DNA from: Candidatus Fimivivens sp.
Lineage (GTDB): Bacteria; Patescibacteriota; Minisyncoccia; Moranbacterales; UBA1568
Length of the DNA stretch: 64,000 nt
Reading direction: 5' to 3'
Assembly (NCBI GenBank): GCA_035560715.1
Contig: DATMYW010000034.1
Coordinates: forward strand, 16,439-80,438
Part shown: in pieces, positions 1 to 64,000 of the stretch
How positions within the stretch are numbered: the stretch's first letter is position 1
Layout of the letters: each line of letters opens with the position of its first letter
Program-made: the position numbers and the translations under genes
Notes under the pieces: model-generated
Seen by the model: the letters and a program-made list of their open reading frames with translations, nothing else
Told to the model about the DNA's origin: nothing
The model's database searches: none

Positions 1-890
1 CTTGGTGTCGACCCAGAGTCCGACGGCAATCTTCGGACCGAGTGCGGACAGGGTGAGAACGTTCTTCTCGGATTCCGACGCGGTGTAGAAGTGGTCGCCG
101 GTCGTCGTATTGACGAACCTATAGACAGGGGATGTGCCGTCCAGCTGCGTCGCATAGGCGTAGAACGCGACGCCTTCGTCAAAATATCCGGAGCTCTCGT
201 TCCCGAGAATCGCGTCGCGTTCATCTTTGGAAACAGTGTAGAAGTGGTCGCCGGTTGTATGGCTCACTAGCCGATAGACCGGAACGCTTCCAGCCAGTTG
301 TTCCGTTTGCGAATAGAAAGCTATCCCTTCGAATACGTATCCATATACGCTGGTATTCGCTACTACGGATTTTTCCGATTCCGAAGCAGTGTAAAAATGG
401 TCGCCGGTCCGAGGATTCGCGAACCGGTATACCGGAGAAGTTGTGATCGCTTTCGCTTCCTCTGTCGATGCCGTATAGAAATGGTCACCGGTCTGTCCAT
501 TGACAAAGCGGTACACGGAAACTGTCTGATCGTTCGCGTACGGAAAGACGTAATACGCGACACCTTCAAAGGTATATCCCCACTGCGGATTGTTTCCGAT
601 AGCGGCCTTCTCATCTTCCGATACCGTGTAAAAATGGTCGCCGTTCAGGTAGTTACTGAAGCGATAGACGGGAACGGTTCCGTCGACCCGTGTGGTGAAC
701 GCATAAAATGCTGTCCCTTCAGCGACGTAGCCCCATGTCGTCGAATTCGTGACTGCGGTACGCTCGCCTTCGTCCACTGTATAGAAATGATCTCCCGTTT
801 TCGAGCTGCTGAATCTGTATACCGGCACCGATCCTGTCAGTTGGGAAGGAAGCGCATAGAATGCGATTCCCTCGGTAGCATAAGCGGGCG
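1..890 (-). repeat. Intragenic tandem coding repeats with a period of about 138 nt (46 aa) inside the secreted protein
   Basis: The peptide blocks PVYRF..N..TGDHFYT and EG.AFYA recur 6-7 times in the translated minus frame. Confidence 0.6.
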
Positions 891-1020
891 GGTTCGTCGG
901 CTCATAGAAGGCGATGTTTTCGTACGTATAATTTCCTGAAGCAAAAACCGGCTTTCCGGAAAGAAGAAAGGTGCTTACAGTAGCCATGAACACTATGACG
1001 CCAAAAAGCCGTATTCTCAT
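1..1020 (-). CDS. Secreted tandem-repeat protein, partial. The start codon is at 1018-1020 and the C-terminus lies beyond the window edge. It has an N-terminal signal peptide MRIRLFGVIVFMATVSTFLLSG followed by at least 6.5 copies of a roughly 46-aa repeat, VPVYRF.N..TGDHFYT.SE.EK...N...WGY..EG.AFY.
   Basis: Manual reverse-complement translation of 1-1020 gives one open frame from the ATG at 1018-1020 to the window edge. The ORF track omits it because there is no stop inside the window. The N-terminus is hydrophobic, and motifs repeat with a period of about 138 nt. It resembles the YRxYNxxTGDHFYT repeats of secreted or cell-wall-associated bacterial proteins (DUF5648-like, recalled from memory). 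Confidence 0.6.
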   Translation of the reverse strand, partial: MRIRLFGVIVFMATVSTFLLSGKPVFASGNYTYENIAFYEPTNPPAYATEGIAFYALPSQLTGSVPVYRFSSSKTGDHFYTVDEGERTAVTNSTTWGYVAEGTAFYAFTTRVDGTVPVYRFSNYLNGDHFYTVSEDEKAAIGNNPQWGYTFEGVAYYVFPYANDQTVSVYRFVNGQTGDHFYTASTEEAKAITTSPVYRFANPRTGDHFYTASESEKSVVANTSVYGYVFEGIAFYSQTEQLAGSVPVYRLVSHTTGDHFYTVSKDERDAILGNESSGYFDEGVAFYAYATQLDGTSPVYRFVNTTTGDHFYTASESEKNVLTLSALGPKIAVGLWVDTK

Positions 1021-1210
1021 CCCTTTCGTTTCATTGACTTCTGACAAGTCGAACTTTCGATATCTATACGTCCAGTATAGCAGATTGCTTTCAGGAAGTG
1101 ATTATCGAACCATGATACCCGGATCATTGTGAGCATATTCCGAATCCTGATATAATCGGGTCAAGATAGGGATTCCGGCTACGGGTAGATAGACCGAAAA
1201 CCGCCCAAAT

Positions 1211-2509
1211 ATGGATCGCTTCATGTCCGCGTACCGCCGTCTCGGAACCCTCCTGTCCGAGAAACGATATTTCGTGTACCTTTTCCTCGGGGTATTCCTG
1301 CTTTTTATCGGTATCACGGGGGCGAGGCGGCCTGATATGGTTACCTATCCCCAGTTTTATGCCGAGGACGGGGTGTTCTGGTACTCCGAAGGATATAACG
1401 CACGTCATTTCTGGGAACCGTTCCTCGTGCCGAAGCAGCGATACTTCCAGACGATCTCCCGGTTCGGGGGGCTTCTGGGGAACATGGTCGACATCGGACA
1501 TGCGCCACTCGTTTTCAATGCGATCGCCATCCTGGTCCTCGTTTCCCCGGCGCTCTATTTCCTGTCTTCGCGATTCGAAAAGCTCGTTCCGAACGTTCTT
1601 ACTCGTCTGCTTTGCGCGGTCGCATACCTGTCGCTTTTGGGGACGGCCGAAACGCACGCGAACCTGACGAACGCCCAATGGCGACTTGCCTTCCTGATGT
1701 ACCTTATCGTTATCGCTCCAGCGAGTCGAAAGATCGCTTGGAATGCATTTGACGGCGTCATGTTGGCATTGGCTGGACTGAGCGGGCCGTTCGTATTCTT
1801 CGCGCTGCCGGTTGCGATCGTCAATTATTATTTCACTTCGTTCAAGGGACGAATCCATCGAGTCGTCATCTTGTCCGTTGCGTTTCTGATTCAGATCTAC
1901 AGTTATCTGTTCATCGTGAACGACGCCGCCCGGTCGTCGGCCCCGCTTGGCATGAACCTCGTCACGTTTTCCAAGATCGTGTCCGGAAACATTTTCATAG
2001 CCGGGATATTCGGCACCGATATAGTGAAAAATGTCCGCAACATCTCGGGCTGGGATTCGGGGTTCGTCCCGGTTTTGATAGCGATTTTCGGATTTTCGCT
2101 CTTGGGGTACGTCGTCTTGAAGGCCGGATGGGAGTTGAGATGTTTCATCGTGTTCGCATTCATGATATTTCTCGCCGGACTGTTTTCACCGCAGGTCAGT
2201 CTCGACAAACCGCAGTGGGAAGTTATGGCTGTAGGCTCGGGCGGACGATACTATCTCTTTCCGACTTTGGCCTGGGTTATGTCTCTTGGCTGGCTGTTGC
2301 TGAACTCGGAAAGGAAATTTTTCAGAAACATGGCGGCAGCATTGATGATCTGTCTTGTTTTCATCGGCATTCCTCGCGACTTCACGTTTTCAAAATACCG
2401 TGATTTCCAATTCCAGAGGCAGGTGAGCGAGTTCAAGTCGCTCGACATCGGTCAGTCGTATACGTTTCGTATCGTCCCGAAGTGGGACATGACGCTTGTC
2501 CGGAAGTAA
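1211..2509 (+). CDS. Polytopic integral membrane protein of about 12 TM segments, possibly a glycosyltransferase or polymerase; function unassigned
   Basis: The 432-aa ORF has many long hydrophobic segments and is divergent from the repeat-protein gene. A candidate promoter, TTGTGA-18-TATAAT, lies near 1135-1165. Confidence 0.55.
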   Translation: MDRFMSAYRRLGTLLSEKRYFVYLFLGVFLLFIGITGARRPDMVTYPQFYAEDGVFWYSEGYNARHFWEPFLVPKQRYFQTISRFGGLLGNMVDIGHAPLVFNAIAILVLVSPALYFLSSRFEKLVPNVLTRLLCAVAYLSLLGTAETHANLTNAQWRLAFLMYLIVIAPASRKIAWNAFDGVMLALAGLSGPFVFFALPVAIVNYYFTSFKGRIHRVVILSVAFLIQIYSYLFIVNDAARSSAPLGMNLVTFSKIVSGNIFIAGIFGTDIVKNVRNISGWDSGFVPVLIAIFGFSLLGYVVLKAGWELRCFIVFAFMIFLAGLFSPQVSLDKPQWEVMAVGSGGRYYLFPTLAWVMSLGWLLLNSERKFFRNMAAALMICLVFIGIPRDFTFSKYRDFQFQRQVSEFKSLDIGQSYTFRIVPKWDMTLVRK

Positions 2510-2590
2510 ACGGTATTGCCAGCGACATTTCCGAAAATATAGAAAGCCCGGACGGCACGCGAGGTGCTCGTCCGGGTTATGGTTGCCGGT

Positions 2591-2806
2591 TCATCGCCAG
2601 CCTTTTTGGCGGGCGACTTTCAGGCGGGGTCGTGTGCTCCGTTTCGGTCCCTTCGCAAGTCTTTTGGGACTTGGAAAACGTCGTGAGGAACCGCCATTTC
2701 TTATTTCTTTGGGCGGAACAAGGAATGGACGTCTCGCGATGGGGAGAAGAGAGAAAGCGAGCAGGTAGCCGGCATCTGTCAGGTCAAAATTCATGAAATG
2801 TGACAT
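2591..2806 (-). CDS. Possible small basic protein of 71 aa with a K/R-rich C-terminus
   Basis: It is the only ORF in a 470-nt region that is otherwise non-coding. It is preceded on the minus strand by a strong Shine-Dalgarno sequence, GGAGGA-5nt-ATG (plus coordinates 2812-2817). It has no recognisable domain. Confidence 0.25.
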   Translation of the reverse strand: MSHFMNFDLTDAGYLLAFSLLPIARRPFLVPPKEIRNGGSSRRFPSPKRLAKGPKRSTRPRLKVARQKGWR

Positions 2807-2892
2807 GGCGGTCCTCCATGGATTCGTTTGTAAGGTACCTGCTCATGGTGCCTGCAAACAGGCGGAAAGTCAAAATGAAGTATCGCGCGGAG

Positions 2893-2921
2893 TTGACACA
2901 TTATAAATAGTAGTATAGAAT
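2893..2921 (+). promoter_or_regulatory. Sigma70-like promoter TTGACA-17nt-TAGAAT upstream of the 2977 ORF
   Basis: TTGACA is at 2893-2898 and TAGAAT at 2916-2921, with an exact 17-nt AT-rich spacer. The downstream gene starts at 2977. Confidence 0.4.
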
Positions 2922-2976
2922 GGCATATTCTCGGTGCTAGGTCTTTCAAAATTCTCAATCCAAATATTCGTATCCC

Positions 2977-3330
2977 ATGTTAGCAAATGTCAATCATCCC
3001 ACAGAAGAATCCGAAACCGTCAAAAAGAAGGAGCACGTAAGGGTGCGATTCATGTACGTCGACTCCGTTCAGGTCGCCAAAGTCAGCGTCGAAAATTCTC
3101 CGAGACGTGACGGCGCATTGTTGTTCAAGGTTTGGACACTTGTCAACGAGCATCTGATAACGGCGGGATGTTCGAAAATACCACTCGAACATTTCGATCA
3201 GATCGCAAGGGAGAGCGGTTATACGATGTATGAGTTCGCGCTTCGGAGAAATAAGGTCCCCAAAACCTTCCGTGATAATGCGGAATTCACCATCAATCTC
3301 GTAGCGCACCCAAAGAGAATAATCTACTGA
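2977..3330 (+). CDS. Hypothetical protein, 117 aa, no recognisable domain
   Basis: The ORF is bracketed by a promoter-like element upstream and a strong hairpin terminator immediately downstream. Its GC content is somewhat lower than that of neighbouring genes. Confidence 0.4.
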   Translation: MLANVNHPTEESETVKKKEHVRVRFMYVDSVQVAKVSVENSPRRDGALLFKVWTLVNEHLITAGCSKIPLEHFDQIARESGYTMYEFALRRNKVPKTFRDNAEFTINLVAHPKRIIY

Positions 3331-3334
3331 CCAC

Positions 3335-3367
3335 AAAAAAGCACGGAACCCTCCCCGTGCTTTTATT
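3335..3367. terminator. Bidirectional rho-independent terminator between convergent genes
   Basis: AAAAAA, then GCACGG, an AACCCTCC loop, CCGTGC, then TTTTATT. The hairpin has an A-tract on one side and a T-tract on the other. It is 5 nt after the stop of the 2977 gene and 12 nt after the stop of the minus-strand GT2 gene. Confidence 0.55.
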
Positions 3368-3378
3368 ATGCCGATATC

Positions 3379-4158
3379 TCAGGATCGGTCGGATCCGTCC
3401 GAAGGCTCGAGTATTTTCTCGTAGCGCCCAGAAAGATCGCTGCAACGAATGCGCAGGAGCGCGAAGAACATGTCGATCGAATCGTGAATGATTCGGACAT
3501 TGGTATTGCGAGGGTCGCGGCGTATGGTGACCGGAAGGATAGTGACGCGATATCCTCGTTTTCGCGCAATAAAGAGGAGTTCCGCGTCGAATGCGAAACG
3601 ATCGATCGTGACGGTCTTGAAGAGGTCGAATGCTACCTTCCGGCGGAAGAGTTTGAAGCCGCACTGCGTATCGGAGAACTCGAAGCTTCCGAGAATGAAA
3701 ATTTGCAGGAGGTGGAATCCGCGGGTCGTGATCGTGCGATACCACGGGGTGGGCTCTTCCGGGCGGGCGCCGGAGGCGAGTCTCGACGCGATAACCATGT
3801 CGGCATCCGACTTGTCGAGCACCGCGACGAACTCCTCGAGTTCCTCGATCGGGATGGTCAGGTCGGCATCCACGAAGAGGACGGGATCGAACGACGACTT
3901 GAGGATGCCGGCTTTCACGGCTGCTCCTTTGCCGAGATTCTTGGGGAATCGGATATGGATGAGTGGGAAATCGAGGTGTTCTTTCGCGAAGGAGTCGACG
4001 ATGTCTTGTGTGCCGTCCGGACTGCCGTCGGTCACCACGATAATCTCGTGGCGGTCAAAATGATCGCGCAGATAGGCGTGTACGGCCCGCACGTTCGCGG
4101 CGATTACCTCCGCTTCCTTGTAGCAGGGGATGACGACGGATATTTCCGGATGTTTCAT
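3379..4158 (-). CDS. GT2-family glycosyltransferase, a soluble polyprenyl-phosphate hexose synthase of the DPM1/ArnC type
   Basis: MKHPEISVVIPCYKE, then VTDGSPDGT, then DADL, the classic GT2 DxD architecture with no C-terminal TM. The start was moved to the internal ATG (residue 62 of the track ORF, whose own start is GTG) because GT2 enzymes begin a few residues before the VVIPxYxE motif. Confidence 0.8.
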   Translation of the reverse strand: MKHPEISVVIPCYKEAEVIAANVRAVHAYLRDHFDRHEIIVVTDGSPDGTQDIVDSFAKEHLDFPLIHIRFPKNLGKGAAVKAGILKSSFDPVLFVDADLTIPIEELEEFVAVLDKSDADMVIASRLASGARPEEPTPWYRTITTRGFHLLQIFILGSFEFSDTQCGFKLFRRKVAFDLFKTVTIDRFAFDAELLFIARKRGYRVTILPVTIRRDPRNTNVRIIHDSIDMFFALLRIRCSDLSGRYEKILEPSDGSDRS

Positions 4159-4697
4159 ACGGTGGTCGTTCGGACGGAAGAGGGCATGTATTTTCTTCAG
4201 TATACCAGCAAAGCCAGGGTCTTGGAAACGGCATGGGGTCGCCGGGGGATATCCGGAGCGGATAAAAAAAGAGCCGCCGTAAAGAGGAGGAAAAAAGAGG
4301 TGATTCATGATTATCATGAAATTCAGGAGGGTCCTGATCACTTCTCTTCCTACACTTCGCGGCGGCTGCGATACGACGAGGGATGGCGTCTTGGATTACG
4401 GATTTTGTCTCGCTGCTTCTAAGCGAAACTCTCCGATTATCGAGCAACCACCCCTGTACGTCCATCATAGTCCGTATGACCCATCTGTCAAGGGTTGGAA
4501 AAGGACGTATTCAAGCGGAACAAGACGCGCAGGTACGCGGCGGCCGATGCCGCACGAATCCTGCCTGAGACGTCGGAATTTTAATGCCGACCTTAGTGAT
4601 CGCTATGATTGCCTCTCGGACCGAAATGTTCTAATATATGGGGGAAATCGCTGCCGGCGTTCAGTCGGGTTTGGGCGTGTACCAGTTAATCCAGCCT

Positions 4698-5639
4698 ATG
4701 GAAGATCAGAAACATTTTTTGTCGGTCGTCGTGCCGCTCTATAACGAGGAAGGGAACGTGAAGGAGCTTCACGCGCGGATCAAGAAGTCGGTCGAGCGTA
4801 TCGGCGACCCGTACGAGATCCTCTTTGTCGACGATGGATCGACCGACGGAACGCTCGCGGATTGCGAGGGACTTTCACCGCTCACGTTGATACGGTTTCG
4901 CAAGAATTTCGGGCAGACAGCCGCGTTCGACGCCGGCATCAAGCAGGCGAAGGGTGACATCGTAATCACTATGGATGGCGACCTGCAGAACGATCCGGAC
5001 GACATCGCGTCACTTGTCGGAAAGATGGACGAAGGGTATGACGTCGTATCCGGCTGGCGTTTCGAGCGCAAGGATCCGATCATGAAGAAAATCTTCTCGC
5101 GTACCGCGAACCTGTTGCGCGGATTTCTCGTCAAGGACGGCATCCACGACTCCGGCTGCAGTCTCAAGGCGTACCGGAGGGAGTGCTTCGAGGGGGTGGA
5201 AATGTTCGGCGAGATGCACCGGTTCATTCCGGCGATGCTTATGATGGACGGATTCCGCGTAGCCGAAGTCAAGGTGTCGCATCATCCGCGGGTACATGGG
5301 AAGACGAAATACAACTGGAAGCGCGGTATCAAGGGGTTTGTCGACATGCTCGCGTTGTGGTTCTGGCGAAACTACTCATACCGGTCGCTCCACCTGTTCG
5401 GCGGGACCGGACTCGTGTCCGTGGCGTTCGGGTCGCTTATCCTGATGTGGATGTTCATCGAAAAGGTCTTCTATGCGGCGTCACTTTCGGAGAGGATATG
5501 GCCGCTTGTCGGGACGCTTCTCATTCTTGTCGGTGTCCAATTGTTCGTCTTCGGAATACTCGTGGATATTTCGGTGAAGATCTATTATCGACAGCGCAAC
5601 CGGATGAACTACTCGGTCAGGGAGGTTATCAATTCATAG
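4698..5639 (+). CDS. GT2 polyprenyl-phosphate sugar transferase with two C-terminal TM helices (GtrB/ArnC-like)
   Basis: LSVVVPLYNEEGN, then FVDDGSTDGT, then DGDLQNDP, plus C-terminal hydrophobic helices. The start is taken at Met21 of the track ORF (MEDQKHFLSVVVP). Confidence 0.8.
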   Translation: MEDQKHFLSVVVPLYNEEGNVKELHARIKKSVERIGDPYEILFVDDGSTDGTLADCEGLSPLTLIRFRKNFGQTAAFDAGIKQAKGDIVITMDGDLQNDPDDIASLVGKMDEGYDVVSGWRFERKDPIMKKIFSRTANLLRGFLVKDGIHDSGCSLKAYRRECFEGVEMFGEMHRFIPAMLMMDGFRVAEVKVSHHPRVHGKTKYNWKRGIKGFVDMLALWFWRNYSYRSLHLFGGTGLVSVAFGSLILMWMFIEKVFYAASLSERIWPLVGTLLILVGVQLFVFGILVDISVKIYYRQRNRMNYSVREVINS

Positions 5640-5652
5640 ATCACGAATACGT

Positions 5653-6978
5653 ATGAATATCGCAGTGATCGGGACCGGGTATGTGGGTTCGGTGACGGGT
5701 GCGTGCTTCGCGGAAATGGGCAACACCGTCATCTGTGTCGACAAGGACCGGAACAAGATAGCGCAGTTCGAATCGGGTAAGGCGCCCCTCCATGAGAAGG
5801 GACTCGACGAGCTCGTGCTTCGGAACCTCAAGAACGGGACCTTGTCATTCACGACCGATTTCGAGTCTGCCGTCGGGAAGAGTGACATCGTGTTCATCGC
5901 CGTGGGGACGCCGCCGAATGAGGACGGGAGCGCGGACCTCTCGCACGTGCTCGGAGTGGCCACCGATCTCGGACGATCCATGGATCACGAGGTTATCGTG
6001 GTGGACAAGTCGACGGTACCGGTCGGCACCGCCGCCCTGGTCGCGAAGACGATTGCGGAGCAGCTGGATCGACGCGGAGTTGATATACCGTTTCAAGTGG
6101 TGAGCAACCCGGAGTTTCTCGCGCAAGGAACCGCCGTGAAGGACTTTTTGGAGCCGAGCCGCATCGTGGTCGGATCGGACGATGAGAAGGCCATCGAAAC
6201 GATGCGTGAACTGTATGCCCCGTTCACCCGTCGGGAAGGGCGTTTTTTCGCCATGGACGAGAAAACGGCTGAGATCGTGAAATACGCCTCGAACTGCTTC
6301 CTCGCGATGAAGATCTCGGCGGCGAACGAGCTGGCCAATATCTGCTCGAAGGCGGGTGCCGACTACGAGAATGTCCGGAAGGCGATGGGAGCGGACCCTC
6401 GAATCGGCGAAGCGTTCCTGTACGCGAGCGCCGGCTTCGGCGGTTCCTGCTTTCCGAAGGACGTGAAGGCGCTCGTGAAGACGGCTGCCGATTTCGGATA
6501 CGACGCACGCATGCTCCGGCAGACGCTCGATACCAATGAAAGGCAGAAGCTCGTGCTGGCGCAGATGGTCACGGCGAAATTCGGCGAGGATCTGACCGGG
6601 AAGACGTTCGGCGTGTGGGGGCTCGCGTTCAAGGCCGGAACGGACGACATGCGCGAATCTCCCGCGATCACCGCTGTCAACGAGCTTGTAAGACGCGGGG
6701 CTCACGTGCGGGCGCACGATCCGGAAGCCATGAGGATGGCACGGACCCCGGAATATTTCGGTGACAACCCGTCCATCGCATATTTCGAGGACAAGTATGA
6801 AGCGCTCGACGGTGCGGATGCGATGCTCGTCATCACCGAGTGGAAAGAATTCCGTACCCCGGATTTCGAGCGGATCAGAACTTCGTTGAATCGGCCGATC
6901 GTATTTGATGGCCGATTGCTGTATGAGCCCAAGAAAATGAGCGGACTCGGTTTCGAATACTATTCGATAGGGAGATAG
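5653..6978 (+). CDS. ugd: UDP-glucose 6-dehydrogenase
   Basis: MNIAVIGTGYVGSVTGACFAEMG N-terminal Rossmann fold and the GGSCFPKD catalytic-Cys motif. The 441-aa length is full-size for the UDPGDH family. Confidence 0.9.
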   Translation: MNIAVIGTGYVGSVTGACFAEMGNTVICVDKDRNKIAQFESGKAPLHEKGLDELVLRNLKNGTLSFTTDFESAVGKSDIVFIAVGTPPNEDGSADLSHVLGVATDLGRSMDHEVIVVDKSTVPVGTAALVAKTIAEQLDRRGVDIPFQVVSNPEFLAQGTAVKDFLEPSRIVVGSDDEKAIETMRELYAPFTRREGRFFAMDEKTAEIVKYASNCFLAMKISAANELANICSKAGADYENVRKAMGADPRIGEAFLYASAGFGGSCFPKDVKALVKTAADFGYDARMLRQTLDTNERQKLVLAQMVTAKFGEDLTGKTFGVWGLAFKAGTDDMRESPAITAVNELVRRGAHVRAHDPEAMRMARTPEYFGDNPSIAYFEDKYEALDGADAMLVITEWKEFRTPDFERIRTSLNRPIVFDGRLLYEPKKMSGLGFEYYSIGR

Positions 6979-6979
6979 T

Positions 6980-8125
6980 ATGAAAGTACTGTTCCTCAAC
7001 TATGAATATCCTCCGCTCGGTGGCGGTGCGGGGAACGCGACAGCGTATCTCCTGAAGGAGTACGCGAAAATGCCGGATCTTGAAGTGCATCTCGTCTCAT
7101 CGGCCGTGGGGGCGGAGTATGTCCGAGAGAATGTCGGAGAGCATGTCGTGATCCATCGGCTGCCGATCGGCAAGGATGACCGGAACCTGCACTATCAGTC
7201 CCGAAGCAACCTCCTCTCGTATTCGTGGCGGGCCTACTTCTTTTCCCGAAAACTGATTCGTCAGGAGGGCAATTTCTCCCTTATTCACGCCTTCTTTACG
7301 GTCCCGTGCGGGTTTCTCGCGATGGTGCTCGGTTTTGAGTTCAAATTGCCGTATATCGTGTCGCTGCGGGGAGCCGACGTCCCCGGATACAGTGAACGGT
7401 TCAAGCTCCTCTACTCCGTGTTCAGGCCGCTTGCACGCATCGTCTGGCGTAGATCGGCGGATGTCATCTCGAACAGTCGGGGATTGCGTGACCTCGCCCT
7501 CATGACGGATGCCCGGCAGGAAATCGAAATCATTCCGAACGGCGTCGATACCGGTCAATTTCATCCCGATCATGAGCGCGTATCGGACGGTATGGTCCGC
7601 ATATTGGTCGTCTCACGGCTCACTCCTCGCAAGGGTGTCCGCTTCCTGGTGCGTGCGATGGCGTCGCTTCCGGAGTCGGCGCGGCTCGTCATCGCCGGAG
7701 CCGGAGGGGAACGTGAATATCTCGAGTCGCTCGCCGCGGAGTGCGGCGTGACGGAGCGTGTCGATTTCCGGGGTCTCGTCCCGCACGACGGGACGCCCGC
7801 GGTCTATCGTGAATGCGATATCTTCTGCCTCCCGTCCTTGAACGAGGGGATGAGCAATACGGTGCTCGAGGCGATCGCGTCCGGACTGCCTATCGTGGCG
7901 ACGGTGACCGGCGGAACGGAGGAGCTGGTCACCGACGGCGAGAACGGATTCTTCGTGAAGACCGGATCTGCGGAAGATCTCTCCGAAAAGCTCGTAAAAC
8001 TCGTTTCGGACGCGGAACTCCGAACACGTATGGGATCTGAGAGTCGGACCAGGGCCGAGTCGATGAGTTGGAATACCGTGGCGAAACGCTACGAGGATGT
8101 CTATACCAAGTCAGTGAATCGATGA
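6980..8125 (+). CDS. GT4-family glycosyltransferase
   Basis: MKVLFLNYEYPPLGGGAGN N-terminus, and the C-terminal E..(8)..E motif region ...NEGMSNTVLEAIASGLPIVAT... Confidence 0.85.
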   Translation: MKVLFLNYEYPPLGGGAGNATAYLLKEYAKMPDLEVHLVSSAVGAEYVRENVGEHVVIHRLPIGKDDRNLHYQSRSNLLSYSWRAYFFSRKLIRQEGNFSLIHAFFTVPCGFLAMVLGFEFKLPYIVSLRGADVPGYSERFKLLYSVFRPLARIVWRRSADVISNSRGLRDLALMTDARQEIEIIPNGVDTGQFHPDHERVSDGMVRILVVSRLTPRKGVRFLVRAMASLPESARLVIAGAGGEREYLESLAAECGVTERVDFRGLVPHDGTPAVYRECDIFCLPSLNEGMSNTVLEAIASGLPIVATVTGGTEELVTDGENGFFVKTGSAEDLSEKLVKLVSDAELRTRMGSESRTRAESMSWNTVAKRYEDVYTKSVNR

Positions 8126-8619
8126 CGGCGATGTCCAGGATAATCATTGTCGATGCGGAAGACGCCATTATCGGCCACAAGGAACGCGGCACATTGAACC
8201 GAGATGATATTTATCGTGTCTCGGCATTGTGGATTACGAATTCGAAAGGCGAAAGCCTGCTCGCGCAGCGATCGTTCTCAAAGAAGCACAGTCCTGGAAT
8301 GTGGGGTCCGGCCGTCGCGGGAACCAATGACGAAGGTGAGTCATACGACGCGAATATCGTGAAAGAGGCGGAGGAGGAGTTGGGCATATCCGACGTTCCG
8401 TTCATTCGAAGGGGAAAAATGCGTCATCGCGGCGAACATGAGTATTTCCTTCAGTGGTATTCGGCGGTAATCGACGAGCCTGAATGGCATTTCATCATCC
8501 AGGAGGACGAAGTCGAACGAATCAAATGGTTTTCGCCCGAGGAGTTGAAAATCGCGATCGTCGGACATCCCGAGGATTTCATATCGGGAATGGAAATGTA
8601 CATCGAGAGGTTCGTGTGA
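8122..8619 (+). CDS. NUDIX hydrolase
   Basis: Nudix box G-x5-E-x7-KEAEEELGI. The ATG overlaps the upstream stop (ATGA) at 8122, so translational coupling is likely. Confidence 0.75.
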   Translation: MTAMSRIIIVDAEDAIIGHKERGTLNRDDIYRVSALWITNSKGESLLAQRSFSKKHSPGMWGPAVAGTNDEGESYDANIVKEAEEELGISDVPFIRRGKMRHRGEHEYFLQWYSAVIDEPEWHFIIQEDEVERIKWFSPEELKIAIVGHPEDFISGMEMYIERFV

Positions 8620-8639
8620 TTGGCAAATATGAGAACCCT

Positions 8640-9008
8640 ATGAAGAACTATGACTCGTGGATGAAGGGATTCATGGAGGGATGGAAGAACCGGGATGTCG
8701 AGGCGGTCATGGCGACGATCGCCGGGAACTGCGCCTATTATGAGACTGTTTTCGACGAACCGTGTCCGGATATCGATGCTATTCGCGGACTCTGGAAAGT
8801 TGTTCCGGAGAATCAGAAAGACATAGAGTATTCATACGAGATTCTTGCGGAGAACGAGGAATACGGTATCTTTCATTTCCAGCTGGCAAGAACGGTTCTG
8901 CCCGAGGGGAACCGGGTGGAGATGGACGGCATCTTCCAGATATCCGTTGATGAGGCGGGGCGGTGCATCTATTTCAGGCAATGGCGTTCCGTTCGGGAAA
9001 TCCGATAA
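8640..9008 (+). CDS. Small SnoaL/NTF2-like fold protein
   Basis: The 122-aa product has the W/D pattern typical of NTF2-like proteins. The start is taken at MKNYDSW, residue 53 of the track ORF. Confidence 0.4.
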   Translation: MKNYDSWMKGFMEGWKNRDVEAVMATIAGNCAYYETVFDEPCPDIDAIRGLWKVVPENQKDIEYSYEILAENEEYGIFHFQLARTVLPEGNRVEMDGIFQISVDEAGRCIYFRQWRSVREIR

Positions 9009-9206
9009 TATTCCGCGAATGAAAATGAACGGAAACCCCTGGCAGACCCCGGGCTATTTTCTGTTTACCGAGATTTGTTTGAATGTGTAGAACATGAAAC
9101 GGCTCGAGCAGCCGATCATCCGTTAGAGACTTTCTCTGTGGGATGAGACTTCGAAAAACATGCACATCCCATTCAGGTTCTGAGACAAAAGCATGAGGCA
9201 TCCGGA

Positions 9207-9246
9207 GTTACATCTGATACGCTGTCGCATATCAGATGTAACTTTA
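9207..9246 (+). terminator. Perfect 13-bp inverted repeat hairpin with TTTAT tail between convergent genes
   Basis: GTTACATCTGATA, then a 10-nt loop, then TATCAGATGTAAC, followed by TTTAT. It lies 25 nt from the trpB stop and about 200 nt after the + strand gene. Confidence 0.4.
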
Positions 9247-9270
9247 TCGGGGATGGGATTTTGAGAAGAA

Positions 9271-10500
9271 TCAGTTCAGGTTCATCCGATCGGCGACGTA
9301 GTCGATGTCCTTATCTCCACGACCCGAGAGATTGACGAGGAGTATCGCGTCCTTGTCCATGTCCGGAGCGATCTTGATCGCATGGGCGACGGCGTGAGCG
9401 CTTTCAAGGGCGGGGATGATGCCTTCCGTCTTCGAAAGGACGGAGAACGCCTCGAGCGCTTCCTTGTCGTTTGCGGTCGCATAGGTGACGCGGCCGGTAT
9501 CCTTGAGATGGGCGTGCTCGGGTCCGACGCCCGGGTAGTCGAGTCCGGAGGCGACGGAATGGACCGGGTCCGGCACGCCATTGTCATCTTGGAGCAGGTA
9601 CGTGAACATGCCATGGATGGCGCCCGGCTTGCCGAATGTCAGTGTCGCGGCATGATCGCCCTTTTTAAAGCTTCTGCCGGCCGGCTCGACGCCGATCATG
9701 TCGACGGCGTCATTCAGGAATGCGCTGAAAAGGCCTAGGGCGTTCGACCCGCCGCCGACACAGGCTACAAGCACATCCGGGAGTCTTCCCTCGCGTTCGA
9801 GTATCTGCCGACGCGCTTCTTCGCCGACTATCGACTGGAAGTCGCGCACCATCATCGGGTACGGATGCGGTCCGACGACGGAACCGATTCCGAAGAACGT
9901 GTGATCGTGATCGGCAATGAACGCCCCAAAGGCACTATCGACGGCGTCTTTGAGGCACCGTCCGCCGGATCCGACCGCTACGACGTTCGCGCCGAGCATA
10001 CGCATGCGTAGCACGTTCGGATGCTGCTTTTCGATGTCGATCGCACCCATATGGATCTCACACTCGAGACCGACGAGTGCGGCCGCGGTCGCAAGAGCGA
10101 CACCGTGTTGGCCGGCGCCGGTTTCAGCGAGAAGTTTCGTCTTCCCCATCCGTTTCGCGAGGAGCGCCTCGCCGAGCGTGTGATTGATCTTGTGTGCCCC
10201 GGTATGGTTCAGATCTTCACGTTTCAGATAGATTTTGGCACCTCCGAGCTTTTCCGTCAGACGCTTCGCGAAGAATATCGGGGAGGGGCGTCCGACATAC
10301 TCCGCGAGAAGACGTCGGTATTCGTCCATGAAGGCTGGGTCTTTGCGCGCCTCCTCGTATGCGCCGGTAACTTCGTCGAGCACCGGACCGAGTTCAGGCG
10401 GTACGAGGCGTCCTCCGTATTCGCCGAAATAGCCTTGGTTGTCGGGAAGTTTTCCGAGTACCGTTATGACCGTTTTGCCGGAAAATAATGAAGGGGTCAT
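9271..10500 (-). CDS. trpB: Tryptophan synthase beta chain
   Basis: [37 protein letters not shown] and the rest of the PLP-fold core. The start is taken at MTPSLFSG, Met46 of the track ORF. No trpA is adjacent. Confidence 0.9.
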
Positions 10501-10639
10501 AGGGATTGAATGTGAATGATAGAAGTGACATCCGCGAGGGCTTCGCGGATCAAACGTATGTGCGTCGCCAGGAAAAGGTCGAGGCGCCCCGGAAAAGGAA
10601 GTGATCGTTCGAAGACATAGGATGGGGAATGACACATTG

Positions 10640-10667
10640 AAAAACCGCCTGTTACGGAACAGGCGGT
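10640..10667 (-). terminator. Intrinsic terminator of the trpB leader: attenuator segments 3 and 4 followed by UUUUU
   Basis: On the minus strand, ACCGCCTGTT, then a CCGT loop, then AACAGGCGGT, then TTTTTC. The stem is a perfect 10 bp. Confidence 0.7.
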
Positions 10668-10692
10668 TCGGGTACGAAGGGTCACACGAAAA

Positions 10693-10734
10693 TCACCGCC
10701 TGTTCTGAGAGGCGGTCCACCACGCGAGCTGCAT
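10693..10734 (-). CDS. trp leader peptide, 13 aa, MQLAWWTASQNRR, with tandem Trp codons
   Basis: Minus strand: ATG CAG CTC GCG TGG TGG ACC GCC TCT CAG AAC AGG CGG TGA. The TGG TGG pair is at 10717-10722. The stop codon lies at the 3' end of attenuator segment 2. Confidence 0.6.
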   Translation of the reverse strand: MQLAWWTASQNRR

Positions 10735-10767
10735 CGATCGGTTCGGTGTGATGTGCATATCGTCCAC

Positions 10768-10796
10768 AGTATAGGTATGTGTGTCGAGGCTGTCAA
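10768..10796 (-). promoter_or_regulatory. Consensus sigma70 promoter TTGACA-17nt-TATACT driving the trp leader and trpB
   Basis: On the minus strand, TTGACA is at 10791-10796 and TATACT at 10768-10773, with an exact 17-nt spacer. It sits between the upstream gene stop (10823) and the leader ATG (10734). Confidence 0.6.
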
Positions 10797-10822
10797 ACGG
10801 ATGCCGTCTCCTGACGCGAAGT

Positions 10823-11425
10823 TCAGTCGAGGAATGACAGAATTATATCGGAAAGGGAGCTGTTTTCGAATATTCCCGAAGGTATGACCGGGTTATCGCC
10901 GAACTCGTCATGTCTGATGCCTGAAAGCATGACGGTCCGCAGCCCCGATGATTTCCGAGAAAACATTTCGGAAACTGAACGGAAGAAATTTCCGAAGCGG
11001 TCTGCTGTCGACCGGATATCGATGACATCACCCGGAGTATCGGGTGTCCGAAAGACGCCGCATAGGGATATCACCCTGAGCGGCAGAATCGTGCGACCTG
11101 CGGCGAGAAGCGCGATCAGGGTACCAATACTGCAGGATATGACGGATACGACTCCTTCGGTTGTGATCAGATCCGAAAGTCTTTTCGATGCCAGGTGGAG
11201 GGATTTCGATGTCACGCTCCCGTTCCATTCGAAGCGGATGACCTCGTAGCCGCGCTGCCGCAAGGCGGGTATCCATGCTTCCTCCGAACCGGAGTAATCG
11301 GGGATGACGTTGAACAGTCCGTAGAGTCGCACGATGCCTTTCTGGACGAAGGGATTCGACGACCTGAGATACCTCGCGCCGGGAACGACGACGATGACGC
11401 GTCGTTGATCGCTCATAGTCCCCAT
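10823..11425 (-). CDS. Alpha/beta-hydrolase fold protein, esterase/lipase-like
   Basis: A strand-turn-helix around SCSIG, a GxSxG-like nucleophile elbow, and secondary-structure periodicity typical of small alpha/beta hydrolases. Confidence 0.5.
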   Translation of the reverse strand: MGTMSDQRRVIVVVPGARYLRSSNPFVQKGIVRLYGLFNVIPDYSGSEEAWIPALRQRGYEVIRFEWNGSVTSKSLHLASKRLSDLITTEGVVSVISCSIGTLIALLAAGRTILPLRVISLCGVFRTPDTPGDVIDIRSTADRFGNFFRSVSEMFSRKSSGLRTVMLSGIRHDEFGDNPVIPSGIFENSSLSDIILSFLD

Positions 11426-11853
11426 GCGGTGTCGGAAAACCGCTCTCCCGAAAACAGGTGGTCGAGTGTCACCCGGATGCGGCGGATATCATCGGCGTCG
11501 AGCGGCATATATCCGTCCTTGTGTCCCGGAGCGAACGGCTCGCCGTATTGTTGCATGACGGCGTCCTTCGCGCGGCCATAGAGGTGGATGTGGAGCGACG
11601 GTTTCCAATTGCCGTTGTCCTGGTAGTTGATGCGGCCGATTTCGACTCCGATCTCCGCCATCGCGGCTTTCAACGCTTCTCCGGAGGCGATCGTCAGTCG
11701 CATGAGCTCGATTGCCTGGCGCGGGGTGAGGAACGTGCGATCCTCGACCGGGACTTTCGGGCTTATTTTCATATGCCCTCCCTCGAGTCGGTCGATCTCC
11801 GGCGTCTCATGGGATTCGAGAACGAAGTCGCCGGTTTCGTAGATGATGGCCAT
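11413..11853 (-). CDS. HIT-superfamily-like protein with a variant triad HxHxY
   Basis: The block GRINYQDNGNWKPSLHIHLYGR matches the HIT signature region (N.G..agq.v.HxHxHxx), with the third His replaced by Tyr. Confidence 0.45.
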   Translation of the reverse strand: MAIIYETGDFVLESHETPEIDRLEGGHMKISPKVPVEDRTFLTPRQAIELMRLTIASGEALKAAMAEIGVEIGRINYQDNGNWKPSLHIHLYGRAKDAVMQQYGEPFAPGHKDGYMPLDADDIRRIRVTLDHLFSGERFSDTAWGL

Positions 11854-11874
11854 ACGTTCTTACGGAGAAAGTGT

Positions 11875-12237
11875 TTAATAGCTACGGAGGATATCGTCGA
11901 TCGCGGCAAGCATCGATTCTTGGGAATCATATTCGCGAAATACGCGTGTCAGTCTCTTCAGTGACGAGGAAGGGGCGGTGCCGGACCGGTGAATACATGC
12001 GATCGGTATGCCGGCAGCCTCAGCTCGCCCGAGCTCGATGCCGACGCCGGTTGCCGGTACCGAGACGTCCGCTACCACTAACTGACAGCTCGGGATAACC
12101 GCCCTGGAGTCCTCGTTTATCCCGTTTTCATGCGGAAAAACGAAGACAGGGCCGTCCTCCGGGAAATGTTGCCGGATGGGGCGATAAAGTTCGTTTACGT
12201 AATCGAAAGACCTCGAATGGCAGACGTATATTCGCAT
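11875..12237 (-). CDS. Nucleoside 2-deoxyribosyltransferase-like (NDT/DNPH1-like Rossmann) protein
   Basis: MRIYVCHS at the N-terminus and ATGVGIELGRAEAAGIPIA, the conserved Glu block of the family. The start is taken at the internal Met, leaving a 90-bp divergent intergenic region. Confidence 0.45.
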   Translation of the reverse strand: MRIYVCHSRSFDYVNELYRPIRQHFPEDGPVFVFPHENGINEDSRAVIPSCQLVVADVSVPATGVGIELGRAEAAGIPIACIHRSGTAPSSSLKRLTRVFREYDSQESMLAAIDDILRSY

Positions 12238-12338
12238 ATGATCGGAAAGTATCCCCCTTTCTGAAATCTCAGGTCCCTGGTACCATAGAGAGTGAAACGG
12301 CTTCATTATAGCCCGTAATCGCATAGGTGACAAAACGT

Positions 12339-13301
12339 ATGGCCGTAATCGCGAAAGAATTGAGAAAGAAGGTCATTTTTGTGTTAAAAGCCGCGATGGC
12401 GGTCGCTCTGATCGTCCTTTTGGTCATCAAGGTGGACTGGACGAAGATCTGGTCCGAGGTGTCGGAAGCGTCACCGCTGTTGCTATTGGTCGCGACGCTG
12501 CTTTATGTCGCGGGACTGTTCATGTGTATCGAACGCTGGTGGCGCGCCGCCCACTACAAGAAGTTCGCCATGACGTTCTGGGATGCGGCAGAATTCTTTT
12601 TTGCCGGACTGTTCCTGAACAATTTCCTGCCCTCGTTCTTCGGAGGTGACGCGTATCAAAGCTACATCCTCGGGAAATCCGAGCACCGGTATCCCGCCGC
12701 GATTTCGACCGTGATGTTCACGCGCTTCATCGGCCTGTGGGCCACGATATCCCTTTTTTTTACGTTCGGGCTGCTTGGTTGGAGTCGGGTGTTCACGAAA
12801 CCCGTGTTCGAATGGTTCGGCATCGGATTGCTGTTCTTCCTGGTCGCGGACTTGGTCCTCGTCTTCGTGTACGCGCATCCACGGTTCAAGCGGTTCGTCG
12901 AATGGCTTCCCGAGAAGATCAGGTGTTTCTTTTCCGAAATCGGAGGGTATGCGAAGTGGCCGTTCCTGCGGGAGAACTTCATTCTTTCGACGGCATTCGC
13001 GTTCGTCGGTGTCGGCATGTTCAACCTGATGCTGTTCTTCGCGCTCGGTGAACGGGTTCCGATTTTTCCGTACCTGGCTACCGTATTTCTTATCAGTCTC
13101 GTCTCGAGCCTGCCGGTCTCAATCAACAATATCGGACTCAAGGAGTGGGCATACTTCACGTTTTTCCCGCTTATCGGTATCCGTCCCGAAGCGGCGCTCG
13201 CCGTAGCGTTGCTCGGGCGGTTCATACAGATCCTGATCAGTCTTGTCGGGGCACCGTTCTTCTTCAGGGAAAAAAAAGAATACGGAACCGATCGGGCATA
13301 A
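12339..13301 (+). CDS. Integral membrane protein, flippase-like UPF0104 / lysylphosphatidylglycerol-synthase TM-region family
   Basis: About 8 TM helices. This family is commonly found beside GT2 enzymes in glycolipid loci. The start is taken at the ATG for MAVIAKELRKK. Confidence 0.5.
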   Translation: MAVIAKELRKKVIFVLKAAMAVALIVLLVIKVDWTKIWSEVSEASPLLLLVATLLYVAGLFMCIERWWRAAHYKKFAMTFWDAAEFFFAGLFLNNFLPSFFGGDAYQSYILGKSEHRYPAAISTVMFTRFIGLWATISLFFTFGLLGWSRVFTKPVFEWFGIGLLFFLVADLVLVFVYAHPRFKRFVEWLPEKIRCFFSEIGGYAKWPFLRENFILSTAFAFVGVGMFNLMLFFALGERVPIFPYLATVFLISLVSSLPVSINNIGLKEWAYFTFFPLIGIRPEAALAVALLGRFIQILISLVGAPFFFREKKEYGTDRA

Positions 13302-13358
13302 CCGATCGGTAATGCTTATCCTGATGCGTACCGATTTCGAGTAAGATCGGAGTTCGGA

Positions 13359-15101
13359 TTATCGGTTCAGCCTGTTCCACGTAGGCAGGGCGAGTATGTG
13401 CTTCATCTCCTCGGTCGTTTCCATGGAATCTTCCGATTGTCTCTCCTGGGTCACGAAGAGCGGGTTCGGTTTGAAGAAATGTACCGTCAATGAGCCGAAT
13501 TCACGCTTCCCTAAAGGTATGAAATGGACGTTCGCCCTGGGTGTTTTTCCGGTCTGGAGGACGATGAAATAGTTTCCTTCGCGATACAGCGGCGAATCAT
13601 GAGGTTCCGAGAAGTAGCGTATGCCGAGTCGCGACAGGTGATACCAGAAAGCCGGCTCGAACTCCGCGACTGAGGAAAGGTATACCGGATAGCCGTTTTC
13701 ACTGGCGATCGAGGAGATGTAGACCGCGATACGTTCCTGTTGCGATAGGGTGATGCGTGAGGTATTCGGAAACACGTCTTCCGTTTCAAGCGGAGAGGAC
13801 GATGTCGAGTCGTCTTGGAGTCGATCGAAAACGGAAATGATTCCCGATATATTCGAGCCGATAAGCATGCCCGAAAAAAGAACGATCAGGACGAGACCGG
13901 CGGGTGAGTTTCGGAACGGCCTGTGCGATCGGATGGCGTCGAGAATGAGTCCGAAGAGCAGGAACGGTAGAGGGGAGACGAGCAGGAAAAACCGCGGATA
14001 GATACGATAGGTCCGGGCGAGTGAGAAGTAGTACGAAAAAGAAACGACGAACCACAATGAAAGGATGAGAATGACGTCCTTTTTCTTATCCTTCCGCTCC
14101 CGGAGAAGTCCGATGAGAAGCGTAGCGGCACCTGCCGTGAAAAAGACGATCGCTGACAGGTTCACGAACAGTTCCGAGAGCGTACGATGCCGCATCAAAG
14201 CGTCAAGAGTGACCACTTTTCGAGCATTGATTTCACCGAGTCCCGAAAGGAGGAAAAAATACGACGTTATATGGTGGTGTGCGTCGTCGATAAGTGCGGC
14301 AGTGGAATCGGCGGCGCCTCCTCCGATCGTTGACTTGGCGAACTTATTTACAAAAAATCCGACGTTTTCTCCATGTGTCACGATATCACTCGCAATCATA
14401 GGGGAATAGACGATCGCTACGAGGATGAGTGCCGCGATCCAGGTCCTGAGAGGAAAACGGGGACGTTTGACGAGTAAAAAAATGACGATCACTGCCGGTA
14501 CCGTAAAAAAGGCGTTGAAGTGAATCTGCGTGACGGCAGCGCCCGACAGGGCGGCGATCAGAAACCAGCGGTTCCGATGTCGTTCGCTCTCGTCTACGCA
14601 TCTCAGGATGGCATAGAAGCAACCGAGGACGAGAAACGGCAGGACGTTCGGGCTCCAGGAGAAGCGAGCATACGAGACCGTATACAGTGACGTCGCGAAC
14701 AGAGCGGTGACGGACAGGGAGACCGTCTTCGACAGCACCCTTCTGGAGAAAAAATAAACGAGGGGAATAGTGAGGATTGACGACACGAGGACGACCATGG
14801 CGTGGCCGGTCGGCGTATTGCCGAACACCAGGGCCGAGAGATATTGAGCATAATAGAAAATCGGGCCGAGACGGAGCGCCCGCCCGCCGCCCGCGGTCGG
14901 ACCCAGGAGCGGGAGGTTTCCGGGTCCGTTCGTTACCGCCCCGGAGACGATGTTGAAATCGTATGTCTGGTCGATCTCGAAATGAAGCCAATCATGGAAA
15001 CGATAGGCTCGCAAAGTCACTCCTATGCAGAGAATCATGAACAGCGCCAGGAGTTCCCACTTTCTGGATCGGGTCATCACGCTGATCTCGCGAAGATTCA
15101 T
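13359..15101 (-). CDS. GT-C-like polytopic membrane glycosyltransferase, paralogue 1 of 5
   Basis: Shares the N-terminal blocks LRAYRFHDWLHFEIDQTYD, then LGPIFYYAQY, with four other genes in the window. It is 580 aa with about 12 TM segments. Confidence 0.65.
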   Translation of the reverse strand: MNLREISVMTRSRKWELLALFMILCIGVTLRAYRFHDWLHFEIDQTYDFNIVSGAVTNGPGNLPLLGPTAGGGRALRLGPIFYYAQYLSALVFGNTPTGHAMVVLVSSILTIPLVYFFSRRVLSKTVSLSVTALFATSLYTVSYARFSWSPNVLPFLVLGCFYAILRCVDESERHRNRWFLIAALSGAAVTQIHFNAFFTVPAVIVIFLLVKRPRFPLRTWIAALILVAIVYSPMIASDIVTHGENVGFFVNKFAKSTIGGGAADSTAALIDDAHHHITSYFFLLSGLGEINARKVVTLDALMRHRTLSELFVNLSAIVFFTAGAATLLIGLLRERKDKKKDVILILSLWFVVSFSYYFSLARTYRIYPRFFLLVSPLPFLLFGLILDAIRSHRPFRNSPAGLVLIVLFSGMLIGSNISGIISVFDRLQDDSTSSSPLETEDVFPNTSRITLSQQERIAVYISSIASENGYPVYLSSVAEFEPAFWYHLSRLGIRYFSEPHDSPLYREGNYFIVLQTGKTPRANVHFIPLGKREFGSLTVHFFKPNPLFVTQERQSEDSMETTEEMKHILALPTWNRLNR

Positions 15102-15130
15102 ACGTCATCGATGAAGCGTGTACTGTCCGG

Positions 15131-16960
15131 TCAGCGGAGACTGGAGGCCGGAACTATCCGTACGTAATTGTCGTCCCGATCACCGATGACGATGACCTTT
15201 TCGGAATCGATGTCGCCATACAGCCTCCGAAAATCGATGATGTCGTTGACGGAGCCCGAAAGCTTCAATGATCGGGATTTCCGACCTGCCGAGACGACGA
15301 AATAGTCGAACGTTTTCCCCCGTATGTCCTTGACGGAGAAACCGATATTGCAGGTCCCGACGAACTCAGTGCACACCGCTCCCTTGTCTGACCAAACGAC
15401 GAGATCGTGCGCACCTGGCAGGGAGTTGAGGTACGCGGCCGCCTCATAGCTTCCGTCTCCCATATCCTTCGTGTTAAGGAGATAGCGATCGGGAAGCAGC
15501 GGCGAGGCGTAGGCGAAGAAAAACGGACGTATCCGGATCAACGAAACCGTCAGGACGGTGAATAGCAGCGCGGCGGTAACGAGTCGGACCGTGTGTTTGG
15601 GCCGTTTGACGAGGTGAAGCAGCCGTTCCGCTCCGATGGCCGCTATGACGAACGCGAGGGGATAGAGGATGATCTGATACCGGACGGTCGCGACGACTCC
15701 GTTCGCCGTCGATGCGGCATAGTAGAGCAGGATGAACAGCGCGAGATATATGACCATGTTCTTTTCTCGAATCGGCGATCCTTCTCGTCTGGTCGCTGAC
15801 ATGAGGCCGACGATGAAAAGGATCAGAATCAGTGGGTGCATACCGAAGATAAGACTGTATACGTCGGCGAGTACGGCGCCGGCGACTGCCATGAGCGGAC
15901 CCTCCGAGGCGACCCCGATCCCTTTCGGGGAGGAGAGAATCCCTTCGAAATCGAACGGCCGCATGCCGAGATACGTATCCGCGAATACGAACAGGATCAG
16001 ACTGAGAAATATCGACATGAGAATCGTAGCGAGCGCGCGGCGGAACCTGGAAAAAAAGTCGAACACGGGTACGAGCATCCTATTGGAGAGGAATAAGGTA
16101 TCGATCGCGACGAACAGCAGAAGTCCCGCGAAGGCGGGCCACGTCTTCTCGAACGCCTTGCTACCGAAGGTTCCTTCGAGAAGGACGTCCGGATGTTTCC
16201 AGGTAGCCGGATACAGCGTGTAAAACGTCAGGAGGGACACGGCCGCCAATACGAGGTAGTCCGTGAATGCCTTCTTAATGTACTCGCGAAGCGGCGGTTT
16301 TTCGTCGGAAAAGACGTATTCGAGGAAGGGGAGGGCGAGAAAGAAGACATACAATATGTTGGCGACGTACTTCGTGAGCAGCGAAAGACCGAGAAAGACG
16401 CCTGATGCGATCAGGTACCACGCTTTCGGTTGTTTGCGGTAGGCGAACATCGACAGGAGAGACAGAGGAAGGAAAATCCAGAGGAGCGAGTCGGGATTGA
16501 TAATCATCGCTATGCCGAGAAGAATCGGCGAGAGGCCGATCATGACTGAACTGATGAGCGCGACGGTTTTTCCGGCGATGCGTTTGAGAAAAAAATAGAA
16601 TGCCGGAAGCATAAAAATGCAGAACAGGAATATGGGAAGTCGGAACCAGAAATTGATCCCATCTATGTCCGAAAGGACGGCGTCGGTCTTTATTTCGCCA
16701 CGGACATGCTCGTACACCATCGGATCGTATCTGAGCAGACCGAATCCGGAGAGGAGCGCGACCGTGATGCCCGGCTTGTCATTGATGTCGGTCGAATTCC
16801 ATCGGTGTGCATCGATCGCTGACCAGAATTTTGAAATGCGGCCGTATGTCCAGTACGGCTCGTCGACGGCAGAATAGGTGCCCAGGCGCGTGAGACCGAG
16901 GAATAGGTCGACGCAGATGATGGCGGTCAGAATGACGACGGATCCGTATTTCTTTATCAT
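15131..16960 (-). CDS. GT-C family (ArnT/PMT, GT39/GT83-like) membrane glycosyltransferase
   Basis: 609 aa and polytopic. It has a DE motif in the first extracytoplasmic loop (AVDEPYWTYG), as in ArnT/PMT-type enzymes that use polyprenyl-phosphate sugar donors. Confidence 0.65.
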   Translation of the reverse strand: MIKKYGSVVILTAIICVDLFLGLTRLGTYSAVDEPYWTYGRISKFWSAIDAHRWNSTDINDKPGITVALLSGFGLLRYDPMVYEHVRGEIKTDAVLSDIDGINFWFRLPIFLFCIFMLPAFYFFLKRIAGKTVALISSVMIGLSPILLGIAMIINPDSLLWIFLPLSLLSMFAYRKQPKAWYLIASGVFLGLSLLTKYVANILYVFFLALPFLEYVFSDEKPPLREYIKKAFTDYLVLAAVSLLTFYTLYPATWKHPDVLLEGTFGSKAFEKTWPAFAGLLLFVAIDTLFLSNRMLVPVFDFFSRFRRALATILMSIFLSLILFVFADTYLGMRPFDFEGILSSPKGIGVASEGPLMAVAGAVLADVYSLIFGMHPLILILFIVGLMSATRREGSPIREKNMVIYLALFILLYYAASTANGVVATVRYQIILYPLAFVIAAIGAERLLHLVKRPKHTVRLVTAALLFTVLTVSLIRIRPFFFAYASPLLPDRYLLNTKDMGDGSYEAAAYLNSLPGAHDLVVWSDKGAVCTEFVGTCNIGFSVKDIRGKTFDYFVVSAGRKSRSLKLSGSVNDIIDFRRLYGDIDSEKVIVIGDRDDNYVRIVPASSLR

Positions 16961-17091
16961 AAGTTCCGATGAATTGTGCGAGAAGCTTATGGAAATCAGG
17001 CGGAGGAATTCAGGGCGATGATAGCACGAATGCAGGTCATTCGCAACCGTCCGGGATGCGGAACGATGCCTCGGATAAGGGTCTGAACCGG

Positions 17092-17120
17092 TTTACAGGG
17101 TGTTCGCACCGAGGTATACT
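17092..17120 (+). promoter_or_regulatory. Sigma70-like promoter TTTACA-17nt-TATACT for the five-gene membrane glycosyltransferase operon
   Basis: TTTACA is at 17092-17097 and TATACT at 17115-17120, with an exact 17-nt spacer, 60 nt upstream of the 17182 start. The -10 hexamer is the same as in the trpB promoter. Confidence 0.45.
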
Positions 17121-17181
17121 GTCGTCGTGTCCGACACCGGCCTGGTCACATGTCTTTAGCCAATATGATAGCTCACTCGCC

Positions 17182-18945
17182 ATGAAGAAAAACATCATCG
17201 GCTGGAGCGGATTCGTGCTGCTCCTCATCATCACGGCCTCGATTTTCGTACGTGCGTACCGGTTCGACGACTGGCTTTATTTCAAGATGGACCAGTCCAG
17301 GGACGCATTCATGATAACCAACGCCGTCGAGAACGGTCCGCAGTACCTGCCGCTCCTGGGCGCCCGTGCAGGCGCGGTGAAACTCGATCACGGCTTTCTC
17401 CGTCTTGGACCTATCTTCTATTACTTCCAGTACCTTTCCGGCGTCATTTTCCACTCAACGCAGCCGTACGTGTACGCGTATCCCGACCTTTTCTTTTCGG
17501 TGCTCGCGATACCGATGCTCTACCTTCTGGTCAGGCGGTTTTTTTCGAAGCGAAATTCGCTGTTCATCGTGGCGATGTACGCGTTCTCATTCATCATAAT
17601 CCAGTATTCCCGCTTCGCATGGAATCCGAATTCACTGCAGTTCTTTCAACTCGTCAGTTTTTACGGATTGCTGCGATTCCTGAACGAACCCGTTGAAAAG
17701 CGGAAGAAGTGGTGGCTCGCGATGTGGGCGACCGGAATGACGATCGGCTCGCAGCTGCATTTCTTCGGATTTTTCAGTTTGGTGGGTATCTCGGGACTGG
17801 TCGTCCTGGCGCATTTCCGGATGTGGGAGAGTCGTCAATGGGCCGCCGTTATGAAGCGTGACGTGTTGCGAACGATCTTCCGTCATGTCGGCACCGCGGC
17901 ACTCGTCTTTTTTGTCTTCTACGCACCGGTTTTTATCAGCGACGTCTACAGGGGTGGTGAGAATACGCGCAATTTCTTCGAGGCGATCGGTTCCAAACCC
18001 GCTGACAAGCCGCTTAGCCAGAAATTGATCAAGGATATCACCGAAAACGTGAAGTACTACTGTCTTATCACGACCTCGCAGTGTTATGATGGCGGTGTCA
18101 GGAAGCACATTCCTGCCATAGTGGCGACGGCACTTATAATGCTGTCGGGTGTCATGCTGGTCATCCGTGGCCTTCTGAGTAGGACACTCGATCGATCAAA
18201 GCGAGATTTTCTGTTTCTGCTTGTCGCCTGGGTGACCGTCTTTACGGTCCTGACGATTCCGGTATCGTTTCAGTTGCGGCCGAGGTTCTTTATCGTCGTC
18301 TTCGCGATTCCGTTCATTTCGGTCGCCCTCCTGTTCGAATATCTAGAGGAAAAAGTGAAACCGGGACAGGCGCTCGCGTTCGCGTTTCTGGTGACGGCCG
18401 GAATCATCGCATGGAATACGACTGGCACGTATGCCTGGTTCAGGGAGCAGGCGGAGTCCCAGAATCACGCATTCGACGTGCAGCGGACGCTTATTCTCAA
18501 GGTCAAGGACGGCGTTACGCTCGGTGAACTGCAGGGAGTCACCGATTGGATGTATGAGAGGCATCGTTCCGGAGCGGCGCTGTATTACTATGTGAAACCG
18601 GAGCATGTCAGGCCTGTCGATTATCTTCTGTATCTCAAGCATGATTCCGAACTCCGTTACGCCACCATGTCGGAGAAGAGCGAACCCGAAGCACAGTTTT
18701 TCGCGATTACCCCGGCTGACAGCGGCATCGATGCCGCACGCAAGAAATTCGGAGATTCCCTGACGGTCGTCGATTCGGCCCAGTTCGGACAGTTGGTCGT
18801 TTCCGAACTCGATTATCCGGGCCGTTCGGCGACCGGAGATCGCCGATTCAACCGGACCGATGGGAAGTCGGACCGCGTGTTCTGGAAAGACGTATTCGGA
18901 GTGACCGACACTGACAGCGCCATACGGATAGATGCCTCGGAGTGA
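17182..18945 (+). CDS. GT-C-like polytopic membrane glycosyltransferase, paralogue 2 of 5
   Basis: VRAYRFDDWLYFKMDQSRD, then LGPIFYYFQY, then AYPDLFFSVLAIPMLY, then YSRFAWNPNSL. The start is taken at MKKNIIG, Met72 of the track ORF. Confidence 0.7.
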   Translation: MKKNIIGWSGFVLLLIITASIFVRAYRFDDWLYFKMDQSRDAFMITNAVENGPQYLPLLGARAGAVKLDHGFLRLGPIFYYFQYLSGVIFHSTQPYVYAYPDLFFSVLAIPMLYLLVRRFFSKRNSLFIVAMYAFSFIIIQYSRFAWNPNSLQFFQLVSFYGLLRFLNEPVEKRKKWWLAMWATGMTIGSQLHFFGFFSLVGISGLVVLAHFRMWESRQWAAVMKRDVLRTIFRHVGTAALVFFVFYAPVFISDVYRGGENTRNFFEAIGSKPADKPLSQKLIKDITENVKYYCLITTSQCYDGGVRKHIPAIVATALIMLSGVMLVIRGLLSRTLDRSKRDFLFLLVAWVTVFTVLTIPVSFQLRPRFFIVVFAIPFISVALLFEYLEEKVKPGQALAFAFLVTAGIIAWNTTGTYAWFREQAESQNHAFDVQRTLILKVKDGVTLGELQGVTDWMYERHRSGAALYYYVKPEHVRPVDYLLYLKHDSELRYATMSEKSEPEAQFFAITPADSGIDAARKKFGDSLTVVDSAQFGQLVVSELDYPGRSATGDRRFNRTDGKSDRVFWKDVFGVTDTDSAIRIDASE

Positions 18946-21152
18946 TCGTAATCGGACGAAAATTCATCTTATTCAATCACATGCGGGAGCTGATACGGAA
19001 AAGCGGCAGTTACCTAAGAAGGCATCACATACTCGCCGCTTTCGTGGCGTATGCCGCCTTGGCGCTTGTCTTTACGTACCCGTTGGTCTTCAACCTGACA
19101 TCGGTGATTCCGAAGGGAGGGCGGGACTCATTCCTGGTGATCGCGACTATAGAGCGGCTGTCGGATATCGTGAGGGAGCAGGGGTGGCGAAACGGTTTCA
19201 TCACCCTTGCGAAGACATACCAGTTGAACAGTTATCTTCCTTATGTCGTCATCGGACAGTTCACGACCGCATACGGAGCGAATAACATCCTGTTTCTCGG
19301 GAGTTTCCTATTTTCTGCGATCGGGGCGTACATGCTTGCGTATCACCTTACGAAAAGCGGTCCCGGATCGTTTTTGGCAGGTCTCATTTTCGCGTTCTCC
19401 CCGTTTCATACCTATCAGTCGACGGCCATCCATGTCGGATCGATGCATCAGGAGCTGTTGCCATTTTTCGCGTTGTACCTGATGCGCTTTTTCGAGGGTT
19501 TCCGATTCAGGCACTTTGCCATCGTTTCCGTACTGGCCGCGCTTATCGCGCTGACCGAACATCAGTTGCTCGCGTTCACGGTGATCTTCACGGCTGGATT
19601 TCTCGCGTATGCCGTCGTCACAAACAGGCGTGTCATCAGGGACAAGAGATTCTGGGCGTATTTTTCGGTTTCCGGCGCGCTGCTCTTCGTCTTTGCTCTC
19701 GTCCTGTTCAAACCGCTGCTTTCCGTGACATTTTCCGGAAACAATTATCTCGATCCCGGCATCAAGAGTGTACGGAATCTGTCAGCGTACGCGGTCGATA
19801 CGGTCCTCCCTCCGCAGTTTCACGGCATCTGGCCGGGGCTCAACGAATTCCTGCAGGAAAATGTCTTCCATACGTCGCACAAAGGGGATTCGTACTATGT
19901 CGGTCCGACGGTCTTCCTACTGATCGGATATGTCCTGTTCCGTCTGTTCGGGTCGCGTCGTTTAGCTTCTGATGATGGCGGAATGCTCCGTTTTTGGATT
20001 ATCGTGACTCTCGGTTTTCTCGTATTGTCGTTCGGTCCGACGATGAGCCTGTATCGCTGGACGATCCCTCTTCCGTATTTCGTTATTTATAAACTCGTCC
20101 CGTTTTACTCGAATATCAGGACCGTCGGACGTTTTCTGGTATTCGCGATCCTGGGTGCCTCCGTTCTTTCCGCGTATGCCGTGGCCGATATCCGCCGGCG
20201 AAATGTATCGAAGAACGTCGCCCGTGTCGCGATGGTGTGCGCATGCGCACTGGTTCTTGTCGAATATTGGATCGCCCCGATCCGTACGACCGTTTTTACG
20301 CATTCACCGTTCTATGACCGAATCGCGGAAGACGGAGGGACATACAGACTGCTTGAGATTCCGGGCAGCACGAACGATGTCTTTTTCAACTACGAATGGA
20401 TCACCAGGAACGTCCATCACAAGGAATTGCTCAACGGAATGCCGATGGCACGTGAGATCGACGGTCAGTTCGACTTCCAAAAGAATACGCCAGTGGTTCG
20501 CGAACTGCTCTACTCGATCCCGAAGGGGAGCGACCCGCTGGGAAAGAGCCAGAACGATATTCTCCGGGGTTTCGAATGGGTGCAGGCTCCGGATATTCTC
20601 AATTATGCGGGCGTCGGATTCGTGACGGTAAGCAAGGAGTACACGTCCGCGGAAGTGCGGGACACCGTCGAGCGATTCATGAGAGCATACGTTCCTTCCG
20701 CGGAGCGGATTGAGGACGAATTCCTGATCGCATATGCGATACCGAGACTGGATCCGATGGGAATCTATGCCGTGTTCCGGATCGATGGCGGGGGATTTTC
20801 CGATGTCTTTCCCGCTACCGACGGTTCCATGCGACGGGAAATCGGCGACGGCGCACGACTGAACGTCGTAAACATGGAGTCGGTACCCAAGCGGGTAAAG
20901 ATCGTCGTCAGCGCCCAATCGGTCAGTGATATCGGCTTCGACGTCACGACTGATGGGATTGCGGGTACAAGACGGAATCAGGTAAGTCCTGATGCGGGGG
21001 AGTATCTTTTTGAGACGACGCTCCTTCCCGGAAACAATGAGCTCGTCTTCCATGTGACGGATCGGAACGGGAATCCCGTGGCCGTCCGAGAGAAAAAGAA
21101 GGATCGTTTCAGGGCACTTATCGTCAGTGCCGTTTCGATCGTGACGGAATAA
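18942..21152 (+). CDS. Large polytopic membrane protein of 736 aa, probably a GT-C-fold transferase from a different family than the paralogue set
   Basis: About 13 TM segments followed by a roughly 250-aa soluble C-terminal domain. It overlaps the upstream stop by 4 nt (GTG start). Confidence 0.6.
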   Translation: MIVIGRKFILFNHMRELIRKSGSYLRRHHILAAFVAYAALALVFTYPLVFNLTSVIPKGGRDSFLVIATIERLSDIVREQGWRNGFITLAKTYQLNSYLPYVVIGQFTTAYGANNILFLGSFLFSAIGAYMLAYHLTKSGPGSFLAGLIFAFSPFHTYQSTAIHVGSMHQELLPFFALYLMRFFEGFRFRHFAIVSVLAALIALTEHQLLAFTVIFTAGFLAYAVVTNRRVIRDKRFWAYFSVSGALLFVFALVLFKPLLSVTFSGNNYLDPGIKSVRNLSAYAVDTVLPPQFHGIWPGLNEFLQENVFHTSHKGDSYYVGPTVFLLIGYVLFRLFGSRRLASDDGGMLRFWIIVTLGFLVLSFGPTMSLYRWTIPLPYFVIYKLVPFYSNIRTVGRFLVFAILGASVLSAYAVADIRRRNVSKNVARVAMVCACALVLVEYWIAPIRTTVFTHSPFYDRIAEDGGTYRLLEIPGSTNDVFFNYEWITRNVHHKELLNGMPMAREIDGQFDFQKNTPVVRELLYSIPKGSDPLGKSQNDILRGFEWVQAPDILNYAGVGFVTVSKEYTSAEVRDTVERFMRAYVPSAERIEDEFLIAYAIPRLDPMGIYAVFRIDGGGFSDVFPATDGSMRREIGDGARLNVVNMESVPKRVKIVVSAQSVSDIGFDVTTDGIAGTRRNQVSPDAGEYLFETTLLPGNNELVFHVTDRNGNPVAVREKKKDRFRALIVSAVSIVTE

Positions 21153-21161
21153 CAGAAACGT

Positions 21162-22775
21162 ATGCGTTTACGGTTCCCGCCGATGAAGTTGAGGTCCGGG
21201 GAAGGGATGGCGCTTGCCGCGACTTTGGCGGCAGGCGTTTTCCTACGAGCATACCGCTTTCATGACTGGTTGCACTTCGGTTCCGACCAGTCGCGGGATG
21301 CCGTTATCGCGTCGGGCGCCGCGTCAGGGAATATCCCGTGGCCGTTGCTCGGTCCGGAGGCGGCACATACGGGTTTTCATCTCGGACCCGCCTACTATTA
21401 CTTCCAGATCGTATCAGCGAAACTGTTCGGTCGCGCTCCGGAGGTGTTCGCATATCCCGACCTGCTGTTTTCGGTTCTTTCGATCCCGCTCCTCTATGTG
21501 CTGCTCGCAAGGTTTGTACGACGTCCCATCGCGCTGTCACTCACGTTCGTATACGCCGTTTCCTCCTACTCTGTTTACTACTCGAGATTCGCGTGGAATA
21601 CGAACCCGATCCCATTCTTTTCGATGCTGTTCATCCTGTCTCTGTCGGAAATCCTGCATTTCGGCGGTCGATCGCGATGGATGTGGGTCATTTTGCTCGG
21701 AATATCCGTCGGGATCGGTGTGCAGCTGCACACGATGCTGCTGACGCTTTTCCCGATCGTCACGATCATGACCGCCGCCGTTGGCCTGCGATACGATTTT
21801 CGGGCCTGGAACCGCTGGCTTGCCGTACTGGCGATCGCGTTGTGTCTCAATGGGCCGCAGATCGTTGACGGCTTCGCTACGGGCTTCGCGAATACGCGTC
21901 AGTTCCTCTCCGTTTCTTCCGATAAGTCCGGCAGCGGGGCCTCTCGGCTGGTCCGGAATCTGGAAAACGCGGTGCTGTGTCATGCGGAGGCGAATGCGGT
22001 CATGCTTTCGGCGGTCGGAGAGAACGACAAATGCTCTTACATATCGCTGTGGAAGCATCCGTCGGTGTCCATGGCCAGGCTCGGCCGGAGACAGTTCGTT
22101 ACAAGGAGTCTGGGGTACGTTCTCAGTATGGCGTTTTCCGTCGCCGGGTACTGGTCGCTCGCGAGGCAATTCCGAAATGAGTCCGATCGACGGAAAAAGA
22201 TTCTGCTCGGTATCGTGCTCCTGTACGTCGTTCTCACTTTCGTGTTGTCGGTACCCGTTCTCTTCGATGCCCCGCTTCGGTACTTCCTGCATACGATATT
22301 CGTCCCGTTCCTGTTCGTCGCTCTGATGATCGAGCGGTATGGAACATCCGCTCGGGGACATCTCATTTCGGCCACCCTCGGTATCGCCGCGGTACTCGTG
22401 ACGACGAACCTATATGCACTCGGCTCGCAGGCGTCCCATCTCGCCGGCATGACCAGGGGAGACGATGGATTCGCGGTCCTCGATCAGGTTGAGTCTCTGG
22501 TACAGTTCGCCGTCAGCTCCTCGTCCGGCAATGAAGGGTACCTTCTCGGACGTCATACCTATTTCTCCGCGTACGCATCCCCACTTGCCTACGTGGCTTC
22601 TCTTCGCGGGTACGTCCTTCGCCGGGCGGAATCGATCGATGATGTCCCCACCGGTGCGGACGTATTCTATCTCTGGCGCCCCACTCCTCCGGATACGGAA
22701 AAAAGGTTCGACGGACGCGCGGTGGAGCGATCCGTCACGATCGGGAATCTCGAGTTTTACATGGTGAGAAAATAG
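21162..22775 (+). CDS. GT-C-like polytopic membrane glycosyltransferase, paralogue 3 of 5
   Basis: LRAYRFHDWLHFGSDQSRD, then LGPAYYYFQ, then AYPDLLFSVLSIPLLY, then YSRFAWNTNPIPF. Confidence 0.7.
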   Translation: MRLRFPPMKLRSGEGMALAATLAAGVFLRAYRFHDWLHFGSDQSRDAVIASGAASGNIPWPLLGPEAAHTGFHLGPAYYYFQIVSAKLFGRAPEVFAYPDLLFSVLSIPLLYVLLARFVRRPIALSLTFVYAVSSYSVYYSRFAWNTNPIPFFSMLFILSLSEILHFGGRSRWMWVILLGISVGIGVQLHTMLLTLFPIVTIMTAAVGLRYDFRAWNRWLAVLAIALCLNGPQIVDGFATGFANTRQFLSVSSDKSGSGASRLVRNLENAVLCHAEANAVMLSAVGENDKCSYISLWKHPSVSMARLGRRQFVTRSLGYVLSMAFSVAGYWSLARQFRNESDRRKKILLGIVLLYVVLTFVLSVPVLFDAPLRYFLHTIFVPFLFVALMIERYGTSARGHLISATLGIAAVLVTTNLYALGSQASHLAGMTRGDDGFAVLDQVESLVQFAVSSSSGNEGYLLGRHTYFSAYASPLAYVASLRGYVLRRAESIDDVPTGADVFYLWRPTPPDTEKRFDGRAVERSVTIGNLEFYMVRK

Positions 22776-22778
22776 CCT

Positions 22779-24362
22779 ATGCACGCAATTCTCCGACGAA
22801 TCGGAATCAAGAAAGCGGTGATCATTTCACTTGCGATCATCACGGTGCTCGGCCTGTCGATTCGGACGTATCGCTTTCACGATTGGCTCAGGTTCAATGC
22901 TGACCAATCCCGTGACGCCGGTATCGTGAGTGATGTCCTCGACGGGAAGATCGCGCTTCCGCTGTACGGTCCGAAGGCCGGAGGGACGGAGTTCCGACTC
23001 GGTCCGGCTTTCTATCACTTTGAGATCTTTTCCGCTTGGTTGTTCGGCAACCGGCCGGACGTGATGGCGTATCCCGACCTGTTTTTCTCGATCCTGACGA
23101 TTCCGCTCCTCTATATCTACCTTCGCAGGCGGTTCGGGATGCGGATATCGTTGTCGCTTACGTTTTTGTATGCGGTTTCCTTCTATACGGTCAAATATTC
23201 GCGATTCGCATGGAATCCGAACTCGCTTCCGTTCTGGTCGCTGTCGTTTTTGCTCGGATTTCAGAAACTGTCCGAGGGAGCGCCGTCCGGCGGGAAACGA
23301 TGGTGGTTCTGGCCAGCAGTGACGGGTGTCGCGCTCGGCGTGGTGGTCCAGCTTCATACCCTGGCACTGGTCGCGTTTCCCACGATGGCCGTCCTGTCGT
23401 TCGCCTACCTGGCGCTTATTCGGAAACGGGATATACGGAAGCCGCTCGCCGTGGTATTCCTGATCGCTGTCGCCTGGAATGCCACTCAGGCATACGGGGA
23501 ATTCCGGACCGGCGGTGAGAATACGCGCGCGTTCATGAGCGGAGTCGGTACGAAGGAGAAGAAAGGGAGCGGCATGGCGCGCAACGCCATTAAGGAGGCG
23601 GTCTGCTATACGGATGCGAACGTCTACGTGCTTTCTTCCCGAGACCGTTCCGATACGTGCGAGATCAAGGGTATCACGAAGGGATCCGGTGCGGTCGTAT
23701 CCTTGCTTGGGCTTATTTTCATGATCGGCGGAATCGCACACTCGATACGTTCCGTGCTGAGAGAGCGGGACGAGCGGCGCGCATTCTTCACGCTCCAATT
23801 CCTGTCCGTCATGACGCTGTTCGCGCTCACGCTGCTTCCGCTTGCCAACGAGATATCGATGCGCTTCTTCCTCGTCATGACGTTCATGCCGTTCGTCTTC
23901 CTGGGCATGTGGATCGAATTCCTCGCGGAGCGCTTGCCGAAGCCTGCGGCGATGATCATATCCGGCATCGTCATCGTGTCGCTCGTCATGATGAACGCCG
24001 TCTCGATCGGACGTTCGTTCGTCGAATATGCCGGATACGCGACCCTGTCGGGAGGTGGGATGGATAACGTGACACTGAAGGAAGTGGAACAAGCGTCGGC
24101 CTTTATCGTCGCGAATGCGGGGGATTCGGATTCCGCGTATCTCGTCGGCGATGCGAAATATCTTTTCAAGGCACAGAAGTCCATCGACTATCTGACCAGG
24201 CGGGTCGGCATCCGCGTCTTACAGCCCGGGAAAAAAACGACCGAAGGCGTTCCGGTCTTTCTGGTCGACAACAGCGACAAGGCCGATGAGATCCTGGCCG
24301 CCGGCCACGTCGAGGCGTACGGCGTACTCGGTCGATTCACGATATTCAAACGCGAACTATGA
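22779..24362 (+). CDS. GT-C-like polytopic membrane glycosyltransferase, paralogue 4 of 5
   Basis: IRTYRFHDWLRFNADQSRD, then LGPAFYHFE, then AYPDLFFSILTIPLLY, then YSRFAWNPNSLPF. Confidence 0.7.
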   Translation: MHAILRRIGIKKAVIISLAIITVLGLSIRTYRFHDWLRFNADQSRDAGIVSDVLDGKIALPLYGPKAGGTEFRLGPAFYHFEIFSAWLFGNRPDVMAYPDLFFSILTIPLLYIYLRRRFGMRISLSLTFLYAVSFYTVKYSRFAWNPNSLPFWSLSFLLGFQKLSEGAPSGGKRWWFWPAVTGVALGVVVQLHTLALVAFPTMAVLSFAYLALIRKRDIRKPLAVVFLIAVAWNATQAYGEFRTGGENTRAFMSGVGTKEKKGSGMARNAIKEAVCYTDANVYVLSSRDRSDTCEIKGITKGSGAVVSLLGLIFMIGGIAHSIRSVLRERDERRAFFTLQFLSVMTLFALTLLPLANEISMRFFLVMTFMPFVFLGMWIEFLAERLPKPAAMIISGIVIVSLVMMNAVSIGRSFVEYAGYATLSGGGMDNVTLKEVEQASAFIVANAGDSDSAYLVGDAKYLFKAQKSIDYLTRRVGIRVLQPGKKTTEGVPVFLVDNSDKADEILAAGHVEAYGVLGRFTIFKREL

Positions 24363-25999
24363 TCCCTATGAACGATATTCTTCGTCGATTGCTGAGCCGG
24401 ACCAGGACCATACCGACATGGGTGTGGATACTGACCGCTATCCTGGCCGTCGGCATCGTGCTGCGTACGTACCACTTCCGGGAGTGGATGACATTCAATC
24501 CGGATCAGGCGCGCGACGCGCTTCTGGTTCAGGATGTCCTGGCCGGCCGCGCGCCGCTGCCCCTGTTGGGTCCGCAGGCCGGTAATACGGCCTTCAAACT
24601 CGGTCCGATCTTCTATCATTTCGAGATCGTTTCGGCAAAACTGTTCGGTACGGACGCGGTCAGCATGGCCTATCCCGACCTGATGTTCTCCATCCTGACC
24701 ATGCCGCTCCTTTTTGCGTTCTTGCTGAATTTTTTCGGCAAACGTCTCGCGCTCGTCCTTACCGCGCTGTATTCGGTCTCCTTTTTCATCGTCACGTATT
24801 CCCGCTTCGCCTTCAATCCGAATTCCATTCCGTTCTTCACACTGCTCTTCCTGACCGGCCTGCTTGCGATCATGAATGCCGGGAAGAGCGAGAAACTTTC
24901 TTCCGCGTCGATGGCAGGTATCGCCATGGGAGTCGGTATCCAGCTTCATGCCCTGCTTCTGGTCGCGATGCCGATCGTCGCCGCGACCGTGTTCATTTTC
25001 CAGTTTGCCCGCAGTCGGTTCGTTTGGAAGAGCGCCCTGACGATGCTAGCCTGTTCCCTCCTGATGAACATTCCCCAGATTGTCGACGGATCGCAGGCCG
25101 GCGGATCCAATTTTCGCGCGTTCGTCGGCGGCGCGGGTGCGGAGACGCGATCATCCGATTCGAAACTGGCGCGGAACACCGTGAACGACATCAGTTGTCA
25201 TATCCAGGGAGTAGCTTATATCGCGACCGGCATCGGAAACGGTGATAAATGCGACCTGATGAACCTGCGATCGCGGATCGCGTCAAAAGGGATACGGACC
25301 AATGTTGAGGATATCGTGATCGCCGCGATCGGGGTATTGCTGTATGTCGGGGGATCGGCCTTGTTAGTGATCCGCGCCCGACGGGAAACCGATGAGCAAA
25401 AGCGGAATTTCCTCCTATTGTGCGGTTCCTACTCACTTGTCGTGTTCCTGATATTCATTCCCGTTTCCGCAAGCGTCTCGATACGTTATTTTATCGTGAT
25501 CGCATTTGTTCCGTTTCTGTTTATCGGCCTCTGGATTCGGGTCATAGCGGATCGATTCCAAGAAAAGGTCGCGAAGTCCGTATGCCTGTTGGCGATGGTC
25601 GGATTTGCGACTTCGAACGTATCGTCGATCTCGGACGCCGTGGCGAAACTCTCCGACGGAAGCGCGAGTACGGTCGATGTCGCCGTATATGGCGAGGTCG
25701 AACGCATGGGATCGTATATCATGGACGGGAACGTGTCCGATCGGGAAATCTATCTGTCAGGTGGAAGCAAGTACCTGAAGCGGTTCTATATGCCGCTCAA
25801 GTATTTCGCCGCACGAGGCGGTATCGTCCTGACGAAGGTCGACAGCGAGCGTCCGGTCGATCCGAACGTTCCGATGTATTCCATCACGAAACGCCGACCC
25901 GGGACAGTATCGTCTGGTGTCGATGTGACGCTCCGACGAGATTTCGGAAATGTCAGTATCGTCAGGGTTGAAACTTCTGGTGCTGAATCGGACGAATAA
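24359..25999 (+). CDS. GT-C-like polytopic membrane glycosyltransferase, paralogue 5 of 5
   Basis: LRTYHFREWMTFNPDQARD, then LGPIFYHFE, then AYPDLMFSILTMPLLF, then YSRFAFNPNSIPF. It overlaps the upstream gene by 4 nt. Confidence 0.7.
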   Translation: MIPMNDILRRLLSRTRTIPTWVWILTAILAVGIVLRTYHFREWMTFNPDQARDALLVQDVLAGRAPLPLLGPQAGNTAFKLGPIFYHFEIVSAKLFGTDAVSMAYPDLMFSILTMPLLFAFLLNFFGKRLALVLTALYSVSFFIVTYSRFAFNPNSIPFFTLLFLTGLLAIMNAGKSEKLSSASMAGIAMGVGIQLHALLLVAMPIVAATVFIFQFARSRFVWKSALTMLACSLLMNIPQIVDGSQAGGSNFRAFVGGAGAETRSSDSKLARNTVNDISCHIQGVAYIATGIGNGDKCDLMNLRSRIASKGIRTNVEDIVIAAIGVLLYVGGSALLVIRARRETDEQKRNFLLLCGSYSLVVFLIFIPVSASVSIRYFIVIAFVPFLFIGLWIRVIADRFQEKVAKSVCLLAMVGFATSNVSSISDAVAKLSDGSASTVDVAVYGEVERMGSYIMDGNVSDREIYLSGGSKYLKRFYMPLKYFAARGGIVLTKVDSERPVDPNVPMYSITKRRPGTVSSGVDVTLRRDFGNVSIVRVETSGAESDE

Positions 26000-26189
26000 C
26001 AGGCGGTCGACCGTCGTGGCAGCTCGGGACATGTTTGACGTTCCAGTTGTCACAAGCCTTTGCCTGAGTATCGGAATCGACCCTCAAGCAAGCAATATTT
26101 TGTCAATCATCGAAAAACGGGTACACTGACGGTGAAAGAGACGGCTAGCCTACCGCGGCGCTTGCGGCAACGAAACCGGAACCTTCACA

Positions 26190-26657
26190 ATGAAAAAGAG
26201 ACTATTTCATATCGGGGATGTCATGAACCTTCTATTCTTTTATGACAATAACAAGAGTGAGTTATTCGGGGGAGAGGAAGAAACCGAAGGGCTTGATGTC
26301 TTATTCTCGTTCATGCTCGGAATGAACGTCGAGGATTTGAAAGGAGTGTTCGGTACCGATCCGATGATCCGAAAATTGCTGCAGCGGTTGTGCTATAAGA
26401 GTCTTTGGTACCAGTTGAGGGGGACTTTCAATCAAAAATGTCTGCATAAGACGTTTATCAATGCGAAAAGAAGGGCCCGGTACTCCGTCGACGAGGAAGA
26501 ACTCGAGTCGCATTGGCTCAGGGAGCAGGCGGAACGATACGGTGAGATGCATGAGGTTTTGTCGATCGGCTACCTGTATATACCCTTGAGCATGCCCGGC
26601 TCTCGTCAGAAGAAAATAGCGAAGTCAGCGATTCATCGGACCGTGAACACGAATTGA
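26190..26657 (+). CDS. Hypothetical protein, 155 aa, orphan, lower GC
   Basis: The ORF sits in a locally AT-richer segment. It has a promoter-like TTGTCA-16-TACACT upstream and a hairpin terminator downstream. Confidence 0.4.
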   Translation: MKKRLFHIGDVMNLLFFYDNNKSELFGGEEETEGLDVLFSFMLGMNVEDLKGVFGTDPMIRKLLQRLCYKSLWYQLRGTFNQKCLHKTFINAKRRARYSVDEEELESHWLREQAERYGEMHEVLSIGYLYIPLSMPGSRQKKIAKSAIHRTVNTN

Positions 26658-26666
26658 AACAGATAA

Positions 26667-26699
26667 CCCTCCGGATCGAACGTTCGGAGGGTCGTTTTG
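26667..26699. terminator. Hairpin terminator CCCTCCG, an 11-nt loop, CGGAGGG, then TCGTTTTG, shared by convergent genes
   Basis: A 7-bp GC-rich stem followed by a U-rich tract. It lies between the + orphan gene and the minus-strand flippase gene. Confidence 0.4.
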
Positions 26700-26745
26700 A
26701 TGTATTGTATTGTCGGGCACGAACCAAGTATTGAGCGATCGGGAT

Positions 26746-28218
26746 TTATGAACGAGCGATACCCGGAAGAAGGCGGCGGATAGGAACCCAATCGGTCGGT
26801 TCCAGGACCCTGGCGGCGAACAGGATGACGAAGTGGAGCAGAAACAGGCAGGCTCCCGAGAAGATGAAGGAATACGTGTCGGCCGGGAGGAAACGGGAGA
26901 GAAAGAGGAGCACTGCCGACGATCCGAACGAGACGATCCAGAGGCGGAGCGGTATGTGAACCCTGAAGTGACTGTCGGTGAAGACGAGAATGCCGACCAT
27001 AAGGATGAACGTGACGATCGTCGTTGCGATTGCCGATCCGACGATTCCGTAGATGGGGATGAGAAGTGCATTGAGGGCGGCAGATGCGACAAGTCCGACA
27101 CCTGAGACATACATGGGAATCTTCACGAGTCCGGCGCCACTGATAGCGAAAGCGAGGACATAAAAAACAGTTAGAAACCCGTTTCCGACCGCAAACACGC
27201 TCAATGATGCGGTGGCTTCGGCGTATGCACTTCCGTAAAAAAGGCTAATGAACGGTCCGGCATAGACCGAAAGCAGGGTCACTGCAGGAAAGAGGATCAG
27301 AGCCAGAAGTCGAAGCGCCTTGTTCACGAGTTTCGAGGTTTCAGCTTGGTCGCGATTTGCCGACGTCTTGGAAATCGCCGGCAACAGGATGATGGTAAGC
27401 GCGTAGAAGAGGTAGTATGGGATATTCCCCACGGTAATGACCGCGTTATACAGGCCGGTGAGGTGGTCGTCATGCAGTAGTGCTTTTACCAGAAAGAGAT
27501 CCAGAGAAGTTATCATCTGGTAAAACAGCATGAAAAGCGTCAGTGGCCAAGCGTAATCGAGCAGTTTTTTTGCCGGGAAGTCCGGTGAGTCCGTGTTTTT
27601 TACCTCGGGGAAGTATTTTTTCGTAATGAGGGCGTCGCAGACCAGCGCGACTCCGAACACGAGCAGGGGGGAAACGATGTAACCGGCAACGGCTCCTCGG
27701 ACTCCGAACAACCATGCCAAGAGGATGATGAAGGTCATCCTCGTGACCGAACGAGTGGTCTTGAGCGCGGCTTGGAGTCTGAAGAAGTGAAGTCCGGTGA
27801 AATATGAAAAATAGAAAGATGCGGCGGCGAATGACGGGATGATAAGCGATGAGAGTTGAAAGAGGGGGGTAAGAGTCGCATCGCCGAGAGCTGCCGCAAT
27901 CAGCGGGGAGAGCAGGAAAAACGCGAGTGTGACGGTCGCCATGATCGTCGTTTGGAGAAATATCGTCTTTCTCTTGATACCGAGTATCCGATCGGGGTGC
28001 GTCTCGAAAATCTCGCTCATGTACTTCGACATGGCGGTTGGCACTCCGTTTCCGATGAGTATGATTACCGTCGTCGTCAGGTTCACAATAAGACCGTACC
28101 GTCCGTAATCGGAGGGGCCGAGCAATCTCCCGACTACGGAATGGATGACGTATCCGGAGGCGTTGAAAATGATTTCCGAAACGGTCAGCCAAACGAGGGC
28201 GCGTGAAAAACTTTTCAT
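26746..28218 (-). CDS. Polysaccharide/O-antigen flippase, Wzx-like, MOP/PST family
   Basis: 490 aa, about 14 TM segments, and N-terminal residues matching PST-family transporters. Confidence 0.75.
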   Translation of the reverse strand: MKSFSRALVWLTVSEIIFNASGYVIHSVVGRLLGPSDYGRYGLIVNLTTTVIILIGNGVPTAMSKYMSEIFETHPDRILGIKRKTIFLQTTIMATVTLAFFLLSPLIAAALGDATLTPLFQLSSLIIPSFAAASFYFSYFTGLHFFRLQAALKTTRSVTRMTFIILLAWLFGVRGAVAGYIVSPLLVFGVALVCDALITKKYFPEVKNTDSPDFPAKKLLDYAWPLTLFMLFYQMITSLDLFLVKALLHDDHLTGLYNAVITVGNIPYYLFYALTIILLPAISKTSANRDQAETSKLVNKALRLLALILFPAVTLLSVYAGPFISLFYGSAYAEATASLSVFAVGNGFLTVFYVLAFAISGAGLVKIPMYVSGVGLVASAALNALLIPIYGIVGSAIATTIVTFILMVGILVFTDSHFRVHIPLRLWIVSFGSSAVLLFLSRFLPADTYSFIFSGACLFLLHFVILFAARVLEPTDWVPIRRLLPGIARS

Positions 28219-28227
28219 GTGAATAGA

Positions 28228-28827
28228 TTAGGAGTTCAACGATGTCAGGATAGATGAGAACACGTCCTCTTTCGACCGATCGGCGTCGATACGGACAAGT
28301 CCCCATCGCTTTGTCATCGATGCGAAAACGCGTCGTTTCTCTTCGATGTATTCGATGCCTTGCTCCGGAACCCGCTCACGCCGCATGACCGCCTCCGGGG
28401 CGATATCAAGAAAGAATGCGGCATCGGGTCGGGGTATGAAATGCTCGCCGGGACAACGGAAAACGTGCGGCCTTGAGAGGTATGCGAGGTTGATGAACGT
28501 ATCATAGAAGTATCGGTCCGACAGCAGTATATCCGTGCCTTTTTTTCGAAGAGAACGGAGGAAGAATCGGAAACGGACGAGATCGACGGCAAAAAATATG
28601 CGACGAAGAAGCATGGAAAGGGGCGTTGCTTTCGTGTTCGCCGCTTCTTCGCCCGGTTTAAACTCGCTTTTCCCGCGCGTGTTCCGGTTGAGCCGATTCG
28701 CCAGAGAAAATTCGACGGCATGGAAATAGGCGACTCTCTTTCCGTCGTTTTCGAAATGCTCACGTAAAAGCGAAAGCTGTGTGGATTTTCCGGAGCCGTC
28801 GGTTCCGGAAAGGGTGATAAGTATCAT
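28228..28827 (-). CDS. tmk: Thymidylate kinase-like P-loop kinase
   Basis: ITLSGTDGSGKSTQ Walker A and the LSDRYFYDT (DRY) motif. It lies 10 nt upstream of wzx in the same operon. Confidence 0.65.
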   Translation of the reverse strand: MILITLSGTDGSGKSTQLSLLREHFENDGKRVAYFHAVEFSLANRLNRNTRGKSEFKPGEEAANTKATPLSMLLRRIFFAVDLVRFRFFLRSLRKKGTDILLSDRYFYDTFINLAYLSRPHVFRCPGEHFIPRPDAAFFLDIAPEAVMRRERVPEQGIEYIEEKRRVFASMTKRWGLVRIDADRSKEDVFSSILTSLNS

Positions 28828-28927
28828 GGGGAATGAATCATGAATATGAAATCAGGCAGGCTCGCCGAGTGCCACGTAATGAAAAGCGCTTGAAATAGGG
28901 AAATACTGTCCATAAAGTATCAGAAAA

Positions 28928-28936
28928 TGGTATAAT
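28928..28936 (+). promoter_or_regulatory. Extended -10 promoter TGGTATAAT
   Basis: TG-n-TATAAT, a perfect hexamer with an extended TG, sits 26 nt upstream of the 28962 start in the divergent region. Confidence 0.35.
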
Positions 28937-28961
28937 AGGCAAACCTGATGAGATATATCCT

Positions 28962-30401
28962 ATGGACCGGCTGACAAGATATTCGGATGGTCTGTTCCTG
29001 ACGTTTCTCTTCCTGCTACCTTTTCAGACGATATATTTGCTGCGTGAGCCATTGGTCGACGGGGAGAAGTGGCAGTACGGCACGATCGGCATTTACCTGT
29101 CCACTTTGGTATTGGCGTGCGCGGTCATGATCGGGGCGGTATTGAAAATGAAGGCGTCAGGGAGCGAATCAATCAGTGTCAGAATAAAAAAATTGTGGCG
29201 GGTTCGGAAAGCCGATGCTTTTCTTCTTCTCATCGTTTTTTGGTCAGGTCTGTCGATCCTCTGGGCGCAGGATGCCGTCTTGGCCGGGTATACGTTCGTA
29301 AAAATCGTTCTCGCCGCGGATGCGTTCGTCCTGACGCGGGAACTGGTGCGACGAGGGAAGGGGAAACGAATCGTGATGATACTCTTCGTGGCAGGCGTAA
29401 TCCAGTCCGCTATCGGTATCGGCCAGTTTCTCACACAGGAAACGTTTTCATCCACCCTGCTCGGGACAAGTCTTCACGAGCCCTGGCAAGCGGGTTCGTC
29501 GGTCCTGAAAATCGGAATAGGACGTTTTTTGCGCGCGTATGGTACCTTTCCCCATCCGAATATGTATGGGGTCTTTCTTGCGGCCATATTGTTGATGGCG
29601 CTGAATATGGTAATTACTTCTGCCTCTACCCCGCAGTCTCGAGCACTCGACACCCCCCCTTTGAAAGAAAAACGGTTTAAAGGCTGCGTCAGCCATTTTC
29701 TCTCTTTCGTAAAGGGAGTACCGAGTCTGCGAGGGGAAGTATTTTACATACGGATTGGAATACTGTCTGGTATCCTTATCATTCTTCTCGGACTCGTCGT
29801 GTCCTTTTCCCGTCTGGCGTGGGGAGGATTTTCGCTCGGGTTCGCATTCTTTTTATGGCAACGATATTCGCGGTTCAGCAAATCGAAGGACAAGACGTGG
29901 AGATATTTGCTCGCTATTTCCGCTACCATCACCATATCAATAGCAGTATTCACCGGCATATTGCATGAAACGGTCTTTCCTCGGTTCGACGGATCAGTTG
30001 TCGGGCGGGAAAGATCGGTAGTCGACCGTATGTCTACGTATGCGGATGCTATAAAGCTCATCAAAGATCATCCGATACTCGGCATAGGGGCGGGAAATTA
30101 CACCGTCGAATTGATACGTATGAATCCGAATCGTCCCATTTGGGCCCTTCAGCCGGCGCACGACGTGCCGCTCCTCATCGTTGCCGAACTCGGACTCGTC
30201 GGCTTCGTTCTGTCGTTCCTTTTCACCGCGACGTACCTGATGGGCGTATTCGAAACGAAAAACGCCCCGATACATATCGGAGCGCTGTTCGTGTTGGCAC
30301 CAAGCCTGTTGCTGGACCATTTCCTGTGGACATCGAACTTTGGACTGCTGTTTCTTTTCGTTCTGCTCGGTATTATCGCCGAATCGGGATCCGATGAATG
30401 A
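28962..30401 (+). CDS. O-antigen ligase / Wzy-like polymerase family membrane protein
   Basis: 479 aa, polytopic, with a periplasmic loop carrying the Wzy_C-like block ...SFSRLAWGGF... Confidence 0.7.
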   Translation: MDRLTRYSDGLFLTFLFLLPFQTIYLLREPLVDGEKWQYGTIGIYLSTLVLACAVMIGAVLKMKASGSESISVRIKKLWRVRKADAFLLLIVFWSGLSILWAQDAVLAGYTFVKIVLAADAFVLTRELVRRGKGKRIVMILFVAGVIQSAIGIGQFLTQETFSSTLLGTSLHEPWQAGSSVLKIGIGRFLRAYGTFPHPNMYGVFLAAILLMALNMVITSASTPQSRALDTPPLKEKRFKGCVSHFLSFVKGVPSLRGEVFYIRIGILSGILIILLGLVVSFSRLAWGGFSLGFAFFLWQRYSRFSKSKDKTWRYLLAISATITISIAVFTGILHETVFPRFDGSVVGRERSVVDRMSTYADAIKLIKDHPILGIGAGNYTVELIRMNPNRPIWALQPAHDVPLLIVAELGLVGFVLSFLFTATYLMGVFETKNAPIHIGALFVLAPSLLLDHFLWTSNFGLLFLFVLLGIIAESGSDE

Positions 30402-30539
30402 ATACGCTCCTCTCGACGTTCGAAATACGAAATCAAAAATGAATACTCCTCGCGACAAGCCGCTGCGAATGCGCCATAAGGAGATCCGATCCTGTCATCG
30501 TTCCTTGTTGTCCGTTTTCTGATAACTGTTTGCTGCAGA

Positions 30540-32060
30540 TCAATACATGATCACCGCGACGGGTTGCATCTTGGCGACCGGTTTGACGATGTCGTTTTCC
30601 TTGACGCTCGCGATGACGGCATCCGCGTTCTTATAGTGGGCACTGTCCTGCTCGATGACCTTGGACGAGCGGCCGTTGTAGAGCTTCACGCCACGGGTCG
30701 CGAGTTTCTTGTCGAGTTCTTCTCGGCTTTGCGGGACGACCGATTCGGCCGCGGCCTTCGGCTTTCCGGCGCCGTGGTTGCACGAGAAGAACGTAGACTC
30801 GTTGCCGTCCGTACCGACGCAGAGATAGCCTTCCGTCGACATCGAGGTCGGGATGAACGCGGGCTCGCCGGTCTCGCGGAAAAGGGGGTGATCCGACATG
30901 CGAGACGGTCCGTAGGCTCGGCTGGTCCCGTTCCGATGGATCCAGGCATTCTTACCGAAATGTTCTTCCTCGGAGACCAGGATATGCGGCATGTCATATA
31001 CCAACTCGAATCCCGGATCCCGTCCCAATACTTCCTTGATCGTCTCGGATACGTTGTGCGCGATGATGGCACGGTTCGCATGCGCGAAGTTGGAGCACGC
31101 GTTCCGGGCCTCCATGTACATCTTTCCGTCCTCGCCGTCGCCCTCGAACGTAAACAGCTCTTCCTTGGCGCCGAAATCGAAGTCTTTGATCTTCTTCGCG
31201 ATCGCGTCGATAACGCGCTTTCGGGGCGTGAAGAATGTCATCCTGCCGAGCCACGCCATGAGGGCTTGCGAGCGGTGTTCCCGCTTTTTGGCCGTATACA
31301 TGTACATGGTGTACTGGCCGAGAATGCCGGACCCGCAGTGGACCATGAACAGATACTGCCCCTTTCGGATTCCGAGTTTTTGCGCCAGGACGGGATCTTC
31401 GAGATCGGTCACCCTCATCAGATCGAGGAAATGATTTCCTGCGGCGCCGAGAATGCCTGACCGGAACTTGGCGAAAAAAAGAAACAGTCTCGGGATGACC
31501 TCGTAGATGCTCTTTCTGGAGACTTCCTTGCCGTAGAAGTTTCCACGATCGAGGGAATTCTCCCGTTCAAACTTCGTTTCGATGCCAAGATGATCTATTG
31601 CCGCACCGACACCCTTGCGACAGATATCCACGATGACACGGAAGGGAAGAACCGTGCCGATAAGGGATTTAGTCGGAACTCGCTCCACGAGCTTCTGAAA
31701 CAGCTTGTCGATATCTTCTGAAGACAGGTCGTTTTCCGTCATGTTCGTCCGAATGAGTCGCATTCCGCAGGCCGGATCCGTGTCGTTGACCTGGGGGAGT
31801 ATGAATTTTTCCGAGGCGATGGTCGTACCGGTCGCGTTCTTTCGTCCGGGCTTCGAATGGACATCTGCCATCGCGGCGACATGACGAAACAGGCCGTCAT
31901 TGCTTGCGACGCATTCCAATTGGGCAAGCGTGCTGTCGGCCGGCAGCAATTCATCCTGCACATGAAACACGACCGGAACCTTCATCCGGTCGGTCTTCAT
32001 CTCGCTCCGAAAGCCGCCGGTTCTCGTGAAATCGTTTTCGTCGATCATATTCCTATTCAT
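30540..32060 (-). CDS. rtcB: RNA-splicing ligase RtcB family (3'-phosphate/5'-OH RNA ligase)
   Basis: AMADVHSKPGRKNATGT (His/metal site) and SCNHGAGK (NHGAG motif). The 506-aa length fits the family. Confidence 0.85.
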   Translation of the reverse strand: MNRNMIDENDFTRTGGFRSEMKTDRMKVPVVFHVQDELLPADSTLAQLECVASNDGLFRHVAAMADVHSKPGRKNATGTTIASEKFILPQVNDTDPACGMRLIRTNMTENDLSSEDIDKLFQKLVERVPTKSLIGTVLPFRVIVDICRKGVGAAIDHLGIETKFERENSLDRGNFYGKEVSRKSIYEVIPRLFLFFAKFRSGILGAAGNHFLDLMRVTDLEDPVLAQKLGIRKGQYLFMVHCGSGILGQYTMYMYTAKKREHRSQALMAWLGRMTFFTPRKRVIDAIAKKIKDFDFGAKEELFTFEGDGEDGKMYMEARNACSNFAHANRAIIAHNVSETIKEVLGRDPGFELVYDMPHILVSEEEHFGKNAWIHRNGTSRAYGPSRMSDHPLFRETGEPAFIPTSMSTEGYLCVGTDGNESTFFSCNHGAGKPKAAAESVVPQSREELDKKLATRGVKLYNGRSSKVIEQDSAHYKNADAVIASVKENDIVKPVAKMQPVAVIMY

Positions 32061-32071
32061 GGATCGGCTCC

Positions 32072-32458
32072 TTAGGACGCATCGTCTGAGTCTTCGACGT
32101 CCGGTTCGATCGAATCGAAAATACGCCGCAAGCGTTCCGCGGTCTCCGGCGGGACGGACGTCGCATACTCGGAGAGTACGAGGGACAGCGCTCGTTTGAT
32201 CTCGTGCTCCGGAGTGGTCACTTCAGTCAACTCCGATGCCGAGAAATCCATCGTGGGCAGTTCGTCCGGGTCCGCGTTCTCGTCTCTCGCGTGATTATCC
32301 AATATCCCACGTATCACGGATACGTCCGTGGAAGCCGACTCGACGTTGTCCGACGACACATACGCCTTTCGAAGAAAGGATTCGAGTGACGCATAAAAAC
32401 GATTTTCAGACTCCTTCTCAGATGAACCATCCCACATTGGAAATTCCGGGTTTGACAT
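32072..32458 (-). CDS. Acidic hypothetical protein of 128 aa, translationally coupled upstream of rtcB
   Basis: Strongly acidic (D/E-rich) with no recognisable domain. It lies 11 nt before the rtcB start and 44 nt after the MBL hydrolase gene. Confidence 0.45.
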   Translation of the reverse strand: MSNPEFPMWDGSSEKESENRFYASLESFLRKAYVSSDNVESASTDVSVIRGILDNHARDENADPDELPTMDFSASELTEVTTPEHEIKRALSLVLSEYATSVPPETAERLRRIFDSIEPDVEDSDDAS

Positions 32459-32502
32459 ACTCGTTCACTGTTGGATTATCATGCTTAATTATACACCATG
32501 GC

Positions 32503-33171
32503 TTATCGAAGGGATAATACTGATCCAGGAACCAGTTCCTTTGTTCTTGCCCGGGTTCCGACCAGTCGGGAAAATTCGATCGTATCCGCGACGATAGCCG
32601 GGAAAGTGCCGTAGTGCATCGGGATGACAGTTTTCGGTCGGATAAGCTCGACCGCCCTCGCGGCGGCACGGATGTCCATTGTAAACGTACCGCCGATAGG
32701 TAACAGAGCCACATCGATTTTTTCTTCGGCAAGGAACGCCATATCACTGAAAAGAGCGGTGTCGCCCGCATGATACAGCGATATGTCAGGGTGTCGCACG
32801 ATGAATCCGCACGGCACGCCGACTCCGCACGAATGGATCGCCGGAACGAAGGTGATGCGGATTCCGCCGGTTCCGATCGTCCCGCCGATATTTCCGGAAA
32901 CGACCTGCGTAATTCCCTCGTCGCGGAAACGGTTCGCGAGTTCAGCGACCGCTACGACGGTCGCCCGCGCGCGCTTCGCGATCGATACGGCATCGTCGAA
33001 ACCGTGGTCGGCGTGATCATGTGTGACGAGTACGATATCCGCCGAATCGATATCGTCCGGAGACGCGAGCGGGCTTTGCGGGTTCCCGTCGATCCACGGA
33101 TCGAACAGGATTGTCTTTCCGCCGATCTTCAGTTCGAATGCGGCGTGACCGAGGAAACGGAGTTCGGACAT
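32503..33171 (-). CDS. Metallo-beta-lactamase-fold metal-dependent hydrolase (UPF0173 family)
   Basis: The HDHADH motif plus downstream His/Asp ligands. The start is taken at MSELRFLGHAAF, Met12 of the track ORF. Confidence 0.8.
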   Translation of the reverse strand: MSELRFLGHAAFELKIGGKTILFDPWIDGNPQSPLASPDDIDSADIVLVTHDHADHGFDDAVSIAKRARATVVAVAELANRFRDEGITQVVSGNIGGTIGTGGIRITFVPAIHSCGVGVPCGFIVRHPDISLYHAGDTALFSDMAFLAEEKIDVALLPIGGTFTMDIRAAARAVELIRPKTVIPMHYGTFPAIVADTIEFSRLVGTRARTKELVPGSVLSLR

Positions 33172-33299
33172 AAGGGGGTTGTAAGCATGTCGGATCAAAA
33201 CCACGACGTATCACCAAGGAATGCCATGACGGACTACCTCAAAAAGCGCTCTGCCGATTCACGGACGCCCGAGTCCCAGAGTCGTTCCGACTACGGACT

Positions 33300-33575
33300 C
33301 TAATCCAGAATGCTTGCCAATGCGACGATTCCATACAGCCCGTCCAGCTCGTCGGTCAGCGTCTTGATATCCGCACGTGTCCCCTCGATGACAACCGTGA
33401 TGAGACCGCTGTAATTCCGCAGCCCTGTCCGACCAAGGTTCACGCCGAGGCGCGAAATGATGTTGTTCCCGTGCCTGGAGAGTATCTCGTTGATTTTTCC
33501 AGCGTGCGTCTCGCGCTCCTTCACGAGAATGGTCACCGTCGCGATATGGGACTGGGGCTTCGATGTTTCGGTCAT
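33300..33575 (-). CDS. Small ACT-like regulatory protein (NikR-C / TM1266-like fold)
   Basis: A 91-aa beta-alpha-beta-beta-alpha-beta pattern with a KINEIL...G.NIISRLGV block. Confidence 0.4.
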   Translation of the reverse strand: MTETSKPQSHIATVTILVKERETHAGKINEILSRHGNNIISRLGVNLGRTGLRNYSGLITVVIEGTRADIKTLTDELDGLYGIVALASILD

Positions 33576-33642
33576 ATTCGTTTGATTATTGACGCAAATA
33601 ATTGAGTATCGGATAAATCAAAACACCAGACACATTCATGAA

Positions 33643-34764
33643 TCAGAGATTTTCATAAACTTTCGCATAGCGCTTCGCGGTTTCCTTCAGATCGAATTCC
33701 CGCTCGACGTAGGCGCGGGCAGCCAAACCCATCGTTTTGACCAACGCACGATCGTTCTCGAATCGCTGGACGGCCGTCAGGAACGCGTCACCGTCACCGC
33801 GGGGGATGGTAATCGTGAAATCGGCAGCCGAAAATTCCGTAAAGAGCGGAATGTCGGAAAGGATGACCGGCTTGGCGCAGGCATACGGTTCGATGACCGC
33901 GAGCGGAACATCGAACTTTCCCTTCATGTCGCCGACCGGAAAGGCGATCACATCGGCAAGATTATACAACCCGAGAACATCGCCAAAGGTATCGGAGCAG
34001 TGAAACCGGTTGCCGAGACCCGCCTCTTTAAATTTCCCCATGACCTCGTTTTTCTTCGCGACGTCGGCTTCGTTCTTCAGACGGAGCGCCCAAAAGAATC
34101 GAACGGGGGAATCGGGGTGTTCGCGATGATATCTGATCATGGCGTCTGCGAGCATATCGGTCGCGCCCAATCGGGCGTATTCACCGACGTACGACACGAT
34201 GAAGTCATCCTTCGTGAATCCGAAACGTTTCAACAGTTCCGGATTCTTGGGTGCCGGACGGAAATGGTCGAGGTCTATTCCGGGATATATGCGCTCCACC
34301 CCCGCAAATCCCATCTCCTCGAGTCGGTGCTTCGACCGATCGGCATACGTGATGATCCGGTCCGCGAAGAGCATTTTTTTCAGGTCTTCCTCGGAATAGA
34401 GGTCCTCGCGCAGCGTGGCGACGGTCTGAATGGTCTTGCCGCGGGTCGGACGAACCAGGTTTCGGATGATCCACGAGTTGAGTTTCGTCGGCGTGAAGAG
34501 ATAGTGGGTCACGTCGAACCGGTTGCGGAATCGAAACAGCGAGAAGAAGAGCTCGGCCTTTGCGCGCAAGTCGAATCGTCCCGAAGAGTAGATCGGTTCC
34601 TGTGAGACGGACCCCGGAAGGGCGTCGATCGTGCCGCTCGTGAGGATCGAAGCCGGAATGCCCGAAAGCGACTTCGCCAGGAAATAGGCGAAGTTCTTGG
34701 ATCCTTCGTCCCACGGGGGACAGAGCGGTCGAGTGACGAGGAGCACGTTTTTTTTCTGGGGCAT
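33643..34764 (-). CDS. GT4-family glycosyltransferase
   Basis: The N-terminus MPQKKNVLLVTRPLCPPWDEG and the C-terminal GT4 motif region. The start is moved to Met34 of the track ORF. Confidence 0.8.
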   Translation of the reverse strand: MPQKKNVLLVTRPLCPPWDEGSKNFAYFLAKSLSGIPASILTSGTIDALPGSVSQEPIYSSGRFDLRAKAELFFSLFRFRNRFDVTHYLFTPTKLNSWIIRNLVRPTRGKTIQTVATLREDLYSEEDLKKMLFADRIITYADRSKHRLEEMGFAGVERIYPGIDLDHFRPAPKNPELLKRFGFTKDDFIVSYVGEYARLGATDMLADAMIRYHREHPDSPVRFFWALRLKNEADVAKKNEVMGKFKEAGLGNRFHCSDTFGDVLGLYNLADVIAFPVGDMKGKFDVPLAVIEPYACAKPVILSDIPLFTEFSAADFTITIPRGDGDAFLTAVQRFENDRALVKTMGLAARAYVEREFDLKETAKRYAKVYENL

Positions 34765-34780
34765 ATGTCGTTCTTGGCGG

Positions 34781-35206
34781 TTATCGTTCCCGGTAAATCT
34801 CCCTCTTCGTGCCGTCATCTGCCGATACGGAGACGCTCGTGCGGCCCGAATCCGGTACGACATCCGGAGTCACGAGCCTCGTATCTCCCTTGGCGACCGA
34901 CAGATCACCGGTCGAAAGCGTCGATCCTCCGCGCGTTACGGTATATGTGAAGCGGGTCGCTTTGGAATGATTCGTGACCAGGAAAGACGACGAGTCGGCA
35001 TTGCGTGTCTCGAAGGAGAGTGTCCACCAGTCTTTCCCGCGATCCGGATCGAAGGCGCGTTCTATCCCGAAGAACAATATGCCGACGGCGATCGAAAACA
35101 TGACGATGGTCGCACAAGCCGGCCCCCACTCGCTTTCCGTGAGCCGGGCAAGGGATACGAGCTTCCTTTCGCTCGTGTCGGTGTCGCGATTACTGTTTCC
35201 GTTCAT
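34781..35206 (-). CDS. Small membrane-anchored protein with one TM segment; hypothetical
   Basis: It runs in series on the minus strand with flanking genes (17-nt overlap upstream). It has one hydrophobic helix and a Ser/Thr-rich exposed tail. Confidence 0.4.
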   Translation of the reverse strand: MNGNSNRDTDTSERKLVSLARLTESEWGPACATIVMFSIAVGILFFGIERAFDPDRGKDWWTLSFETRNADSSSFLVTNHSKATRFTYTVTRGGSTLSTGDLSVAKGDTRLVTPDVVPDSGRTSVSVSADDGTKREIYRER

Positions 35207-37175
35207 AGATTTGTATGGATGTACCGTCGAAAATACGGGAGAACGCGTGCGATTTTTCGAATTGAGACGAGTCGTATCGTGGATTGACGGCGAGCAGGTT
35301 CACCCGAAGGTCGGCGAAGCACGTCTGCCCATCCGACAGATTCGGTGCGGAAATCATGCGGAGCGTGCACTGTTCGCGGGGATTCGTCTCGTCCTCATAC
35401 CGCTTGAAGAGCCCTCTGGAAAGCGGATACGAGTACCCCTTCATGAAAAGCAGTTTCATCCACGAATCGGCAGCGAGATAATTATGGTCCTTGAGAGGGA
35501 GATCGCCTGGCAGCGCATGATCGGAGAGGTATATCGATGCGTCGAATACCTCGATCGCATCCTGCGTCCTGACCGATCCAGGCAGTGACGACTGATTATC
35601 CTGCGAACCGTCCCATGCCGGAAAGGAAAACAATATCAGTGACGCGAACAGGAATGCCGTTCCCGGCAGCAACACACCCGATATCCTGCCGACCGGATTG
35701 CGGAAATATGACGGAAACGCCGCGAGAAACAGTCCGGCAAGGATGGTCATGGGAAACGAAAGGTAGGTGCCGATACGATCCGAGGGAATATTGAGAAACA
35801 GCCATCCTGGACGGATAGTCATGAGGAGCAGTATGCCACCCCAACCCAACAGGAAGGGAAACGTGACGGATCTGCGGAGCGGCCGGATCGCTGCCGCGAG
35901 GACGAGTGCGGCGATGCCGATCGCCATACGGGCGGTCCCGGTACTTTGCGTCGCCTGGAGGAACGTGAGGCCGGTCCGCGTAGATTTCAACGGGGTGCCG
36001 ACGGCGGTCGTGACGGCGTTGGTTTCGATGTAAGTCGGCATGGCGATCAAGAAGAAGAACGATCCAGCGAAGACGAGTGCAAGAGCCGGATACGGAGACA
36101 TGAACAACCGTAGGAATTTTTTCAGAAGTCCTGACAGATTACGGAATGACATGCCGATGAGGGAGATCGCCGTACCGAAAATCGAGAACCCGAGAACGAA
36201 CGCGGAGAGGTGATGCGTATATGCGAGCGTGAGCGTAACGAGCAGACCGAGACCGAGAAAACGTGAGTCTTCCTCCGTGAACGCCCGGAAGAACGACAAG
36301 ATGACGAGCGGAATCATCAGGTTCCCGAATAGGTTACCGACCACGCCGCCTGAAACGAACTTCGTCTCGGGAGATGCCAGGGTGAAGAGCGGTCCGGCGA
36401 AAAAGAGTACGGCGAGTCCCGCAGTGACCGGCGAAATGTCACGATCGCGGAATAACGGTACCGAAAGACGAACCGACAGGACGAATAGCGCGATAATCGA
36501 CAGCAGGTTCACGAGAAGCAGGAACGATATCGGGAATGCGGAGAAGAAGGAGGAGCCGGACAGTTTCGCGATCGCCGCGAAGGGAAGGTGTTCGCCGATG
36601 ATGAAGTCCGATATCGGTTCCGGGGCGGAGAGCGACGTGTGACCGTCGCCTCTGTCGACGATCTCACGCTTGGAATAGTCCGGCAACCTTCCAGTATCGA
36701 CGATGACCTTGGACCAGTACATGTGATGACCGAGATCCGTGGCGGTCGGCAGACCGGCATCGAACAGATAGAAGGTCTTCAGGAAGACCGTCAGACCGAA
36801 GAGTAACAAGAAAACCGCGCGTTCCGTGTCCGAGAATCGGACTGCAGATCCGAAAGTATCGGGGCGAGAGTTGATCGGCGTCCGTTTCGAGATGAAGAAA
36901 CGTAGAAATATCAGTCTTAGGACGGCTGAGGCGATCGGTACGACCGTCAGGGCAAGTAGCAGGACGGGAACGGTAAGTCCCACTCCGGCCCGGCCGATGG
37001 CCATCATAGAGAAATCGAGCGAACCGATTCCGAGCACGAATGAGAAGGTGAGCCGTTCGAGAGGGGAGAGACGGAAGGACGGACCGAACAGACCCCAAAT
37101 CAAAAGATGCCCGAAAGCGGGAATCGCGAGCGTGACCAGAAGAAACGGAAGGAAAGTAATCATAGGTCGGCGCAA
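35190..37175 (-). CDS. Large polytopic membrane protein of 661 aa, probably GT-C-fold and related to the 18942 gene product
   Basis: At least 13 TM segments plus a C-terminal soluble domain. It has a TATDLGHHMYW block analogous to the PFHTYQSTAIHVGSMHQ block of the 18942 product. Confidence 0.6.
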   Translation of the reverse strand: MRRPMITFLPFLLVTLAIPAFGHLLIWGLFGPSFRLSPLERLTFSFVLGIGSLDFSMMAIGRAGVGLTVPVLLLALTVVPIASAVLRLIFLRFFISKRTPINSRPDTFGSAVRFSDTERAVFLLLFGLTVFLKTFYLFDAGLPTATDLGHHMYWSKVIVDTGRLPDYSKREIVDRGDGHTSLSAPEPISDFIIGEHLPFAAIAKLSGSSFFSAFPISFLLLVNLLSIIALFVLSVRLSVPLFRDRDISPVTAGLAVLFFAGPLFTLASPETKFVSGGVVGNLFGNLMIPLVILSFFRAFTEEDSRFLGLGLLVTLTLAYTHHLSAFVLGFSIFGTAISLIGMSFRNLSGLLKKFLRLFMSPYPALALVFAGSFFFLIAMPTYIETNAVTTAVGTPLKSTRTGLTFLQATQSTGTARMAIGIAALVLAAAIRPLRRSVTFPFLLGWGGILLLMTIRPGWLFLNIPSDRIGTYLSFPMTILAGLFLAAFPSYFRNPVGRISGVLLPGTAFLFASLILFSFPAWDGSQDNQSSLPGSVRTQDAIEVFDASIYLSDHALPGDLPLKDHNYLAADSWMKLLFMKGYSYPLSRGLFKRYEDETNPREQCTLRMISAPNLSDGQTCFADLRVNLLAVNPRYDSSQFEKSHAFSRIFDGTSIQIYERKQ

Positions 37176-37176
37176 C

Positions 37177-37443
37177 TCATTTCACGGCTTGTTTCCGTAT
37201 GAGAATCCCGGGATCGATGCAGTTCCACTGACAGCCGTCTTTGGCTCCTTTGACCCCGGTCATAATCAACGTGCCGCGACATGACGACAGCATCGTATCG
37301 CAGCGCGCTTTCTGATCCGCGATGTATTGCCAGTTCGGCTCATACCCGAAATATCGCAGACCGAGGACGGTAAGCGTCAGAATTCCGGTAATCCAAATGG
37401 CGAAACGAAGAAGGCTGAACATAGGCGTAACTTCACACATCAT
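37177..37443 (-). CDS. Small Cys-rich membrane protein of about 80-90 aa, coupled to the downstream large membrane protein
   Basis: One TM helix (MFSLLRFAIWITGILTLTVLGL) and six Cys in the tail. Its stop overlaps the start of the 35190-37175 gene. The track ORF extends to 37560, but the hydrophobic N-terminus begins at internal Met residues. Confidence 0.35.
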   Translation of the reverse strand: MMCEVTPMFSLLRFAIWITGILTLTVLGLRYFGYEPNWQYIADQKARCDTMLSSCRGTLIMTGVKGAKDGCQWNCIDPGILIRKQAVK

Positions 37444-37568
37444 ATCACAGAATTGTCCGGTACGGCACCTGATGCCCGCCAGAATTCTTGCATTTTCTCG
37501 TCGGAGTCGTATCATATCTGGGAATGAGCGCGAAAGGACCGCCATTCGTAATACGTACAAGAGTCACT

Positions 37569-38897
37569 ATGCGCGATACGAAAGCCGAATCGAAGGGACA
37601 GTCTCACCCGAAGGAAACCGTAGCCGTCATGGGTCTCGGCTATGTCGGGTTGCCGCTCGCCCTCCTGTCCCGCGAGAGCGGATATGAGGTGATCGGCTTC
37701 GACGTGAACGCGGAACTGGTCGGGAAGATTAATGAGGGTATTTGTCCGATTCCGGACGACGAGAAGGTCGTCAGCAAGTTTACCGAGAACCGATTCCCCG
37801 CGACGACCGATCCGAAGGAACTCTTGAAGGCCGATGTCGTGCTTATCGCCGTGCCGACTCCCGTAGACGAGATGCAGAACCCGGTTTATGACTACGTGGT
37901 CGGGGCGTCCACCCTTTCTGCTGACAATCTCAAGCACGGAGCCTTGGTCGTACTCGAATCGACGGTCAATCCCGGGGCTTGTGAGGAGCTCGTGCGCCCG
38001 ATTTTCGAGAAACGCGGCCATAGGATCGGAACCGACGTAGAGATCGCGCACTCACCGGAACGCATCGACCCCGGGAAGTCCGTTTTCAGCAAGGGGTGGC
38101 ATATCGGAAATACGCCGCGAGTTGTCGGTTCGTTCACCCAGGAGGGGACTCGCCGAGCGCTCGGCTTCTACCGCTCGATCATCGATGCCGAGATCCGTCC
38201 GATGAAGTCTATCCGCGAAGCGGAGGCGGTCAAGATTCTCGAGAATACCTTCCGCGACATCAATATCGCCTTCATCAATGAGATCGCGCAGTGCTTCGAC
38301 ATGCTCGATATCGACGTCCTCGATGTCATCGAAGGTGCGAAGACGAAGCCGTATTCCTTCCTGGCGCATTATCCGTCCTGCGGAGTCGGCGGGCACTGCA
38401 TCCCGGTCGACCCGTACTACCTCATCGAGCAGGCGCAGAAGGCCGGATTCGACCACAAGTTCATGCGACGCGCCCGGGAGGTGAACAACTTCATGCCGGA
38501 ATACACCGTCGAGCGGATGCAGGACGCCCTCAATTCGATCAAGCGACCGATGAAGGGCGAGAAGATCGGCGTGATGGGACTCGCGTACAAGGCGAACGTG
38601 GACGACCTCCGTGAATCGCCCGCGTTCAAGATCATAAAACACCTGAAGCGGCACGAGGCGGACGTGATCACGTTCGATCCGCACATACCCGATAAGAGCG
38701 ATACGAAGACCCTGGAGGAATTCCTTAAGAAGGTCGACCATATCCTGCTCACGGTCAATCACGACGCCTTCACCGAGATCGACCCGGCGCTCTTCCGGGA
38801 ACACGGCATCCAGGTCATCGTCGATGGCAAGAACTGTCTCGACAAGGACGCCGTCAAGGCGGAGGGTATCGTTTACCGAGGCATCGGACGGCAGTAG
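37569..38897 (+). CDS. Nucleotide-sugar dehydrogenase, UDP-ManNAc/UDP-GlcNAc 6-dehydrogenase family (WecC/WbpA-like)
   Basis: The Rossmann N-terminus VAVMGLGYVGLPLA and the catalytic Cys region. The start is taken at MRDTKAESK, Met28 of the track ORF. Confidence 0.85.
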   Translation: MRDTKAESKGQSHPKETVAVMGLGYVGLPLALLSRESGYEVIGFDVNAELVGKINEGICPIPDDEKVVSKFTENRFPATTDPKELLKADVVLIAVPTPVDEMQNPVYDYVVGASTLSADNLKHGALVVLESTVNPGACEELVRPIFEKRGHRIGTDVEIAHSPERIDPGKSVFSKGWHIGNTPRVVGSFTQEGTRRALGFYRSIIDAEIRPMKSIREAEAVKILENTFRDINIAFINEIAQCFDMLDIDVLDVIEGAKTKPYSFLAHYPSCGVGGHCIPVDPYYLIEQAQKAGFDHKFMRRAREVNNFMPEYTVERMQDALNSIKRPMKGEKIGVMGLAYKANVDDLRESPAFKIIKHLKRHEADVITFDPHIPDKSDTKTLEEFLKKVDHILLTVNHDAFTEIDPALFREHGIQVIVDGKNCLDKDAVKAEGIVYRGIGRQ

Positions 38898-38914
38898 ACG
38901 ATGGCATGATTGAG

Positions 38915-38949
38915 ACAAAAACCCCGGGATTTACCCGGGGTTTTTCTTT
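38915..38949 (+). terminator. Rho-independent terminator ACAAAAA, CCCCGGG, an ATTTA loop, CCCGGGG, then TTTTTCTTT
   Basis: A perfect 7-bp GC stem with a U5 tract, 18 nt after the dehydrogenase stop. It lies inside the 5' part of track ORF 38906-39976, which argues for the later start at 39026. Confidence 0.6.
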
Positions 38950-39025
38950 ACGGCTGGAAAAAACTGGTGTACGATACGATTGTGGAAGAAACGGGTGTAA
39001 ACCGCATAAACATCATGCGTACCGT

Positions 39026-39976
39026 ATGAAACTGATCGTAAACATGCCGGCGTTCAACGAAGAGGAGAAGCTCGCGGAGACGATCCGTCGCGTTCCGAGG
39101 ACGTTCAAGGGTATTGACGAAGTATTGGTGCAGATCATCGATGACGGTTCGACCGACGGGACCGTGGATGAGGCGAAGAAGGGCGGAGCGGATATCGTTC
39201 TTTCGCATGACGGCAATCGGGGGCTCGGCGTCATGTTCCGCACGGCGCGCGAGAGCGCGCTCGAGAACGGTGCCGATATCCTCGTGAATATCGATGCTGA
39301 TGGACAGTTCGATCCGTACGATATTCAGAAAATTATCGACCCGATCCTCGCGCATAAGGCGGACATGGTCATCGCGGACCGTTTCTCGAAGAGTACAGCC
39401 GAAAACATACCGTTCATAAAAGACGTTTTAAACCGTCTCGGCGCGTGGGCGGTCGGAAAGGCGCTCGGTAAACCGGTCGTCGATCTGACGTGTGGGTTCC
39501 GCGGCCATAACCGTGAGACGCTTTTGAGACTGAATGATCCGAGTGGCTTCACGTATACTCAGGAGACGATTATCGATGCTATCGGTAAGAATCTCAAGTT
39601 GACATGGATACCAGTGAAAGTTACCTACTTCGCGGGACGCAAGTCACGCGTAGTGAAGACGATCTGGAAGTATGTCTCGAGTTCTACCCGTATCATTATC
39701 CGGGCGTTCCGTGATGTTCGTCCGATGACTTTTTTCGCAAAACCCGGTTTCTATTTGATGGGACTTTCGGTGATCCTGTTCGTTATCTTCGTGGCGCTTT
39801 ATATCCCGGATATGAAGATTACGCCGTATCGGAACTATCTTATCTCGTCACTCGCGTCGTTTTTGATAGGGCTGCAGTTGGTCGTGTTCGGTCTGATTGC
39901 CGACATGGTTCGTGGAACGAAACAGCTCAACGAGGAGATCCTCTACAAGATGCGTAAGGACAAGTACGCGAAATAA
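39026..39976 (+). CDS. GT2 polyprenyl-phosphate sugar transferase with C-terminal TM helices (GtrB/ArnC-like), third copy
   Basis: MKLIVNMPAFNEEEK, then IDDGSTDGT, then DADGQFDP, plus two C-terminal TM helices. Confidence 0.8.
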   Translation: MKLIVNMPAFNEEEKLAETIRRVPRTFKGIDEVLVQIIDDGSTDGTVDEAKKGGADIVLSHDGNRGLGVMFRTARESALENGADILVNIDADGQFDPYDIQKIIDPILAHKADMVIADRFSKSTAENIPFIKDVLNRLGAWAVGKALGKPVVDLTCGFRGHNRETLLRLNDPSGFTYTQETIIDAIGKNLKLTWIPVKVTYFAGRKSRVVKTIWKYVSSSTRIIIRAFRDVRPMTFFAKPGFYLMGLSVILFVIFVALYIPDMKITPYRNYLISSLASFLIGLQLVVFGLIADMVRGTKQLNEEILYKMRKDKYAK

Positions 39977-40038
39977 TGTCTGGTCGTTCGGGCCGAGGGA
40001 CGCCCGTGGCGCCCCTCTTTCCATTTCACTTTAAGGAT

Positions 40039-41139
40039 ATGAAGATCCTCTTCGTTTCGCGGGCCTATCCGCCGATCATGGGCGGGATCGAGCGGCAGAA
40101 CTTCGAACTCGGACGATCACTCGGAAAAATCGCCGACATCACGATCGTCGCGAACACCCGTGGCAAGAAATTCCTGCCTATATTCCTGACGTACGCGATG
40201 ATACGGATCATCTTCGATTTGCCGCGCCACGACGTGCTCCTGTTCGGCGACGGCGTGCAGGCACCGCTCGGGGTCGTGGCGAAGTTTTTCTTTCGGAGTA
40301 AAAAGGTCGTCGCGGTCGTGCACGGATTGGATGTGACCTTTTGTCAGAAGAAATCGCTCATGGGCCGCATCTATCGCGCAGTGAACATCCCGTCGCTGCG
40401 GACGCTCGACCGACTGATCATGGTCGGCCGACATACGATCGACGAGGCGGTCAAGGTGGGCGTCGATCGGAACCGATGCGTTTTCGTACCGAACGGCCTT
40501 TTTCCGGACGAACTTCGTGAGGCTCATACCCGCGTTGAACTCGAGGCCCTGACGGGGATGGACCTCACCGGCAAGAAAGTCATCCTTCGCGTCGGACGCT
40601 TCGTCCCGCACAAAGGGGTCGCATGGTTCATAGATTCGGTCATGCCCTTGTTGCCGTCGGAATTCGTGCTCGTGGCCGCCGGCGGTCGCAACGGGAAGAC
40701 CGTGGGCGACCGCGACGCGTACGCCGATGCCGAAGACGCCATGCTCCGACACGCACTTGAAAATCGCGTGCGGTTATTGCCGAACGTCGCGCAGAACGAC
40801 CTGAAAATACTGTTCAACACGGCCGATGCGTACGTGTCGCCGAATATCGAGGTGCCCGGGTCGATGGAAGGATTCGGCATCAACGCGATTGAGGCGGCCG
40901 CCTGCGGGCGGGTCGTCGTCTGTGCCGATTTTCAGGGGCTCAAGGACGCCATACAAGACGGCGAAAACGGGTTCATGGTGCCACAAGGAGACTCGCAGGC
41001 GTGGGCTGCGAAAATCCGTGCCGCGTTCGCGGACGGATTCGACCGCGCAGCCTTCGGCGAGAAGGCGCGGATCTATACGGCGGCGCATTTCTCGTGGGAC
41101 GGCATCGCGAATCGGTATCTGGAAGTGCTCAGCAAATAA
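40039..41139 (+). CDS. GT4-family glycosyltransferase
   Basis: MKILFVSRAYPPIMGGIE N-terminus with an AAGGAT SD-like sequence 6 nt upstream, and the C-terminal GT4 Glu motifs. Confidence 0.8.
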   Translation: MKILFVSRAYPPIMGGIERQNFELGRSLGKIADITIVANTRGKKFLPIFLTYAMIRIIFDLPRHDVLLFGDGVQAPLGVVAKFFFRSKKVVAVVHGLDVTFCQKKSLMGRIYRAVNIPSLRTLDRLIMVGRHTIDEAVKVGVDRNRCVFVPNGLFPDELREAHTRVELEALTGMDLTGKKVILRVGRFVPHKGVAWFIDSVMPLLPSEFVLVAAGGRNGKTVGDRDAYADAEDAMLRHALENRVRLLPNVAQNDLKILFNTADAYVSPNIEVPGSMEGFGINAIEAAACGRVVVCADFQGLKDAIQDGENGFMVPQGDSQAWAAKIRAAFADGFDRAAFGEKARIYTAAHFSWDGIANRYLEVLSK

Positions 41140-41150
41140 CCGCGCCGCTC

Positions 41151-42062
41151 ATGTTCTGGATCTATCTGGCGCTGATAGCGGCGGCGTTACAGGCGGTCGA
41201 GGCGGCCATCAAGAAAAAGCTCCTTCGAGAAGCCGATACGAACGTCGTCATCGGGACGGTGTCGTTTTTGGGAGCGTCCGTCCTGTTTTTTATCGCGATG
41301 TACGTCCATTCGGGGCAGGTCTGGCATCCCGGTCTCTCGGCGAGGTTCTGGGAGGCGATGTTTTTTTATGCGGGACTCAATATCGCGGCCTCGTGGTACG
41401 GATACAAGGCCCTCGACCTGGCGGAATTTACGTTTCTTGCGCCGTTCATGACCCTGACCAGCCTGACGATGGCCATCCCACCCATATTCTTGTTAGGTGA
41501 ATTCCCAAGCATCGCTTCACTGTCAGGTATCATCCTGGTGATAGCGGGAACGGCCGTCATGACGTTTCGGAGGAAGCGGAAGGACAAGGTGTGCGAAAGT
41601 GAAGACGAACGTCGCCGGAACAACAGGAAAGGACTCATGTATTTGCTCATCACTGCGGGGTGTTTCACGTTCACGCCGACCCTGGGTAAGGTCACGATAC
41701 AGGAAAGCACGCCCCTGTTCGCCTCGTTCGTGGTCTTCATGCTTATCGGGCTCGGATTCATGATCATATCGGTCTGTATCGGGAAGTTCGGGAAACTCCG
41801 TTCGGTGCTGACCGAGAAGGGGTACCGCGTCACGCTGGTCGCGATTTTAGTGACCGCCGTGCTCACGTTCATCGAGAACGCCAGCGCCAACACGGCCATG
41901 ACGATGGCACCGGTCGCGACGGTCATGGCGCTCAAGCGAACCGCACCGCTCTTCTCCTTCATTATCGGCATCACGTACTTCCGCGAACGCAAGGACATCC
42001 TCAAGAAACTTGCCGGTGCCGTCCTCATGGTCGCCGGCGCGATAATTATTTCGATACTGTAA
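41151..42062 (+). CDS. EamA/DMT-superfamily transporter, 10 TM
   Basis: Two repeated 5-TM halves. The start is at MFWIYLALIAA, Met51 of the track ORF. Confidence 0.7.
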   Translation: MFWIYLALIAAALQAVEAAIKKKLLREADTNVVIGTVSFLGASVLFFIAMYVHSGQVWHPGLSARFWEAMFFYAGLNIAASWYGYKALDLAEFTFLAPFMTLTSLTMAIPPIFLLGEFPSIASLSGIILVIAGTAVMTFRRKRKDKVCESEDERRRNNRKGLMYLLITAGCFTFTPTLGKVTIQESTPLFASFVVFMLIGLGFMIISVCIGKFGKLRSVLTEKGYRVTLVAILVTAVLTFIENASANTAMTMAPVATVMALKRTAPLFSFIIGITYFRERKDILKKLAGAVLMVAGAIIISIL

Positions 42063-42297
42063 CCTGAATCGCAATGACTTTTTTCATCGACCTGCTCGGT
42101 GATAATCGCGATTGCACATTTCGAATTCCTGAACGGTTCGAGGTAGTTAGCTCGGGCCGTATATTCTTGGCTGGGGTTGACGGAATTTTAGAATATGTTA
42201 TCATTGCGAGTCTTATTTAAGACAGCGATCTTTAAAAAAAATGTATTTTCTCAACGCCATTTTGGCAAAATCCGGCTTCGTCCAGGAGGGATAGGTC

Positions 42298-43449
42298 ATG
42301 AATCACAGCAAGATATTGGTACTCGGCGTCGGAATGATGGGTCTGAATTATGTCGAGAAGCTGCTTGAGATCGGCATTGATCCGGCCACCATGATCGGTG
42401 TCGATATCGACGAAAGCAAGTTTGATCTCGTACGGAAAAAGGTTCCGCAGGCGGCCGGCATCGAGTTTGTCAAGAACATCCCCGGTCGACCCCTGAAAGA
42501 ATTTGTGAACGTGTTCGAAATTGAGTCAGTGTTCCTGTGCACCAACACGCCCAGTCATCACCGGCTCCTCGTCGAGCTGATGGAACACGGGATCACGAAG
42601 ATCTTCTGCGAAAAGCCGCTGGCACTGAACATGGACGGCGTGCTCGACGTGCAGAAGGCGAAAATGAGGACTGGAGCAAACATCTTTACCGCTTTCTTGA
42701 TGAATTTTTCGCCCGCGTTGATGCATCTGATCGAACGCATGCTTGCGGAAGACCTGGTGCTGATCCAGGGCGAGGCCTCGTGGGGAAAAAACCGATTCTT
42801 TGATCCGAGGCCGACGGCCGGCGATCTGGAAGACGAATCCGTTCATCCGACCGGAGTGTTCCATACCCTGGTGCATGCGGGCCGTCAGGAGATTGATTCC
42901 ATCCACGTGAGTGCCAGGCTCTCCTGGTTCGACTACATCGACAAGGAAGCTCAGGCGAAAGCCAATCTGATTGACCCGTATTTTCCGCTCAAAGTGAATT
43001 CTTCCGCCTTCATCACGGAGTCACTCCGCTACCCGTCGGTCCCGTTCGACGTGCTGCTTCATACAAACAGCTCATACGTAAAGGGTAAGCAGGTGAGACG
43101 AGTCGAATGCACCTTCGCGAAACGTGACAACCCAATCCGTCCGTATCTCGCAACGGAGATGAACTTCGATACGCCCGAAGGCGATACTCTGGAATGCACA
43201 TTGCTGCAGGCGAAGACGGTGGAAGAGAAACTGGCATTCAAGGTGAACAAGCTGGCGATCGAGACGAAGGCGTTCCAGGAATTCGTCAGGACTGGACATG
43301 TCGATCCACGCCTCACCGACTACCTGTCGGCCAGGATGTCCGTGAAAGTCACCAAAGCCATCGTCACGAGCGACTCGCTCAACGGCGCGGTCGTCATGGC
43401 ATACGGAGATGAACAGGACCTGTTGTTTCGGAAAGTCGTCAACGGATGA
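42298..43449 (+). CDS. Gfo/Idh/MocA-family NAD(P)-dependent oxidoreductase, likely sugar-nucleotide oxidoreductase
   Basis: ILVLGVGMMGLNY Rossmann N-terminus and the EKPLALNMDGV block. A strong SD, CAGGAGGG, lies 8 nt upstream of the start, after a 235-nt AT-rich intergenic region. Confidence 0.8.
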   Translation: MNHSKILVLGVGMMGLNYVEKLLEIGIDPATMIGVDIDESKFDLVRKKVPQAAGIEFVKNIPGRPLKEFVNVFEIESVFLCTNTPSHHRLLVELMEHGITKIFCEKPLALNMDGVLDVQKAKMRTGANIFTAFLMNFSPALMHLIERMLAEDLVLIQGEASWGKNRFFDPRPTAGDLEDESVHPTGVFHTLVHAGRQEIDSIHVSARLSWFDYIDKEAQAKANLIDPYFPLKVNSSAFITESLRYPSVPFDVLLHTNSSYVKGKQVRRVECTFAKRDNPIRPYLATEMNFDTPEGDTLECTLLQAKTVEEKLAFKVNKLAIETKAFQEFVRTGHVDPRLTDYLSARMSVKVTKAIVTSDSLNGAVVMAYGDEQDLLFRKVVNG

Positions 43450-43579
43450 ATCCCGATATCGGTACGAAAAACCCCGAGAGGCTGTACGGTCTCTCGGGCT
43501 ATTTATTTATGACTGGAATCAGGAAGGTCGATATTCTGCAAAGGCTTCTTTTTTTGTCCATATACGCTATAATTGAACT

Positions 43580-44785
43580 ATGGTCATAGGCATAGATGCC
43601 TCATTTCTGCGGAAACCCGGGACCGGAATCGGGCAGGTGACGGAACAGGTGCTCCGGGTTTTGGCGTTATTGCCTGAATCGGCTAAACACCAATTCGTGC
43701 TCTACCTCGAAGAATATGCGGATACGTCGTCTTTGCCCGGAAACTTTCGAAAGCACGTTTTTTTGCCAAGTTGGAGGCGGGACGATATCCCGAGACGCTA
43801 CCTGTGGGAGCGGATGCTTGCGACCAAGGCAGTGGAGGATGGTTGTAACGCGTTCATAAGTCTGTCCCAATCAGCGACCGTTTTCCCGTATACCATACCC
43901 AGATCGGAGGGTATACGCCACCTCATGGTCGTGCACGACATCGTTCCCGTCCTGTTTCCGGCGTACCGCAGGAAATTCACGAGCCGGCTTCATCTGGGAG
44001 CGATCATGACCGCGATAGGAAAGGCGGAGCGGATACTGGCGGTTTCGAACACGACGAAACGCGACCTCGAACTCAATCTCGACATTCCCTCGGAGAAGAT
44101 AGCGGTAGCGTACCCGGATTGTTCGAATCGGTTCCGGGAACCGATTCCCGAAAACGACGCGTTCCGGGTTCTCGGAAAATACGATCTCACATCCGGCTAT
44201 ATTTATCATGGCGGGGGACTGGAAATCCGGAAGAACACCGAACGCCTTCTGCAGGCGTATGCCGAAATACTGACGGACCGGAACGGAGATGTGCCGCCGC
44301 TCGTTATTTCCGGAACGATACACGACCGACGCAACCGCATGTCGACGGATGTCGTCGGCATCATTCGAAAGTTGAAAATCCAGGATCATGTGAAGCTTCT
44401 CGGATTCGTTCCCGACGAGGATTTGCCAGCATTGTATAAGGAGGCCCTTTTCTTCGTCTTCCCTTCCCTCTACGAGGGATTCGGCATACCGATCCTGGAG
44501 GCGTTCGCCGAAGGGACCCCGATCTTGGCCGGACGAACCGCGGGCGCCGTCCCCGAAGTTGCCGGACATGCGGCCCTGCTCGTAGAGACGCAGGACATAT
44601 CGGCCATCAGGGTGGGCTTGGAAAGGCTCATAAACGACGCGTCCTTCCGTGATACACTCACGGAACGGGGAACTGAGCGGGTAAAGGACTTTTCCTGGGA
44701 AAAGTTCGCCCAGGCGTTACTCGACGAAACCCTGAAAAATGACGACCAAAACGAGTCCGATCTTTCGGAAACCTCGTCATCTTAG
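43580..44785 (+). CDS. GT4-family glycosyltransferase
   Basis: MVIGIDASFL N-terminus and the C-terminal EGFGIPILEAFAEGTPI motif. Confidence 0.8.
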   Translation: MVIGIDASFLRKPGTGIGQVTEQVLRVLALLPESAKHQFVLYLEEYADTSSLPGNFRKHVFLPSWRRDDIPRRYLWERMLATKAVEDGCNAFISLSQSATVFPYTIPRSEGIRHLMVVHDIVPVLFPAYRRKFTSRLHLGAIMTAIGKAERILAVSNTTKRDLELNLDIPSEKIAVAYPDCSNRFREPIPENDAFRVLGKYDLTSGYIYHGGGLEIRKNTERLLQAYAEILTDRNGDVPPLVISGTIHDRRNRMSTDVVGIIRKLKIQDHVKLLGFVPDEDLPALYKEALFFVFPSLYEGFGIPILEAFAEGTPILAGRTAGAVPEVAGHAALLVETQDISAIRVGLERLINDASFRDTLTERGTERVKDFSWEKFAQALLDETLKNDDQNESDLSETSSS

Positions 44786-44816
44786 CAACGGTTTCCCTAA
44801 TCGCGTCTCTACACAT

Positions 44817-46397
44817 ATGAACATACGCACGTTCGTTCCGACTATTTCGATGTCCCTCATCGCAAAGAGCCTTCTGCTCGCGAGCGGTGTCGTGACCACG
44901 GCGCTTCTTATACTGTCGTACGTCGGAGTATCATCCCTCGGCATGATGGACTTTCTGTTCCTTTTCTTGATGTCCACGTTGGCAGCCGCATATCGACCCG
45001 GTTGGGCATTCCTCCTCCTCGTTTCGGTTTTGCCTCTCGAAATCGTCAATCTTGCTCCAACAGCCATCGGAAGCGCTATCCGCCCGTATCAATTCCTCAT
45101 GATAACGATCTATGCGGGTCTTGCCGTCCGTTTATTCGCTCAGCGCCCGCTCTTAGGGTGGCCGCGACTCCACATCGGCGACCTATTCGTGTTCCTGATT
45201 CCGATCGGAGCCGTCTTCGCCATACCAAACGCCGTGGATCGCAACGTCTCGCTCCATCTTTCGGTGATTCTATTTTCATTCGTCGCGCTCTATTTCCTTT
45301 TTCGCATGTACGTTCGCACTTCGGCGGACGTCGGGAAAATTCTGCCGTTTCTCATCCTCTCCGCCGTTCTTACCTCCGTCTGGTCGATATCGCAGAACCT
45401 GCTCTTCCTATCGGGAAGGGAATCTTTCGAAGTCATGCCCGGAAGGCCGAACGGCCCCTTTGCCGAAGCGGACTGGCTCGGTATGTTTCTCGGTACGGCA
45501 TGTTCGATCCTGATAACGGCGGGATATCTCATAGCGTCACGTTCAACGTCCATCCGTGAGTATTTTCGAATGAAACGTTCCGTATACCTGTTTCTAGGCA
45601 TGACATCGCTCTTTGTCGCGCTGATCGTCACCATGAGCAGAAGCGCATGGCTCGGAACGGCAGTTTCGGTACTCACGGCCTTCCTGCTCATATTCATTTC
45701 CCGAAGGCGCCAGGTCGGATCGATCCTCCTGATGACGATAGCGTCGACCGGAACCCTCGCGCTGCTGTTGGTATTCGCCGTTCCGTTGACCGATTTCGAC
45801 ATATTCGGTCGTGCCGCGAGCATCGGGTCGGGATTACAGTCCATTACGGTATCATGTGAACGAAAGACGGCTTTGCCGGATACCGTCATATCGACGGAAT
45901 CACTCGCCCTCTACGGATGCAGACATATAGACCTCGATGAAGTGGACAGTGAACGGACTGCCGGACGATATGTCACGGAAATCGATCGAAACGACCCGAA
46001 CGTATCCATCCGAAGACGAATTTATGCGCATTCCGTCTCACTCGGATTCGAACATCCCATTCAGGGAATCGGGTGGGGGAGCATCACCGCCTTTCTTGGG
46101 CAGGACGGTCGTGGCGCCGGGTTGAACGCGAGCAACATATTCCTTGAAACGTGGCTCGGAAGCGGCCTCCTCGGCCTCGTCGGGTTGACGGGCTTTCTTA
46201 TTGTTCTCGCATACCGTTCGGTCCGAGATTTCGTCATGTTCAGGGGCGCGTTCTCATTTTTCATGGTATCATCCTTCGCGGGAATCATCACGTTCAACCT
46301 TTTCAATTCCGGAATCCTGCTCGGATTCTTTTGGGCGCTCCTCGGTATTGCCGGATCGTATCTGTTCCATGAATCCGATTTCTCCGAAACGCTATGA
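44817..46397 (+). CDS. O-antigen ligase / polymerase-like membrane protein (Wzy_C domain)
   Basis: About 12 TM segments, with the TMSRSAWLG block typical of Wzy_C. The start is taken at MNIRTF, Met27 of the track ORF, just after the upstream stop. Confidence 0.7.
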   Translation: MNIRTFVPTISMSLIAKSLLLASGVVTTALLILSYVGVSSLGMMDFLFLFLMSTLAAAYRPGWAFLLLVSVLPLEIVNLAPTAIGSAIRPYQFLMITIYAGLAVRLFAQRPLLGWPRLHIGDLFVFLIPIGAVFAIPNAVDRNVSLHLSVILFSFVALYFLFRMYVRTSADVGKILPFLILSAVLTSVWSISQNLLFLSGRESFEVMPGRPNGPFAEADWLGMFLGTACSILITAGYLIASRSTSIREYFRMKRSVYLFLGMTSLFVALIVTMSRSAWLGTAVSVLTAFLLIFISRRRQVGSILLMTIASTGTLALLLVFAVPLTDFDIFGRAASIGSGLQSITVSCERKTALPDTVISTESLALYGCRHIDLDEVDSERTAGRYVTEIDRNDPNVSIRRRIYAHSVSLGFEHPIQGIGWGSITAFLGQDGRGAGLNASNIFLETWLGSGLLGLVGLTGFLIVLAYRSVRDFVMFRGAFSFFMVSSFAGIITFNLFNSGILLGFFWALLGIAGSYLFHESDFSETL

Positions 46398-47551
46398 AAA
46401 CCATCGCGATCGATATCCGTCTCATCGGGAGGGACAGGACCGGTGATGAGGCGGTCTTTCGGAATCTCGTCCGGTCAGTGCTCGAGCTGGACCGGACCGA
46501 CCGATACCTATTGCTGACGGATCGGAGTGACCGGGAGACGATTGAACGTATCCACACCGACCTCGGAAAATCGGGGCGTCTGCGGGAGAATGCGGAGGTC
46601 GTGTATCTTCATTCATCCAACCGGTTCTCATGGAACCTGTTTGCAGTACCTTCGTTCCTTCGGCATCGTCGAATCGATATCTTCCATACGCAATACATTT
46701 TGCCGGCTTTCGTTCCCCGGCGTACGCGGATCGTGACGCATATCCACGACGTGTCGTTCCGCGCGTTTCCGAACCTTATCGGCGCTATCGATCGGCTCTT
46801 TCTTTCAGTATTCATCCCACGGACCATGCGTCGATCCGATGTCATCGTGACCCCGTCGCACTTCACCAAGGATGAGATCGTCAAGTTGTACGAAGTATCC
46901 CCGGAACGCATAGTGGTCGTTCCGAACGCGGTCGACCCGTCTTTTCTGGTCGAACCGTCTTCTCACGAACTTGAACGTGCCCGCTCGGCAAACGGTCTTC
47001 CGGATGCCTTTTTCCTCTCGGTCGGAACTATGCAACCCCGCAAGAACATCCCCCTGCTTATCCGCGCGTTCGCCGATGTCCATACCAGGTTTCCGGAAAT
47101 GAAGTTGGTGCTGGTCGGTGGGCGCGGTGGAAAACGGTACGATCACGATATCGATATCGCCTTATGCGAAATGAACCTGGGAAACGCCGTCATCTTTCCG
47201 GGATATGTCGCCCAAGAGGACATGCCGAGCGTATTCCGTCTCGCACGCGGATTCGTTTTTCCTTCCCGATATGAGGGATTCGGAATACCCATATTGGAAG
47301 CCTTTGCCGCCGGAATTCCGGTCGCCGCCTCCGATATCCCTCCCTTTCGGGAGGTGGGGGGTGAGGCGATAGCCTATTTCGGTCCGACAGACGTTGCCGC
47401 CTGCGCGGAAACATTGTATACTCTTCTCGACGATAACGAAGTCGAAAAAGGACGCGGTCGGGCCGCTAATGAACGACTCGCGCAATATTCCTGGGAGAAG
47501 AGTGCTCAGGCAATGGTTTCGTGCTATCAGTCTTTTTCGGACGAGGCGTAA
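46394..47551 (+). CDS. GT4-family glycosyltransferase
   Basis: The C-terminal YEGFGIPILEAFAAGIPV motif. It overlaps the upstream stop by 4 nt. Confidence 0.85.
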   Translation: MKTIAIDIRLIGRDRTGDEAVFRNLVRSVLELDRTDRYLLLTDRSDRETIERIHTDLGKSGRLRENAEVVYLHSSNRFSWNLFAVPSFLRHRRIDIFHTQYILPAFVPRRTRIVTHIHDVSFRAFPNLIGAIDRLFLSVFIPRTMRRSDVIVTPSHFTKDEIVKLYEVSPERIVVVPNAVDPSFLVEPSSHELERARSANGLPDAFFLSVGTMQPRKNIPLLIRAFADVHTRFPEMKLVLVGGRGGKRYDHDIDIALCEMNLGNAVIFPGYVAQEDMPSVFRLARGFVFPSRYEGFGIPILEAFAAGIPVAASDIPPFREVGGEAIAYFGPTDVAACAETLYTLLDDNEVEKGRGRAANERLAQYSWEKSAQAMVSCYQSFSDEA

Positions 47552-47601
47552 TCCTCTGCGAACTTAATCGGCGACGGCGCAGTCCGTCCAATACAAACGA
47601 T

Positions 47602-48795
47602 ATGAGAAATCCATTCGGGCAGAATCATAAGACACCCTCTCTATCGGGACAGAATCGGCACCATCGGATACGCATCGCGATCATAACGATCGCCGCCGTG
47701 CTGTTGGTCATCGGCGGCATCCTCGCCTGGAGGGCCGGATCCGTCATGGAAAAGATTTCGATGGGAAAAGGAAACATCTTCTCAAACATAGTGAAATCGC
47801 TTCCGGGAACGCAGTCGAAGCTCGAGGGTGAGGATGCTGGTCGTATCAATATTCTTCTTCTGGGTGAACGCGGTGCCGGTGTCGACGGAGGCAGTTTCCT
47901 GACGGACACCATCATGGTGCTTTCGGTTCATCCCGGAGACGGCAAGGAAGATGCGCCGAAGGCGTCGCTCGTATCCATTCCCCGCGACCTCTATGTGACA
48001 GTGCCTGGATCGTCGGAACAGCGCAAGATCAATGCGGTCAATGCGCTTGGAGAGGAGAAGGGAGTGGGAAAAGGCATGGAGAACATGAAGACGATCGTGT
48101 CACAAGTGACGGGGCAACCGATTCATTACGCGATAACCATCGATTTCAAGGGATTCGAGCAGCTGATCGACGCCTTAGGTGGGATTACCGTTCATCTCGA
48201 TCAGGCGTTCACCGAAGGGGTCCAATTCCATCAGCCGCAGGTCTGCGACGGATACGTCTATACGGTTCCGACCAAGCCGGCGCAATACGAGCACAAATAC
48301 AAGACCAGTTCCACGGGCGTGAAGCGACTCACCAAGTCTTACCTTCTCTGTTACAACAAGGACGAGGAGTGTGGCGGCACGTTCCAACTGAATGCGGGCG
48401 ACAATGTGCTTGATGGCGCGAAGGCTCTGTGTTACGCGCGCTCACGCGACGCGACCAGCGATTTCGACCGGGCACGTCGTCAGCAGGAAGTCATCAAACA
48501 GATAAAGGAGAAGGCTCTCTCGCTCGGTCTCCTGTCCGACTATTCCAAAATTGACGGCGTAATGAACAGCCTCGGTGACAATGTCCGCACCGATATGGAA
48601 GGATGGGAGTTAAAGCGGCTTTACGATCTCTATAAGTCGGTCGGGAACGCTTCTCTCGCACAGAAGGTTCTCGATACATCGGACGGCGGACTCCTCTATC
48701 ATCCGGAAAACAGTGATCCTACCGCCGGATATATCCTCCTTCCGATCGGCGACAGCTACGAAAAGATTCAAGCGTTGTTTTCGAGTCTCCCGTAG
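47602..48795 (+). CDS. LytR-CpsA-Psr (LCP) family glycopolymer phosphotransferase
   Basis: An N-terminal TM anchor, then INILLLGERGAG....TDTIMVLS, the LCP signature. The start is taken at MRNPF, Met28 of the track ORF. Confidence 0.8.
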   Translation: MRNPFGQNHKTPSLSGQNRHHRIRIAIITIAAVLLVIGGILAWRAGSVMEKISMGKGNIFSNIVKSLPGTQSKLEGEDAGRINILLLGERGAGVDGGSFLTDTIMVLSVHPGDGKEDAPKASLVSIPRDLYVTVPGSSEQRKINAVNALGEEKGVGKGMENMKTIVSQVTGQPIHYAITIDFKGFEQLIDALGGITVHLDQAFTEGVQFHQPQVCDGYVYTVPTKPAQYEHKYKTSSTGVKRLTKSYLLCYNKDEECGGTFQLNAGDNVLDGAKALCYARSRDATSDFDRARRQQEVIKQIKEKALSLGLLSDYSKIDGVMNSLGDNVRTDMEGWELKRLYDLYKSVGNASLAQKVLDTSDGGLLYHPENSDPTAGYILLPIGDSYEKIQALFSSLP

Positions 48796-48876
48796 CGCGC
48801 CGGCTTTGAGCGTGTCTGATGAGACAAACGTCGGCGTATTCTGTCTTCGGGGAGACGTGTAAATCGCATAAATATC

Positions 48877-49689
48877 ATGGGACCGAAGCTCTCCATCGCC
48901 ATCTGCAGCTACCGCAATCCGGAACTGCTTCGTCTCTGTATCGAATCGGTGTATCGCCATGTACGCGGGTTCGATTTCGAGGTGCTGGTGACGGACAGCG
49001 ATACGGAGGAGTCGACACGACTCGTAATTCGGGATTTTCCACAGATCGTCTTTCAGCCGAATACGAGGAACGTCGGTTTTCCCGTTCTCGTCAATCAATC
49101 GCTTGAGCGCTCGACGGGCGAATACGTCTTTTTGATCAATCACGACATCATCCTGACCGAGGGTTCGGCCGACGCTTTACTGCGATTCATGGTATCGCAC
49201 CCTGATGTCGGGATGGTCGGCCCGCGTCAGGTCAACTTCAATGGCAGCGAGCAGACATCCTGTTTCAGATTCTATCGGCCCTGGACGATCGCGTATCGTC
49301 GGACGCTGCTCGGCCGACTGCCGATAGGCAAGAAGCACCTTGACTGGTTCCTCATGAACGATTACGATCGTGACACGTCGAGATCGGTAGATTGGATCAT
49401 GGGATCCGCAATGCTCGTCCGCAGAGAGGCAATGCATGCCGTTGGGCTTATGGATACACGTTTTTTTCTCTATATGGAGGACGTCGATTGGTGCCGGAGA
49501 TTCTGGGACGCGGGATGGAAGGTGGTACATCAGCCCAACGTCACCGTATATCACTATCACGGCAAGGGAAGCGCGAAAGGAGGTTTCCTGCGTTCGCTCT
49601 TCCTGAACCGGCTTACGTGGTACCATATTTCGAGCGCAGCGAAATATTTTCTCAAATATCTCGGAAAACCGCTTCCGAAACATCAATAG
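48877..49689 (+). CDS. GT2-family glycosyltransferase (rhamnosyl/galactofuranosyl-transferase-like)
   Basis: LSIAICSYRNPELL, then DSD, then the ...MEDVDWCRRF block typical of WbbL-like GT2 enzymes. Confidence 0.8.
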   Translation: MGPKLSIAICSYRNPELLRLCIESVYRHVRGFDFEVLVTDSDTEESTRLVIRDFPQIVFQPNTRNVGFPVLVNQSLERSTGEYVFLINHDIILTEGSADALLRFMVSHPDVGMVGPRQVNFNGSEQTSCFRFYRPWTIAYRRTLLGRLPIGKKHLDWFLMNDYDRDTSRSVDWIMGSAMLVRREAMHAVGLMDTRFFLYMEDVDWCRRFWDAGWKVVHQPNVTVYHYHGKGSAKGGFLRSLFLNRLTWYHISSAAKYFLKYLGKPLPKHQ

Positions 49690-49698
49690 AATCTACAC

Positions 49699-51021
49699 AT
49701 GGATGAATCGGCACCAACTGACGGATTGACGAAGGCGGACCGCGTATCGACGCCGGGTCCGGTGGAGAATGAAGAAAGAAACCGTATGCTCATCAAGCGG
49801 ATATTATACGTCTTTTTCGTTCTCGGCGCAGCATTCTTCGCGTATCAGTTCGGCGTTGAGCGCGGCAGATCGGATTCACCGACCGTCGACGGATCAGCCC
49901 TGATCCGGCCCGGAGAAGCGTTATTCGTCAATTCGGAGTCACGCGACAAAACCATTGACTTTTCGCTCTATTGGAGGGTATGGAATATACTGAAGGACAA
50001 ATACGTCGATCGATCCAATCTGGACGCCAGAAAACTCTTCTACGGATCCATCAAGGGTATGCTTGCGGCGACCGGCGATCCGTATACGACCTTCTTCGAT
50101 CCGGAAGAGCAGAAATCGTTCAACGAGGACATGTCTGGGAAATTCGAGGGTATCGGAGCCGAAATGGGCATGCGGGACGGCGTTCTTACGGTCATAGCAC
50201 CGCTCGACGCTTCTCCCGCGGAGAAAGCCGGACTCCGTCCGAATGACAAGATCCTGAAGGTTGACGGCGAAAAAACCACGAACCTGAGTCTTGAGGAGGC
50301 AGTCGGAATGATTCGCGGTCCAAAGGGTACTGAAGTGAGCCTCAACATCTTCAGCGAGGGCGGGCAGGAAGCACGCGACGTTACCGTGGTGCGCGACATA
50401 ATCAACGTAAAAAGCGTGAGAACCGATTTTCGAGATGACGGTACCGCGATCATTCGCGTGAGCAAGTTCGGGGATACGACGGAAAAGGAGTTCAGAAACG
50501 CAGCAGAGACCGTCGCCGGAAAGAATCCTACCGGCATCGTTCTTGATTTGCGCAGCAATCCGGGGGGATTGCTCGATGCGGCAGTCGCCATGGGAAGCCT
50601 TATGATTCCGTCGGGACGACCGGTCGTCTGGGAGGAAGATGCCAAGGGAAACCGAACCGCTGAACGGACTTCGGGCGGGGACATACTCTCGAAAATTCCC
50701 ACCGTGGTCCTTATCGATGAGGGGAGCGCAAGCGCATCAGAAATTCTTGCCGGCGCGCTTCGTGAGGATAGGGACAACGTCGAACTCGTCGGGAAAAAGT
50801 CTTATGGAAAGGGTTCCGTACAGGAACTCGTGCCGCTCGGCACCAGCATGTCGGTCAAAGTGACCATAGCGCGATGGCTTACGCCTGATGGCAATCAGAT
50901 AAACGACAAGGGAATTGCACCGGATACGGAGGTTTCTATCACGATCGACGATATAAAGGCCGGACGCGATCCGCAGATGGATAAAGCGCTCGAAGTACTG
51001 ACCGGGCGCCTCCATCGTTAG
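49699..51021 (+). CDS. Carboxyl-terminal processing protease (S41 family) with PDZ domain
   Basis: A TM anchor, a PDZ domain (GLRPNDKILKVDG), and the S41 catalytic Ser/Lys region (GSASASEILAG....KKSYGKGSVQ). An alternative start at Met30 (49786) is possible. Confidence 0.85.
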   Translation: MDESAPTDGLTKADRVSTPGPVENEERNRMLIKRILYVFFVLGAAFFAYQFGVERGRSDSPTVDGSALIRPGEALFVNSESRDKTIDFSLYWRVWNILKDKYVDRSNLDARKLFYGSIKGMLAATGDPYTTFFDPEEQKSFNEDMSGKFEGIGAEMGMRDGVLTVIAPLDASPAEKAGLRPNDKILKVDGEKTTNLSLEEAVGMIRGPKGTEVSLNIFSEGGQEARDVTVVRDIINVKSVRTDFRDDGTAIIRVSKFGDTTEKEFRNAAETVAGKNPTGIVLDLRSNPGGLLDAAVAMGSLMIPSGRPVVWEEDAKGNRTAERTSGGDILSKIPTVVLIDEGSASASEILAGALREDRDNVELVGKKSYGKGSVQELVPLGTSMSVKVTIARWLTPDGNQINDKGIAPDTEVSITIDDIKAGRDPQMDKALEVLTGRLHR

Positions 51022-51132
51022 GGTGTCGGACAAGGAAGGATCTCTGGCGAGTGATGGATTGTAGCGCCTTGACCAGGAGCGACTCTATCTGTAAAATATG
51101 GTTCGGTTAGTAATTCTTGACTGAATCGACTT

Positions 51133-51408
51133 ATGACAAAGACGATCGTAAAACCCCTTGGAGAAAACGTTCTCATTGCTCCGGAAAAGGCGGAGAAAAA
51201 GACGGCTGCGGGGATTTATCTCCCAGACAGTGCTTCCGAAGAGCGCCCGCAGCAAGGCAAGGTACTTGCAGTCGGTGATGGCGAGTCCGTCTCCGTGAAG
51301 AAAGGTCAGACCGTCATCTATACACGCTATGGCGGAACAGAGGTCAAGATCGACGGGGAGGACCGACTGCTTGTTCCGTTCAAGGACGTGCTCGCGATCG
51401 TCGAGTAG
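51133..51408 (+). CDS. groS: Co-chaperonin GroES
   Basis: The 91-aa product matches Cpn10 along its full length, including the mobile loop. No groEL follows. Confidence 0.9.
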   Translation: MTKTIVKPLGENVLIAPEKAEKKTAAGIYLPDSASEERPQQGKVLAVGDGESVSVKKGQTVIYTRYGGTEVKIDGEDRLLVPFKDVLAIVE

Positions 51409-51555
51409 TCCCGCATATTACCGCGCGCTGTCCTGGGGGAAAAGTATACATTCTATAGGGTTCCCGAATATGTAATCGGATTGACACCGGTCGTTTTTGA
51501 GTGTACCGTGAGTCAATCACATTACCAATACATCAACCCTAAGGAGGGCAGTACC

Positions 51556-52359
51556 ATGAGAATACCCGTAATAGGTACGGGGCATCCGGAGAAAACGTCG
51601 GCATGTGAGATGGCATATTGCCATGGTAAACTGTATCTGTCGCTGACTCAGGAGGCATTCCGCTTTCTCTCGGAATCCGATATCCCGAATCTCACCCGAC
51701 CCGCGGATACGTACGGGAATATTTTGGGACTCCGAGCCTCATTCTCGGTTCCCAAGAGTCAGCATGACCGACTCGGTTTCGGATCAGTATTCATTCCCGA
51801 TTACAAAATGCCGTATTCTTCGGGTCGGGAAAAGAATTCGTTCACCTGGTCATATCAGATCGCTCCGTCAACCGAATCCCTGCAAAACGTAATCTCGACT
51901 CTCGCAAACATCTCGGATGCTTTGCGATCATACGGATCGTCGAGACCCGTGCATCTTCCAGGGATGCATGCCGCACCCATCATTTCCAAGACCGGAAGGG
52001 ATAGTCCGTACGCGTATGGTGTCGCATTCCCAGCGGCAGTGGGTACGTTCTGGAGCGGTTCTCCTGACACTTATTCTCGGCACGAGTCGCCCGCGAACGC
52101 GATGCGCGAAGTACTCGATCTCCTGGGGCGAACTTCTGAAATGACAACGGAATGTATCGAAGCCGATTCTCAGGAAGGACTCGTGCGGATTCGCTGTCCG
52201 GATGGAAAGGGCACGTTTCTCGAGCGCGCTGTCAGTCGCACGCCTTCTTGTTATGTCCTGCTTTTTCCCAAAGGTCATCCGTCGATACGGCAGTATATCG
52301 TCCTGCTCTGCGGCGCGGCGGAAATCTTTAGAATAGCCCGCGATGCGATATCGCGTTAA
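51556..52359 (+). CDS. Hypothetical soluble protein, 267 aa, no recognisable domain
   Basis: A strong SD, AAGGAGGG, lies 7 nt upstream of the ATG (Met26 of the track ORF). A terminator hairpin follows. Confidence 0.5.
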   Translation: MRIPVIGTGHPEKTSACEMAYCHGKLYLSLTQEAFRFLSESDIPNLTRPADTYGNILGLRASFSVPKSQHDRLGFGSVFIPDYKMPYSSGREKNSFTWSYQIAPSTESLQNVISTLANISDALRSYGSSRPVHLPGMHAAPIISKTGRDSPYAYGVAFPAAVGTFWSGSPDTYSRHESPANAMREVLDLLGRTSEMTTECIEADSQEGLVRIRCPDGKGTFLERAVSRTPSCYVLLFPKGHPSIRQYIVLLCGAAEIFRIARDAISR

Positions 52360-52366
52360 CGAACAT

Positions 52367-52396
52367 GCCGGACATCAAAACTGTCCGGCTTTCGAT
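52367..52396 (+). terminator. Hairpin terminator GCCGGACA, a TCAAAAC loop, TGTCCGGC, then TTTCGATT
   Basis: An 8-bp stem with a U-rich tail, 8 nt after the stop, between convergent genes. Confidence 0.45.
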
Positions 52397-52427
52397 TCGT
52401 CACTGAAGAAGTCGGGCTGAACGTCGA

Positions 52428-53246
52428 CTATCGGATATCCGAACACGCACCCTTGAGCGTCCGTACCGAGAAGAAACCGAGATCGAAGAGGTGTACGGCA
52501 CCGTTAAATGCGTCATCGGCAGTGTCTGCGCAAAGAAGGATGTTCGAAGCGACGGGAAGTTCCCCTCGTCGTTTTTCGATTTCATGATAGGGAATGTTCA
52601 GCGCACCCGTTATGCGATCCTTACCCGACGTCTCAGACGACCGTATATCGACGGGATAGTAAGAGATTTCCCCCTGGGAAATCAGGCTTTTCCACGTCGC
52701 GGCGTCGATAAAGGTTACCTTGGAACGATCAATGGGCGAGGATGAATTCGGCGCAGTGATGACCGACCCGCCTGCCTGGATCCATCCGCCAAGATCGTCG
52801 GCCACGAACGCGTACGGCACCTCCTTTTTCGAAAGAGCTTCCGAAGCGCCCTCATCTTTCGATGCGTCGCCTGATGATACGAGCAGTACGGTTCCGCCTT
52901 CGGGAACATCAAGTCCGGCCAATTGATCGGGAGACGCGATATCGATCGATCCAGCCGCATGGGAGAGAGCGAACTCAGAATCCGATCGGAGGTCTGCGAC
53001 GATGACGGGAGTACCCGCAGTGAGCATCGACCGGAGATCGCTCACCGAAAGCGAGGGGAGAGACCGCTTCTCCGATGCCGACCGCGTATCATCGCCGGTC
53101 GATCCGGTGACCTGTCGTGTCACGGAACCCTTTATCGCGAAAAATCCGAGAACGATCACTACCAGACCGAAACCGATCAGCATCGCGATCGAGTCTTGTT
53201 TCGAGGTCATTCGAGTTTCCGTTGTTGTGTTCATGTCCGTGTTCAT
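52428..53246 (-). CDS. Membrane-anchored rhodanese-like (sulfurtransferase-fold) protein with tandem domains
   Basis: An N-terminal TM anchor and two rhodanese-like halves. The active-site loop, LLCADTADDAF, has the Cys but no canonical Arg. Confidence 0.55.
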   Translation of the reverse strand: MNTDMNTTTETRMTSKQDSIAMLIGFGLVVIVLGFFAIKGSVTRQVTGSTGDDTRSASEKRSLPSLSVSDLRSMLTAGTPVIVADLRSDSEFALSHAAGSIDIASPDQLAGLDVPEGGTVLLVSSGDASKDEGASEALSKKEVPYAFVADDLGGWIQAGGSVITAPNSSSPIDRSKVTFIDAATWKSLISQGEISYYPVDIRSSETSGKDRITGALNIPYHEIEKRRGELPVASNILLCADTADDAFNGAVHLFDLGFFSVRTLKGACSDIR

Positions 53247-53326
53247 TCGGGAGCATCCTCCCTTCGGGCCCAGTATATCACCTTTTCATGATTTCTTGGA
53301 GCCCGACAGCACGTCGAGACAACGAC

Positions 53327-54322
53327 TTAGCCGAGTATTGCGCCTATGAATTCCGGGCGACCGTTCAAAAAATCCCGAATCGGCATAGGCGCCTTTCCTT
53401 CCGGCTGAATTTCCTCGATGAACACGACTCCGAGTCCCGTGCGCACGGCGACGTTCTCACCCATCTCGAACACTTCTCCGAATTTCCTCTCCACCGAGGG
53501 ATCTGACTTCTGAATTGATATCTTTGTCAGCTTGAGACGGAGCAACCCTTCCTCACGTCTCCAGAACGTGAATATGCCCGGCCATGGATGAAGTCCTCGA
53601 TAACGGTTCAGAATCGCGATGGCGGTATCATTCCAGAATATCCGACCGTCCTCGCGTTCGATCAGTTCGCACAGTGTAGCGTCCGATCCGCATTGTTCCC
53701 TCGGTGTGATCCGTTTTTCGATCCAGCGGGGGATCACGCCGTCGAGAAGCCTTAGTCCATCCTCGGACATGCGTTTCAGGAGACTTTCGGTCGTATCGCC
53801 GTCATCGATGACGAGCGATACCTGGGAAAGGATCGGCCCGGTATCCACGCCTTCGTCCATCAGCATGACGGTGACACCGGTCTCGGTATCGCCGCAAAGC
53901 AGCGCGTTCTGAACCGGCGAGGCACCGCGCCATCGTGGCAGCATCGACGCATGAACGTTCACGCATCCGAAACCGGGCATATCCAGTACGTCCTGCGGAA
54001 GGATGCGTCCGTACGCCGCGACGATAACGAGGTCCGGCTCGTATGATCTGAGTCTCGCGACGGCATTCTCATCGAAACGAACGGGCTGTTCGACCGGAAT
54101 CTTCCTGTCGATGGCGATTTGTTTGACGGCAGAGGGAACGATTTCACGCTTCCGACCCGCCGGTTTGTCATGTCTGGTATAGACGGCAACGACATTGTAT
54201 CCGCGATCCAGAATGCCTGAAAGTATGTCACCCGCGAATGTCGGAGTGCCCATGAATACGACTCGGACTTTTGGAACCGGGGGAACATCCGTCGGATCCG
54301 TCTTGACCGAATCAGAGTGCAT
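53327..54322 (-). CDS. fmt: Methionyl-tRNA formyltransferase
   Basis: VVFMGTPTFAGD, then the HASMLPRWRGASP (SLLP-like) motif, then the C-terminal domain. The start is taken at Met63 of the track ORF, overlapping def by 11 nt. Confidence 0.85.
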   Translation of the reverse strand: MHSDSVKTDPTDVPPVPKVRVVFMGTPTFAGDILSGILDRGYNVVAVYTRHDKPAGRKREIVPSAVKQIAIDRKIPVEQPVRFDENAVARLRSYEPDLVIVAAYGRILPQDVLDMPGFGCVNVHASMLPRWRGASPVQNALLCGDTETGVTVMLMDEGVDTGPILSQVSLVIDDGDTTESLLKRMSEDGLRLLDGVIPRWIEKRITPREQCGSDATLCELIEREDGRIFWNDTAIAILNRYRGLHPWPGIFTFWRREEGLLRLKLTKISIQKSDPSVERKFGEVFEMGENVAVRTGLGVVFIEEIQPEGKAPMPIRDFLNGRPEFIGAILG

Positions 54323-54803
54323 AGTTTTTATCTGAGGATTGCCTATCGACATCGTTTTCGTTGACGCGGTCCGTAAAGAGGATGCCTTCGAGATGGTCGA
54401 ACTCATGCTGGAGCACGGCGGCGAGAAACCCTTCGGCGTCGATCCGCTTCCGTTCCCCGTTCTGATCGATGTACTCCATCGTGGCACGTTTCGACCGATC
54501 GATGACATAATACCGATCCGGAACGCTCAGACAACCCTCTTCCGACGTCATCGTCTCATCCGACAACATAGTGAAGACCGGATTAAAGAAAACGGATACG
54601 CGGCCGTCGACCTCGATGACGAACAACCGCAGCGGACGGCCTACTTGGGGTGCCGCGAGTCCGACGCCGTCTGATACGCGCATCAGACTGATCATGTCGG
54701 TAACCAGCCTGCGCATTTCCGACGTTTTGACATCCGAAACGCGGGCGGCCTTCTTTCGGAGTGCGCCTTCAGTGTCTTTGTCGATAGTGAGGATGTCCAG
54801 CAT
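54312..54803 (-). CDS. def: Peptide deformylase
   Basis: All three signature motifs are present: GLAAPQVG, EGCLS and HEFDHL. Confidence 0.9.
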   Translation of the reverse strand: MLDILTIDKDTEGALRKKAARVSDVKTSEMRRLVTDMISLMRVSDGVGLAAPQVGRPLRLFVIEVDGRVSVFFNPVFTMLSDETMTSEEGCLSVPDRYYVIDRSKRATMEYIDQNGERKRIDAEGFLAAVLQHEFDHLEGILFTDRVNENDVDRQSSDKNYAL

Positions 54804-54810
54804 ATCGTGT

Positions 54811-56802
54811 TCAGGTCAGTGAAATCGGATCGGGGTCGAACGTCCAGGCGGTTCTGATATCAAGCAATACGTTTCGCAACGGTTCGGGAAACGGCGTTTC
54901 ACGGGGCACCGTCACCAGAACGCTGCGCTCATACCGCCCACGAACCTTCGGGATAAGCGGCTTCATGGGGGATGATATCCGAACGGTCTTCGTTTCGCTG
55001 ACGAATTCCCTGAATCGATCGCACGCATCTTCCGCGGCCCGTTTCGCTTCCGATTCAATCGTATCACGAAATGATATTCGGAACAGTCGATAATTCGGCG
55101 GATATCGCAACGATTCCCGATCGCGGGAGACCTGACCCATCAGCTCGCTGACTGATTGCTGAGCAATGTGCTGCAGCAGCTGCCGTTCCGGTCGGTATGT
55201 CTGGACGATGACGGTGCCGTCCCTTCCTATGAGCGACTTGGCTCGGGAGATGACCCGAAGAAACCGCTCGTCGGCCTGATAATCGGGAAACGAGAGGAAA
55301 TTGTCCGCGTCCATGATAGCAATCAGTGAGGCTTTCGGCAACCCGCCGATATTGAGGACGGAAGGCGTTCCGATCAGTATGCCGGCCGACTGCGCCGCCT
55401 CGTACGACTTGGATCGGTCGGCCTTTCGGAAGGTCTTCTCGTCTATCCGAAACATTGTCGCGCCGCCGAACAGCCTCGCGGCCTCACGCTCGATCTTCTC
55501 CGTGCCGGTCCCAACGGTACGGAATTCCAGTGACCCGCACTTCGCGCAGCGAGGGAATGAAACCGTCCTATAGGGGCACGAAGGGCATCTGAACCCGCCT
55601 TCCCGTGTCGACCGAAGCGCCCGGTCGCAGTCGGGACATCGCGGCACTTCCTTGCACGAGACACAGACCGAAAACGAATCGAATCCGCCACGGCTGACGA
55701 TGAGCAGGACCTGTCTTCCGTCTTTCCTTGCCAAGATGACGGCGTCACGCAGTTCATCCGAAATCGGAGAATAGTTCTTTTTCCATCGTTCCTTGCGCAT
55801 ATCGACGGTCGAAATTCGTGCCGCCGGGGGATCCGGAACTCCTTCGCCGAAACGCAGAACCCTGACCTCGCCCATTCGTTCCCGCAGTGCCGTGTCGAGT
55901 CCCTCGACCGAACCTGCCAGAAGGAGTTTTGATTCGTGGAGCCGTGCCAGTGTCATGGCGACGCGGCGTGCGTCGTATCGCGGACTCATGTCCCATTGTT
56001 TGTATCCCACCGCCTCGGCTTCCTCGAGCAGTACGACGAGTCCGAGTTTCCTGAAGGGAGCGAACAGCGCCTGACGCGTACCGATGACGATATCCGCCTG
56101 ACCGGATCGGATCCGTTCCCATGCGTCGAAATACGCTCCGTCACTTTGCGAGCCGGAGAGCGTCGCTACGCGCTCCGCGCCGAAGCATCGATGGAGTTCG
56201 CGTTCCACGAAAGGGATAGCGATCAATTCCGGCACAAGCACGAGAACCTGCGATCGCCGCCCGATATCCCGCTTCGCGCCGGAAGTTATGCGTAGCGATG
56301 TCGTAATGTCGGTCTCCAGGAAGAACGGCTTCGCGTCAGACGGATCAAGAAGCGTCTTCACGGCGTCAGATTCGTCGCGAGTGAGACGGAAGGTCTGACT
56401 CGGAATGGTATCAGTCATATGAGTTTTCGCCCGTTCCTTCACGGTATGTGGAAGGAAATGCCCGAGCGTTTTCCCGAGAGGGGTAATGCATTCGGCCGAT
56501 ATCGACTCGGCGAGCACGATCTGTCCGTCGGTGATGAACGATTCGCGGATGATCGACTTCACATATCTGAACCGCCCACTCGGACGTTCTGCCGGAGCGA
56601 TACGTTCGCACGTGAGGACGATACCCCTGACCGTCCTCGGTCCGAAGGGGACCATGACGAGAGAACCGCGCGGAATGACTGATTCCGACAGATACGAATA
56701 CCGCTGCCGGTTCCGGAGGGGAATCGGTACGACCGGCACGATATCACAAAAATAGAGGGATTCCGGACTCATGTGTCCATTGTAGCCGTTCCCGACCCGC
56801 AC
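54811..56802 (-). CDS. priA: Primosomal protein N' (PriA) homologue with degenerate Walker A and DExH motifs
   Basis: Collinear with PriA throughout: VLVLVPE, IVIGTR, the CxxC...CxxC...CxxC...CxxC zinc module, and IVQTYRPE. Walker A reads ITSGAKRD and motif II reads LLEEAE. Confidence 0.75.
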   Translation of the reverse strand: MRVGNGYNGHMSPESLYFCDIVPVVPIPLRNRQRYSYLSESVIPRGSLVMVPFGPRTVRGIVLTCERIAPAERPSGRFRYVKSIIRESFITDGQIVLAESISAECITPLGKTLGHFLPHTVKERAKTHMTDTIPSQTFRLTRDESDAVKTLLDPSDAKPFFLETDITTSLRITSGAKRDIGRRSQVLVLVPELIAIPFVERELHRCFGAERVATLSGSQSDGAYFDAWERIRSGQADIVIGTRQALFAPFRKLGLVVLLEEAEAVGYKQWDMSPRYDARRVAMTLARLHESKLLLAGSVEGLDTALRERMGEVRVLRFGEGVPDPPAARISTVDMRKERWKKNYSPISDELRDAVILARKDGRQVLLIVSRGGFDSFSVCVSCKEVPRCPDCDRALRSTREGGFRCPSCPYRTVSFPRCAKCGSLEFRTVGTGTEKIEREAARLFGGATMFRIDEKTFRKADRSKSYEAAQSAGILIGTPSVLNIGGLPKASLIAIMDADNFLSFPDYQADERFLRVISRAKSLIGRDGTVIVQTYRPERQLLQHIAQQSVSELMGQVSRDRESLRYPPNYRLFRISFRDTIESEAKRAAEDACDRFREFVSETKTVRISSPMKPLIPKVRGRYERSVLVTVPRETPFPEPLRNVLLDIRTAWTFDPDPISLT

Positions 56803-56920
56803 CGCGATATTGACACGGACGCGGAATATGACCTGATAATTCGACAGGTCATATCGGAGTGCTACTATATGGTTATCAGCTCACTCCGGCAGTATTCAAT
56901 ATCAATTTCGCGTAGCCAGT

Positions 56921-58705
56921 ATGACCTCAGCCTCTGAAAACGGTCTCGATGCAATTCGCAATACCGTGAGAGAACTTGCCTCCTCTGACCGTAGACGTCA
57001 TGCTATTCCCGAATCGAATATCCGGGCCGTGAGTATTTTCCTCGATTCGCTCGGTGCCGCGAGCGCCCGTTTTGCCTGCGTCAGGTACGAGAACGGCGAC
57101 GATATCGTCACGAACGGATTGATTTGCGATCAAGAACCGCTTGGTGAAGGTGAGTATTCTTACTCGTTCGTCCCACTGGGATTCATAGTCAGCGGAAACA
57201 TCACCGTCATCAAGGACGGAAAGGGCATGAAAAATCTCGGTGAAGGAGATTTTTTGGGACTGTTTGAGACGAGCGATTGGATACAGACCGGTCAGAAAAG
57301 GCAGATCGGCGACTGGTCTCTGGTCGCATCCGGCGAAGCGATGGTTTTCTATTTCGGTCCTTCCCTGCTTACCGATGAATCCGAGGCGGCCTCCGAATTC
57401 CGGACACATCTCGTCAGCCTCGCGCGCGAAGATCACGTCCCACAGCCGATCACGACGCTCCCTTTGCTTGATTGGGTCGCGAGTCATACGATGAAGGTTC
57501 GTCCCCGGGACTGCGCCATCATCGCACACACCCATCTCCTTCCGAATAACCTGCCGCTGTTCAGACATCTTTCTTCGTTGGTCGATTTCGGAAGGATCTA
57601 CGTCATGGATAAGCCGTATTCGACGGTCCGATCGGCGCTCAACGATCTTGTCTTGGCGGGATTCGAGGTTATCCCGGTCCGGATGGAAGCTGATCTGCCG
57701 TATGAATTCGCGGTTTCCAAGAGTCTCGATGTCCTCTGGAACAAGGTGATCGACGATCAGAAGCGGCGGCAGTACCGGAAGATTCTCATCATCGACGACG
57801 GCGGGGACGTATGGCAGTCCGTTCCGTGGGACGACCTTTCCGGCGTATCTATTGCCGCAGTCGAACAGACACAACGAGGCATCGCCCGTGCGGAGCGAAC
57901 GGGGAAACGGTTTCCTCCTATCGTCAGTGTCGCATCATCGGGCATCAAGAAGAACGTGGAGTCCGAGTTCATCGGCGTTTCCGTCGTGAAGAAGCTCGAC
58001 GATCTCGGAATCCTCACGTCATCGGGACGTGTCGGCATCATCGGCATGGGCAGTATCGGTTCGGCAGTTGAGAAATCGTTGCTGGAGAGGGGAATCGACC
58101 CGCTCTTCTATGATCCGGTCTATCATGTGATGCCGGTTGATTCTCCTCGAAGACGCGATTCTCTGGACGTGCTTCTTGAGGAATGTGATCTCATCGTCGG
58201 AACGACGGGAACGGACGCACTGAAGGGCCTCCCGTTTGAACGGGTCACGACCGGCAAGAAGACGCTCGCGAGCGCGTCGTCTGCCGATCTCGAATTTTCC
58301 TCACTGCTCAAATTGGCGCCGCATCGGTCGGAGCCGTTCGAGACGGTATCGATACCGGTGCATGAGCGCCTGACGATCGATATCCTGAACGGCGGATATC
58401 CCATCAACTTTGATCGGCAGAAGGACGCGACCCCGGACGACGATATCGTATTGACGCGGTGTCTCATGTATGTCGGCGCCATGCAGGCACTCGAACTCAT
58501 TGGCGGTGACGCACCCGACCGGGCCGTCTTCAATCTCGATCCCGTTTCACAAAAGTATTTGCTGTCCCGGTGGATTGACGAGAAGAACACCTCCGGACGC
58601 ACGCCCCGTTTCTCCCGGGCGGATGTCGACGAAATCGTCAACGCTTCATCCTTCGTCGGTGGGAAGGAAATGAAGACCATCTGGATGGACCAATTGAACG
58701 GATAG
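56921..58705 (+). CDS. Two-domain protein: an N-terminal cNMP-binding-like beta-barrel fused to an S-adenosyl-L-homocysteine hydrolase-like domain
   Basis: The N-terminus has GEGDFLGLFE....AMVFYF (CAP/cNMP-like). The C-terminus has IIDDGGDV, LSGVSIAAVEQTQRGIA (compare EETTTGV), IGMGSIGSAV (GxGxxG) and LIVGTTGTD...ASASSADLEF (compare CNIGHFDxEID). Confidence 0.65.
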   Translation: MTSASENGLDAIRNTVRELASSDRRRHAIPESNIRAVSIFLDSLGAASARFACVRYENGDDIVTNGLICDQEPLGEGEYSYSFVPLGFIVSGNITVIKDGKGMKNLGEGDFLGLFETSDWIQTGQKRQIGDWSLVASGEAMVFYFGPSLLTDESEAASEFRTHLVSLAREDHVPQPITTLPLLDWVASHTMKVRPRDCAIIAHTHLLPNNLPLFRHLSSLVDFGRIYVMDKPYSTVRSALNDLVLAGFEVIPVRMEADLPYEFAVSKSLDVLWNKVIDDQKRRQYRKILIIDDGGDVWQSVPWDDLSGVSIAAVEQTQRGIARAERTGKRFPPIVSVASSGIKKNVESEFIGVSVVKKLDDLGILTSSGRVGIIGMGSIGSAVEKSLLERGIDPLFYDPVYHVMPVDSPRRRDSLDVLLEECDLIVGTTGTDALKGLPFERVTTGKKTLASASSADLEFSSLLKLAPHRSEPFETVSIPVHERLTIDILNGGYPINFDRQKDATPDDDIVLTRCLMYVGAMQALELIGGDAPDRAVFNLDPVSQKYLLSRWIDEKNTSGRTPRFSRADVDEIVNASSFVGGKEMKTIWMDQLNG

Positions 58706-58708
58706 TAT

Positions 58709-59002
58709 ATGACTGATACGAAGTACATTCTCGTCTTCGCGTTCATACTGATCAATGTCGCATCTTTCTTGATCATGCTGTTCGATAAAAGTCGGTCGCG
58801 TTCAGACGGGGCAGAGCGCATATCCGAGGGGATGCTGTTTTTCCTGGCAGCCGCATTCGGCAGTTTCGGCGTGTATGCGGGCATGTTCGCCTTCCGTCAC
58901 AAGACCAGGAAATGGCACTTCCTGATCGGTATTCCGCTCCTCATGTTTGAGAATATCGCGACGCTCTATGCCGCGTATATGATTGTGTCCGCCGTACTTT
59001 GA
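58709..59002 (+). CDS. DUF1294-family small membrane protein
   Basis: 97 aa, with MLFDKSRSR....FRHKTRKW and two TM helices. It lies 4 nt after the upstream stop. Confidence 0.6.
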   Translation: MTDTKYILVFAFILINVASFLIMLFDKSRSRSDGAERISEGMLFFLAAAFGSFGVYAGMFAFRHKTRKWHFLIGIPLLMFENIATLYAAYMIVSAVL

Positions 59003-59098
59003 CGGTATAAGCAACACTATTTTGCGGTTGTCGGGTTTCTTGTTCCTTGTCATCTTACGCATTTTCCTGCTACGCTTTGCCTACGATATCATCAGACT

Positions 59099-59650
59099 AT
59101 GAACGAACGAAAGCTCTTCTTGGGCATCCCGCTGTCACCGAAATCGAAGACGCGGATCGTGCAGTCGGTCGCCAAATGGGGCGATCTGCCGGTCTTCGCG
59201 GAGCGTCCCGAGAACCTTCACGTGACGGTGCTGTTTCTCGGGTTCGTGACCGACGAGCACGCGGTGTGGATCGCCGAAATCGCCGCGGATATCTGTTCGG
59301 AGCATGAACCGTTCGATCTGACATTCCGTACGGCGGTCACGGTTCCCGATGTCGGACCCGTGAAGATAATTCACCTCGTCGGGGACGAGAGCGAACCGCT
59401 TCTACGGCTTCAGAATGCGCTTGAGTGCGAACTGCTCGGCAAAAAGGCCGAGGGGAAATGCTTCCGTCCGCACGTGACGCTCGCACGGGTCAAGCGGCAC
59501 GAGTTCGCGTCCCTGTCGCCGGATCGCCTCCCGATATTCCCGCAGGACATTTCCATATCCGAACCGGTCATGTCGGTCGTACTTTATGAAAGCATCGGGA
59601 ACGGGGCGAAGAAACAGTACCTGCAGATGGACGAGTTTCCGCTCGGATAG
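59099..59650 (+). CDS. thpR: RNA 2',3'-cyclic phosphodiesterase (2H phosphoesterase, LigT/ThpR)
   Basis: Two H-x-T-x motifs, HVTVLF and HVTLAR, spaced as in LigT. Confidence 0.8.
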   Translation: MNERKLFLGIPLSPKSKTRIVQSVAKWGDLPVFAERPENLHVTVLFLGFVTDEHAVWIAEIAADICSEHEPFDLTFRTAVTVPDVGPVKIIHLVGDESEPLLRLQNALECELLGKKAEGKCFRPHVTLARVKRHEFASLSPDRLPIFPQDISISEPVMSVVLYESIGNGAKKQYLQMDEFPLG

Positions 59651-59736
59651 GATCAACAATCAGTAAACGGGTATCGGGAACGGGACGCGAAACAGCATCG
59701 GAAATCTTCATCCCGACAACCATCATAAGCGAGGCT

Positions 59737-60474
59737 ATGAGTGAAAGATGTCATGATGAGATACTCGGCATCCCCTTCGATACGCGGTCACAGGGAGAAT
59801 TGGAACGTATCATCGCCGGGTATCTTTGCGGCACAACGTTTCGACGTATCGCGACGGTGAACCCGGAGTTCCTTGTCCTGGCAAAAAACGATCCCGATTT
59901 CGCGAGGTGTCTCATGAGCGCCGACATTCGTATCGTCGATGGATCAGGGATCGTTCTGGTCGGGCTGCTGTCGGGTTTTGGCGTCTCCCGCTATCCCGGG
60001 GCGGACCTCATGACATTCCTCCTTTCGATAGCCGAACGGGAAGAAGTTCCCGTGTATCTGGCGGTGAACCGGGACGGACTTTCGTCATATGTCGACGTCC
60101 ATGATTCGTTGCGAAGGATATTTCCAAACCTGATTCTTTCCGGGTGTGATCTGCTCGGAACGGAGGCAGCGATTCCCGACGATATCCGCGAGGCGGGTCT
60201 GGTCCTGTGCAACTTCGGCGCGCCACGACAGGAATATTTCCTTGAGTCCCTTCGGCATACGCCAGGTTCAATCCGTCTCGCGATGGGCGTCGGCGGTTCA
60301 TTCGATTTCCTTACCGGCAAGCGGAGTCGGGCACCCCGATTGATACGCGCCATGGGCCTCGAATGGCTTTTCAGGCTCGTCACACAACCGAAGAGGTTCG
60401 TGAGGATTTGGAACGCGGTCGTCATTTTCCCTTTTTTGTGCCTATCTGATAGGATGAGAGGCGGGAAACAGTGA
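59737..60474 (+). CDS. WecB/TagA/CpsF-family glycosyltransferase (GT26, UDP-ManNAc-type transferase)
   Basis: The family blocks IATVNPEF and CNFGAPRQEYF...GVGGSFDF are present. Confidence 0.8.
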   Translation: MSERCHDEILGIPFDTRSQGELERIIAGYLCGTTFRRIATVNPEFLVLAKNDPDFARCLMSADIRIVDGSGIVLVGLLSGFGVSRYPGADLMTFLLSIAEREEVPVYLAVNRDGLSSYVDVHDSLRRIFPNLILSGCDLLGTEAAIPDDIREAGLVLCNFGAPRQEYFLESLRHTPGSIRLAMGVGGSFDFLTGKRSRAPRLIRAMGLEWLFRLVTQPKRFVRIWNAVVIFPFLCLSDRMRGGKQ

Positions 60475-60583
60475 ACAAATAGCAGATAACATAAGGCGGG
60501 ACGAATCATAAATCACAAGGCCTATAGTATTTTTAGTAAGATATTGTAGACCCTTGATGTCATTGATACCTGTTCCATGGTAA

Positions 60584-60630
60584 CTGTTTACTGTCGGCTG
60601 TTCTCCGTTTACTGTTTACTGTTTATTGCT
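60584..60630 (+). repeat. Four copies of the heptamer TGTTTAC (three in tandem) immediately upstream of the gltX start codon
   Basis: cTGTTTACtgtcggctgttctccgTTTACTGTTTACTGTTTATTgct ends 4 nt before the ATG at 60633. Confidence 0.4.
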
Positions 60631-60632
60631 CT

Positions 60633-62174
60633 ATGACTTCTCCCATACGTGTCAGATTCGCGCCGTCTCCGACGGGATATCTTCACGTCGGCGGTCTCCG
60701 GACCGCGCTCTACAACTACCTCTTCGCAATGAAGCATCAAGGTGCTTTCATACTCCGCATCGAGGACACCGATCGCGGCCGGTTCGTTGACGGGGCGCTC
60801 GAAAGTCTGGTACGAAGCCTTGAAGGCATCGGACTCGTCCCGACCGAAGGCGTCATGATTTTGGGAGATCGGCATATTTCGGAACGGGTGGTTTCGCGTC
60901 ACTCCGACGCATACCCAGGCGTGTCAGAAGTCGGTTCGCACGGACCATATATACAGTCCGAGCGACTCCATATTTATTCCGAATACGCGGAAAAGCTCAT
61001 CGCATCCGGTCACGCCTACCGGTGTTTCTGTTCACGCGAGCGACTCGACCTGCTGCGTGAAAGACAGACCGCGGATCACGAGGCTCCGAAATACGACAAA
61101 CTCTGTGCATCACTTTCGTCCGAAGAGGTAGCGGATCGGATTGCCGCAGGCGAACCGTCGGTCGTGCGGCTGAACGTTCCGAAAGATCGCGGCGATATCG
61201 TTTTCCACGACTTGGTGCGTGGCGACGTATGCATTCATGCGAACAACGTGGACGACCAGATTCTCGTCAAAACGGACGGCTACCCGACCTATCATCTTGC
61301 CAGCGTGGTCGACGACCATCTCATGGAAGTGACGCATGTCATACGCGGGGAAGAATGGCTCCCAAGCACCCCGAAGCACGTCCTTCTCTACGAAGCCTTC
61401 GGATGGGAGCCACCGATATTCGCCCACCTGACACTTCTCCTGAATCCTGACAAATCCAAACTTTCCAAACGACAGGGCGATGTCGCGGTCGAGGATTATC
61501 TTGCCAAAGGATATCTTCCAGAGGCGCTCATCAACTTCGTGGCATTTCTCGGATGGAATCCGGGGCAGGGGAGCACGAAGGAAGTATTCTCGCTTTCCGA
61601 ACTCGCCGAGGCGTTCGACTTCGCCCAGGTCAACAGGGCCGGCGCCGTATTCGACACGCGCAAGCTCGACTGGCTGAACGCCCAATACATAAAAGCGATG
61701 ACGGTCGAAGAACTCACCCGGAAGGCGCTCCCGTTCCTTCGAAAAAAGACGTACTTCATATCGGCACCGGATGAACGGAAAACCGATGACTACCTCCATC
61801 GCGTCGTTACGATCGGACAGGAAAGACTGATCATCCTCTCCGCGATCGGCGATGAGCACGCGTTTCTCTTTGCGGAGCCGGACGTCGATCCGTCACTGCT
61901 TCCGTGGAAGGGGAATACCGTCGACGATACTCGAGACGCGCTTGAACGGGCACAGAAACTGCTTGCCGATGTATCGGATTCGGACTGGACCCGCGAACGA
62001 CTCGGCGAAATTCTTCTGGAAGCCGCAGGCGAGAAACGGGGCGATTTTCTGTGGCCTCTCCGGGTCGCGCTTTCGGGAGCAAAGCAGTCTCCGCCTCCCC
62101 AGGATATCGCTTGGGTCATCGGGAAGGTATCGACCCTTTCGCGTGTGGCTTCCGCGATGGCAATCCTGTCATAG
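60633..62174 (+). CDS. gltX: Glutamyl-tRNA synthetase
   Basis: PSPTGYLHVGG (HIGH-type), KLSKRQG (KMSKS-type), and a full-length class I catalytic and anticodon-binding architecture. Confidence 0.9.
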   Translation: MTSPIRVRFAPSPTGYLHVGGLRTALYNYLFAMKHQGAFILRIEDTDRGRFVDGALESLVRSLEGIGLVPTEGVMILGDRHISERVVSRHSDAYPGVSEVGSHGPYIQSERLHIYSEYAEKLIASGHAYRCFCSRERLDLLRERQTADHEAPKYDKLCASLSSEEVADRIAAGEPSVVRLNVPKDRGDIVFHDLVRGDVCIHANNVDDQILVKTDGYPTYHLASVVDDHLMEVTHVIRGEEWLPSTPKHVLLYEAFGWEPPIFAHLTLLLNPDKSKLSKRQGDVAVEDYLAKGYLPEALINFVAFLGWNPGQGSTKEVFSLSELAEAFDFAQVNRAGAVFDTRKLDWLNAQYIKAMTVEELTRKALPFLRKKTYFISAPDERKTDDYLHRVVTIGQERLIILSAIGDEHAFLFAEPDVDPSLLPWKGNTVDDTRDALERAQKLLADVSDSDWTRERLGEILLEAAGEKRGDFLWPLRVALSGAKQSPPPQDIAWVIGKVSTLSRVASAMAILS

Positions 62175-62181
62175 TTACGCC

Positions 62182-62787
62182 ATGAAAGAGATCATCTTTG
62201 ATTTCGACGGGGTTATCCATGACACGTTCTGCTTTCATTTGGAACATTTGCGGACGTTTTTCGGTGTGACCCTGACGGCTCGGGAGTTACGCGACATGTC
62301 CAATGGAAATATTTTCGAATCCCTCCCAGAACAATTGAAAGACGCCGATTGGGGAGCATATGCTGACCATATCGGCATGAGTTTCTCGTTATTGCCATTA
62401 CGGGCTGAGATCAGGGATACGATTGAAGCGCTCGCGGCCGATTACTCCCTGCATATCATAACATCGGCAAGCGGTAAGGTTGTCGAAGATTTTCTTGTCG
62501 GTAACGGCGTCCGTAAACGGTTCGGCGATGTACTCGGCTGGGAACATGACCGATCGAAGAGCGTGAAATTCGATTCGATTTTCGAAAAATATGACGCGGA
62601 TCCATCAGGCTGCGTCTTTGTCACGGACACGCTCGGTGATATCCTTGAGGCAAGAGAGGTCGGTGTGAGAACGATCGCCATCGATACCGGATTCCACGAT
62701 CGAGAAACGCTTCTTAAAGGAAAACCTCATGCGATCATCTCCAACCTGGAAGAACTTCATCGGGTGATCGAATCGCTTGACGAATAA
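62182..62787 (+). CDS. HAD-superfamily phosphatase
   Basis: The FDFDGVIHDT motif I (DxDG) and later HAD motifs. The start is taken at MKEIIF, Met111 of the track ORF, 8 nt after the gltX stop. Confidence 0.75.
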   Translation: MKEIIFDFDGVIHDTFCFHLEHLRTFFGVTLTARELRDMSNGNIFESLPEQLKDADWGAYADHIGMSFSLLPLRAEIRDTIEALAADYSLHIITSASGKVVEDFLVGNGVRKRFGDVLGWEHDRSKSVKFDSIFEKYDADPSGCVFVTDTLGDILEAREVGVRTIAIDTGFHDRETLLKGKPHAIISNLEELHRVIESLDE

Positions 62788-62805
62788 CGTACTGATACCG
62801 AGACC

Positions 62806-63414
62806 ATGGAACGGATAGACGACGTACTTGATTTTCTCCGGAAAGCGGAAGGACTGAAGTCCGCGCTTCGGTATGGAAAAACGACGAGCGGCCGGCAGGA
62901 GTCGGCAGCCGAACATTCATGGCGGGTGGCGTTGATGTCATTCATCGTGGCCGAGCAGCTGAGTATCGATATCGACATCCGTCGAGCGATTCGGATGGCG
63001 CTTATCCATGACATTGCCGAGTCCTTGACCGGAGACATCGATTTCGTCCGCATTTCGGACGGCGAGGCGACGAAAGAGGGGAAGCACGATGCGGAGAAAA
63101 AAGCGATATCCGAACTGGGAAAGACCCTTTCCGGGAAGTCGGGCGATGATCTGTGCTCAGTCTGGAATGAATACGAGGCGGGTCAGACGGAAATCGCGCG
63201 TTACGTGAGAGCCATCGATAAACTCGAGACACTGACGCAGCTTGTCGAAAGCGGCTACGAGACCTATGATCGGCCGGAACTGATCCCGAATTACGCCGAT
63301 GCCGCCGTAAAAGCCTTCCCACAGCTGTCGCCCATGCTTGTATCCATCAAGACCAGGCTCCGAGCCGAGTTCGATAAGGCAGGATTTAAATGGATCGAAA
63401 CATACGACCTATGA
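62806..63414 (+). CDS. HD-domain phosphohydrolase (YfbR-like 5'-deoxynucleotidase family)
   Basis: ESAAEHSWRVA....HDIAESLTGDI, the H..HD...D metal-binding pattern. Confidence 0.75.
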   Translation: MERIDDVLDFLRKAEGLKSALRYGKTTSGRQESAAEHSWRVALMSFIVAEQLSIDIDIRRAIRMALIHDIAESLTGDIDFVRISDGEATKEGKHDAEKKAISELGKTLSGKSGDDLCSVWNEYEAGQTEIARYVRAIDKLETLTQLVESGYETYDRPELIPNYADAAVKAFPQLSPMLVSIKTRLRAEFDKAGFKWIETYDL

Positions 63415-63794
63415 AGTCGAAACGCGTCCGGAGCAGCATGGAACTGATCGACTTCTGGTCGATTCCACACTTTCTTTTCGGTTCCGTAACGGCCCTCATC
63501 GCCTCCGTTTTCGCGTTGCCTTCGGTAACAATGTTCATATCGACCTTCGTACTCGCTGTTTTCTGGGAGCTGTTCGAGTTCCGGAGTCACATCATCGAGA
63601 GCATGCGGAACAGGGTGACGGATATCCTGTATCCGCTTATCGCGTTTCCGATGACCTATATTTTCGCACAGAACGCCGTGAACGATCACCACCGTCGCAT
63701 ATCGCTCCTTGCCATCGTTTCTATCATCTTTTTCTACATCAACTATATGGCCTGGAAAGCGCGTTTCGAGCACGATGGTGACTTCGCGAACTAG
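63411..63794 (+). CDS. Small membrane protein with about 4 TM segments; hypothetical
   Basis: Hydrophobic segments. The ATG overlaps the upstream stop (ATGA). Confidence 0.45.
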   Translation: MKSKRVRSSMELIDFWSIPHFLFGSVTALIASVFALPSVTMFISTFVLAVFWELFEFRSHIIESMRNRVTDILYPLIAFPMTYIFAQNAVNDHHRRISLLAIVSIIFFYINYMAWKARFEHDGDFAN

Positions 63795-63851
63795 GTTATC
63801 TTTTCATATCGGGACCTTATTTTTGAGGCATTTTCGTGGTATACTGCATCC

Positions 63852-64000
63852 ATGAAGTCACGATTACGAAAATCCGATCTCTTCGCTGTTTTTGTGACCG
63901 GAATATCGCTCTCGGGCATGTTCATCGTGTCCGTCGCGAACGGAAGTGACAGCATATCGACCTTGGAACAGCAACAGGCCGATGCGGCACAGGCACGCAA
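63852..64000 (+). CDS. Partial CDS, N-terminus only: a protein with a signal-anchor followed by a Gln/Ala-rich coiled-coil-like segment
   Basis: MKSRLRKSDLFAVFVTGISLSGMFIVSVANGSDSISTLEQQQADAAQAR is open to the window end. It is not in the ORF track because no stop lies inside the window. Confidence 0.35.
   Translation, partial: MKSRLRKSDLFAVFVTGISLSGMFIVSVANGSDSISTLEQQQADAAQAR

Follow-up and report, generated by a model that had tools for sequence, protein, structure and literature searches.

A PriA with degenerate helicase motifs in Moranbacteria, a probable ATPase-dead pseudohelicase

The priA locus and the architecture of its product

The window, which is the whole 64-kb stretch of DNA analysed here, carried on its minus strand a block of four genes, priA-def-fmt-rhodanese (Table 1). 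The order priA-def-fmt had been recognised in the first-pass annotation; it was confirmed in the window and was conserved in relatives. In the program-made list of open reading frames, priA occupied 54811..56802 (-) with 663 aa and a GTG at the upstream end. Since the identical public protein HWQ59988.1 (653 aa) begins at M11 of this frame, and since this methionine was conserved in about 90% of relatives, the gene probably starts at M11, at position 56772. With the likely start of fmt, the fmt and def genes overlapped by 11 nt, as in the P0037 locus. The four-gene block was common to a locus with an intact PriA (P0085) and to loci with degenerate ones (P0037, P0050, and P0004), and the degenerate and intact Moranbacteria PriAs occupied the same slot of the locus in different genomes. 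Among the roughly 45 window ORFs scanned, none of the restart partners DnaB, loader, SSB, PriB, and DnaD was found, and scanning the window for Rfam families and tRNAs gave no match.

Table 1. Genes of the priA block and features of the PriA coding sequence in the window
Feature	Position	Strand	Remarks
rhodanese-domain gene	52428..53246	-	fourth member of the conserved block
fmt (methionyl-tRNA formyltransferase)	53327..54322	-	331 aa from M at 54322 (likely start); mechanical ORF to 54508
def (peptide deformylase)	54312..54803	-	starts 7 nt past the priA stop codon
priA	54811..56772	-	653 aa from M11 (probable start); mechanical ORF reaches GTG at 56802
3'-DNA-binding domain (PriA_3primeBD, PF17764)	56449..56733	-	aa 24-118 (663-aa numbering), E 4.4e-11
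short linker in place of winged-helix domain	56326..56448	-	about 44 aa; canonical median 185
motif I remnant FFLETDITTSLRITSGAKRD	56266..56325	-	P-loop 2 residues shorter, without Gly or GK[TS]; beta1 runs directly into helix
motif Ia VLVLVPE (DNA-contact motif), intact	56227..56247	-	L/V/P/E kept in 89-99% of degenerate clade
IVIGTRQ block (motif Ib region), intact	56071..56091	-	R243, F247, P249 kept in 100%
degenerate motif II and intact aromatic-rich loop GYKQWDMSPRYDARR	55963..56037	-	LEEA for DEEH/DEEQ, plus 1-aa insertion
degenerate motif III	55897..55929	-	KLLLAGSVEGL vs xxxxGSATPSx
Cys-rich region (CRR), two predicted Zn sites	55537..55665	-	four CxxC: CVSC..CPDC..CPSC..CAKC
degenerate motif V	55327..55383	-	GTPSVLNIGG vs GTQMxxKGxD
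degenerate motif VI ERFLRVISRAKSLIGRDGTVI	55207..55269	-	vs ERxxQxxxQxxGRxGR
PriA C-terminal domain (PriA_C, PF18074)	54826..55098	-	31.6 bits vs cutoff 26.9, E 3e-7

The product was confirmed to be a genuine full-length PriA orthologue, as had been proposed from its sequence. The PriA equivalog model TIGR00595 scored 271.7 bits on it, above the cutoff of 230.35 (E 1e-80), and PriA chains in the PDB matched it at E about 1e-51. The lineage-specific sub-models of PRK05580 stayed below their own cutoffs, as is expected for a distant phylum. Pfam models recognised both ends of the protein, the match to the 3'-DNA-binding domain (3'BD) spanning positions 3-96 of the 96-position profile. The AF2 model of the protein had a pLDDT of 93.1 and a pTM of 0.92. 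With this predicted structure as the query, the top nine Foldseek matches were all PriA, with 8fak_H as the best (E 2e-47, TM 0.80/0.82), and the matches that followed were Mfd and DEAD-box proteins with TMq below 0.45. The model fitted both the E. coli construct 6dcr, from which the winged-helix domain was deleted, and the fork-bound structure 8fak.

Between the 3'BD and lobe 1, the winged-helix domain was absent from the window PriA. The linker was also short in the intact PriAs of the candidate phyla radiation (CPR) and in two members of the canonical set, so the winged-helix domain is not universal in the PriA family. The window PriA shared its architecture with the intact PriAs of Moranbacteria and Patescibacteria (for example, P0085 in GCA_028711705.1), which are about 650-680 aa long, lack the winged-helix domain, are encoded in the same priA-def-fmt-rhodanese locus, and, as for P0085, are 33-36% identical to it. 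With the canonical PriAs of E. coli and K. pneumoniae (PDB 4NL4, 6DGD, and 8FAK), it shared the 3'BD, two RecA-like lobes, a CRR with four CxxC pairs, the C-terminal domain, the aromatic-rich loop (ARL), and motif Ia, but it differed from them in lacking the winged-helix domain and motifs I, II, III, V, and VI, at about 22-24% sequence identity.

Loss of the helicase motifs and retention of the DNA-contact elements

Loss of helicase motifs I, II, III, V, and VI in the window PriA was confirmed under two independent aligners, HMMER and MAFFT, so that the catalytic signatures remained absent after proper gap placement. The first-pass annotation was right that Walker A is lost, that LEEA stands at motif II where intact PriAs have DEEH or DEEQ, and that motif VI is altered; the registers it gave for Walker A and motif VI had to be shifted. 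ITSGAKRD, which it had read as the Walker A sequence, lies in the helix after the P-loop, and the P-loop GxTGSGKT was aligned by both programs to TD--ITTS, with a deletion of two residues. In the AF2 model, DSSP assigned residues 150-153 to a strand and placed the start of the helix at residue 156 (653-aa numbering), leaving two residues between β1 and α1, and the GAKR of the window protein fell within helix α1, aligned where the intact CPR PriAs have SIKK. For motif VI, the segment aligned with QxxGRxGR was RAKSLIGR instead of RVISRAKS. These corrections of register left the conclusion on motif loss unchanged. Neither G....GK[ST] nor Q..GR..R occurred anywhere in the window PriA, and the Pfam scan gave no match of the protein to DEAD, ResIII, or Helicase_C.

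Erosion of motifs III, IV, and V had been missed in the earlier reading. The GSATP of motif III was replaced by AGSVE, the NRxG of motif IV by SRGG, and motif V was degenerate as listed in Table 1. The intact Moranbacteria PriAs, in contrast, keep GPASSGKT, DEEQD (DEEH in a few), GSATPS, NRQG, GTQMxTKGWD, and QAAGRxxR, and are presumably active ATPases judging from these motifs.

The same losses were found throughout the degenerate clade, in which Walker A residues were retained in 1-12% of the sequences, the Asp of motif II in 7%, the Gly and Ala of motif III in 0% and 7%, and the Q/G/R/R of motif VI in 6-15%. In motif V, the G and T were kept and the Q/M/K/G/D residues were present in only 1-33%. 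On the basis of these absent motifs, the window PriA is predicted to lack DNA-dependent ATPase activity and 3'-5' unwinding activity.

The elements through which PriA contacts DNA and binds zinc were retained. VLVLVPE, IVIGTR, and the four CxxC pairs were present as described earlier, and retention was about 90-100% for the LVPE and TR..F.P residues, for the aromatic-rich loop (YKQ..PRY), and for the cysteines of the zinc sites. W228 was retained in 100% of the degenerate clade and the ARL residues K268, Q269, D271, P274, and Y276 in 98-100%; the ARL has been found to crosslink to the fork junction and the lagging-strand template (PMC5175346). Residues Y37, G46, G60, and K79 of the 3'BD were retained in at least 90% of both the degenerate and the intact PriAs, and seven of the eight cysteines in the CRR were invariant (100%) across the degenerate clade. 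VIVQTYRPE was also present; it closes helicase lobe 2 and, though labelled a C-terminal block, is distinct from the C-terminal domain.

Copy number, selection and the proposed repeated loss

The best explanation of the genomic evidence is that the window PriA is the single, orthologous PriA of the organism. Searching the window by tblastn with intact PriAs gave matches only at 54.8-56.8 kb. In the genome scan, which covered incomplete metagenome-assembled genomes (MAGs), the best 80 of 574 matches came from 80 loci in 80 assemblies, and two CPR-type copies in one genome were found in 0 of these 80. Intact CPR-type PriAs scored in the same range as the degenerate ones and would have been listed, whereas the best 80 matches would not include a strongly divergent second PriA encoded at another place in the same genome.

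In the comparison with relatives that had been suggested earlier, degeneracy was lineage-wide. Of the best 80 of the 574 matches, 41 were fully degenerate, 35 were intact, and 3 were partial. Intermediates existed, in which Walker A was kept with motif VI lost or DEEQ was changed to DEQQ.

Selection was measured on closer pairs of degenerate and intact PriAs from the genome loci, because the nearest DNA relatives of the window gene were only 63-66% identical to it and dS was saturated at about 2. The dN/dS of the degenerate pairs was 0.05-0.20 overall, 0.02-0.19 in the lobes, and 0.00-0.11 in the CRR, and that of the intact pairs was 0.08-0.17. Purifying selection on the degenerate PriAs is thus as strong as on their intact relatives. 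With these values, the pLDDT of 93, and the kept synteny, the view that the gene is not a pseudogene remnant was upheld. A decaying pseudogene or an artefact of alignment or assembly, for which nothing spoke beyond the absent motifs, was ruled out by selection (dN/dS about 0.1-0.2), by the confidently predicted fold, and by conservation, with uninterrupted frames in over 100 diverged relatives, an identical protein in independent assemblies, and the same motif states from HMMER and MAFFT.

The CPR PriAs formed one clade with 100% bootstrap support, with intact members inside. In the first NJ tree of PriA, a single ancient loss looked clean. Its bootstrap support was 91% with all columns and dropped to 10% with the columns of the 3'BD, CRR, and C-terminal domain alone; the common erosion of motifs may itself draw the degenerate sequences together. 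Because of this drop, the PriA tree was set aside for an independent marker tree of def and fmt. This tree followed the PriA state as orthologues would, and it indicates one old loss, including the window organism, and no fewer than two or three others that were independent of it. We regard it as somewhat more probable than a coin toss that Moranbacteria have shed the ATPase motor of PriA repeatedly, once in an ancient event that covers a large clade and later on two or three occasions at the least, with intermediates, undiminished purifying selection, and a CRR that is now the most constrained module. Since the degenerate CPR PriAs nest, together with intact ones, in the fully supported CPR clade, the loss also appears to be convergent with that of Deinococcus-Thermus, a separate lineage, in trees that were built without a Deinococcus sequence.

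Proposed role of the motor-less PriA

Two experimentally studied systems bear on the function. The PriA of D. radiodurans has no ATPase or unwinding activity, yet it binds ssDNA, forks (near-normally), and DnaB (Lopper et al. 2015, PMC4504706), and Deinococcus-Thermus PriAs have non-consensus Walker A and B sequences, in which GRT stands in place of GKT and motifs I and II are matched poorly (PMC4504706). The window PriA resembles them in being full-length and orthologous, in departing from the Walker A and B consensus, and in having been kept by selection as the PriA of its lineage, and the same function, fork and DnaB binding without ATPase activity, is predicted for it. In the window PriA, however, erosion is far wider, with the P-loop deleted, motifs III, V, and VI gone, and the winged-helix domain absent; the predicted CPR pseudohelicase appears to be of independent origin in another phylum. 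In E. coli, the K230R, K230A, and K230D forms of PriA are dead as ATPase, helicase, and translocase and still assemble primosomes and, by way of PriA-PriB, sustain growth close to that of the wild type, the K230R allele being priA300, but they support neither the PriA-PriC pathway nor Mu transposition (PMC5778457). They prove by experiment that PriA can, in principle, function independently of its helicase. These mutants are engineered point changes in which the other motifs are intact, whereas the CPR PriA is natural and evolutionarily stable; by analogy with priA300, the window protein may be read as a helicase-independent PriA.

We consider that the window PriA is an ATPase-dead pseudohelicase that serves as a scaffold for fork recognition and helicase recruitment, with a probability of about three in four. 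The 3'BD, the two RecA-like lobes, the two-zinc CRR embedded in lobe 2, and the C-terminal domain form the kept architecture, from which the machinery for nucleotide binding and hydrolysis (the P-loop, DExH, motif III, and the residues of motifs V and VI) appears to be gone. Recognition of abandoned forks or D-loops would most likely fall to the 3'BD together with the side of the lobes that binds DNA, with motif Ia, TR..F.P, and the ARL, and reloading of the replicative helicase DnaB would then be nucleated by protein contacts of the CRR and the C-terminal domain, with neither translocation on DNA nor unwinding. We infer the loss of ATPase and helicase activity, binding of forks, recruitment of DnaB or its loader, and a role in restart. 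On this reading, the CPR restart pathway would have to tolerate a helicase-dead PriA, as the PriA-PriC pathway of E. coli does not, which is a point against it.

The protein might instead have been neofunctionalised, keeping its fold and DNA binding and losing the restart role, so as to act as a regulator or protector bound to forks or D-loops or to serve some other pathway as a platform. A shift of constraint would fit such a change: in group A of these proteins, column entropy was lowest in the CRR (0.72 bits, compared with 1.3-1.4 in the lobes and 3'BD), the helicase lobes are the most conserved module in intact PriAs, and R232, K384, R388, and F416 were conserved in the degenerate clade only. 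However, the protein retains every module relevant to restart (3'BD, ARL, CRR, and C-terminal domain), its gene occupies the ancestral place of priA, no genome among the best 80 of 574 matches showed a second copy, and the helicase-dead PriAs of E. coli and Deinococcus still perform primosome functions, which makes neofunctionalisation improbable. Very unlikely is a non-canonical NTPase or helicase that works through divergent residues in place of the motifs or through a second nucleotide site. Five motifs were lost together, the P-loop was cut to two residues with no glycine or lysine, and the single change K230R already kills the E. coli enzyme; moreover, the substitutes at the ATP site vary among subclades (LEEAE, TEEQDE, DFDGHD, and VDADDD), which looks like drift and not like a new conserved catalytic site. 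The lobes are nevertheless still under purifying selection, and some form of nucleotide binding is conceivable, because the motif II glutamates E260 and E261 were retained in 72-82% of the degenerate clade and because E. coli PriA is reported to have another nucleotide site, a weaker one (PMC5778457). It is likewise very unlikely that the window PriA is a specialised paralogue and that a canonical PriA elsewhere in the genome supplies the helicase. Such a gene would find room in that 64 kb of the genome are visible, the MAGs are incomplete, and the scan covered the best 80 of 574 matches, but both forms lie in the same syntenic slot in different genomes, each of the 80 loci came from its own assembly, the window held no second match, and the def and fmt tree follows the PriA state as it would for orthologues.

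The kind of system is not new, and its novelty is lowered because a motor-less PriA has already been shown experimentally in D. radiodurans (PMC4504706) and, as priA300 K230R, in E. coli (PMC5778457). The motor-less state had been described only in Deinococcus-Thermus, and a review of 2017 considered the PriA helicase motifs to be conserved across bacteria with Deinococcus as the sole exception (PMC5778457). Literature searches on PriA in Patescibacteria, in Actinobacteria, and in the candidate phyla radiation as a whole gave no account of such degeneracy. One preprint that contains both PriA and candidate-phyla terms deals with an unrelated phylum.

The pseudohelicase proposed here would be a second, independent, and much more radical loss of the PriA motor, in the candidate phyla radiation, which recurs within one candidate phylum under strong constraint. 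It strengthens the view based on priA300 that the core function of PriA is independent of helicase activity, and it suggests that the parts PriA cannot do without are the CRR, the 3'BD, and the aromatic-rich loop. For proteins of this kind, the annotation "replication restart helicase PriA" would mislead, and matched intact and degenerate orthologues are on offer for biochemical comparison. If the repeated loss is true, the essential, ancestral job of PriA would be the recognition of forks and the recruitment of partners, with the helicase as a dispensable accessory, and these lineages would provide a natural minimal PriA, with neither winged helix nor ATPase, together with a graded series of orthologues for the study of helicase-independent restart.

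Identity of the protein and its locus

The product of the priA gene was assigned to PriA from its sequence, as the first-pass annotation had proposed, with a corrected start codon. It scored 271.7 bits against the NCBIfam equivalog TIGR00595 (cutoff 230.35), contained the Pfam PriA 3′-DNA-binding domain (3′BD, E 4e-11) and C-terminal domain (31.6 bits, cutoff 26.9), and matched the solved PriA chains of E. coli and K. pneumoniae over residues 133-660 at E about 1e-51. In contrast to its more distant relatives, it gave no match to Pfam DEAD, ResIII or Helicase_C, and it was recognized as a member of the PriA family and not as a catalytically competent SF2 helicase. The identical public protein HWQ59988.1 (653 aa) is annotated from a Met eleven codons downstream of the GTG, and since this Met was kept in about 90% of the relatives, the shorter gene is most likely correct.

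The genes def, fmt and that of a rhodanese-domain protein followed directly downstream on the same strand. The fmt gene likely starts at an internal Met, from which both its length and its overlap with def agreed with those of the relatives. An intact-motif Moranbacteria PriA (P0085) and three degenerate ones (P0037, P0050, P0004) shared the priA-def-fmt-rhodanese block, flanked downstream by Cpn10 and a CtpB-like protease and upstream by LigT, WecG and GluRS, and the same order was found in the window, which confirmed the conserved arrangement headed by priA.

No second priA was found in the 64-kb window by tblastn with intact PriAs as queries. The scan of 185,579 species-representative genomes, using an alignment spanning degenerate and intact states, yielded 574 relatives, the best 80 of which came from 80 separate assemblies (41 fully degenerate, 35 intact, 3 partial), and the degeneracy was lineage-wide. 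None of these 80 genomes, of which the MAGs are incomplete, carried both forms. Intact CPR-type PriAs and the more distant degenerate ones had scores of the same range, and any genome with both forms would therefore be listed twice, while the best 80 would miss a very divergent second PriA. The shared locus and the single copy in each of the best 80 genomes indicate that the window PriA is the orthologue rather than an extra paralogue.

Coordinates of the features discussed (in the window unless stated)
Feature	Position	Strand	Remark
priA, ORF	54811-56802	-	663 aa from GTG
priA, most likely gene	54811-56772	-	Met start
def	54312-54803	-	first base 7 nt past priA stop codon
fmt, mechanical ORF	53327-54508	-	overlaps def by 197 nt
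fmt, likely start	54322	-	Met; 331 aa, overlaps def by 11 nt
PMT_2/PMT array	13359-25999		seven large tandem ORFs, six matching PMT_2/PMT
ORF within the array	18942-21152		736 aa, no family match
RtcB RNA ligase	30540-32060	-	
Cpn10-rhodanese gap	51409-52427		~1 kb
ORF in the gap	51481-52359		292 aa, TTG start
ORF divergent from priA	56921-58705	+	594 aa
LigT/2′-5′ RNA ligase-family phosphoesterase	59099-59650	+	
Region of fusion gene and endonuclease in locus L003 of a close relative	7167-9917		fusion of 528 aa, directly upstream of priA

The first 50 kb of the window consisted mostly of envelope glycan genes (GT2, GT4, two Wzy, a flippase, two UDP-glucose dehydrogenases), and the expansion of PMT_2/PMT paralogues (GT-C, ArnT-like glycosyltransferases) was unusual for a small CPR genome. 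The Cpn10-rhodanese gap, only ~90 nt in relatives (L003), had no match in Pfam, PHROG or Rfam; its ORF showed flat codon-position GC (0.54/0.50/0.55; neighbours' GC3 0.60-0.68) and had no protein or DNA counterpart among 83 loci, and the region represents non-coding DNA specific to the lineage or, alternatively, an orphan gene. The ORF divergent from priA, whose sole match was a weak mid-protein NAD-binding one (2-Hacid_dh_C), is a conserved gene without assigned function, since near priA in the P0037 locus lay a counterpart of 595 aa that gave this weak match as well. LigT belonged to the conserved upstream neighbourhood of priA in relatives. The L003 fusion combined a LexA DNA-binding domain, Peptidase_S24 and a DNA methylase in one protein and was neighboured by an NgoFVII-like restriction endonuclease; the presence of a LexA-type autocleaving module makes this restriction-modification arrangement an odd one.

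Loss of the helicase motifs and retention of the predicted fold

Motifs were called from a MAFFT alignment with 120 database relatives and checked against the HMMER pairwise alignment to K. pneumoniae PriA, and the two agreed. Residue retention was scored in 88 degenerate relatives at 100 positions conserved in at least 90% of intact PriAs.

Motif states and residue retention
Element	Intact PriAs	Window protein	Kept in degenerate clade
I (Walker A)	G(V/I)TGSGKT; CPR GPASSGKT	TD--ITTS, 2 residues shorter, no Gly, no Lys	1-12%
Ia		VLVLVPE	LVPE, 89-99%
II	DEEH/DEEQ	LEEA, then one-residue insertion	Asp, 7%
III	GSATP	AGSVE	Gly, 0%
IV	NR(R/Q)G	SRGG	
V	GTQMxxKGxD	GTPSVLNIGG	Q/M/K/G/D, 1-33%
VI	QxxGRxGR	RAKSLIGR	Q/G/R/R, 6-15%
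W228, R243, F247, P249			100%
Aromatic-rich loop		GYKQWDMSPRY	K268, Q269, D271, P274, Y276, 98-100%
Cysteines		four of four CxxC pairs	7/8, 100%
3′BD			Y37, G46, G60, 94-99%

With gaps placed by the full alignments, no intact Walker A was found, and the patterns G....GK[ST] and Q..GR..R were absent from the entire window protein. The earlier reading of LEEA in place of DEEH held in both alignments. Walker A was indeed substituted and motif VI altered, but the registers proposed for them (ITSGAKRD and RVISRAKS) were a few residues off; GAKR lay within the helix after the P-loop, aligned to SIKK of the intact CPR PriAs. These shifts left the conclusion of motif loss unaffected. The N-terminal 3′-DNA-binding region, VLVLVPE, the IVIGTRQ..FAPF block, the aromatic-rich loop after motif II, the zinc module and VIVQTYRPE were all kept, the last closing lobe 2 rather than forming a C-terminal block as first described.

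The AlphaFold2 model (alignment of 83 sequences) had a mean pLDDT of 93.1 and a pTM of 0.92. The top nine Foldseek matches in the PDB were all PriA, led by fork-bound E. coli PriA (8fak_H, TM 0.80/0.82) and the E. coli winged-helix-deletion construct 6dcr, followed after the PriA entries by Mfd and DEAD-box helicases with TMq <0.45. Only two residues separated β1 (FFLE) from helix α1 in the model, which therefore has no phosphate-binding loop.

The dN/dS of the window gene against its closest relatives with DNA was ~0.14 (Nei-Gojobori) with saturated dS, and unsaturated pairs were taken as more informative. These gave 0.09, 0.12 and 0.20 for degenerate pairs (L067/L071, L023/L027, L007/L009) and 0.11, 0.13 and 0.15 for intact pairs (L042/L050, L057/L076, L031/L050); within the two RecA-like lobes, degenerate pairs gave 0.02-0.19, the same range as intact pairs. 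The Cys-rich region was the most conserved module in group A, the subclade of the window protein (column entropy 0.72 bits; lobes and 3′BD 1.3-1.4), and the lobes were the most conserved part of intact PriAs. In E. coli PriA, both the fork junction and the template of the lagging strand can be crosslinked to the aromatic-rich loop (Y327-Y335; PMC5175346). Together with the retention pattern, this indicates that the ATP site has been given up while the DNA-contact face and zinc module are maintained. The confidently predicted fold, the dN/dS and the selective retention of residues bore out the earlier view that the window priA encodes a functional protein and is not a remnant.

In the CPR PriAs, whether degenerate or intact, about 44-46 aa separated the 3′BD from lobe 1, against a median of 185 aa in the canonical set. 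All of them therefore lack the winged-helix domain, which was already absent before the motifs were lost. Motif II was DEEQ and not DEEH in 33/35 intact CPR genomes; with this and the missing winged-helix domain, the intact CPR PriAs, presumed active enzymes, are themselves atypical.

Lineage and number of losses

The relatives were mostly labelled Candidatus Moranbacteria/Moraniibacteriota (Patescibacteria, CPR). HWQ59988.1 carries the label Candidatus Fimivivens sp. (Oscillospiraceae, Bacillota), and this contig was probably binned or labelled wrongly, since the gene, >20 kb of synteny and all relatives are of Moranbacteria. Many TPA MAG contigs with Moranbacteria-type priA loci (L008, L009, L012, others) bore the label 'uncultured Bdellovibrionales'.

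The CPR PriAs formed a single clade (100% bootstrap), and group A was monophyletic with all column sets (98-100%). A single loss, suggested by the first NJ tree, relied on the helicase-lobe columns, its bootstrap falling from 91% on all columns to 10% on 3′BD, Cys-rich and C-terminal columns; def and fmt were therefore adopted as an independent linked marker (75 loci, 470 columns, 200 bootstraps). The main degenerate set (41 genomes, window included) grouped with the partly eroded L056 and the intact L034/L044 lineage in 195/200 replicates, and formed a group by itself in 106/200. L079 and L082, without motifs I, II and VI, paired in 200/200 and fell within the main degenerate clade in 0/200. 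L062, which had lost Walker A and motif VI and kept DEEQD, grouped with the intact L036 in 171/200; its nearest PriAs were all intact, as were those of L049, in which every motif was gone. L056 kept GPPAAGKT and DDEH with motif VI gone (QAVYRSAR). These groupings are best read as a single old loss, shared by the window organism, followed by independent erosions on at least two or three later occasions, of which intermediates survive. L060, otherwise intact with DEQQD at motif II (intact relatives 78% identical), L056 and L062 are possibly snapshots of ongoing inactivation. The replacement sequences varied by subclade (LEEAE, TEEQDE, DFDGHD, VDADDD, TEEQDQ), as expected from drift once the site was inactive and not from the rise of a new catalytic site.

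Proposed role and comparison with known PriAs

The interpretation of the window PriA as a scaffold rather than a helicase was supported as far as sequence analysis reaches, and we give it a probability of about three in four. Most likely, on the analogy of two PriAs characterised by experiment, those of D. radiodurans and E. coli K230R, the protein would bind abandoned forks or D-loops via the 3′BD and the DNA-facing side of the lobes, and would nucleate DnaB reloading by protein contacts without ATP-driven unwinding. No restart partner genes were encoded in the 64-kb window. D. radiodurans PriA neither hydrolyses ATP nor unwinds DNA; it binds with a Kd of about 215 nM to ssDNA and of about 109 nM to forks, and it also complexes with DnaB (PMC4504706). 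E. coli K230R PriA, devoid of ATPase, helicase and translocase activities, supports restart by the PriA-PriB but not the PriA-PriC pathway (PMC5778457). A 2017 review names Deinococcus as the one exception to the conservation of PriA helicase motifs among bacteria (PMC5778457). The window protein is a case convergent with the Deinococcus-Thermus pseudohelicases rather than one of their lineage, and its erosion exceeds theirs as described (GKT to GRT, motifs I and II poorly matched). No description of the degenerate clade was found in the papers searched on PriA and CPR, Patescibacteria or Actinobacteria. The recurrent loss and the natural intact-to-degenerate series would be useful to specialists.

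Follow-up and report, generated by a model that had tools for sequence, protein, structure and literature searches.

Within the 64,000-nt stretch of Candidatus Fimivivens sp. DNA analysed here (hereafter the window), we describe a gene that fuses a module of the cyclic-nucleotide-binding (CNB) fold to a core folded like S-adenosylhomocysteine hydrolase (SAHH). Judging from its residue patterns, we tentatively regard its product as an active SAHH-superfamily enzyme that would carry NAD and would not act on S-adenosylhomocysteine (SAH). SAHH is among the most conserved enzymes known and, to our knowledge, only a handful of relatives with a diverged function are on record (the AHCYL pseudo-enzymes, archaeal S-inosylhomocysteine hydrolase (SIHH) and the dehydratase AgmF). 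The family reported here is large, prokaryotic and unstudied, and its members are wrongly labelled in databases as adenosylhomocysteinase or as generic oxidoreductases. A prokaryotic sister family of SAHH with an altered yet invariant active site, a CNB partnership and methyltransferase fusions points to NAD-dependent chemistry of a new kind on nucleosides and to a novel role for the CNB fold. In addition, since several Patescibacteria MAG annotations carry the label 'adenosylhomocysteinase', methyl-cycle reconstructions may be wrong.

Gene organization

Around the gene is a conserved block of housekeeping genes (priA, def, fmt / ligT, wecG, gltX) whose GC content is uniform. An earlier note on this DNA, made from the letters alone, had reported ORFs of 594 aa (56921-58705) and 97 aa (58709-59002, DUF1294), and both exist as described. 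The features of the locus are:

56826..56854, + strand: 10-nt perfect inverted repeat ATATGACCTG-N9-CAGGTCATAT, inside the 118-nt upstream intergenic region
56921..58705, + strand: CNB-fold module and SAHH-fold core, fused; complete ORF of 594 aa
56921..57055, + strand: N-terminal helix pair preceding the barrel, residues 1-45 (predicted helices 6-21 and 28-43, high pLDDT)
57056..57445, + strand: CNB-fold beta-barrel, residues 46-175
57446..57934, + strand: SAHH-like substrate-binding domain, residues 176-338 (profile alignments, conservation in 66 relatives)
57935..57976, + strand: hinge, residues 339-352, with invariant K343, E347 and S348 (profile alignments, conservation)
57977..58423, + strand: NAD-binding Rossmann domain, residues 353-501 (PF02826 at residues 365-427, profile alignments, conservation)
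58424..58702, + strand: return to the substrate domain, then family-specific helical C-terminal region, residues 502-594
58709..59002, + strand: DUF1294 small membrane protein, 97 aa (PF06961)
59099..59650, + strand: LigT-like 2H phosphoesterase, co-directional, downstream (PF02834, E=2.7e-17)

The NCBI annotation of the identical protein (P0001) is 558 aa long, 36 codons shorter than our ORF. The real start of the gene is nevertheless 56921, because homologs span 95-99% of the 594 aa, N33, upstream of the NCBI start, is nearly invariant, and residues 11-40 have a pLDDT of 86-95 in the predicted structure.

The core has the SAHH fold and an altered active site

Fold comparison and full-length profiles revealed the full two-domain SAHH fold, in which a substrate-binding and an NAD-binding domain are joined by hinges, at 15-20% identity to SAHH itself (human AHCY 1li4, T. 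maritima 3x2f and C. hutchinsonii 6gbn). The best PDB matches by sequence profile were the AHCY-like pseudo-enzymes 3gvp and 3mtg (E=1.5e-10), and the archaeal SIHH structures 7r3a and 7r37 were structural matches with E of about 1e-11. CNB-like and SAHH-like domains with substituted catalytic motifs, as proposed in the earlier note, are thus upheld, and all the motif blocks named there align with SAHH: HTH with the H55 region, DDGGD with D130-D134, VEQTQRG with EETTTG, the GxGxxG motif, and SASSADLEF with NIGHFDVEI.

In profile alignments of the substrate domain, LPLLD corresponds to EMPGL of SAHH, H205 to H55, L207 to T57 and N209 to E59, while Y233-S-T and D292-D293-G-G-D correspond to F82-S-T and D130-D134, respectively. 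The block E315-Q316-T317-Q-R-G matches E155-E156-T157-T-T-G, with Glu156 replaced by Gln and both T158 and T159 changed. In the hinge, K343 is the equivalent of the catalytic K186, E347 is a conservative Glu at D190 and S348 stands for N191. The NAD motif GxGxxG is found as G375-x-G377-x-x-G380 with all three glycines invariant, and D398, at the end of beta-2, is also invariant, corresponding to E243 by position only (hhalign places the two with an offset of two residues). By this motif and the Asp ending beta-2, the Rossmann site is predicted to be of the NAD(H) type and intact. Further Rossmann motifs are G427-T-T-G430 and N490-G-G-Y-P-I-N496-F-D, where N496 is equivalent to N346. The C-terminal region includes a D-I-V-L-T512-R helix, the invariant W551 and the nearly invariant W588. 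Compared with SAHH, the window protein has an additional N-terminal CNB module and an unalignable C-terminal tail, its last ~60 residues being matched by a global alignment without confidence to the SAHH tail, which in the SAHH tetramer extends (Lys426/Tyr430) to the NAD site of the adjacent subunit.

In SAHH, Lys186 and Thr157 lie at the ribose 3'-OH and Asp190 and Glu156 at the 2'-OH, His55 and Asp131 take part in water activation and C4' protonation, and Gly300-His301-Phe302, 'completely conserved among SAHHs', forms the gate of the homocysteine channel (PMC4647836). By alignment, the window protein retains equivalents of the 3'-OH contacts (K343 and T317) and of the acid-base pair at 5'-OH/C4' (H205 and D293), and at the 2'-OH position E347 stands for Asp190. 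At the gate, S451-A-S453-S454-A-D456-L-E458 is found in place of N-I-G-H301-F-D-V-E, Gly300-His301-Phe302 becoming S453-S454-A455, and the positions that contact adenine all differ (Thr57 to L207, Glu59 to Asn, Ser or Thr at 209, and His353 to a variable A503). The supposed replacement of the signature catalytic His and Thr is therefore correct for His301, now S454, and incorrect for His55 and Thr157, which are retained as H205 and T317.

Conservation was assessed in 66 relatives, 18 close and 48 distant. Invariant or nearly invariant positions comprise H205, Asp or Glu at 293, E315, Q316, T317, K343, E347, the GxGxxG motif and D398, together with S451, S454, E458 and NGG[FY]PxNFD; H205, Q316, T317, K343 and E347 are invariant and S454 is so in 65 of the 66. 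Because the substituted positions are themselves (nearly) invariant across distant phyla, they suggest an active site that was re-tooled under conservation and not one that decayed.

The CNB-fold module

The module is predicted to fold as an eight-stranded beta-barrel with a phosphate-binding-cassette helix, which is long (residues 114-123, about twice the usual CNB length), and a C-terminal linker helix (155-170). Both the motif G109-D-F-x-G-L-F-E-T117 and R127 are invariant. The phosphate-binding Arg had been described as lacking; in a marginal match (E=0.026), R127 falls at the place of the PKA-R cassette Arg, and the residue that appears absent is instead the cassette Glu, its position being taken by L114. 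This Leu would set the module apart from the CNB domains of PKA-R, PKG, HCN/CNG channels, CRP/FNR and PycTIR. In Pfam searches the window sequence gave no match to PF00027 at the gathering threshold, and 6 of 25 relatives matched it at E>=0.0019; Cupin_3 matches were equally weak.

Of 73 loci, 40 pair the core with a CNB module, either fused (19 loci), encoded by an adjacent gene for a separate protein of ~420-500 aa (20 loci), or fused whole (L050). The fusion is common in Patescibacteria, and in other phyla the module is separately encoded. The separate homologs lack the phosphate-binding Arg, and their C-terminal ~270 aa gave no match in Pfam, NCBIfam or PDB sequences. In the literature searched, no description of a CNB domain fused to an SAHH-fold core was found.

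Family distribution and recurring partners

The extended family comprises 877 representatives at 50% identity. Its carriers include Bradyrhizobium sp. WSM3983 and Legionella yabuuchiae, which are in culture, and plasmids of Legionella pneumophila; no phage copies were found. Database records offer no known function for the fusion and only automatic names, which conflict across sources (adenosylhomocysteinase versus the NCBI name 'NAD(P)-dependent oxidoreductase'), and the literature searched contained nothing relevant on a prokaryotic SAHH-like/CNB/methyltransferase family (or 'CD3073').

A HemK/RsmC-type N-methyltransferase is fused to the N- or C-terminus of the family protein or encoded within 24 nt of it in 16 loci, and the same link recurs in representatives P0121, P0133, P0137, P0142 and P0114; in L084 the methyltransferase gene overlaps the start of the family gene. 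The nearest solved relatives of this methyltransferase are all N-methyltransferases. In about 11 loci ECF S/T/A genes share an operon with the core, and those of Proteobacteria are workable starting points in a search for the substrate. Neither a CNB module nor the methyltransferase was found nearby in 33 of the 73 loci. The 64-kb window contains no homolog of the methyltransferase, the CNB partner, the ECF genes or canonical AHCY, and the pathway context discussed below is thus borrowed from relatives at 24-60% identity.

Proposed activity and alternative explanations

In the activity that we favour, tightly bound NAD+ would transiently oxidise a ribosyl-type hydroxyl, as in SAHH and AgmF, and the oxidation would make the adjacent carbon reactive, so that elimination or addition could follow on the 5' side of another nucleoside-like compound with another leaving group. 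The best precedent for such an activity is AgmF, an SAHH homolog annotated as SAH hydrolase that rejects SAH and is a self-sufficient NAD+-dependent angustmycin C dehydratase, which with its tightly bound NAD+ oxidises another nucleoside transiently and carries out an elimination on it, with H56, D129, K184, D188 and H299 essential by mutagenesis (PMC8599513). The window protein has equivalents of four of these residues (H205, D293, K343 and E347), whereas Ser occupies the position of H299/H301. AgmF is also ~34% identical to true SAHH and keeps both His residues; the window family is far more divergent, lacks the second His, carries a CNB module and lies outside any angustmycin-type cluster. 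Archaeal SIHHs (7r3a, 7r37), which are SAHH folds with altered base specificity, retain the catalytic residues for the ribose and the 5' position, the His gate among them, whereas in the window protein the whole base pocket and the gate both differ.

The fused CNB fold would act as a standing partner of the core, most likely binding a small ligand or substrate and gating the open/closed domain motion; it is probably no cAMP/cGMP sensor. In many relatives the core would cooperate with an N-methyltransferase of the HemK/RsmC/GenN type, and an ECF importer would join them in Proteobacteria, a combination which suggests that the pathway probably acts on a nucleoside-like metabolite that bears an amino group and is imported or salvaged. 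In the window's own lineage CNB module and core are fused and no methyltransferase lies within 64 kb. A wider proposal, possible though doubtful, is that of an unrecognised, widespread bacterial and archaeal pathway in which a re-tooled SAHH-fold enzyme and an obligatory CNB partner would work with a dedicated N-methyltransferase, aided by an ECF importer in Proteobacteria, Nitrospirota and Verrucomicrobia, to make or salvage an N-methylated nucleoside-like metabolite. The Patescibacteria would then hold a compact fused version of it, misread as the SAH hydrolase of the methyl cycle.

The earlier note had left the choice between a ligand-sensing pseudo-enzyme and a diverged NAD-dependent enzyme. 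If the former, the core would bind NAD(H), a nucleoside or both but not turn them over, and would serve with the CNB module as a regulator or scaffold, by analogy with AHCYL1/IRBIT. AHCYL1 and AHCYL2 (IRBIT; 3mtg, 3gvp) resemble the window protein in joining an SAHH-like domain to an added N-terminal regulatory region, and they supplied its top PDB profile matches; moreover, E156, H301 and H353 are substituted, the fused domain is of a class that normally serves sensing, and two-component regulators adjoin the Legionella copy. The AHCYL proteins are, however, eukaryotic, with canonical SAHH active-site residues and a disordered, phospho-regulated N-terminal segment that has no CNB fold. That a complete set of acid, base and Lys residues, together with the substituted positions, is almost absolutely conserved across very great evolutionary distances fits catalysis better, the genes sharing operons with the core encode enzymes and an importer rather than signalling outputs, and the window protein carries no fused DNA-binding or other output domain. 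We consider a pseudo-enzyme unlikely. The invariant substituted sites, the kept Lys, Glu, His, Asp and Thr and the intact NAD motif favour a diverged enzyme with a new substrate; these retained residues would fit catalysis and do not prove it, as AHCYL1/2 keep theirs and are nonetheless inactive.

It is also improbable that the protein is a true, if divergent, hydrolase of SAH (or S-inosylhomocysteine) and clears the inhibitory by-product of a methyltransferase. Such a role would explain the frequent methyltransferase fusion or adjacency, and would agree with the SAHH fold, the NAD site, the kept equivalents of K186, D190, H55, D131 and T157, the name adenosylhomocysteinase given by several sources and the failure to find a canonical ahcY in the 64-kb window. 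Against it stand the Ser-Ser-Ala gate, the change of Glu156 to Gln and the three different adenine-recognition positions. The curated ahcY/AdoHcyase models (TIGR00936, NF004005 and PF05221/PF00670) gave no match to the window protein at E<=1, and one relative (L040) scored 28 bits against the curated ahcY cut-off of 497.6. AgmF retains more of the SAHH site and still rejects SAH, and housekeeping SAH removal needs neither an ECF importer nor a CNB partner.

That the protein is simply a D-2-hydroxyacid-type dehydrogenase, NAD(P)-dependent and with net redox chemistry, seems very unlikely. The sole above-threshold Pfam match of the core is PF02826 (2-Hacid_dh_C; 29.1 bits vs 25.1), NCBIfam gave weak matches to PdxB, PGDH and aspartate dehydrogenase, and the NCBI product name points the same way. 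These single-sequence searches, like phmmer against the PDB, see only the Rossmann NAD core that the D-2-hydroxyacid dehydrogenases (PF02826/PF00389) share with the window protein; the PF02826 match covers 63 residues (365-427), no catalytic-domain match was found in the window protein, and by fold these dehydrogenases match it half as strongly as SAHH does. Profile and fold comparisons overturned the filing and upheld SAHH; the earlier note had named a profile assignment to another Rossmann family, such as this one, as what would refute its reading.

A Pycsar/CBASS-like effector, in which the CNB domain would sense a cyclic nucleotide and switch on an NAD-binding effector, can hardly be entertained given the missing cassette Glu, the partner homologs without the Arg, the conserved housekeeping block of uniform GC, and the lack of a PADLOC match, of a cyclase in the neighbourhood and of phage copies. 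PADLOC was blank for the core, the CNB partner and DUF1294, and its mad2/mad3 matches reflect generic methyltransferase/ABC-ATPase similarity; a defence system was accordingly rejected.

Flanking sequences

A promoter-like site, TCGACA-16-TACTAT at 56841-56868, is overlapped by the upstream inverted repeat (56826..56854), which occurs once in the window against a chance expectation of 0 and is a candidate operator. The nearest relatives, L001 and L002, do not share this palindrome.

The DUF1294 assignment is firm (PF06961, 69 bits vs 25, E=4e-19). Its ATG lies 3 nt after the TAG stop of the 594-aa ORF, with GGA 6 nt upstream, and the gene belongs to the same operon and is probably translationally coupled. 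The earlier view of a gene that is probably co-translated is sound, whereas the co-occurrence is restricted to the immediate Moranbacteria-like clade of the window (L001, L002, L082 and L083). Being linked in only 2 of the 79 genome loci, and otherwise in two close metagenomic relatives, with a variable position (in L083 it lies on the other side, upstream of the family gene), DUF1294 was rejected as a general functional partner. LigT was rejected likewise, its linkage being confined to the window's own clade; in L083 the LigT-like gene overlaps the stop codon of the family gene.

Locus and reading frames

The earlier note had described two consecutive reading frames on the forward strand, and both were found as it described them, the second being clearly a DUF1294 gene. 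The features of the locus are:

56826-56854, intergenic (priA/family gene): perfect inverted repeat ATATGACCTG-N9-CAGGTCATAT, the only one in the window (chance expectation 0)
56921-58705, + strand: family gene, 594 aa (ORF call)
58709-59002, + strand: DUF1294 ORF, 97 aa (Pfam PF06961, E=4e-19)

The DUF1294 ATG lies 3 nt past the TAG stop of the family gene and is preceded by a GGA 6 nt upstream; a search for terminator-like sites found none between the two genes, making co-transcription and translational coupling plausible. The inverted repeat overlaps a promoter-like site (56841-56868) and could be an operator; the equivalent place in L002, a locus of one of the closest relatives, holds a palindrome, but a different one. 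The NCBI protein P0001 (558 aa), identical to that of the window, begins 36 codons past the ORF start (window 56921-57028). This database start is probably too short, because homologs extend over the additional N-terminal residues, N33 hardly varies among them and the two N-terminal helices are confidently modelled.

GC content is uniform across the region. The family gene has priA/def/fmt on one side, encoded on the opposite strand, and ligT, wecG and gltX on the other, encoded in its own direction. Window 56921-63700 is syntenic with Candidatus Moranbacteria MAGs (compared with L002 and the near-relative contig L082; GltX 92%, LigT 65%, WecG 64% identity). The NCBI label of the identical protein, 'Candidatus Fimivivens sp.' (Oscillospiraceae, Bacillota), disagrees with this synteny and with the otherwise Patescibacterial family, and probably reflects wrong binning or labelling of the source contig.

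The C-terminal region has the SAHH fold

Single-sequence searches with the window protein detected just the Rossmann core, as Pfam PF02826 (2-Hacid_dh_C; residues 365-427; score 29.1 bits, cut-off 25.1) and as weak dehydrogenase matches in NCBIfam and, with phmmer, in the PDB, where S-adenosylhomocysteine hydrolase (SAHH) appeared at E=0.78. A database search recovered a well-conserved family of ~590-aa homologs (165 clusters, 41-69% identical, nearly all from Patescibacteria MAGs), named 'adenosylhomocysteinase', 'NAD(P)-dependent oxidoreductase' or 'hypothetical' depending on the source. A profile of 55 members (A1) best matched AHCY-like and SAHH chains, the top one being 3gvp (E=1.5e-10, residues 197-459 onto 52-312) in an alignment that spans both SAHH domains; 2-hydroxyacid dehydrogenases aligned at positions 370-430 alone. 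When the confident AlphaFold model built from the A1 alignment (pLDDT 90.8, pTM 0.91) was compared with the PDB by Foldseek, the best 50 matches were all SAHHs (best E=3.2e-13, TM 0.73 of target, ~400 columns). Aligning a profile of 66 diverse relatives globally with human AHCY (reference sequence identical to 1li4) gave a probability of 98.2% and E=4.3e-13 over 387 columns. Profile, fold and AHCY alignment thus bear out the SAHH assignment made in the earlier note and speak against any other Rossmann family.

A retained catalytic set within an altered pocket

Every motif block listed in that note aligned with SAHH as it had stated. Residue equivalences were taken from profile alignments to SAHH/AHCY chains.

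Residues of the window protein and their human SAHH equivalents (roles from mouse SAHH structures, PMC4647836)
Kept: H205 = H55, general base for water
Kept: D293 = D131, C4' proton
Kept: T317 = T157 and K343 = K186, 3'-OH
Kept: E347 = D190 (conservative change), 2'-OH
Kept: N496 = N346; D456, E458 = D303, E305
Kept: G375xG377xxG380 = GxGxxG, NAD binding
Kept: D398 = acidic residue after beta-2
Changed: Q316 for E156, 2'-OH
Changed: S453-S454-A455 for G300-H301-F302, homocysteine-channel gate, 'completely conserved among SAHHs'
Changed: L207 for T57, adenine N1
Changed: N209 for E59, adenine N6
Changed: A503 (variable) for H353, adenine N6/N7 via backbone
Changed: Q318, R319 for T158, T159; S348 for N191

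The protein therefore has the SAHH fold, its NAD site and its catalytic residues for the 3'-OH and C4'. Conservation was assessed in 66 relatives, 18 close and 48 distant, the latter from Proteobacteria, Nitrospirota, Verrucomicrobia, Actinomycetes, Cyanobacteria, Bacteroidota, Acidobacteria and Woesearchaeota. Invariant or nearly so were H205, Y233, D292, D/E293, G294, E315, Q316, T317, G320, K343, E347, GxGxxG, D398, S451, S454, E458, N490-G-G-[FY]-P-x-N-F-D498 and T512. An acidic residue after beta-2 in Rossmann folds is typical of NAD, not NADP. Changed positions are thus themselves conserved across close and distant relatives, which marks a distinct active site maintained by selection and not a decaying one.

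The N-terminal CNB-fold module

The signal for a cyclic-nucleotide-binding (CNB) fold in residues 1-175 is marginal at the sequence level: the profile matched PKA-R at E=0.026, and Pfam cNMP_binding matched six of the 25 members (E>=0.0019), with Cupin_3 equally weak. The earlier note had considered the phosphate-binding Arg absent, which is not supported: the marginal PKA-R alignment places the invariant R127 on the cassette Arg, and L114 where the cassette has its Glu. Residues 114-123 form an unusually long cassette helix. It is doubtful that the module binds cNMP in the canonical way, since the cassette Glu is missing and homologous partner proteins of other phyla are without the Arg.

Distribution and recurrent partners

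An exhaustive profile search of 1.84 billion representatives returned 877 at E<=1e-30 and 2215 at E<=1e-10. Among the best 150, only about two dozen, fragments included, have the CNB-plus-core architecture; the others are mostly stand-alone cores of ~430 aa, with a few ~850 aa fusions. Scanning one genome per species gave 79 loci (L and P numbers below denote loci of relatives and database protein representatives). The CNB module is fused to or beside the core in 40 of 73 loci: fused in 19, on a separate partner protein in 20, and as a whole partner fused to the core in L050. The separate partners (~420-500 aa) begin with a CNB-module homolog and are encoded directly beside the core. Their remaining ~270 residues found no match in Pfam, NCBIfam or PDB sequences and, as far as sequence tells, are an uncharacterised domain whose gene is always next to that of the SAHH-like core.

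Recurrent partners of the core
Partner-protein genes: L033:4667-5995, L035:4476-5999, L026:2713-3966, L044:4511-5911 and 16 further loci
Methyltransferase fused N-terminally: P0114, L018, L020, P0121, P0133
Methyltransferase fused C-terminally: L016, L017, L019, L022, L030, L035, L041, L046, L047, P0137, P0142
Methyltransferase as neighbouring gene (<=24 nt): L005, L006, L008, L031
Methyltransferase overlapping the family gene's start: L084
ECF operons: L030:2317-7713, L035:2061-7746, L046:2072-7530, L047:2263-7758; also L022, L031, L033, L041, L044, L050
TrmB-like regulators: L005:4350-5093, L006:4371-5114, L008:1907-2665, L018:4395-5147, L036:4404-5174, L052:4191-4961
Plasmid cores: L080, Legionella pneumophila plasmid NZ_CP015948.1, 58056-59420; L081, Simkania negevensis pSn, 124156-125382

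The methyltransferase is of MTS/HemK2 type and carries an N-x-P-[YF]-H motif; its nearest solved relatives, RsmC, the aminoglycoside enzyme GenN, METTL5 and HemK/N6AMT1, are all N-methyltransferases. ECF-type importer genes occur in ~11 loci of Proteobacteria, Nitrospirota and Verrucomicrobia, in the conserved order S component (CD3073 family, E=2.7e-30), T-like component (weak match), tandem ECF ATPase, CNB partner and core fused to the N-methyltransferase. Seven Parcubacteria/Woesearchaeota loci carry a divergent gene for a TrmB-like regulator of winged-helix type (~250 aa) immediately upstream of the family gene or its methyltransferase, which suggests local, ligand-dependent regulation. 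The 64-kb window, searched for the methyltransferase, CNB partner and ECF genes, contained none, and a search of phages found no copies of the core. Stand-alone cores are carried by conjugative plasmids of the intracellular bacteria L. pneumophila and S. negevensis; the Legionella core gene adjoins that of a large response regulator, and downstream of the Simkania one come genes for an SDR oxidoreductase and an EamA-family transporter.

Proposed function

In the literature that could be searched, 'SAHH-like' proteins were only eukaryotic AHCYL/IRBIT, and no prokaryotic CNB-SAHH-like or SAHH-like-methyltransferase family was found. We class the family as a large subfamily that is new within the SAHH superfamily, as is its domain architecture and, probably, its reaction. 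'Adenosylhomocysteinase' labels on Patescibacteria members should be taken as unverified, because these proteins fail the defining features of SAHH.

We propose that the substrate would be some nucleoside-like molecule and not S-adenosylhomocysteine (SAH), that NAD+ would transiently oxidise a ribosyl-type hydroxyl of it, and that elimination or addition at the 5' side would follow. Such turnover is suggested by the invariance of the altered pocket and by the precedent of AgmF, a homolog of SAHH that does not accept SAH but uses bound NAD+ to dehydrate angustmycin C (PMC8599513). The CNB domain is a constant partner of the core. As SAHH catalysis depends on domain closure, the simplest reading is that this domain may act as a ligand-dependent gate or present the substrate. 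The methyltransferase and ECF links suggest that the pathway may handle a nucleoside-like metabolite that bears an amino group and is either imported or salvaged. Taken whole, this explanation is tentative, and we give it somewhat less than an even chance.

A pseudo-enzyme or sensor is unlikely, the catalytic set being retained and the altered positions conserved. Slightly less likely again is a genuine, if divergent, SAH hydrolase that works for the methyltransferase fused to it: the recurring fusions speak for it, the replaced SAHH gate against it. A plain 2-hydroxyacid-type dehydrogenase is improbable, as the similarity is confined to positions 370-430 and profile and fold favour SAHH. A defence effector activated by cyclic nucleotide is the least credible. 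The L005:5214-5939 methyltransferase matches PADLOC mad2 (E=3.4e-20) and the L035:3321-4457 ABC ATPase mad3 (E=1.8e-15), both models of the MADS defence system; these were set aside as generic domain similarity because the core, CNB partner and membrane components matched none of the MADS models.

Neighbours confined to the window's clade

The DUF1294 link proposed in the earlier note stands for the adjacent ORF and is limited in reach. By tblastn, DUF1294 follows the family gene in 2 of 79 genome loci, those of the two closest relatives (L001, L002). Near-relative contigs keep the same housekeeping block, with DUF1294 downstream in L082, upstream of the family gene with a serine hydrolase gene between in L083, and absent at 60% identity in L084, where the methyltransferase is adjacent. 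The linkage is thus real but limited to one Moranbacteria-like clade, and it is inseparable from inherited synteny. Across the window's clade, but not beyond it, a LigT-like 2H phosphoesterase gene (window 59099-59650) adjoins the family gene; in L083 (4785-5345) the two overlap by 4 nt at the stop codon of the family gene. LigT-superfamily enzymes act on 2',3'-cyclic phosphates, and the position of one beside a CNB-fold domain is suggestive.
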